Shown: piece after piece, positions 1 through 42,906 of the stretch | Layout of the letters: every line of letters starts with the position of its first letter | How positions within the stretch are numbered: position 1 is the first letter of the stretch | NCBI GenBank assembly: GCA_002269645.1 | Contig: NIVC01004534.1 | Location: forward strand, 1-42,906 | Length of the DNA: 42,906 nt | Reading direction: 5' to 3' | From: Macrostomum lignano | Taxonomy: Eukaryota | Notes under the pieces: generated by a model | Told to the model about the DNA's origin: nothing | The model's database searches: none | The model's input: the letters and a program-made list of their open reading frames with translations, nothing else | Program-made: the position numbers and the translations under genes

Positions 1-2640
1 GTATGAGGAATCCTTTTTGCAGTTTCTAAGAAAATCTTCGAGTAGCCTAATTGCTTGAGTTCCGATTTTAAAGAATTGAAAGCATCGTTGAAGACTTGTA
101 GTCATCACAGATACGAGCGTACCGAAGGATTTGGGATTTTATACCCCCTTGAAGGTGTGTGACGGATGGAAGGACTGTCGGTGCAACAATCTATGAGTGT
201 CTGTTTCTTTTGAAACAATTGTGTTGTGAAGCGGTTTTCAGCTTTCCTGATGGTCATGTCAAGGAAACTGACTCAGTTGATGAGGAGCTGACGGTGAGTT
301 TGATGTTGGGGTTGATTGAATTTAGGTGTACAACAAATTCTGTAAGAGTTTCAGCCGGGTGGTCCCAGTGAATGAAGATATCATCTATGTACCTAAAATA
401 GATGTTCGGCTTATAAGAGCAGTTTCAGGGCAGTTTCCTCCCAGAGGCTCATGAAGAGACAGGCATAGCTGGGCGCAAATATGCGCCCATGGCTGTACCT
501 CTAAGTTGTAGGAAAATCATTTTGTCAAATTCGAAGTCATTCCTGTACAAACATAGTTCCAGTAGCTTTATTATCTCAGCATCCGGTCTAATGAGATCCG
601 GGTATCGGTTAAAGAATTCCTGGATCGCTGCAATGCCCTGATCTATTGGGATCATGGAGTACAGACTCTGGACATCACAGGTTGCCAGAGTCGAACCTTC
701 CGTGCAGCTTTTATCCATAAGGTGTGCCTTGAAGTCATAGGAGTCCTTAATGAAAGTGGGTTGCGCTTGGGCAATCGGTTTTAGAAAGAAGTCTATGTAC
801 TTTTCTGCCCCAATTGCTTCAGAACTACATCCGCTCACAATAGGTCTGCCTGCTGGGACCGAAAGGGGATCAGCCAGGTGGCCGGGTCCTTGTGAATTTT
901 TGGGAGCAGGTAGAAATGCCGGGGACGGAAGTTCTCTCCGGGACAAAGAAATGCACACTGTTTCTTAGATATGAACTTTCTGTTACATAAATTGAGGAAG
1001 ATCCCCTAATAAGTTCCGCAGTCACGGGTTGCAATGGCTGGTCCAGCTGTTGATAGGCATCAGTGTCAAACAGTTGGTTGTAGGCTGCAATTCGTAGTCC
1101 TTAGGGTGCATGATGACCACTGCGTTGCCTTTGTCCACCTTTTTTATAAGGACGGAGCTGTTTCGCTTGAGCCTCTGAATCGCCCTGGTCTCTGGTGCCT
1201 CTAGGTTGCCTTTGATCTGTCCGTTGTCAAATTCTCTACCAGATTTTGGTTCTCAAGTACCAGCAAGTTGCACTCATCCCTTCTAAGTCTGAGGGGAACC
1301 TCCTTCCCTGATTTCCCGGTGAAGGGGGGCGGGCTGGTATTGGCGAGACCCCTCTTTTTGAAAAAGTCTTTCCAGAAAAGTTTACGATGAAATTCCGTCA
1401 CGCAGTTCCTCAACTCATCGAATCAAGGGCTTGGGTTGGGATAAAATTGAGTCCCTTATCTAGCAGCCTCGTCTCAGACTCGGAGAGTTTGAAGGTGGGG
1501 TGTAGATTTAAAATGTTGCCTTCCAGTTTGGGAGGCCTACAGTAGTCAGCTAGTTTAAAGTTCTCAGCCAGGAAGCCAGCGCCAGTATAAAGTCCGGCGC
1601 TGAGAAGGATACAATTGGTTTAAGAGGAGGAGAGGCAATAAGAGTAATAGGTGAGAGTTTCTTACTCAGAGATTGAGTCAATTCTTCACCGCTGGCAAAG
1701 GGCGGAACGAGAAGGATCTTACGTGTCAGACTGTCTGCTCTCAGTAGATCGATAGCCTCAGAGAGCGACTCTCGCCAGTGGTCTGTGCTGAGCAGCTCGT
1801 CCGGCAGGACCAGCACCGTTGACTGAGCGCATTGCCGGTTCCGCAGGGCAGCCGACCTCAGTAGAGATGGTAAGGCTGACAGTGAGTACTCATGTACCTC
1901 TGTAATTGCCGGCAGTTTGAGGCCCTCGAAAGGCTTTGGCAGAGTACCAGGTTCCGGCAGTCCCTGCTGATGATGAGCGAAACAGGTTGCTCAAGGTGCT
2001 GGGTGAGTCATTCAGATGCGGCCTGTGGCGTTCCGGACCACCAGGGGAGTCTTCAGAGTCCGGCGATGGTAAGCGGCGTTTGGCAGGTGAAGCAGGCAGT
2101 CCCACCCGTGGAAGAGGCGGGGTCACAAAAAGGTCGTCAGCTGCCGACGTGCAGCCGTTCTCAGGTGAGGCGACTTCGGTGGTTCCGCCTGCCGCCGGAT
2201 TGCCGTCCGAAGCCGCAACCGCAGCCGCTGAGGGTCGTTGCTGATCGTCGCATCGGCGCTCGCTGCCACGTCCCCGATGGTCGTCGCGCCGCCGTCCACT
2301 ACCGAGTCGGCGTTGGTCTCCGTGCTCGTGCTTGCCGTGGGCTCATTGCTAGATGCTGCGATCGTGCTGGCTGTCGTGGTGTCGTTGTTGGAGCAGACGA
2401 TCTCTGGGATCCTACGATGTTCGGCAGATTGGGCGCTCTCGTCGAGATCGACTGGTGCCATGCTTGCGTCAGAGGGACTGCGGTGTTGGGAGTGGCTGTC
2501 TTGGTGGCACTGGTGCAGATGGGGCCAGGGAAGCCCCGGTGGCACCGGTGTTGGGAGGTCATTGAATCGGCGGCCACGTTTGTGGTGTTGCGGGGGAATT
2601 CGATGAAAAAAGTTGGCCTGACAGTCGCCTGACATGGTCA
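1..2640 (-). mobile_element. Penelope-like retroelement (PLE), RT ORF broken by frameshifts; runs off the left edge, so the expected GIY-YIG endonuclease is not in the window
   Basis: Hand translation gives the PLE motif order: NLHPTFKLSESETRLLDKGLNFIPT (~1435-1510), FHRKLFWKDFF (~1360-1395), IKKVDKGNAVVIMHPKDY (~1095-1150), GRPIVSGC, DVQSLYSMIP, QLRGTAMG (ORF 449-958), FAPSYACLFM, YFRYIDDIF (YIDD at 380-391), FLDMTI, KETDTHRLLHRQSFHP and SQILRYARIC. The 1600-2640 part is a GC-rich upstream extension assigned only by continuity. Confidence 0.85.
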
Positions 2641-2655
2641 GAAGACTGCCATGAA

Positions 2656-2891
<236 letters not shown>

Positions 2892-3213
2892 CTTTTCACC
2901 ATTCATTCTAATCGACGGTATATTTAGTATATAAAAATTGTTTTTTTTCGAAGTGCTATACGATTAGATGAAATGCCGGTATTGAAGGTAGGAGCATAAA
3001 AATCGATATTTGTGCGTAAAATAAAGTAGTTTGGATAAAATAAATGACAAAGTGAATAAATATTGTACTTCAATAGGGTAAAGTGAGCGCATTGGTTAAA
3101 ATGATTCAATGGTTTCCTGGCTGACACTTAAACTTATTGGGAGCCAGGAGGCTCTGTAAATTACGTTGCCGTGTAAATGCGGGCAGTATGCGAGAGCCTG
3201 GTTTATTTTGTAG

Positions 3214-3661
3214 TTTATCAAAGTTTTTAGCGATCTCGTTGGCGAGCCAGACCGTAGATGGGTGAAAAGGAAGGACCATTGGGATGGGTCGGAGAAGATG
3301 ATTGTCAACCCTGATGTTCGTACCGGCGGTTGAAGTACAATAAGCTCAAGCTTGGTCGGTTTGCACTTTTTATGGGGCTCGTAATACCTGAATTTTTAAA
3401 GCCCTATCTCATTCGCAGTCTTCATTTTGCCTTGCACCAAGGCTGATCACTACATGTTTGCATCGACAGTAACTCCAGCTGGCAGACCGCATCATCCGCG
3501 CCGAGTCGTACTGCCCGCAGCTGGTGCAAGAGGTGTCACTACCTGACCCTGCAGCCACATTAACTGCGAGGACAGTCGTGCACTCGGTGTTTCGTCGACT
3601 GCCGCTGACCGGCGCCAACGCCCCGGATTTGATCGGCGGTGCCATTCTTCGGGGTGACTGA
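3214..3661 (+). CDS. Candidate last two coding exons of an unidentified plus-strand gene (3214-3328 and 3419-3661, one apparent +1 base near 3472)
   Basis: Acceptors ttttgtag|3214 and cattcgcag|3419, with a phase-1 donor at 3329 (90-nt intron). Joined: FIKVFSDLVGEPDRRWVKRKDHWDGSEKMIVNPDVRTGVFILPCTKADHYMFASTV/LQLADRIIRAESYCPQLVQEVSLPD...PDLIGGAILRGD*. Third codon positions are strongly G/C in the LQLADR frame. I recognise no homologue. Confidence 0.35.
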
Positions 3662-3698
3662 AGAATCGGCCTGGGGCAGTGGGTGACTGAAGAATCGG
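3651..3698. repeat. Stub (~1.7 units) of the 29-bp minisatellite, left of the LINE
   Basis: GGGTGACTGAAGAATCGGCCTGGGGCAGTGGGTGACTGAAGAATCGG is the same unit as the 5011-5790 array. Confidence 0.9.
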
Positions 3699-5017
3699 GG
3701 CTTTGACTTACTTGACTTAGCTGCAGGGGGCGTCCGGCGGATGCAGCGAGGAGGCGGAGGAGACCGCCCATTCCGCTAGCCCCTGGCGACCAAAGACTTC
3801 CATCGAAGTGATGTCGCTCAGGGGACCCGTCGGTCTCGCCTGCAGCGCGGTCCTCCTCACCGGCGGTGGGGAAGAAATCAGCTCGTCCCGTGTCCTTGAG
3901 GTACCGGGCGAGCGTACCGGGCGAGCAGCGGGATGCTCTCGGGCCTGCAAACGTCGGGGAGAACCGGGTTTGGCCCGAGGTGAGTGAGCCTGGCTGGGTG
4001 TCGTGCCACCTGCGGAGATGCTCGGAGTCAGTCCAGCGCTTAACGCGGGAGTTGATCACCGAGGCGGGGATGGGGCTCCCGGGCCTGGCCCCAGCAGCGC
4101 GCCGGCGGAGCCAGCCTTGGCCAGCAGGTCAGCGCGCTTGTTGCCGAGGAAGCCGGCGTGGCCCGGGATCCATCTGAGCTCCACCTGGTTGCCTAGCGCA
4201 AGCCCGTTGAGCTGGGTGTTGCAGTCCAGGACGGACCTGGAGCTGGCGGTGCTGCGGCAGAGGGCCCGAAGGGCTGCTTGGCTGTCAGAGTGAAAAATAA
4301 ATTTCCGACCGCTGAGCTGCCTTCGGCGCAGCTCTGCCGCGCAGGAGCTGATGGCAAGCACCTCGCTCTGAAAAACACTGGAGTTGGGGCCCAGTGTGCT
4401 GGGAGTAGCTCCACACCACTTCTCCCTTGAAGAAGACGCAAGCTCCGAAGCCTGAAAGACCATGCCTCATAGAGCCGTCAGTGTAACAGTGGACTTCAGA
4501 GTCGCTCCAGCTGTCACTCGCCTCGTGTCGAGGCTGAATGGTGACCTTATACCTTTGGCTCAGGAGAAGGGTGGCTGGGATTGAGTCCATGAGGATGTTA
4601 AGCCCGCCACACTCCTCGAGAGCCTTGAGGCAGAGGTCAGAGTGCGGGATAAGCGACCGCTTCTTAAAGGCCCGCACTTTTTTGAAGGCCACCCCAGCAT
4701 CCAGAAGACGCCGGGTGCTCTTCGCCGCCTCTCCTTTGATATAAATATCCAGAGGAGGGGCACAGAGGAAGGCATTCATGCCTTCAAAAGGAGTAGAGGG
4801 TGGAGCGCCCATAGTCATGCGGCAGGCTCTGCCCTGGGTTTTGTAGAGAGCGTCGAGGTTGCTCTTGACGCTCAGGCCGCTGGCCCACACGAGGCTGGCG
4901 TAACTGATCGAGGGGCGGATGATGGCAGTGTAAATCCACCACAGCTTCCTGGGGGTGAGCCCTCAGGTGGTGCCCACGGCGCGCCTGATCTGAGCCAGGA
5001 CAGCCAGAAGAAGAATC
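3699..5017 (-). mobile_element. 5'-truncated, internally deleted non-LTR retrotransposon (R1/LOA-like LINE) with RNase H domain
   Basis: RT C-terminal region [36 protein letters not shown] (TGA at 4963-4965), then QGRACRMTMGA. RNase H motifs CYTDGS (4471-4488), VFQSEVLAI, FHSDSQAAL, WIPGHAG and RADLLAKAG (~4100-4490). ORF2-end-like LLARYLKDTG, a 13-bp duplication at 3901-3926, and a short tandem tail TAAGTCAAG/TAAGTCAA at 3703-3719. The expected CCHC knuckle region is missing. Confidence 0.88.
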
Positions 5018-5790
5018 GTGCAGTGGGTGACTGAAGAATCGGGCAGTGGGTGACTGAAGAATCGGGCAGTGGGTGACTGAAGAATCGGGCAGTGGGTGAC
5101 TGAAGAATCGGGCAGTGGGTGACTGAAGAATCGGGCAGTGGGTGACTGAAGAATCGGGCAGTGCGTGACTGAATAATCGGCCTGGGCCAGTGGGTGACTG
5201 AAGAATCGGCCTGGGCCAGTGGGTGACTGAAGAATCGGCCTGGGCCAGTGGATGACTGAAGAATCGGGCAGTGGGTGACTGAAGAATCGGCCTGGGCCAG
5301 TGGGTGACTGAAGAATCGGCCTGGGCCAGTGGGTGACTGAAGAATCGGCCTGGGCCAGTGGGTGACTGAAGAATCGGCCTGGGCCAGTGGGTGACTGAAG
5401 AATCGGCCTGGGCCAGTGGGTGACTGAAGAATCGGCCTGGGCCAGTGGGTGACTGAAGAATCGGCCTGGGCCAGTGGGTGACTGAAGAATCGGCCTGGGC
5501 CAGTGGGTGACTGAAGAATCGGCCTGGGCCAGTGGGTGACTGAAGAATCGGCCTGGGCCAGTGGGTGACTGAAGAATCGGCCTGGGCCAGTGGATGACTG
5601 AAGAATCGGGCAGTGGGTGACTGAAGAATCGGCCTGGGCCAGTGGGTGACTGAAGAATCGGCCTAGGCCAGTGGGTGACTGAAGAATCGGCCTGGGCCAG
5701 TGGGTGACTGAAGAATCGGCCTGGGCCAGTGGATGACTGAAGAATCGGGCAGTGGGTGACTGAAAAACGGGCTGGTGCAGTGGGTGATGC
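5011..5790. repeat. Minisatellite CAGTGGGTGACTGAAGAATCGG(CCTGGGC), 23-bp and 29-bp units
   Basis: Direct tandem copies; 23-bp variants cluster next to the LINE and 29-bp units follow. Confidence 0.97.
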
Positions 5791-6470
5791 CGACAGAAAC
5801 CGACAACCCTAAGGAAGGAATTAGAACACTCAGATCCGTATGCACCAATTGACTATATACAGAGTAGTCTACCAGCATCAGTAGTGTAGCGAGTAGGTTA
5901 GTTACTAAAGCAGAAGAAAGAACCGTAATTATTCAAGAAAATAACTTTTTAATAGTTTTTGTTCTATAGGGCGAATTGAATTGAGACAATGATAAGTGCA
6001 AGTATATAATTTATAATATAGTATACACTTGTATTTGACAATAATAATTATAGTATTATATCGGTCAATATCAGTTAACAGTAAAAAACAACTCAAGCAA
6101 ACACAATTCAAAGGTAGAAAATAGCGGAGACAGACAGACATTTACGCTCGTAGACACTAGAATGACTAGATATGTCACTCGAAAAAATGCGCTCGCTTGT
6201 CTACTCTCTTTTAGTAGCAAAATTAGCGTTTTTTGCATTTTATGTTTTTGAAGTTGCAACCATCGCCTTACAAGCAGACCCATTAAATTTGCATCTTCAT
6301 CATGCTTCACCGACTCCTGATTGTCTCAGACTCGAAATTACTTAAAAACAAATTAATTTAAGACTAAAGATTGCAGGAAAACTTGATAAACCTAAGTCTA
6401 CATAGCGGAGTAAGAGAGAAAAGAGGGGGGTCGCTCCAGTCTCCGGCCAGGCCGATAAACTGACTTTGAC

Positions 6471-6865
6471 CTCTCACCTTACTGCTCTCTCATTGGCTGC
6501 ACCATTATTGGGCCTGCCCCCTTAAGGCTGAGTTTCGTCCGTCCAACTTTTAACCTCTCACCTTACTGCTCTCTCATTGGCTGCACCATTATTGGGCCTG
6601 CCCCCTTAAGGCTGAGTTTCGTCCGTCCAACTTTTAACCTCTCTCCTTACTTGTTCTCTCATTGGCTGCACCATTATTGGGCCTGCCCCCTTAAGGCTGA
6701 GTTTCGTCCGTCCAACTTTTAACCTCTCTCCTTACTGCTCTCTCATTGGCTGAACAATTATTGGGCCTGCCCCCCCCCTAAGGCAGAGTTTCGTTCGTCC
6801 AACTTCGACCTCTCTCCTTATTGCTCTCTTATTGTCTGAGCTATTGCATAGATTGGGCCTGCGCC
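6471..6865. repeat. 84-bp tandem repeat, ~4.5 copies, each carrying ATTGG (CCAAT-box-like) motifs
   Basis: CTCTCACCTTACTGCTCTCTCATTGGCTGCACC... recurs at 6471, 6555, 6639 and 6723, with a degenerate fifth copy. Confidence 0.93.
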
Positions 6866-7203
6866 CTAGACACTTTTGTACATCCAGTTAAATATTTGCT
6901 GTTCATTCTTAACCCGATATGCTGCTGCAAAAGAAAGGAAATTTTAGCTGCCACATTAAATTTAAGTGACACTGAGCAGACAAACTACTGAATAAAGAGT
7001 AGACGCTCTACTTTTTAACAACTTAAATTGCGAATTACATATCTAGTTAGTCTAGTATCCGTGAGATAGACAGACAGACAGACAGACGGACAAACAGACA
7101 GATGTGGCTAACAAGGCAGCTATTTAATGCAACAGTTTGAGGCCGGGTCGGCAGACTCGCTTCAAGATATCGCAAGTTCTGTAGACAGAATAACCAATAT
7201 AAC

Positions 7204-7209
7204 TTTATT
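7204..7209 (-). terminator. Candidate polyadenylation signal (AATAAA) of the myosin gene
   Basis: TTTATT on the plus strand, ~790 nt past the stop, after a U-rich 3'-UTR-like stretch. An ATTAAA at 7947-7952 is an alternative. Confidence 0.45.
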
Positions 7210-7993
7210 AATGTTAGCTTTGTCAGCACAAAGTAGGGAGAAGCAGACTACCACAGCAATAGTACAGGCGGAGAAGCGTCACGGTTAGAGTCGGAACAAA
7301 AAGGAACAAAACAAAATAAAAGTGCGGACTAAAACTGAAGCTAACTTGCTTTAAAAAGCAGTTTTTTCCAGTGATTTAATATAGCTTTATAAAAAGCGTT
7401 GACTAAACTGAACTACTTACTGCAAGTAGAGAAGCAAGGAAAATGAGGACTTTTTCGGGCAAGCACATAAAAAAACTTTTTTCTCTTGACAAGATTAGAA
7501 ATAGCCACGATAAAATGCGCGCACATTTTAATAAGTGGTCAATTGCACTTTTAATACTAATACTATAATTTAATCATAAATCATAAAAAGAAAAAAGGAA
7601 AAATACTGGGAAAATGAAAGCAAACAGAAAAAGAACGCAATCGTAATTGCAGCAAAAACAATAAAAAATGACACAGTAAAACAATGCAACAACCATCATA
7701 AGAGAAAGGAAGACCTCTGTTGCATAGTAAAGTTAGCCGGAGAAAATGTCAATAAGCTACTCATGCCACAAGAACAATATATTCGCTGGAAGACCCAATC
7801 AGCTAGCTCCAATAATGCAGCGATGCTGGAGTAATATTGCTTGATATTGAGCCCTTGACCCTGATTATTAATACATAATATAAATAATTAACTTATAATA
7901 AGAGAACTGCAAACAATATAAAAGCAGTGCAAGCAAAAAAGGTCTATTTAATTGTAAAAAAGAACAGACACCCAGGGGAGCAAACAGACAGAG

Positions 7994-8183
7994 TTACTCA
8001 TTGGCCATGCTGGGCTCATGACTGTGGCTGCTCTGGCTGCCCGGTCTGGGACTAATTGACCTCAGCAGGTCCTCGCCATTGTCAGCCAGAGATTGGTCGT
8101 CCGGTGTTAAGTCGACAAAATCGCTGCCTAAATCGCTGCGCGCCTGATGCGGCCCCTGGCGCTTAGATTTGGTCGGCCGATCC
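7994..8183 (-). CDS. MYH10-like: Myosin exon 21, non-helical tailpiece and stop (alternative in-frame acceptor at 8207)
   Basis: ctgtctcgcag|G GAT CGG completes the phase-2 Arg codon and gives DRPTKSKRQ...[20 protein letters not shown]...MANE*. Confidence 0.7.
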
Positions 8184-11100
8184 CTGCGAGACAGTGGCGA
8201 GTAGTGACTAGCGGGTGTGAGCAGCGATATCAATTTAGTAATTCAACAGGCAACTGGCAACAGGAATATTGGAATTAAATGGATTGCTAGTCTAGCTCTC
8301 ACTGACGAGTCTATAGATGAGATTGGATTGCTAGTCTAGCTCTCACTGACGAGACTATAGATGAGATTGGATTGCTAATCTAGCTCTCACTGACGAGTCT
8401 ATAGATGAGGTTGGATTGCTAATCTAGCTCTCACTGACGAGTCTATAGATGAGATTGGATTGCTAGTCTAGCTCTCACTGACGAGACTATAGATGAGATT
8501 GGATTGCTAATCTAGCTCTCACTGACGAGTCTATGGATGAGGTTGGATTGCTAATCTAGCTCTCACTGAAGAGTCTATAGATAAGGTTGGATTTCTAATC
8601 TAACTCTCACTGACGAGTCTATAGATGAGATTGGATTGCTAATCCAACTCTCACTGACGAGTCTATAGATGAGGTTGGATTACTAATCTAGCTCTCACAG
8701 ACGAGTCTATGGATGAGATTGGATTGCTAATCTAGCTCTCACTGAAGAGTCTATAGATAAGGTTGGATTTCTAATCTAACTCTCACTGACGAGTCTATAG
8801 ATGAGATTGGATTGCTAATCTAACTCTCACTGACGAGTCTATAGATGAGGTTGGATTGCTAATCTAACTCTCACTGACGAGTCTATAGATGAGATTGGAT
8901 TGCTAATCTAACTCTCACTGACGAGTCTATAGATGAGATTGGATTGCTAATCTAACTCTCACTGACGAGTCTATAGATGAGATTGGATTGTATTGCTAAT
9001 CTAGATCATCGGTGAGACTAAAGTTGAGAATGTAAAAATGGAAGAGCACATTAAATCACGCAATTCACACTTGCTCACTTCTAAATCTAGCCAATCGGAG
9101 GCTTACTGAGTAGAAACAAATTAAAGGCACACACGTTTAACAAGAGTTGGCCAGGGATCACTGCCGCATGCATCATATAGCATTAAGAGTATAAAGCTAT
9201 ATTTTAATACTGCCAACAACAATACAAAACTTTTCGACTTTCAACTGAAAAGGAGCATACTACTCATAGTAGCTATCTATCAAAAGCTTCTCAATTGACA
9301 GAATGACGCTGGAAAAACTACATCAAATACATGAATATCTAATAGCACAAGCATGCAGTCACACACAACAGTCTTATCACTAGAACTCTCGGCGAATCAG
9401 CTCCTTACTAATAAGTCTTGTGCCGGTGAGTCTTTGCTACAATAAAATTGCAATTTATCAGTTTCTATTAGGTAATAAGCTTAGCCAGTTTGTGCGAGGC
9501 TTACTGTAATTATTATTGATTTACAATAAGCTACACAAGTTACAGAATGAGGTACACAAACTGCATGAAAACAGACTGGGGAGTGGCGGTCACACACACA
9601 AACACACTGGGGAGTGGCGGTCACACACAGAAACACACTGGGGAGTGGCGGTTACACACAAACACACTGGGGAGTGGCGGTCACACACAGAAACACACTG
9701 GGGAGTGGCGGTTACACACAAACACACTGGGGAGTGGCGGTCACACACACAAACACACTGGGGAGTGGCGGTTACACACAAACACACTGGGGAGTGGCGG
9801 TCACACACAGAAACACACTGGGGAGTGGCGGTTACACACAAACACACTGGGGAGTGGCGGTCACACACAGAAACACACTGGGGAGTAGCGGTCACACACA
9901 GAAACACACTGGGGAGTGGCGGTCACACACGCAAACACACTGGGGAGTGGCGGTCACACACACAAACACACTGAGGAGTGGCGGTCACACACAAACACAC
10001 TGGGGAGTGGCGGTCACACACAAACACACTGGGGAGTGGCGGTCACACACAGAAACACACTGGGGAGTAGCGGTCACACACAAACACACTGGGGAGTGGC
10101 GGTCACACACAAACACACTGGGGAGTGGCGGTCACACACAAACACACTGGGGAGTGGCGGTCACACACAGAAACACACTGGGGAGTGGCGGTCACAGACA
10201 AACACACTGGGGAGTAGCGGTCACACACAGAAACACACTGGGGAGTGGCGGTTACACACAAACACACTGGGGAGTGGCGGTCACACACAAACACACTGGG
10301 GAGTGGCGGTCACACACACAAACACACTGGGGAGTGGCGGTCACACACAGAAACACACTGGGGAGTAGCGGTCACACACAGAAACACACTGGGGAGTGGC
10401 GGTCACACACGCAAACACACTGGGGAGTGGCGGTCACACACACAAACACACTGAGGAGTGGCGGTCACACACAGAAACACACTGGGGAGTGGCGGTCACA
10501 CACGCAAACACACTGGGGAGTGGCAGTCGTACACCAGATTAAGTGGGAAAATAATATGTGAATTTAAAAGCTAATTAGTGGTCAGCTTGAAAGCAATTTA
10601 CAACATTAAAAGTGAAGTACGCAAACTTACAATCCAAAAATGCGACTGGGAAAAACAGTGGCGGATTAGAGAGGTGTGCATGAGCAATTATAATTAGGGT
10701 AGTTGTATGGTTTAGGAAAATTGCAAACATTTGAGTTATAAATAGTGCAGGCAAGCACGCATTGTGAAATCACAAAGCATTCACAAATATTGCCTGGGTA
10801 AGTGAGCTTGTGTCTGGCTAAATCTTCTACTAAGATTGTAAACTTATTCTACATTGACAATTTGGTAGCGTTAAATACGAAACATAAAGGGCAATGCGGG
10901 GAGAGAGTAAGGAGAGGGGACAAAGGAGAGTGCAATACGACAGAGGGCTGAGAGAGGGGGTGAGAGGGATGAGAAGGGAGAGAAAGAAAATAAGATGGGA
11001 AGAGTGAAGAAAGAGAAGAGAAAATAAGAGATGGGAGACAAAGAGATGGGAGAAAAAAGAAGAGGGGAGATTGGAGAGAGGAGAGGGGAGACAAAGGAGA

Positions 11101-13565
11101 GGGGAGAGTGGAGAGAGGAGGAGAGGGGAGAAAAAGGAGAGGGGAGAAAAAGGAGAGGGGAGAAAAGGAGAGGGGAGAAAAAGGAGAGGGGAGAAAAAGG
11201 AGAGGGGAATAGTGGGAAGAGAGTAGAGTGGAGACAGGTGGGGAGAGAGGAGAAGAGGGAAAGGGAGATTGGAAAAGCAAGAAGAGAGACGATACAGGGA
11301 GAGAAAGATGGAAGAAGCAGATGGAGAAAGGAGAGTTTGCTGTGAGACTGCAGCTGACAGCCAAAAAATCCTGATACCAAGAGACATTACGCCCCGCCGG
11401 ACTCACCGTTGGTTCTGCTTTCTGAGCACGGCCAGCTCCCTGTCCAGAGCCTCCTTGGCCTCGCCGAGGTCCTCGAGCTCCCGCTGTAGTCGCCGCCGAT
11501 GGGCCTTGGTCTGGGCCAGCTCCTCCTCCAGATCCTGCTGCTCACGCTTCGACTTTTTCTTCTCGGCCTGCATCCGGTCCAGTTGGCCGCGGAGCTGTTC
11601 GGACGCTTTGCGCTCGTCGTCAACCTGCGGATATTTGTGTGGCGGCTTAAATTCTTTTATTTCTACTGTTAGCTCGTAGTAGGCTGAAAAGAAACATTAA
11701 AAAGTTCGCCCGTTATTTGATAAATAGTACATCATGTACCTTGACCCTCAATTGTGATTAATAGCGCCTAATTTATCGGCCAGATGGGCTTTTGAGACTT
11801 TCAAAGTCCGAATTAGCGTGTCCTTAGCGCATCTTAGCGCCTGTCCTATTTTCTTAGTGTCTGTCTTAGTGTCTTTCTTAGTGTCTGCCTTATTGTCTCT
11901 TAGTGTCTGCCTTATTGTCTCTTAGTGTCTGCCTTATTGTCCCTTAGTGTCCGCCTTAGTGTCTGTCTTGTGTCCGCCTTAGTGTCTGTCTTATTGTCCG
12001 CCTTAGTGTCTGTCTTAGTGTCCGTCTTATTGTCTTTTAGGTCTTGTCTTATTGTTTATCCTAGTGTCTGTCTTAGTGTCTGCCTTATTGTCTTTTAGGT
12101 CTGTCTTAGTGTTTGTCCTAGTGTTTGTCTTAGTGTCTGTCTTAGTGTCTGCCTTATTGTCTTTTAGGTCTGTCTTAGTGTTTGTCCTAGTGTCTGTTTT
12201 AGTGTCTGTCTTAGTGTCTGCCTTATTGTCTTTTAGGTCTGTCTTAGTGTTTGTCCTAGTGTCTGTCATAGTGATTGTCCTAGTGTCTGTCTCAGTGTCC
12301 GCCTTATTGTCTTTTATTGTCTGTCTTAGTGTTTGTCCGAGTGTCTGTTTTAGTGTCGCTTAGTGCCTCTTAGTGTCTCGATCTTAGTGTCTGCCTTGTT
12401 GTCTCTTAGTGTCTGTCTTAGCGTCTGTCTTAATGCTTCTTAGTGTCCTCGTGTCTGTGCTATTGTCTGTGTTTGTGTTCGTCTTAATCAATCATAAAGG
12501 CACAGACGAAGTCAGTCAGAGTTGTCTCAATAGGAAACCACAACCACTCGACCAATTATACAGTGCATGTGCTAAGAAATGGTACCAATTAACTAATTAA
12601 CACACCTGCTGCTGCAGCTCCTTGACCCGCCGTTCCAACCGTTTAGCCGAGCGAGCCTCTTTAACTCGCTCTTTGCCCTCGGTGTCCAGCTGCTCCTCCA
12701 GCGTGGCAACTCGAGCCTCCAGGGCCGCGGCGCCAGCCTTGGCGCGCCTGACGCTGTCCTGCTCCAGTTCGGTGAGTTTGGCGGCCAAATCTTTCACTTG
12801 CCTATCCAAAGCGGCTCGTTGGGCTTCGAGTTTCTGAGCGATAACGCGCTCGTTTAATAGATCGGATTGAAGCGACTCGACCAGCTCCTCGGATCGGCGC
12901 AACCGGTCTCGAGCTTCTTCGCGCTCCTGCGGCGGGGATCAGGGCGGTATGGGATGTGGAATCGATAGTTCAGTAAGCAGATCTTCTTGTCTTAAGCATT
13001 GTCACTCCCATTACTGATTTGTGTCACTCCCGTTATTGATTCGTGCGTCACTCCCGTTACTGATCACAAAAACTTTTTTCAGATTCCCTTTAAACTTGCG
13101 ACATTTTTGTGCTGGTCTGTCAGACTGGTTGTCTTCTAAAATTGCGCCCCTAATGGCCTTAAAAGGTTATAATAATTGAGTTATTTTTTCAAACCTGCGC
13201 AGATTCCTCCGCGTCCTCCTCCAATTGATGAAGGCGCGTCTGCATCCGGCGCGTCTCCTCGGCCAGAGCGATCCGGCTCGTCTCAGCTATGCGCGCCTGC
13301 TCGGCCAGATCATCCCGCTCGGACACCAGTGCCCGACGCTGCCGCTCCGACGCTGTCAGATCGTCAAGCAGCTGCTGCCGCTCGCTGTCCATGTGGCGCA
13401 GCCGCTTCTCCGCTTCCTGTATGATGGGTGGTCAGTTGCACTTAAAGTAGCTAAGTAGCTTTGGTCGAATAGTTCAATTTCTACTTCTACTAACAGAACT
13501 TCTATTTTTAAACCTACAACAACAACAACAACTACTGCTGCTACTACTACTACTACTACTACTAT

Positions 13566-13600
<35 letters not shown>

Positions 13601-13601
13601 T

Positions 13602-13645
<44 letters not shown>

Positions 13646-13646
13646 T

Positions 13647-13684
<38 letters not shown>

Positions 13685-16600
13685 TTACTACTACTGTGCA
13701 ACTACTACTACTATTACTACTACTACTACTACTCTACTACTACTACTACTACTTGCAAAAACTACTACTACTACTGCTACTACTGCTACTACTACTACTG
13801 CTACTACTACTACTACTACTACTACTGCTACTACTACTACTACTGCTACTACTACTGCATACTTACACGGAGACAAATTACAAACCTTATAATGAGTAAC
13901 AGTGTCCTCTTTGACGGTGGTGGCAACTTCAGCCTCTTGTTGCAAAGATTGATAGGCCTGCTGCACTTTGCGCAACTGCTTGAGCGCCTCCTCCTTCTGT
14001 TGGTTGGCGTCCTCGAAGGCAGTCAGCAGGTTGCTGTAGTCCGACTCCATCTTCTTGCGAGCGGATACCGCGGTGCAGCGGGTCTTGCGTTCGTCTTCAA
14101 CCTCCAGTTCGAGATCCTTTAACTGTTTGGCCATCTGACGCCTGGTTTCGTCGGCCTGGTCTTCGCGATCGCGCAGCTCTTTGAGGTGGCCATCCTTGGC
14201 CGCTTGAAGGTTCACCTAGAGGAGATTGAGGATCAGCGGCTTCGTGTACATTAGTTTTGGCGTTATAGAAAATGATGGGGATCAGCCCAAGTGATGGGGA
14301 TCAACGCACCTGCATGATGGGGATCAGCCCAATTAATGGGGATCAGCCCAAGTGATGGGGATCAGCTCACCTGATGGGGATCAGCCCAAGTAATGGGGAT
14401 GAGCCCAAGTGATGGGGATCAGCCCAAGTGATGGGGATCAGCCCAAGTGGTGGGGATCAGCCCAAGTGATGGGGATCAGCGCACCTAATGGGGATCAGCC
14501 CAAATGATGGGGATCAGCCCAAGTAATGGGGATCAGCGCACCTGATGGGGATCAGCCCAAATGATGGGGATCAGCCCAAGTAATGGGGATCAGCGCACCT
14601 AATGGGGATCAGCCCAAATGATGGGGATCAGCCCAAGTAATGGGGATCAGCGCACCTGATGGGGATCAGCCCAAATGATGGGGATCAGCCCAAGTAATGG
14701 GGATCAGCGCACCTAATGGGGATCAGCCCAAATGGTGGGGATCAGCCCAAGTGATGGGGATCAGCGCACCTAATGGGGATCAGCCCAAATGATGGGGATC
14801 AGCCCAAGTAATGGGGATCAGCGCACCTGATGGGGATCAACCCAAGTGATGGGGATCAGCCCAAGTAATGGGGATAAGCTGACATGATGCAGCACAAACC
14901 TCCAAACGAAGTCTCGCATCCTCGCTGATGGTCAGTTCCTCTTCCAGCTCCTCGAGTTGCACCTGCATTTCGTCCAGCTTGGCCTCCAGAGCCAATTTGC
15001 TCCGCTCGAGTCCGTGCGCACTCTTGCCGACATCGTCTTTGCTGGCCAGCAGCTCCTCCAGTTCGCGCGACTGAGCCGTTCGACAGCGCTCGGAGTCTTC
15101 TAAACGCTCGGCGAGGTCGGCGGACTCCGCCTGCAGCTGCAGGATGCGGGACTCGCGTTCTCTGTGATCCGTGTGTGATCGATTGGCGGAGTGAGATAAT
15201 ATTGTATCAATTAGATGCGTCTGCGAACAGCTGAGAGACAGACAGACAGACAGACAGAAAGACAGACAGACACACAGACAGACACAGACAGACACAGACA
15301 GACACAGACAGACACAGACAGACACACACAGACAGACACAGACAGACACAGACAGACACAGACAGACACAGACAGACACAGACAGACACACAGACAGACA
15401 CAGACAGACACACAGACAGACCTGGCCTCCACAGTCAGCCTGTCTTTATCCGCCTGCAGCTGAGCCGAGCGGGCCTGCAGTTCAGCGTAGCGCTCGTCGA
15501 ATTTCTTATGCCGCCGCTCCAGCTCCATCAGCTCCTTGCGCAGCGTCTCCTTGGCGTGCTGCAGGTCATCGAATTCGCCGGCCATCTTCCGCCTGCCCTT
15601 CTCCATCTTGTCAGCGTGGGCCTGGGCGAGAAATTTTTGAGGTATTAGCGACAAATCTCCTCACAATAATAAATGTAGCTCACAAATCTCATCACCCCAA
15701 TTCCCCCCAACTCACAAATCTCACACAGGTCGCAGCACAGGGAAATCAGAATATAATATACAGGTAGCCCCAATCATCCGCACCTGAGCCTCCTCCAGCC
15801 GGCTGGCGAGTCCCTCGCAGTCACGCCGCAGTTTGCCTCGCTGCTCCTCGAGTTCGCTGATCACTTCGGCGTCCTCGGCTGCTTTGCGTTTCAACTCGAC
15901 TGCCTGAGCCTGCAGGGTGGCGGCCTGCCGCTCCAGCTGCTGACGGCCGGCCTCGGACTCGGCGTGCGCCTCAGTCAGGCGGTGCAGCGACTCCTCGGCT
16001 GAGCGCTGCTTTGCCTGTTAGAGATTAGTTTTTCGCTTATAATAATAATAATAATAATAATAATACTAATACTAATTGCAGGAGAGCTGCGGGCACCATT
16101 TCCGCAGACTCCTGAGCTCATCATACAAGCGCGCCAATACTGTACGCAGGCACGCACTCACACACACGCTCACACAGGGTGTACAGCGGCCCTGACTGTC
16201 TAATCGTCTGGCATGTACACTCTCTGTGCCTTGGGAGTTTGGGGGCTAGTCCTATTAACCCTCGCGCACCTGCAGCTCCAGCTTCTGCCTAGTCTCCTCC
16301 TCCAACGCGGCCTCCAGTTCGCGGCGTTGCACGTCCAGGCCCGAGGCGGCTTTCTCGGCTTTAATCAGCCTGGCCTCGGCGTCCTCTAGCAGGGCTTGGC
16401 TAGTCTCCGCGTCCTTCCTAGCCCGCTCGGCCAGGTCCGCCTGCTCCAGGCGCCTGGCCTCGCTGTCCTGCAGTCGGGCTTCAACTTCTAGCAGGCGCTG
16501 TTCCAAAGCTTTCCGCTTCCGATCGCTCTCCTGCTTGGCGGCGCCCAGGGATTTAGCTTCGGCTGCCAGGCCGGTGGCCTCCGTCTCCAATTGTTGCCGG

Positions 16601-19600
16601 GCCTTCTCGGAGGTCTGCCTGGCCCGCCGACCGGCCTCCAGCTGTTCCTGCAGTTCCACGATTGCCCGGGCATGGCGCTGCTTGGCCTCAGCTAGCTGGG
16701 TCTCCTTGGCGGCCTGCTCCGCTTCGAGGGCCGTTTTTAGTGCCAGCATCTCTTCGTTGCGTCGACGATTGAGCTCCTGCTGGACATTGTTGGAATCCTG
16801 CTGATCCTCAAATTCCAGTTTGAGAGCTTCCAGCTCTTCGCTTAGGTCGCGTTTCTGCTTCTCGGCTCGGTCTCTGCGGGGTTGGGGAAGATAGTGACAG
16901 GTGGGGAAGATGGTGACGGATGGGGAAGATGGTGACGGATGGGGAAGATGGTGACAGATGAGGAAGATGGTGACAGATGGGGAAGATGTTGACAGGTGAG
17001 TGACTGTGTGGGGAAGATGGTCACTGGTGAGTGACTGGGTGGCGAAGATGGTGACTGGTGAGTGACTGGGTGGCGAAGATGGTGACTGGTGAGTGACTGG
17101 GTGGCGAAGATGGTGACTGGTGAGTGAATGGGTGGCGAAGATGGTGACTGGTGAGTGACTGTGTGGGGAAGATGGTGACTGGTGAGTGACTGTGTGGGGA
17201 AGATGGTGACAGGTGAGTGACAGTAGATAAAGACAGGTGGGCGTGATAAAGATGACAAGAAAGTTTCAACACGTCCAGTTACAAAGAATAATACAACAAT
17301 CAAGCTCGGACAGCTTAAAGTCTCACCGAGCGGCCCGTTCAACATCCAAATCCTCGAGCAGCTCGCTGTTTTTAACCTCAAGATCGCGGGCCGACTTCTG
17401 GGCCAGGCCGCGCGCTGCCGCCTCCTCGTCTGCCCGCGACTGCAGCCGCTGCAGCTCCTCCTCTAGGCGGGCGCACTGGGCCTGCTGCTCCGCCTGACGG
17501 CTGGTCGCCTCCTCGAGTTCCTCGGTGCGCTCGGCCAACTCCGATTCCAGACGCCGTTTGGCTCGTTCGAAGTCCTTAAGAAAACACAGGGGCAATTGGT
17601 GAAACAGCCAAGTTCAAATTTATTAGCAACTTCGCTCACCTGTCGCGAATCCTTTTCATGCTGCAGGCGCTCTTCCAGCTCTTTGATGATGCTCTCGTGC
17701 TTGGCCTTCAGCTTGGCCAGTGTCCGGCCGCGCTCCTCCTCCTCGGCCAGGTCGGAGCTGATCTCCGACAGCTGCTCTTCTAGCGAGCGCTTCTCAACTG
17801 CCAGCTTATGTGACTGGTCGTCTAGGCTGGCCGTGCGCGACTCCAGCTCGCGTACGCGCGCCTCAAGGGCCAACTTCTCCATCTGCGGGGAAAGGGGCCG
17901 GAATATGAGGATCTGGGAGGCTGGCTGCTCAGTCTGAGGATCTGGGAGGCTGGCTGCTCAGCCTGAGGATCTGGGAGGCTGGCTGCTCAGCCTGAGGATC
18001 TGGGAGGCTGGCTGCTCAGTCTGAGGATCTGAGAGGCTGGCTGCTCAGCCTGAGGATCTGGGAGGCTGGCTGCTCAGTCTGAGGATCTGAGAGGCTGGCT
18101 GCTCAGCCTGAGGATCTGGGAGGCTGGCTGCTCAGCCTGAGGATCTGGGAGGCTGGCTGCTCAGCCTGAGAATCTGGGAGGCTGGCTGCTCAGCCTGAGG
18201 ATCTGGGAGGCTGGCTGCTCAGTCTGAGGATCTGGGAGGCTGGCTGCTCAGCCTGAGGATCTGGGAGGCTGGCTGCTCAGTCTGAAGATCTGGGAGGCTG
18301 GCTGCTCAGCCTGAGGATCTGGGAGGCTGGCTGCTCAGTCTGAGGATCTGAGAGGCTGGCTGCTCAGCCTGAGGATCTGGGGCTGCTCAGTCTGAGGATC
18401 TGGGGCTGCTCAGTCTGAAGATCTGGGGCTGCTCAGTCTGAAGATCTGGGAGGCTGGCTGCTCAGCCGGAGGATTAGCCATTTTACGCAAAAACTTCCAT
18501 AACAAGCGCGTCTACAAACCTGCGCCTTCTGCTTGGCTTCCTCGGATGCTTCAAGCTGCTCCTCCGTGTCGGCCAGCAGCTGCTGCCCGGCCCGCCGCTC
18601 GCTCTCCAGCCGGCCGCATTTGGCGTATTCTTCTTCTAGTTGCAGGCGCAGCTCCTCTAGCAGAGCGGAAAGCTCGGCAGATTTGGCGCTTAACTTCTCC
18701 CTGGCGTCCTCGGCCTCGGCCAGGCTGTCCCGCTCCCGCTGCAGTTCGTCACGCATAGCGTGGCTCTCGGCAGACAGCTGCGCATAGGACTGCTTGTAGT
18801 CGGCCAGCTCGGTAGCGGCCCGGTCCCCGGCCTCGCGCAGTTGACGGATCTCGGCGTCCTTGGCCTGCACCACCTCCTCCTGGCGAGTCACCTACGGGCG
18901 CGGAGGACGCGGAGAGAGGTTTTGACTGGGTTGGATTGCATATGCTACTGGTTGTGATGGAACTTAGAGTTTCATTTAGATACAAATGATACGATGGTTT
19001 TAAACGGTTGCGGTAGGTTTACATGGGTTTCTGTGGGTTTCAACCGCTCCCGTGAAATTAAACAGGTTCTAGTGGGTTCATATTGGTTCTCGTGGGTTCA
19101 GATCGGTTCTGGTGGGCTCATATCGGTTCTAGTGGGTTCATACTGGTTCTCGTGGGTTCATATCAGCCCTAGTGGGTTCATACTGGTTCTCGTGGGTTCA
19201 TATCAGTCCTAGTGGGTTCATATAGGTTCTAGTGGGTATCGTTTCTAGTGGGTTCATACTGTATCTGTTCTAGTGGGTTCATATCGGTCCTAGTGGGTTC
19301 AGATGGGTTCTAGTGGGTTCACATTAGTTAGTGACTTAATCAGCACTTAAAAGACAAGGCAGAGACAAAAGTACATCACTCACCTGAAGCAGAGGCCTGA
19401 CTTTGGTGTAGAGGCGCCACCAGGCCCAGTTGCGCAATCGCAGATAGGCGGTGCAATTGCGCTGGATAACCCGGCTAGCGTTGGACTGTTGGATGCGTTT
19501 CTGGCAGGCTCGGCGGGCCAGGAAGCCGCGGGCGCAAGCCTGCAATGTGCGGCGGGCCAGGCCGTTGAAATAGTAAATAGTTTTGAGCGCTGTAGGACCA

Positions 19601-22600
19601 GTTAATGCATGACTGAGCGCCATATTGAGTGTTGTCGGGGCGCCATATTGTGTTATTGAGGCGCCATATTGAGCGTTGTTGGGGCGCCATATTGAGTGTT
19701 GTTGGGGCGCCATATTGAGTGTTGTTGGGGCGCCATATTGAGTGTTGTCGGGGTGCCATATTGAGTGTTGTTGGGGCGCCATATTGTGTTATTGAGGCGC
19801 CATAATGAGCGTTGTTGGGGCGCCATATTGAGTGTTGTTGGGGCGCCATATTGAGTGTTGTTGGGGCGCCATATTGTGTTATTGAGGCACCATAATGAGC
19901 GTTGTTGGGGCGCCATATTGAGTGTTGTTGGGGCGCCATATTGTGTTATTGAGGCACCATAATGAGCGTTGTTGGGGCGCCATATTGAGTGTTGTTGGGG
20001 CGCCATATTGAGTGTTGTTGGGGCGCCATATTGAGTGTTGTTGGGGCGCCATATTGAGTGTTGTCGGGGCGCCATGTTGTGTTATTGAGGCGTCATATTG
20101 AGTGTTGTTGGGGCGCCATATTGAGTGTTGTTGGGGCGCCATATTGAGTGTTGTTGGGGCGTCATATTGAGTGTTGTCGGGGCGCATATTGAGTGTTGTC
20201 GGGGCGCCATATTGAGTGTTTTTGAGGTGCCACATTGCGTTTCGAGGCGCCACATTGAGTGTCAAGGCGCCAATTTCGAGGCGCCACATTGAGTGTCAAG
20301 GCGCCAATTTCGAGGCGCCACACTGAGTGTCAAGGCGCCAATTTCGAGGCGCCACATTGAGTGTCGAGGCGCCTAATTAAGTGTCAAAGAGCAAACTGAG
20401 CATTGAGCCAATCTTGGCGGTCAAGCTTACCGCACCAGTAAGATCGCATAAAACATTCATAAATTCCAGACTAAAGGAGCACACATCCCAGGCAAGACTC
20501 ACCTGAAAGCCGACAATATATTCGGCCAGTCGTTTGTCCCGCTCCTCCTCAAGGAAGGCGACTACCCCGGCCCGGAAGAACACTTTGCTCTGGCCAATAC
20601 GGTAGAGCGTCGAGTCTAATTCCAGACTGCGGACCATTCGTTCAACAGCCTGCCGACCGTCCATAAAGCCTTTGGGTATGGCGCCAGGGCATAGAATCTC
20701 GTAGCGCTGCTTGAACTCGTGAAATAGAATCCTATTCGGGTAGCCTTGGCGACAGATCCGGATGCCTTCCAGTACGCCGTTGCAGCGCAGCTGCTCCAGC
20801 ACAAGCACACTGTCCAAGCGGCCAGCCCGTTTCTCGTGGTTCGGTATGATGCAGCGAACAAAATTAGGCGATGTATTGTTCAACACGGACATCAGCCTGG
20901 CTAGCTGCTCTTTGTAAAGCTGGCCGACTGTCCTGAACATGCCCTTCTTGGTGCGCTGACCGAACACAGTCTCGCTGGCTGCCTGAGCTGCCAGGCCAAC
21001 AACATTATCAACACCTTTCCACAGGCTCGCAACAAACTGATCGGACGAATTTTGCAACACGGCTACGACATTCTCATTGAGCGGATCCTGATTCTTCTGT
21101 AGCCAGTTGTCGGCTGAGTAATCCACTCTGCCGGCGTAGTGAAGAACGGAGAAACCGTTGATTGCGCTTTTCTTTAAACTGGCCTTAGCGAATTTCGGGT
21201 GCTGGTCGAAATTTCTCTGCAGCTTCTCAACGAAGCTCTTATCCGTAGCCTTGGGGAACCAGCACTCTTCGTCTAGGATGGCGAAGATGCCCATCTGTTG
21301 CTTGTCAATCATTGGCGTCTTCTCAATCAGATCGATGGTTGGCTGCAAGTCCAAACCAAAGTCGATGAATTTCCATTCGATGCCCTCTTTCTGGTACTCC
21401 TCCTGTTCCAGGATGAACATCGTGTGGTTAAACAGCTGCTGCAGCTTCTCGTTAGTGTAGTTAATGCACAGCTGTTCGAAACTATTCAGCTCGAATATTT
21501 CAAAGCCGGCAATGTCCAGGATGCCAATAAAGTGAGCACTTTGACGAGCTTTGCTGCGGTCCAATGACCGATTGATTCTGGTCACTAGCCAGCGGAACAG
21601 CCTCTCGTAGATGGCCTTGGAGATGGCTTCAACGGCGAACACTGCCTGTTCTTGGCTCTGCGATTTGTTAACAAACTCGCGGCCTACGCGAATGCGCGGC
21701 CTGAGGAAGGCGCGTACGAGATCGTTGACCTGCAGGCCGAGCAGGTGGCAGGCCTTCTGGGCCACTGGCCGGGGCGTGTTGGGTTGGAAGAGAGGCTCGA
21801 GATGAATTTTTATGTAGTTTGATGCATTCACTGTAAGTGACCGATACAAGCACCCTAGAGTCACTTGCAGGTAACACAGGTAAAATAGGAATTCAGTGAC
21901 TCTAGAAGACTCTAAAACTACGAAATTTCACGCTTCAAATCGCCAAAAAGTCATCAAAGGGTCGCTTAGGAGTCAATTTGAGGCGTTTTTTGTCTGCCTC
22001 TGAGTCGTATCTGAGGCGTGCTGGAGTCGCTGCAGAATCACTGAGTTTTGTGTCTAAAGCGCATCTGCGTCACTTTATGAATTAGAATCGCATTTCGCAG
22101 CCGCATAACTTTATTAGTCTACTTGAGTTAGTAGAGAATTAGGCGCTAACACAACGACTCTTGGATAACTTTTTGAGACTCTTTTACGATTCTGCAACTC
22201 ACGTGATGCGCTCGTGACTCAGTAGTCAACTCTCCGTCGCATTGCACTCGTTTGAGTCGTTAAAAAGTCACAAGAGTCACCAAAGAGTCGCTAGAGTCAC
22301 TAGTGAGTTGTCACGGTGACGGTTTCAACGGGGGAGGGCAGCTGCCGCCCTAGTGAAATTTGGGATTACTATTGCTTAACTACAATGGGGTCGGAGCCAT
22401 CCAGGGAAGGTCAAGAGGGTCAACTGCCCCTTCCCCTTTTTAGTGACAAAAGATGCTCAGGACAAAATTTCGCTTGCAGCGGTATAGTGGCACTAAAATC
22501 CAGCGCTTAAAAGTCGGTCACTGACAGTTGGGATGCAAAAATATAAAGCGCCTCATCTCACCCGAGCTGTCAGGCATGCTGGCCTGGTCGGCATTCCTGT

Positions 22601-25600
22601 CCTGCTTGAACACCATCGAGCCCAACTGTAGGACGGCGCTGATGACGCGAAATATGGCTGCAATTGTGCGCATGAACTAGCAGATTTTACCGATTGATTT
22701 CGCATTAGCCTACTGAGATAATTAGTGTAAATAGAGGGCAGAAAGTATAACTGTTTAGAATACTTGGCTAGTTTTAATATTTATCACTCGATACTTATAT
22801 ATGAACGATATAGATGCTCAGTGCTCTAAAAGAATGAGTCATGCGCATTAAAATTTTCATGTTGAAGCAAACCCGAAGGGAAATCGAAAGAATTCCTCGC
22901 AGATTACTGAGATTTGAAGCCTTTCCTAGAACTCGGTGCAAGATGGAAGACATAAAAATGCATAGCGGCATAAATCAATATATCTGAACTCTAAGGGTGC
23001 CCAGTCTGTACATGTAAATCCTATCACTCAATCTTACCGAAGTCTATGATGAATCTACCGAAGTCTATGATGAATCTACCGAAGTCTATGATGAATCTAC
23101 CGAAGTCCATAATAAACCTACCGAAGTCTATGATGAATCTACCGAAGTCTATGATGAATCTACCGAAGTCTATGATGAATCTACCGAAGTCTATGATGAA
23201 TCTACCGAAGTCTATGATGAATCTACCGAAGTCTATGATGAATCTACCGAAGTCTATGATGAATCTACCGAAGTCTATGATGAATCTACCGAAGTCTATG
23301 ATGAATCTACCGAAGTCTATGATGAATCTACCGAAGTCCAAATTAAACCTACCGAAGTCCATGATAAACCTACCGAAGTCTATTATTAACCTACCGAAGT
23401 CCATGATAAACCTACTGAATTATATGATAAATCTACCTAAATCGTTGATGAACATACTGTAGACAGACAATAAACCTACTGAAGACAAACGATAAACCTA
23501 CTGAAGAAAAACGATAAACCTACTGAAGTCAAACGATAAACCTACTGAAGACAAACGATATAAACCTACTGAAGACAAACGATAAACCTACTGAAGACAA
23601 ACGATAAACCTACCGAAGACAAACGATAAACCTACCGAAGACAAACGATAAACCTACTGAAGACAAACGATAAACCTACCGAAGACAAACGATAAACCTA
23701 CCGAAGACAAACGATAAACCTACCGAAGACAAACGATAAACCTACCGAAGACAACCCCTCTCAAAGCAGCTGCAGTTTCGGCCAACTTACAAACTCGCTC
23801 CTCCTGAGCGATGCCCATGATGTCCATGGCCTGCAGAGTCTCTTCAAACGCGGCATTATCGTCAACTCCAGGGACGGGCAGCTGACCGTTGCTCAAATAC
23901 TTATAAGCTGACGGCTGCTCAAGCAATAGCTGACTGCGCAGGTCCTCATCGCGGCTTGACAAAAGCTGATAGAATATGTGAAAGCAGCGCTCGTCCTTTG
24001 CTTGTTGAATAACTCGCGCCTTTTCTAGCAGGTCTACGTAGTTGCGTTAGTTTGTTACCATGGCGATGTAAGGAATATAGACCGATTGATTTGAATTAAA
24101 AGAATATCATAATTATCAAGTGTATAACTGATAGTCATTATCATATGCATTCCGGATACCGCTAGGATAATCATCATGACGGGCATTACTCATATAATCA
24201 TGAGAGGCATCAATCGAATAATCATCATGACGGGCATCACTCGGAAAATCATCATCATAGGCATCACTCGGATAATAATCATGACGGGCATTACTCGGAA
24301 AATCATCATGATAGGCATCACTCGGATAATCATCATGATAGGCATCACTCGGATAATCATCACGATAGGCATCACTCGGATAATCATCATGATAGGCATC
24401 ACTCGGATAATCGTCATGACAGAAATCACTCGGATAATCATCATGACAGAAATCACTCGGATAATCATCATGATAGGCATCACTCAGATAATCATCATGA
24501 TAGGCATCACTCGGATAATCATCACGATAGGCATCACTCGGATAATCATCATGATAGGCATCACTCGGATAATCGTCATGACAGAAATCACTCGGATAAT
24601 CATCATGACAGAAATCACTCGGATAATCATCATGACAGAAATCACTCGGATAAATCATCACGATAGGCATCACTCGGATAATAATCATGATAGGCATCAC
24701 TCGGATAATAATCATGATAGGCATCACTCGAATAATCGTCATGACAGAAATCACTCGGATAATCATCATGATAGGCATCACTCGGATAATAATCATCACG
24801 CGCATCACTCGGATAATCATCATGATAGGCATCACTCGAATAATCGTCATGACAGAAATCACTCGGATAATCATCATGATAGGCATCACTCGGATAATAA
24901 TCATGACGCGCATCACTCGGATAATCATCATGATAGGCATCACTCGAATAATCGTCATGACAGAAATCACTCGGATAATCATCATGATAGGCATCACTCG
25001 GATAATAATCATGACGCGCATCACTCGGATAATCATCATGATAGGCATCACTCGAATAATCGTCATGACAGAAATCACTCGGATAATCATCATGATAGGC
25101 ATCACTCGGATAATCATCATGATAGGCATCACTCGGATAATCATCATGATAGGCATCACTCGGATAATCATCATGATAGGCATCACTCGGATAATAATCA
25201 TGACGCGCATCACTCGGATAATCATCATGATAGGCATCACTCGAATAATCGTCATGACAGAAATCACTCGGATAATCATCATGATAGGCATCACTCGGAT
25301 AATCATCAAGATAGGCATCACTCGGATAATCATCATGATAGGCATCACTCGGATAATCATCATGATAGGCATCACTCGGATAATCATCAAGATAGGCATC
25401 ACTCGGATAATCATCATGATAGGCATCACTCGGATAATCATCAAGATTGGCATCACTCGAATAATCGTCATGACAGAAATCACTCGGATAATCATCATGA
25501 TAGGCATCACTCGGATAATCATCAAGATAGGCATCACTCGGATAATCATCATGATAGGCATCACTCGGATAATCATCAAGATAGGCATCACTCGAATAAT

Positions 25601-28600
25601 CGTCAAGATAGGCATCACTCGGATAAATCATCACGATGTGCACTGCAAAATACGCAGGGGCATACCAAAGAAAGACCCACTCGAGAGAGAATGGAAAACT
25701 GATTTAGGTTCGATTTTACTCCTAAACGATACAGAACCTTCCTGCGTATCAACCTCGAATTTGACCATCAGCCATAAATACCTTTACAAAAGCTTCAAAG
25801 CTGACAATACTTTAATAATTTTTTCCAAATCCGAGTTGCATAAAAGATTGACAGTCAGAACGCCACGCTGTCTCATCTCCCTATGGAAAATCAATAAACA
25901 GTTTGTCAGCGCGAACGGATAGAGAGTGGATGAGGTCCCGGCGACTTCAATGATAAACACACCCAAAGAAATGAAACAGCTAAACGCACGCGGAGTTCTA
26001 AAGTACACCGGGAACCGTGTGCTAGCGGAATACAAACATCGTTTTCAGATCTAACGTGGGATAAGGAATTTTAGAAAGATTTACGTCTAAGAACAGAAAT
26101 AATAAATTCGATCACTGAGCGCTGAGGGCCATTGCCACGAATTTCAGGGCTAAGCCTTTTTAAACCCTTTAAAACCTGCTTATAATCAATTTTACGATTG
26201 CAGGAGATTATAAATATAAGAATTGATTAATTAGCTAGGAACGGCTGAATTTTGAAATATCCCCTAACCCTATGCCGTACATGTATATGGATGGTACAGG
26301 CTTGTAAAACTAAGGTTGTGGAAATGGTCTGCCTCCCCCTTCCCCTAGCAACCATCTCTCTCTCTCCTTCCACTAACTTCCTTGTAAATATTTTCAAGCC
26401 CCATTGGACCCGGACTAGCTAGTAGTGTATGACAGTCCCCCCCTCCCAAGGACAACAGGCGGCCCACAGGCACACCTGGAATGGAGCGCTACAACCAATA
26501 GCGAAGAGAAAACGTCACTCTAAAAAAAGTTCAAAACCGAAATCGCGAATTCCGGCATAGTGCGGCTGCAGAGCTATTAAAGGTCGCCAATACGTCTTCC
26601 GTTGCGTATTCTTGGCATTTTTGCCAATTCGCGGAGGCAAACTACAGTATATCCTCTCCTCTAGGAAAATCTGGATATTAGTATTAAACATTAGAAAACT
26701 GTCCACTCTTGTAGCCAAGCATATAAGCATTGAATACCAGCCAGGAAAGACAGAAGAGCAGCAGAATTCCGGATGCCCAACTTAGTGAACTAATATTGTG
26801 TCACGTGTGACTGACTATATATGGCAACTAGCCTGAATCTGCGAATAGGCCCTACGACTAGTTGAATTTCCATAGCTATAAATAAACGCATCATTTCAGT
26901 TAGCTGCCGCGCCACAAAAATTAGTTCTGCACATAGCAGTGCGCGTGGAATGCTTTTGGTCACACCATGACAAATAGTTGGTAAACATCTGGTTGAAGAG
27001 AAAGTCCAGATGGATAGATCAGCTATGGCGAACGTGTTGCAGCAGCTGTTTTAAAACTTTTCCTTTTCCTAGCGCAGAAAAAAACTACGAGAAGCTGATT
27101 TGACGACTATTTGCTTTAGGAAAACTGAGAGCTTTTACATTTCCCTATAGGCCAGAAAAATAGCTTCCTATTGCACTAACTAATAGATTCTACCGATGCG
27201 TGTGACTAATGGAATTGAAAAACTTTTAACAAACACATTACTTTTTCCTGTGTTTGCACCGAAAAAAGTTACCAGAAAGAATGCATCTATTAGTTAAAGC
27301 TTTTCACCTGCGTTATGCATCAGGCTAAAAACCCTGGCCTCTATTTAGTTCAGAATAAATAGCGCAGGGATTTTTAAACTACGAATAGCTTTACCCAAGT
27401 GGACCACAAGTTTAATCACATGTGATTGGAACTGTAACTGGAACTGGAACTGTCACGTTACAGTTCCTGCTGCAATCACAGCACAAGTCCAATCACATTT
27501 TACAGTTCCTGCTGCAATCACAGCACAAGTCCAATCACATTTTACAGTTCCTGCTGCAATCACAGCACAAGTCCAATCACATTTTACAGTTCCTGCTGCA
27601 ATCACAGCACAAGTCCAATCACATTTTACAGTTCCTGCTGCAATCACAGCACAAGTCCAATCACATTTTACAGTTCCTGCTGCAATCACAGCACAAGTCC
27701 AATCACATTTTACAGTTCCTGCTGCAATCACAGCACAAGTCCAATCACATTTTACAGTTCCTGCTGCAATCACAGCACAAGTCCAATCACATTTTACAGT
27801 TCCTGCTGCAATCACAGCACAAGTTAATCACATTTTACAGTTCCTGCTTTAGTTTAAAATGATCAATATTCAATTATCTGTGTTCAATATTTCAATGATA
27901 AAGTAAGCGAGTCTATGAACAAGAGAAGGAAATGCAACAAATTAGGAACTTTTCAGCCAAAGGCATACAAAAATATCTCCACACATGGCATAGGTCTAGC
28001 AGACAGTTAAACAGCAACTAGGACTAAAAGCAGAAGAAAGGCATGACTAATTATTCTGACTTGTGGGAAGGGGTTGGTGCACAGACGAGGTCGAGATTAG
28101 GAAATTCAGAACGAAGCTGGGCCAAAATCTTTCCAGACCGAAGAGAGAGAGAGGGGTGATGAAGGTTACCTGAGGGAGGTTGCCGCCTACCAACTTGTGG
28201 ATCTCCTGTGTACCCACCCCCGACCCTTCAGGATCCACCTACTAATTCCCATATTGCTGCACCATTACCAAGGCGGTACTGCCCTCCGTTATGCTCTCCT
28301 GTCTGTCAGGTCTATCCATACACCGGTACAGCCTTCCTTTCGGAGGGTATCCCTTCGGGATAAGTAAGAATGAACGTTAAGAAAGGGGGGCAGACAGGCA
28401 GAGAGAGGAGAGCGGGAAGAAACTGGACTAGCTAAAGATACAGCATGCCGCAGACAGGAAATGTGCCAATATACTCGACTGAACATTACAATGCGATAAT
28501 GCAATACCTAACAGAACGCTAGCTAACGCCTATCTAATCTAGCTGGCTGATGAAGTCCTACTTTAAAAAATTCGGGAAGGATGATTTAGTAAGCGCCAGG

Positions 28601-28887
28601 ACTGGCAGACAGACTGGCAGACTGAGTGCAACTCCTCGGTAGCTTGCTGACTCCCTTAAGGGTTGTCAGCCAATTCAGAGGCGTTTTAGTGACAAAGTGA
28701 TTTCAGCTAGACGGTAACAACTTTTGGGAATAATAATTGGAAACTGCACTGAGTGAGTCATCCCTCAGTCCATTGTGGCTTAGAATATCCACACATACTA
28801 GACAATGACATTTTTTTCTAATGCTAAAACTTAACTAGCAGAGAAAGCCAACCAATAAGATAAAGATCTCGATTAGCAAAAAAGATA

Positions 28888-28983
<96 letters not shown>

Positions 28984-29005
28984 CTAGATGGATAGATAGA
29001 TAGAT

Positions 29006-29053
<48 letters not shown>

Positions 29054-29103
29054 GGATAGATAGATAGATAGATAGATACATAGATAGATAGATAGATAGA
29101 TAT

Positions 29104-29160
<57 letters not shown>

Positions 29161-29412
29161 CAGGCACAAAAAGAAACTGACACCTCACAAGGATAAGCAA
29201 GCCATTTAGTGTCCTAGCAGATTCACAAAAATGAGGTGTTGATCGCCCCAGAAACAGAGCAAACCAAACCAACACGGCTTAGAAGACGACAGAAACAGAA
29301 ACGACTAGCTAGGCAAAGGTGCTGCGGTCCTCTCCCCAGTAACTTCATTCTTTTATGGTAGACAAGCAAGCAAGGACGCAGCAACAGCAGAAGCAACAGT
29401 CCTTCAGCATTA

Positions 29413-29480
<68 letters not shown>

Positions 29481-30048
29481 GGCAAAATTCTTTCATTGCC
29501 ATTCGGTCGCGCAGACCCTTATCCCCCTATCTACAGGCCCGTTTCGGCCTCGGGCATGGCGCTTCATCCACTCGACCGGGGGGGGGGGGGCTCTTCCATG
29601 AAATTTCGCCATCCCGTGGCCGAACCAGCGCTCGCTCATTCCGTCTTTCTCTCTCTTGCAGCATTTGGAAAATAAGTGCATTCGGGACACAGACTGGCAG
29701 TGTGAGAGAGGCAAAGTGGCCGGCTGCGATTGGGAATAATAATAATAATAGAACAAAACTTAACGCTCTTATAGCTGGCCACAATAATTTTATTAAAAGT
29801 TATCATATAGAAAAGGATACAAGTCTCGATATTGGCGCCAGCGATGAAGCCAGTGGTATCAAAGTTGATGCGAATAAACTTGCCCTAAAAAGTAATTGAA
29901 TAATTGCAAGCAAAAATTTCATCTTAAAACTAGTTTATTAAGCCTGGCTATAAAGTACAGAATGAATTATACTTCAAGAGAGAATAAAGTGGCCAAAGAA
30001 ATCTAAGATGCTACCCCATGAAACGCCCGACCACAAGCAAATCCTACC

Positions 30049-30096
<48 letters not shown>

Positions 30097-30189
30097 GACT
30101 AACTAACTAACTAACTGACTAACTAACTAACTAAATAACAAACTAACTAACTAACTAACTGACTAACTAACTAACTGACTAACTAACTG

Positions 30190-30232
<43 letters not shown>

Positions 30233-30249
30233 GACTAACTGACTAACTG

Positions 30250-30292
<43 letters not shown>

Positions 30293-30309
30293 GACTAACT
30301 AACTAACTG

Positions 30310-30364
<55 letters not shown>

Positions 30365-30441
30365 GACTAACTAACTAACTGACTGACTAACTAACTGACT
30401 GACTGACTGACTGACTAACTAACTAACTAACTGACTGACTG

Positions 30442-30472
<31 letters not shown>

Positions 30473-30509
30473 GACTGACTAACTAACTAACTGACTAACT
30501 AACTAACTG

Positions 30510-30548
<39 letters not shown>

Positions 30549-30625
30549 GACTAACTAACTAACTGACTGACTAACTAACTGACTGACTGACTGACTGACT
30601 AACTAACTAACTAACTGACTGACTG

Positions 30626-30656
<31 letters not shown>

Positions 30657-30677
30657 GACTGACTAACTAACTAACTG

Positions 30678-30756
<79 letters not shown>

Positions 30757-33700
30757 GACTGACTGAAAAGATACACATACAGCGCGCATGTGGGTGCAAC
30801 ACGGAATGATTTGGCTGAAGGCGTTGCTCTATGGTGAACGCTGAGGAGTTGCTTTTACACACGCGAAATGTCACTATAGCTAAATCACCTAATTTCATAA
30901 ACGCTAAGTTTCATAAACGCAAAACTTCACAACCGCTAATTTTTTACATTCACTTTCATAAATGCGAAACTTGCGGTTGTGAATGTATGAATGTAGGGGT
31001 GACCTTTAGCGGTTGTGAAGTTTCGCGTTTGTGAACCCCCCTCTCCATAAGCTGAGCCAGATTAACCAAGAACCATAAACCAGAAAGCAGCAAACGGAAC
31101 AAAGGAAACTTGATAAAAAAGACTTACAAATCTAGAAGAATTGTCGTTCTTGATAGTTTTAGCATTGCCGAATGCCTCCAGTATCGGATTGGCTTGCAGC
31201 AGTTGCAGCTCCAATTCGCCCTTGAAGATTAAAATGTTGAATTAAGAGATTAACACAAGTTAGCATTCGTATACTCTGACCGAAGGACTGAAAGTACTAA
31301 CCGCAGCCAATTGTGCTTAACTAGCAGGCTAAAAGTTATTATTATTTATTTTTGTCAAAGGCTTAATCGAAAAAAATCATCATTAGTTTATTGCAGTGCA
31401 CACAATCACAGGAATTAATAATTAGTGTAGTTAATTAAACATTGCTATTGGTATTGCGAAGTAATGGAAAAATCAAATTACAAACAGCCCTCACAGAAGT
31501 TGCCGTTGTTGTATCGAGATTCGAGACGTAACAACAACAACTTCCAAATGATCCTTGAAAAATGCGAATCAATGAATAAGTATACAGTTACCAAATAGAC
31601 ATTAGAAAACTGGACACCAAGAAGATAGTGTAATAAGCTTTTCTATACACTATATAGTAGATTAAATTTAATACCATCAATGCTGCGTCTCTTATGACGG
31701 CGTCACTTTCAAATGGCAAATTATCTGAAAATAATTAATTTTACTAATCTTAAAACTCGTTTAACAGTAGGAATACCAAGCCATTTTTCCGCCCGTAGAA
31801 CTACCAAGAGGGGGAATCCCCCTCTGACAATTTTTTTTGCTGCGCCGGAACGGAGCAACACAGGCACACGAAATTCAAGAACACGGGCTAACTTTTTGTT
31901 GCGCACCTTCTCAAACAAGAATCAAGTCGCCAGCCCTTCGGACCGTCGAGATATTCGACGATTCTGCCAGAAGGTCGGATTCTTCCCATAAGTGCTAGTG
32001 TATTCAGTACACCCCTGTGCGCCAATTAGCACTGCGCCTCACTGCAGCCTTGCCAAGTCTCCAAATTTCATCAGCACGTCGAACACATGTGTCTGCATCA
32101 GTTCTGACTTCGTTGGTCACTAGCCTTCACCCAAGTGGAGCTTCTGGACCCTCAACAGCTGTGGCACCAGGTGACTATGGACACCCTGATGCGGATTTCT
32201 CTAGTTTCGCCGATCAAGCCTCGACAGTGGGCAAGAATCAACCGCCAGACATTCTCAGCTAGTCTCTCAAGCATTCCGTCATCATCCCGACGCCGTCGGC
32301 TCCTTCAACAGATGCCACCTGTTGAAGGTGCCGACGGCTAGTGACCAACGAAGTCAGAACTGATGCAGACACATGTGTTCGACGAGCTGATGAAATTTGG
32401 AGGCTTGGCAAGGCTGCACTGAGGCGCAGTGCTGATTGGCGCACAGGGGTGTGCTGAATACACTAGCGCTTATGGGAAAAATCCGACCTTCTGGCAGAAT
32501 CGTCTAATATCTCGACGGTCCGAAGGGCTGGCGACTTGATTCTTGTTTGAGAAGGTGCGCAACAAAAAGTTAGCCCGTGTTCTTGAATTTCGTGTGCCTG
32601 CGTTGCTCCGTTCCGGCGCAGCAAAAAAATTGTCAGAGGGGGGGGGAATTTCCCCCCCCCCTCTTGGTAGTTCTACTGTTAATTATTTAAAGCCGGGCTC
32701 AAATAATAAGAGGGCAAACTAAATTGAAGCTGCTATAAACTCTAGCATAAAGGCGCGCACACAGGAAACTTAATAAATAAAAAATCTATACTAATAAATA
32801 ATTATGCAGGCGCATTCTTGAAAACAAGTTCTACACAGTTGCGAACAACTTACAATATTGACGGCCTTAACCTGGAAAAATTAATTATATACATACAATT
32901 CAAGCCAACCTAACCAAAGGCGGTTCACACAAGTATACAATACAAGACGGCTGCAATCTACTAGCCTAGCTAGCCGCTAGCGGACAAATTAAAGCTGGGG
33001 TCGGTGAACTTTTTACCGCAAGGGCCAGATTAAGAATCCAGCTCATGACTGCGGGCCAGATGAGAGTGGAAAGGAGAGGGAATGAGGGAGAGAGGAGAGA
33101 GGTGACAAAAGAGAGGGGAGGTAAGATGCGAGATGAAAGAGGCCAGGAAAGAAGAGATGAGTGAGAGGAAGATAAGAGGAAAGGAGAGGAGAGGAGAGGA
33201 AAGGAGAGAAGAGGAGGTGAGAGGGAAGAAGAGATGAGATGAGAGAGTAGAGTAGAGGAGCTGAGAGGAGAGGAGAGAGGAGAGGAGAGGAAAGAGATGA
33301 GAGGAGATAACTGGGAAGAGATAAACCTTGAGCGGGCCGGATTGCCATTCTGAGGTGTCCAAGGACTCGAGGGCCCGATAGAGGCTTTGCGGCCCGCGGG
33401 CCGGAGTTCTCCTACCCATGAATTAAAGCGACAACTCACCTGCGACTGAGCAATGGAATTAGTGGCTGGCGTTGAGCCGCCGGTTTTCTGCGATTTGACA
33501 GACGAGGCTACGTGGGCCAGGTACTGAATGACCTTCTTTGTGTTTTCAGTTTTGCCTGCGCCGGATTCGCCTCTGTGTCGAATTTGGAATGGATTGAATA
33601 CAGCCAATGCTTTGCCCCATCCAAGCTTTTAATTTTAAGCTGGGGATAAACTATATGCACTTCCTTTTCGATAACTGAGTCGAATGAAAGTGCGATAGGG

Positions 33701-33783
33701 GCAGGCAGGCAAGACAGGAAGGTAAAGAGATACATATAGACAGTTAGAGACGCTACCGCAGAGACCGACAGGCACAGACAGGC

Positions 33784-33834
<51 letters not shown>

Positions 33835-33873
33835 TAGACAGACAGACACACAGACAGACAGACAGACAGACAC

Positions 33874-33924
<51 letters not shown>

Positions 33925-34069
33925 CACAGAAAGACAGACAGACAGACAGACAGACGCTAAGTCAGACAGACACTAAGTCAGACAGACACTAAGACAGACA
34001 GACAGACAGACAGATAGACAGAGACAGACAGACACTAAGTCAGACAGACACTAAATCAGACAGACACTA

Positions 34070-34126
<57 letters not shown>

Positions 34127-34133
34127 CACAGAC

Positions 34134-34198
<65 letters not shown>

Positions 34199-34255
34199 CA
34201 CAGACAGACAGGCAGACACACAGGCAGACACACAGACAGACAGACAGACAGACAC

Positions 34256-34290
<35 letters not shown>

Positions 34291-37121
34291 TACAGACAGA
34301 GAGACAGACAGACAGACAGACAGAGAGACAGACAGAAAGACAGACAGACAGACAGACAGACAGAGACAGACAGACAGACACACAGAAAGACAGACAGACA
34401 CGCAGCCAGAGAGTCTGATTGATTGACCAAGAGTTTGATGCCAGAAGTGTCAGAAAAGTTGCCAGTTGCCACCAGCGCACACAACAGCAAGCCTTACGTG
34501 CACAGGATGCTCTGATCATCGCGAGCTTCCAGCATAGACCGGTAGGCCTGATCGGCGATAGCATAAATGTGTGGCGGCCGTTCCGATCGCTTTTTCCCTT
34601 TGTAGGCTTCAATCACGGGCTCGTTATAGATTGGCAGCCGCTTGTAGGGATTGACCACTACGCAGAACAGGCCTGAGTAGGTCTACAATAGCATTTTGGG
34701 TAGATTTAAAAAAAATTCATTTTTAATAAACGGTAGAAACAATGCATTGCATTGGCAAGTTGCTACAGAAAAAGTACTTTTCATTACTGCGCACACCGCC
34801 TTTGGAGGGATGAGAAATAATCTAGTGTGAAAGAAAACATAATACTTCTTAATTTTTTACCATTTTTCTACACTGCACTGCACTGCTTTTATTAACACAT
34901 TCATCTTATTTACATTGGCTAGTTTTTCTGCCCTTTGTCTTAAATGTTAAGTCAACAAAATGTGTAGAAATAACCACATAAAATTTCTACATTCTTGTAG
35001 ACACATCAGGGTTATTTTGCAACATTTTTAAAACTATAAACTCGAATACTGTAGCTCCTTCGGGATTGACACTTGGCTTTGCAGATCCACAGAGAATCGG
35101 GTTATCAAACCAGACAAAAATCATAAAATAATCTTAGATTGACATACTATATTTAAATAACTATTTCTAGTTTTAGATAGTTTAGAGGTAGGACACTGTA
35201 TGTACCTTGGCATACTTTAGGGGACATTTATCCCATAATTAGCAAGAGGCATTATTTCCCATTTTGTTGACTCCCCTGAGTAGACAGATAAGTGTGCAGA
35301 TAATATAGTCATATATATAAGCACACACTGACATAGTATATAGTGGCATTGTATACATAGTATACATAGTATTTTTTATTATGCATTGGAGATTGGCCCT
35401 TAAAGGTGTTAATAGCATGATCAGACCCAAGCTAAGATTCCAATTTAGCCTTAAATTAATATGATTGCACTAGGAATTAAACCTCTTATTGGCATATGAG
35501 ATCACCAAGCAAGACCATTAGACTATGGCTCCCTTTTATTAGAAGAATCTATAAATAATTGTGTTTATTTATTGTATTGCTAACTGCTAAAAGACCATTG
35601 ATATAATTTTAATTGAAAATTAATTGTAAAATAATTATTTTATTTTTATTTTCATTATTAGCTAAGACAATAAATAATTTTGTTTTTACTACTTTTTTAA
35701 ATGATATACTTCTTATAGATCAATTCAAAAAGAGACCTAATTCTTCAGGCTTTAAAGAATAAATTATTATGCTTCATTTATTAGCACCACGATTAATATA
35801 TTGATTTATATTATATCAGATTAGATTAATATATATTATACATAGTTAATAAATAATTTTTATTGTTTAAAATGGTTTTCAAGCTATAAAATTTAAGTTG
35901 GCCCAGAAACATTGTTATTAGAAATTGAAGTTTTTGTGTTTAAGGCTAGTCATTAACTTTTATTGTAATTATTTAAAAAAAGTAATTTAAAAAATTGATT
36001 TTAAAAAATTGATTTTTGAATTGTAAAAGTTCTAGACTATAGTAGGCCCCCTATAATTGTCAAGGAAACCTTATTAGAATCAATCTAAAAATTTACAAAC
36101 ACTCATTCTAATCTAAGCATAAAAGAATGCAAGTAAAGGTAAATATTTATACTATAAAGTATTAGTTTGGAATTTGATTATAAAATTTCAAATTGTATTC
36201 TAGGCTTTTTACTAGGCATAATTTTATATAAAGCATTTGTTTTTAACAATTTTATAAAAGTATATGCATCTCATACTTGCTGGTTTGGCCTTATTATACA
36301 AAGGTTGTACAAATGGAAATCAATTGGTATACAAGCACGACAATAGATTTCCTGCCTCACATTTAAGACAATATTTTTATAAATCCCTTTTGCCTTTAAT
36401 CTATTTATATAATAAAATATAAAAAAAATAAATCTAAAATTCGAATGAAATAATTTTTTTTCTGCAACAAATTGTTTTTACTACCGGGGCTAATTTATGA
36501 GTTTTTATTGTGAATATGCAGTAAGACAACATTAATATATATATATTTTAAAAGATATATATTCTTTATATAATTGAAAACAATAAATTAAAAATAAATA
36601 ATCTTTTAATTCAATTATTTTAAAAGTCTAAATTAAGCCAAGAACATATTCGGGTTTTGGATGCACTTTTGCAGATAGGATCAAATATAAAAATGTGATT
36701 TTTAATTTTTGAATGATATTCACACAAAAAACTTAGGCCCAAATATTGTCTAAAAACTTACATAAATAAGATCAGAATAGTATCTGTCACGAAGGTTGTG
36801 AAGAACAGATGCTTCGTTTAGGTTTGACAGTTCCGACATGTCCTCCTTCTTCGTAAACTTAGGAGGATTCATTTTTTGTATATCATCCTTGGAAACTTTT
36901 CGAGTTTCACCAGTATCAGAAACCTCAACAATAACAACATCGTCTCCCTCTTCTTGCCGAACACTAGCGGAAACAAAACCCTGAGTCTCATGTGGGATCC
37001 AAACTAGTTTTTTCGCAACCCATTCCTGCTCAAGAGAGGGGTCACTAATTATGCTGTTTGTGCCAGAAACTTCAAGAAATTTGAAGGCCGGATCTTTCTG
37101 CAATAGATCGACGGACATCAT
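7994..37121 (-). CDS. MYH10-like: Myosin II heavy chain, non-muscle/smooth type (MYH9/MYH10/zipper-like), 21 coding exons, ~2010 aa
   Basis: Exons (minus): 37121-36762, 34682-34498, 33572-33440, 31220-31128, 29884-29821, 24033-23791, 22657-22562, 21764-20503, 19539-19384, 18891-18520, 17882-17640, 17574-17327, 16873-16270, 16014-15784, 15621-15422, 15161-14900, 14215-13886, 13416-13195, 12926-12606, 11624-11407, 8183-7994. All junctions are GT-AG and phase-compatible; total 6033 nt. Motifs: P-loop GESGAGKT, switch I NDNSSRF, switch [26 protein letters not shown] region, [17 protein letters not shown], long heptad rod and acidic tailpiece. Confidence 0.96.
8279..9004. repeat. 44-bp minisatellite, ~16 copies
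   Basis: Unit TTGGATTGCTA(A/G)TCTA(G/A)CTCTCACTGACGAGTCTATAGATGAG(A/G). Confidence 0.97.
9575..10522. repeat. 29/31-bp minisatellite GGGGAGTGGCGGT(C/T)ACACAC(AG)AAACACACT, with a 60-bp dimer
   Basis: The lines starting 9601, 9661, 9721 and 9781 are nearly identical at a 60-bp period; this explains several repetitive ORFs. Confidence 0.97.
10905..11335. repeat. Purine-rich (GGAGA-type) low-complexity tract
   Basis: Almost only A/G on the plus strand; intronic. Confidence 0.9.
11407..11624 (-). CDS. MYH10-like: Myosin exon 20 (end of rod)
   Basis: cag|GTT GAC GAC GAG ([11 protein letters not shown]...VLRKQNQ) to CG|gtgagt. Confidence 0.92.
11850..12430. repeat. TTAGTGTCTGTC-type 12-bp repeat with a 69-bp higher-order unit
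   Basis: TGCCTTATTGTCTTTTAGG recurs at 12081, 12150 and 12219. Confidence 0.92.
12606..12926 (-). CDS. MYH10-like: Myosin exon 19 (rod)
   Basis: cag|[23 protein letters not shown]...VKELQQQ|gtgtg, 321 nt. Confidence 0.93.
13195..13416 (-). CDS. MYH10-like: Myosin exon 18 (rod)
   Basis: cag|[16 protein letters not shown]...EESAQ|gtttga, 222 nt. Confidence 0.92.
13515..13858. repeat. (CTA)n trinucleotide microsatellite with CTG/TTA/CAA variants
   Basis: Direct reading; source of the poly-S, poly-L and poly-V ORFs. Confidence 0.97.
13886..14215 (-). CDS. MYH10-like: Myosin exon 17 (rod)
   Basis: tag|[20 protein letters not shown]...VTHYK|gtttgt, 330 nt. Confidence 0.93.
14272..14878. repeat. 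19-bp minisatellite ATGGGGATCAGC(CCAAGT/GCACCT/CCAAAT), with a 57-bp trimer
   Basis: ATGGGG at 19-bp spacing (14469, 14488, 14507), with variants cycling in threes. Confidence 0.96.
14900..15161 (-). CDS. MYH10-like: Myosin exon 16 (rod)
   Basis: cag|A GAA CGC GAG ([10 protein letters not shown]...EDARLRLE)|gtttgt, 262 nt. Confidence 0.93.
15232..15420. repeat. (GACA)n/(GACACA)n microsatellite
   Basis: Direct reading; fills most of the intron between exons 15 and 16. Confidence 0.96.
15422..15621 (-). CDS. MYH10-like: Myosin exon 15 (rod)
   Basis: cag|[20 protein letters not shown]...RHKKFD...TVEA AG|gtctgt, 200 nt. Confidence 0.92.
15784..16014 (-). CDS. MYH10-like: Myosin exon 14 (rod)
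   Basis: aacag|[21 protein letters not shown]...RLEEAQ|gtgcgg, 231 nt. Confidence 0.9.
16270..16873 (-). CDS. MYH10-like: Myosin exon 13 (rod)
   Basis: cag|A GAC CGA ([23 protein letters not shown]...[11 protein letters not shown])|gtgcgc, 604 nt. Confidence 0.94.
16882..17220. repeat. GGGGAAGATGGTGAC-core minisatellite (~19-bp and ~30-bp units)
   Basis: Direct tandem copies inside the exon 12-13 intron. Confidence 0.93.
17327..17574 (-). CDS. MYH10-like: Myosin exon 12 (rod)
   Basis: aag|[13 protein letters not shown]...[12 protein letters not shown]|gtgaga, 248 nt; the preceding intron is 65 nt. Confidence 0.93.
17640..17882 (-). CDS. MYH10-like: Myosin exon 11 (rod)
   Basis: cag|[14 protein letters not shown]...[27 protein letters not shown]|gtgagc, 243 nt. 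Confidence 0.94.
17905..18468. repeat. 29-bp minisatellite CTGAGGATCTGGGAGGCTGGCTGCTCAG(C/T), ~19 copies
   Basis: Direct tandem copies; shortened 21-bp units at the right end. Confidence 0.97.
18520..18891 (-). CDS. MYH10-like: Myosin exon 10 (start of rod, S2)
   Basis: tag|[15 protein letters not shown]...EEAKQKAQ|gtttgt, 372 nt. Confidence 0.94.
19065..19325. repeat. 20-bp minisatellite GGGTTCATA(T/C)(C/T)GGTTCT(A/C)GT
   Basis: Direct tandem copies. Confidence 0.92.
19384..19539 (-). CDS. MYH10-like: Myosin exon 9 (IQ motifs/neck)
   Basis: cag|[15 protein letters not shown]...[28 protein letters not shown]|gtgagt, 156 nt. Confidence 0.95.
19617..20372. repeat. 23/19-bp minisatellite GGGGCGCCATATTG(AG)TGTT(GTT/ATT)
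   Basis: Direct tandem copies with a shared GGCGCCA core, degrading at the right end. Confidence 0.96.
20503..21764 (-). CDS. MYH10-like: Myosin exon 8 (bulk of motor domain: switch II, relay, actin-binding region, converter)
   Basis: cag|TG GCC CAG AAG through [33 protein letters not shown] and [23 protein letters not shown] to IVGFQ|gtgagt, 1262 nt. Confidence 0.97.
21855..22301. mobile_element. Possible MITE-like element rich in GAGTC/GACTC motifs, with short inverted ends
   Basis: AGTGACTCTAG at 21895-21905 is inverted relative to CTAGAGTCACT at 21855-21865 and 22291-22301. No target-site duplication could be assigned. Confidence 0.35.
22562..22657 (-). CDS. MYH10-like: Myosin exon 7 (motor)
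   Basis: cag|CC ATA TTT CGC ([31 protein letters not shown]) G|gtgaga, 96 nt. Confidence 0.94.
23034..23753. repeat. Two adjoining related minisatellites: 21-bp CTACCGAAGTCTATGATGAAT (23034-23445) and 22-bp CCTAC(T/C)GAAGACAAACGATAAA (23470-23753)
   Basis: Direct tandem copies sharing a CTAC(C/T)GAAG core. Confidence 0.96.
23791..24033 (-). CDS. MYH10-like: Myosin exon 6 (motor)
   Basis: cgtag|AC CTG CTA GAA AAG ([25 protein letters not shown]...[12 protein letters not shown]) T|gtaagt, 243 nt. Confidence 0.95.
24165..25630. repeat. 27-bp minisatellite CATCACTCGGATAATCATCATGATAGG, ~1.45 kb
   Basis: Direct tandem copies with recurring variant units; source of 330-500 aa repetitive ORFs. Confidence 0.97.
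27455..27845. repeat. 42-bp minisatellite TTACAGTTCCTGCTGCAATCACAGCACAAGTCCAATCACATT, ~9 copies
   Basis: Near-identical tandem copies (14-aa period in the ORF track). Confidence 0.97.
28888..29161. repeat. (GATA)n microsatellite
   Basis: Direct reading. Confidence 0.98.
29414..29478. repeat. (AC)n microsatellite
   Basis: Direct reading. Confidence 0.98.
29821..29884 (-). CDS. MYH10-like: Myosin exon 5 (motor)
   Basis: tttttag|[22 protein letters not shown]|gtatcctttt, 64 nt. Confidence 0.95.
30050..30766. repeat. (ACTA)n/(ACTG)n compound microsatellite, ~715 bp
   Basis: Direct reading. Confidence 0.98.
30910..31035. repeat. Short inverted repeat (30-bp arms), possible small MITE remnant
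   Basis: TTCATAAACGCAAAACTTCACAACCGCTAA (30910-30939) pairs with TTAGCGGTTGTGAAGTTTCGCGTTTGTGAA (31006-31035), with 2 differences. Confidence 0.75.
31128..31220 (-). CDS. MYH10-like: Myosin exon 4 (switch I)
   Basis: caag|[31 protein letters not shown]|gtaagt, 93 nt. Confidence 0.96.
31765..32678. mobile_element. 914-bp non-autonomous foldback DNA element (MITE-like) with ~330-bp inverted arms, flanked by TTAA
   Basis: Arms 31795-32125 and 32336-32676 are reverse complements (9 substitutions counted by eye, plus G/C-run length differences). The ends read TTAA|CAGTAG...CTACTG|TTAA (TTAA at 31761-31764 and 32679-32682). Confidence 0.88.
32854..32871 (-). CDS. MYH10-like: Candidate 18-nt cassette microexon (VKAVNI) in myosin loop 1
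   Basis: aattaatttttccag|GTT AAG GCC GTC AAT ATT|gtaagt; symmetric phase 0, between exons 3 and 4. Confidence 0.65.
33060..33310. repeat. Purine-rich (GAGAG/GGAGA) low-complexity tract
   Basis: Direct reading. Confidence 0.88.
33440..33572 (-). CDS. MYH10-like: Myosin exon 3 (P-loop, loop 1)
   Basis: cacag|A GGC GAA TCC ([24 protein letters not shown]...IAQSQ)|gtgagt, 133 nt. Confidence 0.96.
33770..34400. repeat. (GACA)n microsatellite with interruptions
   Basis: Direct reading; source of the SVCL-repeat ORFs. Confidence 0.97.
34498..34682 (-). CDS. MYH10-like: Myosin exon 2 (motor)
   Basis: tgtag|[19 protein letters not shown]...[28 protein letters not shown]|gtaagg, 185 nt. Confidence 0.96.
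36762..37121 (-). CDS. MYH10-like: Myosin first coding exon (N-terminal SH3-like domain)
   Basis: ATG at 37121; [13 protein letters not shown]...[41 protein letters not shown]|gtaagt, 360 nt. Confidence 0.95.
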
Positions 37122-37181
37122 TGACCGATGGCCGAAATATAAACGTTGTTTTATCGGTTATTCTTTCACCAATGTACAGTT

Positions 37182-37299
37182 CTACAATCAACAACAAAAA
37201 TTAACTAACACACTGGACTGTAGCTTTTGTTAATGACTTAACGCATTAGAAAAATTCAATAGAGTGACGCACTGTCAATATTTAAAACTGCAACCGTAC
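37182..37299 (-). other. Candidate 118-nt 5'-UTR intron of the myosin gene
   Basis: Donor CAG|GTACGG at 37299 and acceptor ttttttgttgttgattgtag ending at 37182, 60 nt before the ATG. A TCAGT initiator-like motif lies near 37450. Inferred from signals only. Confidence 0.35.
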
Positions 37300-38360
37300 C
37301 TGTATTTTCAAAGAAAACGAAATAGATTTCTTGAAAACACAATTTACTTGCCAATTACTTTTGAACTTAATAAAATTTGCTGTTAACTAACAGTATATAA
37401 AGAAAAACATTTGATTTCAAAAGATATTACGGTACTTTTTGTTACCCAACTGAGAACATTTAAAAGTTAAAAATTGAAAAGCCGAGCTATAATGGTCGCC
37501 AAATTTGGTGATCATGGTCTCGATCTGTATTTTATGCATGGTGTGTACTGTTTTTTACCAATATTTTCGTTCAAAGTTATATTTTTAAACGAAATTGAAC
37601 TACTTTTCACTAAGGTGACACTTACATTTTTTAAAACTTGTAAATGTTTGGACGACTGCGCATGTAGCAGATGGAGAGCCAAACATGATGGGATCTCAGA
37701 AATTGTACGTACTGAGCAGTATTATACATTTGCATCTTATGTAACCTAGGACGACTAAAAGTATGCATACATTTACTTACAATTTACAATGTACGTACAC
37801 GCAGAGTTCAGAGGAAGGTGATTTTTGACGACATTATTTCTAGGACCACTGAGAGTAATCTTGTAATTTTTGCATGGAGAGGCCAATTTCCTGGAAAAAA
37901 AACACTTTGGAGATAGGAAAAAAGTATTTTTTATCTCATAAGCAATTATTGCACCTGATCTGGGGCAGTGAAGATTGTCATTTTTTTTTTAATTTAACAT
38001 GCAACCATATATAATTACTTTGATATTTTTGTGTGGTATTGCACGCAAATAGCATTGCACGCAAGACAATAATTCATTGTTAATCCCGTCCGTCCATGAA
38101 CGATAGAAAAAACGATAATATGCAACACACAATTTGTATTTAATTGACTATGTTCGAAGAAATTACTAATATAAAATTCAACGCGTTTATTCAACAATTA
38201 TCCGCAAAACTGTACAAAACGCGCTTATGAATGTAAAAATATGCGATCAAGCGCTAAAGTTATGCATGAATTTTAGAAAAGGGATGCAATTAGACAATTA
38301 AGAAACTTGCACTTAGCTCGTTGATTATATGTAATTGCAAATGTATACTAATGTAAAAAT

Positions 38361-38366
38361 TTTATT
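38361..38366 (-). terminator. Polyadenylation signal (AATAAA) of Hsp70
   Basis: TTTATT on the plus strand, 45 nt after the Hsp70 stop. Confidence 0.7.
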
Positions 38367-38410
38367 CCAGAGCTAAGTACTCGTCCTTGAAGAAATAGCG
38401 CACATGATGC

Positions 38411-40324
38411 TCAGTCGACCTCCTCAACGGTGGGTACTCCGGCTCGCTGATGTCCAGGCTGAGGCTGACCAGACTGCTGCTGCTGCTGATGAAGCTTGGC
38501 CATGATTGACGAGCAGCGGCTGCTGAGTTGCTGCTGCTGGTGGGCGATCTCGTCCTTCTCGGCAGTCTGGTTGTTCTCCAGCCAGGAAATCACTTGCTCG
38601 CAGGCGGCCACCACCTCGGCGGAGTCCTTCTCGCCCAGCTTGTCTTTGCAGTCGTTGGCAGCCTGCTTGTACTGGAAGGCGAGCGACTCGAGCTGGTTGC
38701 GGGCCGCCAGGCGCTCGCGGTGCCGCTCGTCCTCCTCGCGGAACTTCTCCGCATCCCGCACCATCCTGTCGATCTCGTCCTTCGAGAGGCGGCCCTTGTC
38801 GTTCGTGATCGTGATCTTCTCCTCCTTGCTGGTGCTCTTGTCTTTCGCCGACACCACCAGGATTCCGTTGGCGTCAACGTCAAAGGTCACCTCGATCTGA
38901 GGGACTCCGCGCGGCGCTGGCGGGATGCCGTCCAGATTGAACCGGCCCAGCAGGTGGTTGTCTCGAGTGAATGCTCGCTCGCCCTCGAACACCTGAATAG
39001 TGACGCCGCTCTGGTTATCCGAGTAGGTGGTGAACGTCTGCGTCGCCTTGGTCGGGATGCGGCTGTTCCGCTCGACAATCTTGGTCATCACCCCGCCGGC
39101 GGTCTCGATGCCGAGAGACAGCGGCGCCACATCCAGCAGCAGCAGGTCGTCGATCTTGTCGTCCTTCACGCCAGTCAGCACCGCAGCCTGCACGGCAGCT
39201 CCGTAGGCGACCGCCTCGTCCGGGTTGATCGACTTGTTCAGCGTCCGACCTCCCATGAATTCTTGCAGCAATTTCTGCACCCTCGGGATCCGGGTTGATC
39301 CGCCAACCAGCACGATCTCGTTGATGTTGCTCTTGTCCATCTTGGCGTCTCTCAGCGCTCGCTCCACCGGCTCCATCGTCTGGCGAAACAAGTCGGCGCA
39401 CAGCTCCTCAAATCGAGCCCTGGTGACGCTCGTGTAAAAGTCAATGCCCTCGAACAGCGAGTCAATCTCGATGCTCGCCTGTGCCGAGCTGCTCAGCGTT
39501 CGCTTCGCTCGCTCAGCCGCAGTCCGAAGGCGTCTCACAGCCCGAGCGTTGCCGCTCATGTCCTTGCGTACTTGCGCTTGAACTCTTGCATCAGGTGCTC
39601 AACCAGACGATGATCAAAGTCCTCGCCGCCGAGGGGGTGTCGCCGGCGGTTGCGCGCACCTCGAACATGCTGCCCTCCGACACTGTCAGGATGGACACGT
39701 CGAACGTGCCGCCTCCCAGGTCAAAGATGAGAATGTTCTTCTCACCCTGCAGGTTCTTGTCCAGACCGTAGGCCAGTGCCGCAGCAGTCGGCTCGTTCAC
39801 GATGCGCAGCACGTTCAGTCCGGCAATCGCCCCGGCATCCTTCGTTGCCTGTCGCTGACTGTCGTTGAAGTAGGCCGGCACCGTGATCACCGCGTCAGAC
39901 ACCTTCTCGCCGAGGTAGGCCTCCGCCGTCTCCTTCATCTTGGTGAGAACCATGGCGGAGATCTCCTCCGGGTAGAAGCTGCGCCTCTCGCCATGTACTG
40001 CTACCTCAATCTTGGGTCGGCCTCCGTCGTTCGTCACCTTGAATGGCCACAGCTTCATGTCCCTCTGCACCGTCTCGTCTCCGAACTTTCGTCCGATCAG
40101 ACGCTTCGCGTCAAACACAGTGTTGTCCGGATTCATCGCCACCTGGTTCTTTGCAGCGTCGCCTACCAGCCTCTCCGTGTCCGTGAAGGCCACGTAGCTG
40201 GGAGTGGTTCGGTTGCCCTGGTCATTGGCAATGATCTCCACTTTGCCTGCCTGGAACACGCCAACGCACGAGTACGTGTGCCCAGGTCAATGCCGATTGC
40301 AGGTCCGTTGTTGCTCTTACCCAT
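38411..40324 (-). CDS. HSP70: Intronless cytosolic, inducible-type heat shock protein 70; three single-base deletions in this sequence (~638 aa if restored)
   Basis: [114 protein letters not shown] and C-terminal PTVEEVD*. Frame breaks at ~40277, ~39634 and ~39566. Confidence 0.95.
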
Positions 40325-40479
40325 GTTGTCGATCGATTAATTCGCACTTGCTTGATATACGAGTAGTAGCGTAGGCTGATGCGTCAGTTGCCTTGATGGC
40401 TTGCTTGGCTTTGCTGTTCGTTTCGTTCGGCTTGCGATCCGATTTCTTCTTGCCTCCAATTCTGGGCCGGGTGCTTCTC

Positions 40480-40486
40480 TTTTATA
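40480..40486 (-). promoter_or_regulatory. TATA box (TATAAAA) of Hsp70
   Basis: TTTTATA on the plus strand, ~155 nt upstream of the ATG and ahead of an A-rich 5'-UTR-like stretch. Confidence 0.85.
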
Positions 40487-40498
40487 GACTCCGGCCCG

Positions 40499-40513
40499 TT
40501 TCTAGAAGTTTCC
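40499..40513. promoter_or_regulatory. Heat-shock element, proximal, 3 perfect nGAAn units
   Basis: tTTCtaGAAgtTTCc, 12 nt upstream of the TATA box. Confidence 0.9.
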
Positions 40514-40555
40514 CGTACCATCCTCCGCGAATGCGCCGCGAGCTATTTTTAGCTC

Positions 40556-40575
40556 GTTCTGGAAATTTCGCGAAA
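40556..40575. promoter_or_regulatory. Heat-shock element, distal, 4 perfect nGAAn units
   Basis: gTTCtgGAAatTTCgcGAAa. Confidence 0.9.
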
Positions 40576-41147
40576 AAAGGGTTGTCTGACAAATTTTATC
40601 GGTTGCGTCTAAGTTGCCTACTTTCAGTAGAGAGTAGCAAACGTGGAACGTATATTTTTTACAAACATATTTACAATTGTAAAATAGATAAAGAAATTGT
40701 AGAAAATGGGAATATTTATCGTTTTAGTACCGAATAGTTCATTCTGTTATTCAATATTTACATGCTGAAACGATTAAGTCTGTAATATATGATTTTAGAA
40801 ATCGGCGAGTCCTAACCAAACCTAACGTTGCTAAACTTCGGTTATCAGACGAGAACCGGTTTTTTCAACGTGGTATGGCCAGTAGTACTTAACATCACTT
40901 TATGCTTCTCAACCCGCTGCATTATGCCAGGCCAGTTACAAGATGGCCAATTTTATTTGAAGCCCGTTTCGAATTGAACAACAGGTGATGAATCTGTCAA
41001 TCTTTAATTTAGCCTAGGAAATCATGCATGAAGCCTTTGCAAGGACTTTTCCGAGCCCTTGGGGTCTTGTCAAACTTTGGCTGGGAAAGCAACGTTGATG
41101 CTCAGCTCTTGCACTCAACTCTTCACCTCACACCAAGTGTGAGGTAT

Positions 41148-41345
41148 AACGATGATTATGAATGATTATGATTATGATTATGATTATGATGATTATGATG
41201 ATTGAACGATAGGTCCCAAAAAGGCCCACAGATGGTCCGCACGCAAAGGTCCGCACCGTCACTATATACGGACCTCTAAAGGTCCGGATGTTTGTAAAGG
41301 TCCGGATGTTAAGGTCCAATATAAGGTCCGTACGGAGGTCCAGCC
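41148..41345. repeat. (GATTAT)n run followed by dispersed AGGTCC(G) repeats
   Basis: Direct reading (41148-41201 and 41215-41345). Confidence 0.75.
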
Positions 41346-42221
41346 CAGCCATTAATTTCCCTTATGAGTTACGAATATAGCATAAAAAATAATTTAAGGC
41401 AAAACGAATTCTTTATTCTTAAATGCATGATTTTTTCAGAGATGCTGAATTAGAAATGATGTATTAATTAAAAATTAATAAGAATTATTATTACGTTGAT
41501 TTGTTTATTTTTTTATTTTAATTTTAACAGCTTTGTCGACGACAAGATTGTATGTGTTCAACTGCTACTTTAAGAGTGTCAAGTGCACCACATCTAACGA
41601 AAGCCTGCTACTAGCGATGGCGCAGACTCCCGAGAAATGGCATCACGCCGACGCAACTTAGAAATAACTTCGAATACCCCAGAAATGCCTCGAGAAGAAG
41701 AAGGCACGTGCTGCAAATTGAAGGCAACAGAGAATGTGGCGAGTACAACGACAATGTCCTTAACATTGTCAAACAGCAGCTTGGCACCATTCACGGACAC
41801 ACAGTTGTTAATTGGCAACTCAGAGGAAAAAAAATTGTCTGGATCCAGCTTCAAGCGGCCAAGAAGCAAAGAGATGCCATTTTGGAGCAGACGGACGCTC
41901 TGCTGACGCTTAGCCTCGAACACATGTGCATTTACATTTACATGTAATACTGGAATGGCTACTTGCACTTTTAAACAACTTGCCAAAGTGCTTGAGTTTC
42001 CCGAACTTCTGGCATGCTCTTGCATGTACCTCGCAGTGTGCGCGCGAGCAGCGGAATTGTTGCGGTGATGAGACATCCGATCTCTGGACTCCGATTTCAT
42101 TCTATAGAATGATGTTGTCGTGAATTCGTTCAATCTCGGACTACTCAATGACCCTGGCTACACAGTTCACTGTTCCGCAATTTATTTGAGCGTCACGGAG
42201 GGGATTTAAAAAGATAACGCT

Positions 42222-42906
42222 GCCATCTATCTGAGTGCCACTATCTGACTGCCACTATCTGACTGCCACTATCTGACTGCCATCTATTGAGTGCCACTAT
42301 CTGACTGCCATCTATCTGAGGCCACTATCTGACTGCCACTATCTGACTGCCATCTATCTGAGTGCCACTATCTGACTGCCACTATCTGACTGCCACTATC
42401 TGACTGACATCTATCTGAGTGCCACTATCTGACTGCCACTATCTGACTGCCACTATCTGACTGCCATCTATCTGAGTGCCACTATCTGACTGCCATCTAT
42501 CTGAGTGCCACTATCTGACTGCCACTATCTGACTGCCACTATCTGACTGACACTATCTGGACTGCCATCTGACTGCCACTATCTGACTGCCACTATCTGA
42601 CTACCACTATCTGACTGCCATCTATCTGACTGCCACTATCTGACTGCCACTATCTGACTACCATCTGACTGACACTATATCTGACTGCCACTATCTGACT
42701 GCCACTATTTGACTGCCACTATCTGACTGCCACTATCTGACTGACACTATCTGACTGCCACTATCTGACTGCCACTATCTGACTGCCACTATCTGACTAC
42801 CATCTGACTGACACTAGTCTGACTGACTGACACTGATTGACACTGACTCTGACTATCTGACTGACACTGACTCTATCTGACTGCCACTATCTGACTGACA
42901 CTATCT
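42222..42906. repeat. 14-bp minisatellite CTATCTGACTGCCA with variants, running off the right edge
   Basis: Direct tandem copies. Confidence 0.96.

Follow-up and report, generated by a model that had tools for sequence, protein, structure and literature searches.

The myosin gene and its fifth intron

The window, that is the whole stretch of 42,906 nucleotides of Macrostomum lignano DNA analysed here, carries a myosin gene of which the fifth intron is the subject of this study (Table 1). The gene model has a coding sequence of 6057 nt with zero frameshifts and a single stop, at its end. The 2018-aa model includes the myosin N-terminal SH3-like domain, the motor, IQ and a long coiled-coil tail, and in a search against solved structures its residues 22-1962 aligned as a single stretch to human Myosin-10 (9z3w_A, 2015 bits), with Myosin-9 and Myosin-11 next best and the sarcomeric myosins at about 1200 bits. 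By these features the host is a class II myosin heavy chain of the non-muscle/smooth-muscle type, closest to MYH9/10/11. The tail exons were found with a human MYH9 tail sequence, which was used only as a guide, and the finished gene model was validated independently against the solved myosin structures.

An Hsp70 gene adjoins the myosin gene. It is 98% identical to the Macrostomum lignano Hsp70, the 5' flank matching too, and apart from three 1-nt deletions it is without defects. This gene assigns the DNA to Macrostomum lignano, whereas transposon reading frames gave distant matches only.

Table 1. Features of the myosin gene and of intron 5, in positions of the window
Feature	Position	Strand	Basis
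Myosin coding region, class II heavy chain, non-muscle/smooth-muscle type; 21 coding exons, 20 introns, 2018 aa	7994..37121	-	
Exon 5, 64 nt; [21 protein letters not shown], then the T of the Tyr codon	29821..29884	-	gene model
5' splice site GTATCCTTTTC, after exon bases CTT (no A-2 G-1)	29810..29820	-	consensus match
Intron 5, 5787 nt, phase 1, GT-AG, predicted U12-type	24034..29820	-	gene model
(CA)33 microsatellite, intron 5	29414..29479	.	TRF
(AGAT)n microsatellite, about 70 copies, intron 5	28883..29160	.	TRF
42-bp tandem repeat, 9.3 copies, intron 5	27458..27848	.	TRF
27-bp minisatellite, 54.6 copies, intron 5, end 131 nt from acceptor	24165..25637	.	TRF
Candidate U12 branch-site motif TTCCTTAC, A at 24069	24068..24075	-	one base short of TTCCTTAAC
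U2-like CTAAC, A at 24047, position -14	24046..24050	-	sequence
3' splice site TAG, without upstream polypyrimidine tract	24034..24036	-	gene model
Exon 6; its first two bases, AC, complete the Tyr codon; continues [24 protein letters not shown]...	23791..24033	-	gene model

Intron 5 is the longest in the gene, the other 19 introns ranging from 65 nt to the 3199 nt of the second longest, and its phase is 1 and not 0. It opens with GTATCCTTTTCT and closes with ...TTCCTTAC-N34-AG. Exon 6 starts AC|CTG CTA GAA AAG and, when joined to exon 5, rebuilds IETY-LLEK across the split Tyr codon, and the model is gapless at this junction against the solved structures of myosin-10, -9 and -11. An earlier note on this DNA had placed a 5.8-kb intron at 24034-29820, with a donor forced by the conserved 64-nt exon and a codon T|AC rebuilding IETYLLEK; the independent 20-intron model recovered the intron at 5787 nt, and both the exon and the rebuilt codon were seen. 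The acceptor of the intron upstream of the 64-nt exon is an ordinary U2-type polypyrimidine-AG.

The four substantial arrays found by TRF, together with a short (AAT)5, occupy about 38% of intron 5. No nested genes were found in it, the reading frames being translations of the tandem repeats only. The proposal that an ancient intron had been retained and expanded with repeats is supported, since intron 5 is the gene's longest, with tandem arrays over 38% of its length.

Donor, acceptor and branch site

The donor GTATCCTTT agrees with the U12 consensus RTATCCTTT at 9/9 positions. With approximate scoring matrices, built from the published consensus, its U12/U2 log-odds were +13.7 bits, whereas the remaining 19 donors of the gene scored from -11 to -25. 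These read GTAAG, GTGAG, GTTTG, GTGCG, GTCTG or GTGTG, and none is like GTATCC, which bears out in an independent model what had been claimed of them. A C at +5 occurs in intron 5 only, the other donors having G in 19/19 cases, and the site CTT|GTATCC is complementary to U1 at 4/9 positions, with T at both -1 and -2. The motif GTATCCTT occurs twice in the 85.8 kb of the window's two strands. Judged by its sequence, this 5' splice site suits U11 perfectly and U1 very badly. The absence of A-2 G-1 has been linked to true minor-spliceosome dependence (PMC11347168).

The acceptor has the YAG end (TAG) of U12 introns and, like them, no distinct polypyrimidine tract; the pyrimidine fraction at -20..-4 was 0.41, tied lowest among the 20 introns.

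The branch site is less regular. The motif TTCCTTAC, the sole occurrence on both strands of the window (85.8 kb), carries a single A where the consensus has two; on paper, UUCCUUAC could then be paired to U12 along its whole length, with no bulged A left. Its A24069 lies 35 nt upstream of the final base of the intron (position -36), as compared to an optimum of 11-13 nt for U12 introns (PMC3584512) and 12-18 nt in the orthologues described below. No AG was found between the motif and the acceptor. A match within one edit of TTCCTTAAC is found in 0.7-1.8% of random 51-nt windows, but with the approximate matrix and no gaps TTCCTTAC scores 3.6 bits, as high as which 15% of random windows come, and it is outscored by four ordinary introns of the myosin gene. 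The motif falls inside the branch-site scan region of intronIC (-55..-5), and with such a low ungapped score a PWM classifier might therefore call the intron 'minor-like' or 'hybrid'. The competing CTAAC, when paired by hand, would match U12 at about 3 positions only. A hairpin shortening the 35-nt spacer was considered and rejected, as the folding was not significant (MFE -8.6 kcal/mol, z = -0.53).

The earlier note had described a motif about 35 nt before the AG and one base short, with a CTAAC also present, and all of this was confirmed. Its caution over the branch site was justified, as this is the weak point; the weakness of the intron as a U12 type is confined to it.

The same intron in other animals

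A 64-nt exon ending in a split Tyr codon, followed by a phase-1 intron with a GTATCC donor, was found in five other genes from two phyla (Table 2). The vertebrate paralogues are named after their best matches to solved structures, and the branch distances were scripted, except for Characodon, which was counted by hand.

Table 2. Donors and branch motifs of the orthologous introns
Gene	Donor	Branch motif	Branch A
Cariama (bird) MYH10	GTATCCTACC	TCCTTGAC	-15
Characodon (fish) MYH10	GTATCCTGTG	TTCCTGAC	about -15 (hand count)
Prochilodus (fish) MYH9-like	GTATCCTTCA	TCCTTAAC	-16
Muraenolepis (fish) MYH11-like	GTATCCTAAC	TCCTTAAC	-18
Schistosoma margrebowiei NMII	GTATCCCTTT	TTCCTTAT	-12

Intron 5 shares its exact codon with the minor intron of vertebrate MYH9, MYH10 and MYH11. 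The vertebrate introns likewise follow a 64-nt exon encoding GKFIRINFD...IET, are phase 1 and GT-AG, and have a GTATCC donor without -1G and no strong polypyrimidine tract. The comparison of intron position with MYH9/10/11 that had been proposed thus gave an identical position, phase and 64-nt exon. GTATCC is invariant in 6/6 sequences, at positions that are non-coding and in introns that are otherwise unalignable. Mouse Myh10 has been reported as a minor-intron gene, with retention of that intron once U11 is ablated. The earlier note's statement that vertebrate MYH9/10/11 are listed as minor-intron genes is therefore borne out, by the sequence of the orthologues and, for Myh10, also by the literature.

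All five orthologues have TCCTTRAC-like branch sites 12-18 nt from the AG. The vertebrate copies, whose introns measure 0.2-1.6 kb, carry TCCTTAAC, TCCTTGAC or TTCCTGAC and have their branch A at 15-18 nt from the AG, whereas Macrostomum has TTCCTTAC 35 nt from the AG in a repeat-laden intron of 5.8 kb. The NMII-like gene of Schistosoma margrebowiei (locus L005) is of the same phylum and has the same intron position, a GTATCC donor and also a single-A motif, TTCCTTATC, but its branch A is at -12, the intron is 643 nt and the donor GTATCCCTT, as against -36, 5787 nt and GTATCCTTT in Macrostomum. In Ladona (dragonfly), Pararge (butterfly) and Adineta (rotifer) the orthologous intron was absent, not converted, and loss by precise deletion is thus documented in insects and a rotifer. 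Intron 5 adds an extra anchor for the antiquity of this minor intron, at least to the flatworm-vertebrate common ancestor.

Splicing of intron 5

Intron 5 is very likely a U12-type GT-AG intron, removed by the minor spliceosome and orthologous to the known minor intron of vertebrate MYH9/MYH10/MYH11 and to that of Schistosoma NMII. It would then be an ordinary and ancient feature, its one oddity being a branch motif that lacks a base and lies farther from the acceptor than usual. Nothing in this is surprising to splicing specialists. The anatomy and orthology of the intron can be read directly from the comparisons above, and for the mechanism we infer the following from established knowledge of U12-dependent splicing. 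The U11/U12 di-snRNP would bind the donor GUAUCCUUU (with U11 snRNA and the 5'ss-binding protein) and the branch motif UUCCUU (with U12 snRNA) jointly, probably with the aid of exon definition over these 64 nt of exon 5. U4atac/U6atac.U5 would join next, and U6atac would displace U11 on the donor UCCUU. The branch would most likely form at the lone A of UUCCUUAC (24069), and the first AG downstream (24035-24034) would serve as the 3' splice site. The intron has since expanded to 5.8 kb through the accumulation of tandem arrays.

It is also conceivable that the intron has been converted: the ancestral U12 branch site would have been lost, with an A deleted and about 22 nt added before the acceptor, and the major spliceosome would now act via CTAAC, wholly or partly. 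The CTAAC at -14 is a perfect U2 consensus branch site, the motif TTCCTTAC is degenerate, distant and unremarkable by PWM, the U2-type donors of the gene are fairly tolerant (GTTTG in 5/19), and introns of the 'minor-like' and 'hybrid' kinds, which escape dependence on the minor spliceosome, have been documented (PMC11347168). We nevertheless find such a conversion quite improbable, since the donor is so poorly suited to U1 (4/9 complementary, no -1G, C at +5 where 19/19 others have G), the polypyrimidine tract is lacking, and GTATCCTTT is perfectly kept, as would not be expected of a donor that U11 had ceased to read. U11 and U12 bind donor and branch site cooperatively, and because of this a mixed route from a U11 donor to a U2 branch is not known to us.

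Another explanation to the missing A can be a single-base deletion error in the assembly, the true branch site being the canonical TTCCTTAAC. The deletions in the Hsp70 gene of the same window are of a pattern typical of long-read consensus errors. The myosin coding sequence, on the other hand, is without a frameshift over its 6057 nt, so indel errors must be very rare locally; the Schistosoma intron is single-A as well, and adding the A back leaves the 35-nt distance unchanged, all of which makes an error very unlikely indeed. That the resemblance is due to chance, in an ordinary U2 intron or one with another junction, is effectively refuted by the forced junction (the conserved 64-nt exon and IETYLLEK), the gapless alignment to myosin-10, -9 and -11, and the same position and GTATCC donors in five orthologous genes of two phyla.

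There is a small but real chance that intron 5 is an exception to the rules for U12 branch sites, either with a single-A, potentially fully paired UUCCUUAC 35 nt off (about three times the optimum) or as a true hybrid, in which the U11 donor is joined to the CTAAC branch at -14. If so, the single-A motif shared with Schistosoma would suggest that recognition of the U12 branch site has been relaxed specifically in flatworms.

As a U12-type intron, intron 5 resembles the 'minor-like' and 'hybrid' classes of Olthof et al. 2024 (PMC11347168) in its strong minor-type 5' splice site and weakly scoring branch site, although those classes were set by calibrated matrices and intron 5 was scored with approximate ones. 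Like the minor-spliceosome-responsive subset of that study, it keeps the CC of the branch motif and lacks A-2G-1; the responsive introns differ in having short branch-to-acceptor distances. Its length, 5787 nt as compared to 65-3199 nt for the major introns of the gene, recalls the long minor introns of lineages with few minor introns (Larue & Roy 2023, PMC10639083), but that pattern concerns mainly insects.

In Schistosoma, Schmidtea and other flatworms U11, U12, U4atac and U6atac are present, with conserved branch-point recognition motifs. The literature on minor snRNAs gave nothing for Macrostomum, and the supplements of two survey papers had no entry for Macrostomum or the MYH genes. An Rfam scan of the window gave no minor snRNAs, as expected at 43 kb, and only a borderline 5S match. 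Since GTATCC is kept at unconstrained positions and other flatworms have the four minor snRNAs, it is reasonable to infer a working minor spliceosome in Macrostomum lignano. The intron would be an indirect pointer to it in a regeneration model with RNAi and transgenesis, and could be a handy endogenous reporter, offering one minor intron beside a 64-nt exon within an essential cytoskeletal gene. With a single A, 35 nt to the acceptor and a competing CTAAC, it also offers a natural test of how strict the U12 distance rule is.

The myosin gene and its intron 5

The exons of the myosin gene were placed by tblastn with database homologues, those of the tail via a guide sequence used for location only, and the splice sites were picked as GT-AG pairs that keep the reading frame. 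The model has 20 introns and 21 coding exons, and encodes 2018 amino acids with a single stop at the end. Residues 22-1962 align in one stretch with human Myosin-10 (2015 bits), with Myosin-9 and Myosin-11 as the next matches, so that the model is sound. Judging from this alignment, the host gene is a myosin II of the non-muscle/smooth-muscle type.

No intron of the gene is longer than intron 5, the suspected minor-spliceosome (U12-type) intron, which is in phase 1. The 64-nt exon before it has a normal U2-type acceptor, ctttttag/GGC. The intron opens with GTATCCTTTTCT and its 3' end reads ...tatTTCCTTACatcgccatggtaacaaaCTAACgcaactacgtAG; the following exon opens with AC CTG CTA GAA AAG, which restores IETY-LLEK. 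The acceptor is a YAG, and upstream of it there is no polypyrimidine tract (pyrimidines 0.41) and no AG between the candidate U12 branch motif, TTCCTTAC, and the acceptor. No RNA structure able to shorten this spacer was found. The reading of the minus-strand junction bears out the exon, the split Tyr codon and the IETYLLEK of the earlier note, and both the motif that it had placed about 35 nt before the AG and the U2-like CTAAC are present. The same goes for the five repeat arrays by which the intron is expanded (a 27-mer ×55, a 42-mer ×9, AGAT ×70, CA ×33 and a short AAT run), and, as it had also claimed, none of the other 19 donors in the 20-intron model begins GTATCC.

Those 19 donors read GTAAG, GTGAG, GTTTG, GTGCG, GTCTG or GTGTG, all with G at +5 and with 6-9 of 9 positions complementary to U1. 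The donor of intron 5, CTT/GTATCC, has C at +5 and is complementary at 4 of 9. With splice-signal matrices that are approximations written from published consensus, its U12/U2 log-odds is +13.7 bits, as compared to -11 to -25 for the other 19. The U2-type donors (introns within 8208..36761) are themselves unusual at +3/+4, with GTTTG in 5 of 19, GTGCG in 2, and GTCTG and GTGTG in 1 each, despite which the +5 G is invariant. Intron 11 is just 65 nt.

Features of the window, and the Schistosoma branch motif at locus L005
Feature	Position	Strand	Remarks
64-nt exon	29884..29821	minus	21 residues and first base of Tyr codon
Intron 5	29820..24034	minus	5787 nt
Candidate U12 branch motif (single A)	24075..24068	minus	A at 24069, 35 nt ahead of last intron base
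CTAAC	24050..24046	minus	consensus U2 branch site, A at -14
Intron 11	17639..17575	minus	
Intronic arrays (examples)	30040..30090, 33511..34449, 15214..15445, 13477..13701, others		
Hsp70 gene	38414..40324	minus	98% protein identity to M. lignano UniProt entry
5S_rRNA match (Rfam)	40784..40886	minus	38.2 bits; gathering threshold 38
Retroelement debris	1..5808		downstream of myosin gene
LINE-like C-terminal/RNase H frame	4962..4288		
Penelope-like RT fragment	964..452		sole database relatives 33-53% identical
Tandem repeat, approximately 840 nt	4966..5808		open in two frames
Schistosoma single-A branch motif	about 5222..5230 (locus L005)		

Orthologous introns and flatworm minor splicing

Homologous genomic loci were compared by reading their junctions. 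An identical 64-nt exon and split Tyr codon occur in five other genes, four from vertebrates and one from Schistosoma. The non-coding GTATCC is kept in 6 of 6 sequences; the remaining intron is unrelated among them.

Introns orthologous to intron 5
Gene	Donor	Branch motif	Position of A	Length (nt)
Cariama MYH10	GTATCCTACC	TCCTTGAC	-15	1635
Characodon Myosin-10	GTATCCTGTG	TTCCTGAC	about -15 (hand count)	209
Prochilodus (best match Myosin-9)	GTATCCTTCA	TCCTTAAC	-16	875
Muraenolepis (best match Myosin-11)	GTATCCTAAC	TCCTTAAC	-18	467
Schistosoma margrebowiei	GTATCCCTTT	TTCCTTAT	-12	643

The intron is cleanly absent from Ladona (dragonfly), Pararge (butterfly) and Adineta (rotifer); in some protostomes it was deleted. 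In a preprint, mouse Myh10 is listed among the genes that retain their minor intron once U11 is ablated. Together with the shared position and GTATCC, this implies that intron 5 is old, of U12 type and common to at least flatworms and vertebrates; it is the flatworm orthologue of the well-known U12-type intron of the MYH9/10/11 family. The earlier observation is confirmed and its U12 interpretation supported: the ancient, retained intron that was claimed is found in the four vertebrate genes and in Schistosoma, comparison with MYH9/10/11 puts it at the same split Tyr codon, and the minor introns that it ascribed to these genes agree with the GTATCC introns of MYH10 and of the Myosin-9-like and Myosin-11-like genes, as with the preprint.

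We found no papers on U12 splicing in Macrostomum. U11, U12, U4atac and U6atac are present in both schistosome genomes, and a pan-eukaryotic survey confirmed minor introns and snRNAs for Schistosoma. The planarian Schmidtea has the same four snRNAs, and their recognition motifs are conserved in an alignment with those of other flatworms. It is therefore likely, by analogy, that Macrostomum has a functional minor spliceosome, and the perfectly kept GTATCCTTT donor would imply a working one.

Branch site and removal of intron 5

The branch site is the weak point. In U12 introns the U11/U12 di-snRNP reads donor and branch site jointly, U6atac then takes the place of U11, and the first suitable AG past the branch serves as the 3' splice site. 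The branch-site-binding sequence in the U12 5' region is GUAAGGAA, and the single-A TTCCTTAC could on paper pair completely with U12. No polypyrimidine tract is found in U12 introns, whose branch-to-acceptor distance is best at 11-13 nt (PMC3584512), and a missing A-2G-1 at the donor is tied to real minor-spliceosome dependence (PMC11347168). Intron 5 is like them in its donor, absent tract, YAG, phase and missing A-2G-1, but unlike them in having a branch motif with a single A, 35 nt from the AG. The vertebrate motifs (TCCTTAAC, TCCTTGAC, TTCCTGAC) have two purines, whereas both flatworm copies (TTCCTTAC, TTCCTTATC) have a single A. Since Schistosoma has one too, the single-A motif may be a flatworm trait, and the contrast possibly reflects a lineage-specific difference in U12 branch-site pairing. 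The long distance, on the other hand, is peculiar to Macrostomum.

Counting both strands, the window contains GTATCCTT two times and TTCCTTAC one time. Protein conservation independently fixes the junction, and each motif lies precisely at the place expected of a U12 signal with respect to it. Stretches of 51 nt drawn at random from this sequence come within any single edit of TTCCTTAAC in only 0.7% of cases; for the looser 8-mer core TCCTTAAC and degenerate TTCCTTRAY the share is 1.7-1.8%. With an approximate, ungapped 9-mer matrix the TTCCTTAC region scores 3.6 bits, which 15% of random windows reach and four ordinary introns of the gene exceed. The donor alone is decisive; the branch site is not.

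From these signals, intron 5 is most likely removed by the minor spliceosome, branching at A24069. Its donor and branch site would be recognised jointly by U11/U12, U6atac would replace U11, and the first suitable AG downstream of A24069 would become the 3' splice site. As a minor rival, removal may go through CTAAC, by a hybrid route or by the major spliceosome; the consensus match of that site and the misfit of the U12-type motif lend this something. That a second A was lost from the motif as an assembly artefact, as the three 1-nt deletions of the adjoining Hsp70 gene might suggest, is unlikely because the 6057-nt myosin coding sequence has no single-base deletion, and restoring the A would leave the distance unchanged. 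Read as a minor intron, intron 5 is of value for its atypical branch site and as a practical minor-intron reporter in a tractable flatworm.

Neighbouring features

The Hsp70 gene has a 5' flank that also matches the Macrostomum lignano UniProt entry, which places the window in M. lignano or a species very near to it. The gene is intact save for three frame-shifting deletions near 40277, 39637 and 39567; either it became a pseudogene very recently or the assembly/consensus has a local indel error here. The UniProt model takes the 5' flank as coding and omits the three deletion sites. The 5S_rRNA match, a few hundred bases upstream of this gene, may represent a 5S gene that has diverged, a pseudogene or an element derived from 5S. 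Nearly all larger myosin introns contain long micro- or minisatellite arrays, such as (TAAC)n, (GTCT)n-like and trinucleotide runs, which fits a very repeat-rich genome.

What the first reader, a model, noticed from the sequence alone, without database searches (positions are those of the whole stretch)
32854..32871. Hidden 18-nt microexon (VKAVNI) in myosin loop 1
Seen: a strong acceptor (aattaatttttccag) and a perfect GTAAGT donor bracket exactly six sense codons in the phase-0 intron between ...IAQSQ and GELELQLL.... Known: this position after the P-loop (25/50-kDa junction) is where MYH11 (SM-B, 7 aa) and MYH10 (B1, 10 aa) take alternative inserts; the SM-B insert speeds ADP release and motility. 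Inference: a conserved or convergent kinetic switch that gene predictors would miss.
Basis: partly seen in the sequence, partly recalled or inferred. Interest (0 to 1): 0.7.

Follow-up and report, generated by a model that had tools for sequence, protein, structure and literature searches.

The report
Conserved flatworm myosin loop-1 microexon
The 18-base mini-exon is a real part of the flatworm Macrostomum lignano's non-muscle myosin II gene: it is already in the public annotation and is shared with tapeworms and flukes, but nobody has yet shown that it is switched on and off or changes motor speed.

Summary
The window is contig NIVC01004534.1 of Macrostomum lignano (assembly Mlig_3_7). It carries a 22-exon non-muscle/smooth-type myosin II heavy-chain gene on the minus strand. 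The 18 nt at 32871-32854 (VKAVNI) sit exactly as described, in the phase-0 intron between ...IAQSQ and GELELQ...

Splice signals alone do not prove the exon: 46 intronic decoys in this gene score as well. Two other lines of evidence do.
- The GenBank protein annotated on this contig (PAA47213.1) already contains VKAVNI, and that annotation was built only from RNA-seq and transcript assemblies.
- An orthologous 18-nt, phase-0 microexon lies at the same site in Hymenolepis diminuta (SNEVNI) and Dicrocoelium dendriticum (SKNVNI). The last 9 nt plus the donor are identical between Macrostomum and Hymenolepis.

VKAVNI aligns with the SM-B insert of gizzard smooth-muscle myosin. Gar MYH10 also has an 18-nt microexon (SGSLLY) at this spot.

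So the exon is real and conserved, but not hidden. Other database models skip it, which hints at alternative splicing without proving it. The kinetic-switch role is an inference by analogy. I rate it a new member of a known kind, of modest interest.

The parts
32854..32871 (-). 18-nt microexon (exon 4), GTTAAGGCCGTCAATATT = VKAVNI, phase 0 on both sides. It forms the C-terminal end of myosin loop 1.
   Evidence: sequence and model; included in GenBank protein PAA47213.1, which is annotated on this contig; orthologous 18-nt xxxVNI exons in Hymenolepis and Dicrocoelium.
32872..32886 (-). 3' splice site of the microexon (aattaatttttccag)
   Evidence: PWM score 1.5 bits and pyrimidine fraction 0.60. 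Identical in the two other genomic copies.
32848..32853 (-). 5' splice site of the microexon (gtaagt)
   Evidence: The sequence GTCAATATT|gtaagtt is identical in H. diminuta.
33440..33572 (-). Exon 3: P-loop (GESGAGKT) and the N-terminal part of loop 1, ending ...NSIAQSQ|gtgagt
   Evidence: Matches P0363 and P0364.
31128..31220 (-). Exon 5: [31 protein letters not shown], the conserved helix that follows loop 1
   Evidence: Aligned to PDB myosin II chains.
7994..37121 (-). Whole CDS of the non-muscle/smooth-type myosin II heavy-chain gene BOX15_Mlig001176g5 (22 coding exons)
   Evidence: annotated gene range L003 5786-34913 = window 37121-7994; Pfam Myosin_N, Myosin_head, Myosin_tail_1.
31761..32682 (.). 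Foldback/MITE-like element in the intron downstream of the microexon. It has 297-nt arms that are 97% complementary, and TTAA at both ends. It is not part of the exon but lies about 170 nt from its donor.
   Evidence: Present in the window and in copy L002, absent from copy L001.

Best explanation
Window 32871-32854 (minus strand) is a genuine, expressed and evolutionarily conserved 18-nt cassette microexon of the Macrostomum lignano non-muscle/smooth-type myosin II heavy-chain gene.

Shown: splicing exon 3 (ends 33440) to the microexon and the microexon to exon 5 (starts 31220) adds six residues, VKAVNI, to the C-terminal end of loop 1. They sit directly before the conserved [21 protein letters not shown] helix next to the nucleotide pocket. 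The inclusion form is the one deposited in GenBank from RNA evidence. The exon's size, phase, position and xxxVNI ending are shared with a cestode and a trematode.

Inferred: the exon is probably optional, because skipping keeps the frame and skipped models exist. By analogy with the vertebrate SM-B, B1 and C1 inserts at the same site, it probably tunes nucleotide-pocket kinetics (ADP release, ATPase rate, sliding speed) for particular cell types.
For: 1. The sequence and a clean 22-exon GT-AG model.
2. The window is NIVC01004534.1 of GCA_002269645.1. Its annotated product PAA47213.1 (P0363, 2016 aa) reads ...[19 protein letters not shown]... and equals my model plus one extra N-terminal Met.
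3. The GenBank annotation of Mlig_3_7 was made only from RNA evidence: STAR/StringTie/TACO, a BLAT-mapped de novo transcriptome, and TransDecoder (PMC5730564).
4. The two other genomic copies, L001 and L002, keep the exon and both splice sites unchanged.
5. Orthologous microexons in the same phase-0 intron: H. diminuta ttactag|TCAAATGAAGTCAATATT|gtaagtt (SNEVNI) and D. dendriticum tttttag|TCGAAGAACGTCAACATT|gtaagtg (SKNVNI).
6. Macrostomum and Hymenolepis share 16 of 16 identical bases over the last 9 exon nt plus the donor. The chance of a VNI ending is about 1.3-1.8e-4 per candidate, with 12 (18-nt) or 77 (any length) candidates in the Macrostomum introns.
7. VKAVNI aligns with the QGPSFSY insert of gizzard smooth-muscle myosin 1BR2.
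8. Mini-exons at this site occur in Bombus (24 nt and 30 nt) and gar MYH10 (30 nt B1 and 18 nt SGSLLY), and annotated isoforms differ by them.
9. Skipped models exist for the same gene: P0241, P0364, P0365.
10. The B1 insert is reported to raise actin-activated ATPase and in vitro motility (PMC3535348).
Against: - No reads or junction counts could be examined, so the inclusion level and any tissue specificity are unknown.
- The skipped models come from UniProt/WormBase ParaSite annotation of an older assembly. I could not verify their evidential basis. They may be predictor omissions, in which case the exon could be constitutive.
- By this gene's own PWM the splice sites are unremarkable, and 46 decoys match them.
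- The three Macrostomum copies differ by only 1-2% in the introns, so within-species conservation carries little information.
- I found no shared intronic regulator motif (Rbfox GCAUG, or UGC near the 3' splice site) among the flatworm loci.
- The kinetic effect rests purely on analogy. Loop-1 inserts do not all behave alike.
Confidence: 0.85

Rival explanations
1. The microexon is real but constitutive in M. lignano. It is always spliced in, so it is simply part of loop 1 and not a switch. The database models that lack it are gene-prediction omissions.
For: The only model known to be RNA-derived includes it. In H. diminuta one assembly's model skips the exon although the DNA contains it, which shows that predictors do drop it. 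The donor is a consensus GTAAGT. The Bombus 24-nt TPSPALII exon at the equivalent place is present in all Bombus isoforms listed.
Against: Three independent UniProt models of the same gene skip it. The length is a multiple of three and both flanks are phase 0, so skipping is harmless. Homologues in insects and vertebrates have annotated isoforms that differ by mini-exons at this exact site. The acceptor is weak by the gene's own standard, which is typical of regulated exons.
Confidence: 0.3
2. It is a chance pseudo-exon: an AG and a GTAAGT happen to bracket six sense codons, and the annotated inclusion is a transcript-assembly artefact.
For: The gene's introns hold 668 in-frame AG...GT candidates, and 46 score at least as well. 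The assembly is redundant and multimapping reads were allowed (PMC5730564).
Against: An 18-nt, phase-0 exon ending in VNI lies at the same site in a cestode and a trematode, with the last 9 nt plus the donor identical to Hymenolepis. The joint chance is about 1e-4 to 1e-6. It is included in a model built from RNA. It is unchanged in all three gene copies.
Confidence: 0.02
3. The resemblance to the vertebrate SM-B, C1 and SGSLLY inserts is convergent. Flatworms and vertebrates each evolved a small loop-1 exon independently, because the phase-0 intron before GELE is a permissive place to add residues.
For: There is no sequence similarity between VKAVNI and QGPSFSY or SGSLLY beyond a hydrophobic end. 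Insert number and length vary among lineages (18, 21, 24 and 30 nt). Loop 1 is fast-evolving.
Against: The intron, phase and immediate adjacency to the GELE exon are the same in flatworms, a bee and a fish. Flatworms and gar MYH10 share the same 18-nt size. A [VIF]-N-[IL] ending recurs in flatworms (VNI), molluscs and other lophotrochozoans (INL) and some arthropods (FNI).
Confidence: 0.45

Closest known systems
Smooth-muscle myosin MYH11 SM-B insert (7 aa, QGPSFAY/QGPSFSY)
   Same: Same protein family and the same site: the C-terminal end of loop 1, directly before GELE.QLL. HMMER aligns VKAVNI with QGPSFSY of 1BR2. Both are tiny in-frame cassettes with a hydrophobic end. The seven-residue insert is reported to confer functional differences between intestinal and vascular myosin (Kelley et al. 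1993, listed in the references of PMC2120948). The faster ADP release and motility are from my own knowledge.
   Different: 6 versus 7 residues, with no sequence similarity. Tissue-specific alternative use and the kinetic effect are demonstrated for SM-B and undemonstrated here.
Non-muscle myosin II-B (MYH10) loop-1 inserts: B1 (10 aa) and the adjacent 6-aa SGSLLY-type exon in fish and reptile isoforms
   Same: Gar MYH10 has an 18-nt, phase-0 microexon (ctacag|AGTGGATCCCTGTTGTAT|gtgagt) immediately upstream of the GELER exon. That is the same size, phase and position as the flatworm exon. Annotated isoforms X1, X2 and X3 differ by it. B1 is spliced into loop 1, and B1-inserted HMM has higher ATPase and motility (PMC3535348).
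   Different: Vertebrates have a second (30-nt B1) cassette in the same intron, whereas M. lignano shows only one. The sequences are unrelated (SGSLLY versus VKAVNI). The neuronal specificity known for B1 is unknown here.
Non-muscle myosin II-C (MYH14) C1 insert (8 aa)
   Same: [quoted passage not shown]
   Different: 24 nt versus 18 nt. C1 is broadly expressed and linked to tumour-cell cytokinesis. Nothing comparable is known here.
Flatworm orthologues: Hymenolepis diminuta SNEVNI and Dicrocoelium dendriticum SKNVNI microexons
   Same: 18 nt, phase 0, the same intron, a xxxVNI ending and a GTAAGT donor. 12-13 of 18 exon bases are identical.
   Different: The first three codons differ. Flanking introns are much shorter in the parasites (76 and 381 nt in Hymenolepis, against 568 and 1633 nt here).
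Insect non-muscle myosin (zipper orthologues), e.g. Bombus impatiens
   Same: Mini-exons lie in the same intron: a 24-nt TPSPALII exon and a 30-nt GSGNVSDKFA cassette with a +9-nt alternative donor. Annotated isoforms differ by them. From memory, and not verified here: Mansfield et al. 1996 reported alternative splicing of Drosophila zipper at the 25/50K junction.
   Different: Different lengths and sequences, and two exons rather than one.

Membership tests
Loop-1 (25/50-kDa junction) alternative insert of non-muscle/smooth-muscle myosin II (SM-B / B1 / C1 type) | The host gene is a non-muscle/smooth-type class II myosin heavy chain | tested here: met
   Best full-length relatives are non-muscle myosin heavy chains, MYH10 and MYH9. 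Pfam Myosin_N, Myosin_head and Myosin_tail_1. Best PDB matches are MYH11, MYH10 and MYH14.
Loop-1 (25/50-kDa junction) alternative insert of non-muscle/smooth-muscle myosin II (SM-B / B1 / C1 type) | The insert lies in loop 1, between the helix after the P-loop (VIQYLA.VASS) and [21 protein letters not shown] | tested here: met
   It aligns with QGPSFSY of 1BR2.
Loop-1 (25/50-kDa junction) alternative insert of non-muscle/smooth-muscle myosin II (SM-B / B1 / C1 type) | Encoded by its own small cassette exon, with length a multiple of three, so inclusion and skipping are both in frame | tested here: met
   18 nt, AG/GT-bounded, phase 0 on both sides. Same architecture in gar MYH10, Bombus and two other flatworms.
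Loop-1 (25/50-kDa junction) alternative insert of non-muscle/smooth-muscle myosin II (SM-B / B1 / C1 type) | Both inserted and non-inserted mRNAs are made (alternative splicing) | tested here: inconclusive
   Inclusion is in the RNA-derived GenBank model. Skipping appears only in UniProt/WormBase models whose evidence I could not verify. No reads are available with these tools.
Loop-1 (25/50-kDa junction) alternative insert of non-muscle/smooth-muscle myosin II (SM-B / B1 / C1 type) | Tissue- or cell-type-specific inclusion | not testable with these tools
   Needs RNA-seq by tissue or cell type, or in situ detection.
Loop-1 (25/50-kDa junction) alternative insert of non-muscle/smooth-muscle myosin II (SM-B / B1 / C1 type) | The insert changes motor kinetics (ADP release, ATPase, velocity) | not testable with these tools
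   Needs recombinant HMM with and without the insert. Only analogy is available (PMC3535348).
Platyhelminth xxxVNI loop-1 microexon (orthology group defined here) | An 18-nt, phase-0 exon immediately upstream of the GELE exon, ending GTC AAY ATT (V-N-I) with a GTAAGT donor | tested here: met
   M. lignano, H. diminuta (two assemblies) and D. dendriticum.
Neural microexon programme dependent on SRRM3/4 (eMIC) | A UGC motif close to the 3' splice site, between the polypyrimidine tract and the AG (defining feature recalled from my own knowledge) | tested here: not met
   No UGC within 40 nt upstream of the AG in M. lignano or H. diminuta. One at -31 in Dicrocoelium and in Bombus.
Neural microexon programme dependent on SRRM3/4 (eMIC) | Neuron-specific inclusion | not testable with these tools
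   No expression data are accessible.

The most novel reading that the evidence does not exclude
The 18-nt exon is the flatworm copy of a single ancestral bilaterian loop-1 microexon. This exon would always be the last mini-exon before the GELE exon, phase 0, about 18-24 nt, with a hydrophobic C-terminal end. It would survive as xxxVNI in flatworms, xDINL in molluscs, xFNI or ALII in arthropods, and SGSLLY (MYH10), QGPSFAY (MYH11 SM-B) and C1 (MYH14) in vertebrates. That would make it one of the oldest alternatively spliced microexons known, and a universal kinetic tuner of non-muscle and smooth-muscle myosin II that predates the vertebrate gene family.
Probability: 0.35. Interest if true: 0.55.

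Novelty: new member of a known kind. Interest (0 to 1): 0.3.

Why it matters
Loop-1 inserts are the classic example of tuning a myosin motor by a few residues next to the nucleotide pocket, but they have been studied almost only in vertebrates.

A size-, phase- and position-matched microexon conserved from an early-branching free-living flatworm to tapeworms and flukes shows that this tuning site is under long-term selection outside vertebrates.

Macrostomum lignano is transgenic-tractable and regenerates. It therefore offers a simple animal in which deleting or forcing the exon could test what the insert does in vivo.

The result is also practical for annotation. Several public flatworm gene models silently drop this exon, even though the M. 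lignano GenBank record has it.

Tried and rejected
1. Two protein searches with partial queries (363 aa and 103 aa) returned only fragments at 72% identity or less. The tool lists only proteins up to about 1.75 times the query length, so full-length myosins were invisible. A full-length reconstruction fixed this.
2. Comparing the three M. lignano genomic copies is a weak test of constraint. The exon is identical, but the introns are also 98-99% identical.
3. Splice-site strength as evidence was rejected: the decoy count is high and the acceptor scores low.
4. A search for shared splicing-regulator motifs (Rbfox GCAUG, UGC near the 3' splice site) found nothing consistent.
5. Look-ups gave no DNA for P0241 (UniProt-only), for the oyster isoforms P0253 and P0252 (not the longest isoform on record), or for Sinanodonta P0290 (gene longer than 100 kb). 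I therefore could not test whether the molluscan ...DINL piece is a separate microexon.
6. No DNA was available for the 72%-identical M. lignano paralogue, whose two models differ by 14 aa in loop 1 (P0242 versus P0367).
7. Literature searches did not retrieve the Drosophila zipper splicing paper or the first M. lignano genome paper. Statements about them are marked as memory or as unverified.
8. I considered structure prediction and dropped it, because it cannot reveal kinetics.

Full report
**Observation.** On the minus strand the window reads ...aattaatttttccag|GTTAAGGCCGTCAATATT|gtaagttg. The 18 nt are window 32871-32854 and encode VKAVNI. The upstream exon ends at 33440 with ...IAQSQ|gtgagt, and the downstream exon begins at 31220 with caag|GGCGAATTGGAG (GELE...). 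I rebuilt the whole gene from reading frames and splice junctions. It has 22 coding exons, all GT-AG, and one open frame of 2015 aa from 37118 to 7994. It has the N-terminal SH3-like domain, the motor, an IQ neck and a long coiled-coil tail, and the microexon is exon 4.

**Is it more than chance on sequence alone? No.** I trained donor and acceptor PWMs on the gene's 20 other introns. The microexon donor scores 4.7 bits, against 1.6-12.9 for the real donors. The acceptor scores 1.5 bits, below all 20 real acceptors at 3.8-13.7. The 23,095 nt of introns contain 668 frame-preserving, stop-free AG...GT candidates of 9-51 nt. Of these, 46 equal or beat the microexon on both scores; many lie in tandem repeats and roughly a dozen are unique. 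The PWM is crude, but the message is clear: 'good sites around six sense codons' is common in this gene.

**Identity of the locus.** Two searches with partial queries gave only fragments at 72% identity or less, because the tool lists only proteins up to about 1.75 times the query length. The full-length query hit Macrostomum lignano at 100% identity (P0241). Reading that cluster showed P0363 = GenBank PAA47213.1, 'hypothetical protein BOX15_Mlig001176g5', 2016 aa, on a contig of exactly 42,906 bp. The contig look-up confirmed that the window is NIVC01004534.1 of assembly GCA_002269645.1 (Mlig_3_7). The annotated gene spans window 37121-7994.

**The microexon is already annotated, from RNA.**
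- P0363 reads ...[30 protein letters not shown]... It equals my model plus one extra N-terminal Met.
- The genome paper states that the GenBank annotation derives from a genome-guided transcriptome. That transcriptome used STAR-mapped RNA-seq assembled with StringTie, merged by TACO with a BLAT-mapped de novo transcriptome, trimmed by TBONE, with ORFs called by TransDecoder. No ab initio predictor was involved (PMC5730564).
- The inclusion form therefore reflects an assembled transcript. The exon is real at the RNA level and is not 'hidden'.
- Three UniProt models of the same gene lack the six residues: A0A1I8HGS0, A0A1I8HSV9 (which shares this copy's amino-acid variants) and A0A1I8IIB4. I could not verify how those models were made, so they hint at skipping without proving it.

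**Conservation within the species.** Two other genomic copies (L001 = NIVC01001124.1, L002 = NIVC01001672.1) carry the identical exon and splice sites. The introns differ by only 1-2%, as expected from the assembly's known redundancy, so this is weak evidence.

**Conservation across flatworms is the decisive evidence.**
- Among the fragments already retrieved, two Hymenolepis diminuta models differ by exactly six residues at this site...SKLN-SNEVNI-GELEAQ (P0025) against ...SKLN-GELEAQ (P0098). A Dicrocoelium dendriticum fragment reads ...SKNVNI-GELEAQ.
- On genomic DNA, H. diminuta has ttactag|TCAAATGAAGTCAATATT|gtaagtt and D. dendriticum has tttttag|TCGAAGAACGTCAACATT|gtaagtg.
- Both are 18 nt and phase 0, and both are the last exon before the GELE exon.
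- Macrostomum and Hymenolepis are identical over the last 9 exon nt plus 7 donor nt (16 of 16). Overall, 12-13 of 18 exon bases match between species.
- The chance that a candidate ends in V-N-I is about 1.3-1.8e-4. There are 12 eighteen-nt candidates and 77 of any length in the Macrostomum introns, and 6 and 62 in Dicrocoelium. A coincidental match in both comparisons is therefore of order 1e-4 to 1e-6 (a rough estimate).
- The H. diminuta model P0098 skips the exon although its own contig contains it (L007).

**Wider comparison.**
- HMMER aligns VKAVNI with the QGPSFSY insert of chicken gizzard smooth-muscle myosin (1BR2), directly before GELE. This is the SM-B site.
- In Bombus impatiens the same intron holds a 24-nt exon (TPSPALII) and a 30-nt cassette (GSGNVSDKFA) with a +9-nt alternative donor (VIN). 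Annotated isoforms X1, X2 and X6 differ by the cassette.
- In gar MYH10 the intron holds the 30-nt B1 exon (PESPKPVKLQ) and then an 18-nt, phase-0 microexon (SGSLLY) immediately before the GELER exon. Isoforms X1, X2 and X3 differ by these.
- A hydrophobic-Asn-Ile/Leu ending recurs: VNI in flatworms, INL in molluscs and other lophotrochozoans, FNI in some arthropods.
- This fits an ancient mini-exon at this site, but convergence is not excluded. I could not obtain mollusc DNA.

**Mechanism.**
- Shown: inclusion inserts six residues at the C-terminal end of loop 1, next to the nucleotide pocket. Both inclusion and skipping preserve the frame.
- Established for relatives: B1 and C1 are spliced into loop 1, and B1-inserted HMM has higher actin-activated ATPase and faster in vitro motility (PMC3535348). 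The seven-residue smooth-muscle insert confers functional differences between intestinal and vascular myosins (Kelley et al. 1993, cited in PMC2120948).
- Inferred: the flatworm insert likewise tunes ADP release and speed, and is used in particular cells. Nothing here tests that.
- I found no shared Rbfox or UGC motif that would point to a regulator.

**Verdict.** The exon is real, conserved and at the SM-B/B1 site. It is already in the GenBank CDS of this contig, its splice signals are not exceptional, and its alternative use and kinetic role remain unproven. I classify it as a new member of a known kind (a loop-1 insert of non-muscle/smooth-type myosin II) and rate interest at about 0.3. The most novel reading left open is a single bilaterian-wide ancestral loop-1 microexon (probability about 0.35).

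Noticed in passing
window 38414-40286 (-): An Hsp70 coding region just upstream of the myosin gene is split across three reading frames. Pfam HSP70 positions 7-219 are in one ORF, 239-597 in another, and the [21 protein letters not shown] piece in a third. It is not among the called genes of the contig. It is either a frameshifted pseudogene or carries long-read indel errors.
   Followed up: partly
window 31761-32682: A foldback/MITE-like element of about 920 bp lies in the intron about 170 nt downstream of the microexon. It has 297-nt arms that are 97% complementary, a 204-nt spacer, and TTAA at both ends. It is present in this copy and in L002 but absent from copy L001, so it is a recent or polymorphic insertion. 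In pre-mRNA it would form a hairpin of about 300 bp.
   Followed up: partly
window 31675-31677 (-); L001 and L002 position 10001-10003: In the two other gene copies, the GenBank models (PAA71967.1 and PAA65229.1, 1785 aa) start with an ATG|gtatta mini first-exon inside intron 4, spliced to exon 5 (M+GELELQ...). This predicts an N-terminally truncated myosin without the P-loop. It could be an internal promoter or trans-splice product, or an artefact of cutting transcriptional units.
   Followed up: partly
window 33060-33310 (-): A CT-rich low-complexity tract of about 250 nt (ctcctctcc...) lies 190-440 nt upstream of the microexon. It is conserved with small length changes in all three copies. 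It could bind a PTB-like factor, or it may simply be one of the many simple repeats in this genome.
   Followed up: no
proteins P0242 and P0367 (M. lignano paralogue, 72% identical): The paralogue's two database models differ by 14 residues in loop 1 (...AQSGP|GGRSGSVSASLSHG|ELEQQ). Loop-1 variation may therefore exist in both flatworm non-muscle myosin II genes. No genomic DNA was obtainable.
   Followed up: no
L009 35844-35873 (gar MYH10): The 30-nt B1 exon (PESPKPVKLQ) is followed by gcaagt, a GC-type donor rather than GT.
   Followed up: no
window 1-5000 (-): Retroelement remains: long ORFs, one with an RNase H domain (Pfam PF00075, 4059-4466), next to long (CT)n and other tandem repeats. 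Many introns of the myosin gene are filled with micro- and minisatellites, for example 9600-10500, 23000-23400, 24100-25700 and 33640-34450.
   Followed up: partly
L007 712-729 (H. diminuta, GCA_900618445.1): The annotated protein P0098 omits the SNEVNI microexon although the contig contains it with intact splice sites. The newer assembly's model P0025 includes it. This is an example of the exon being dropped by a predictor.
   Followed up: yes
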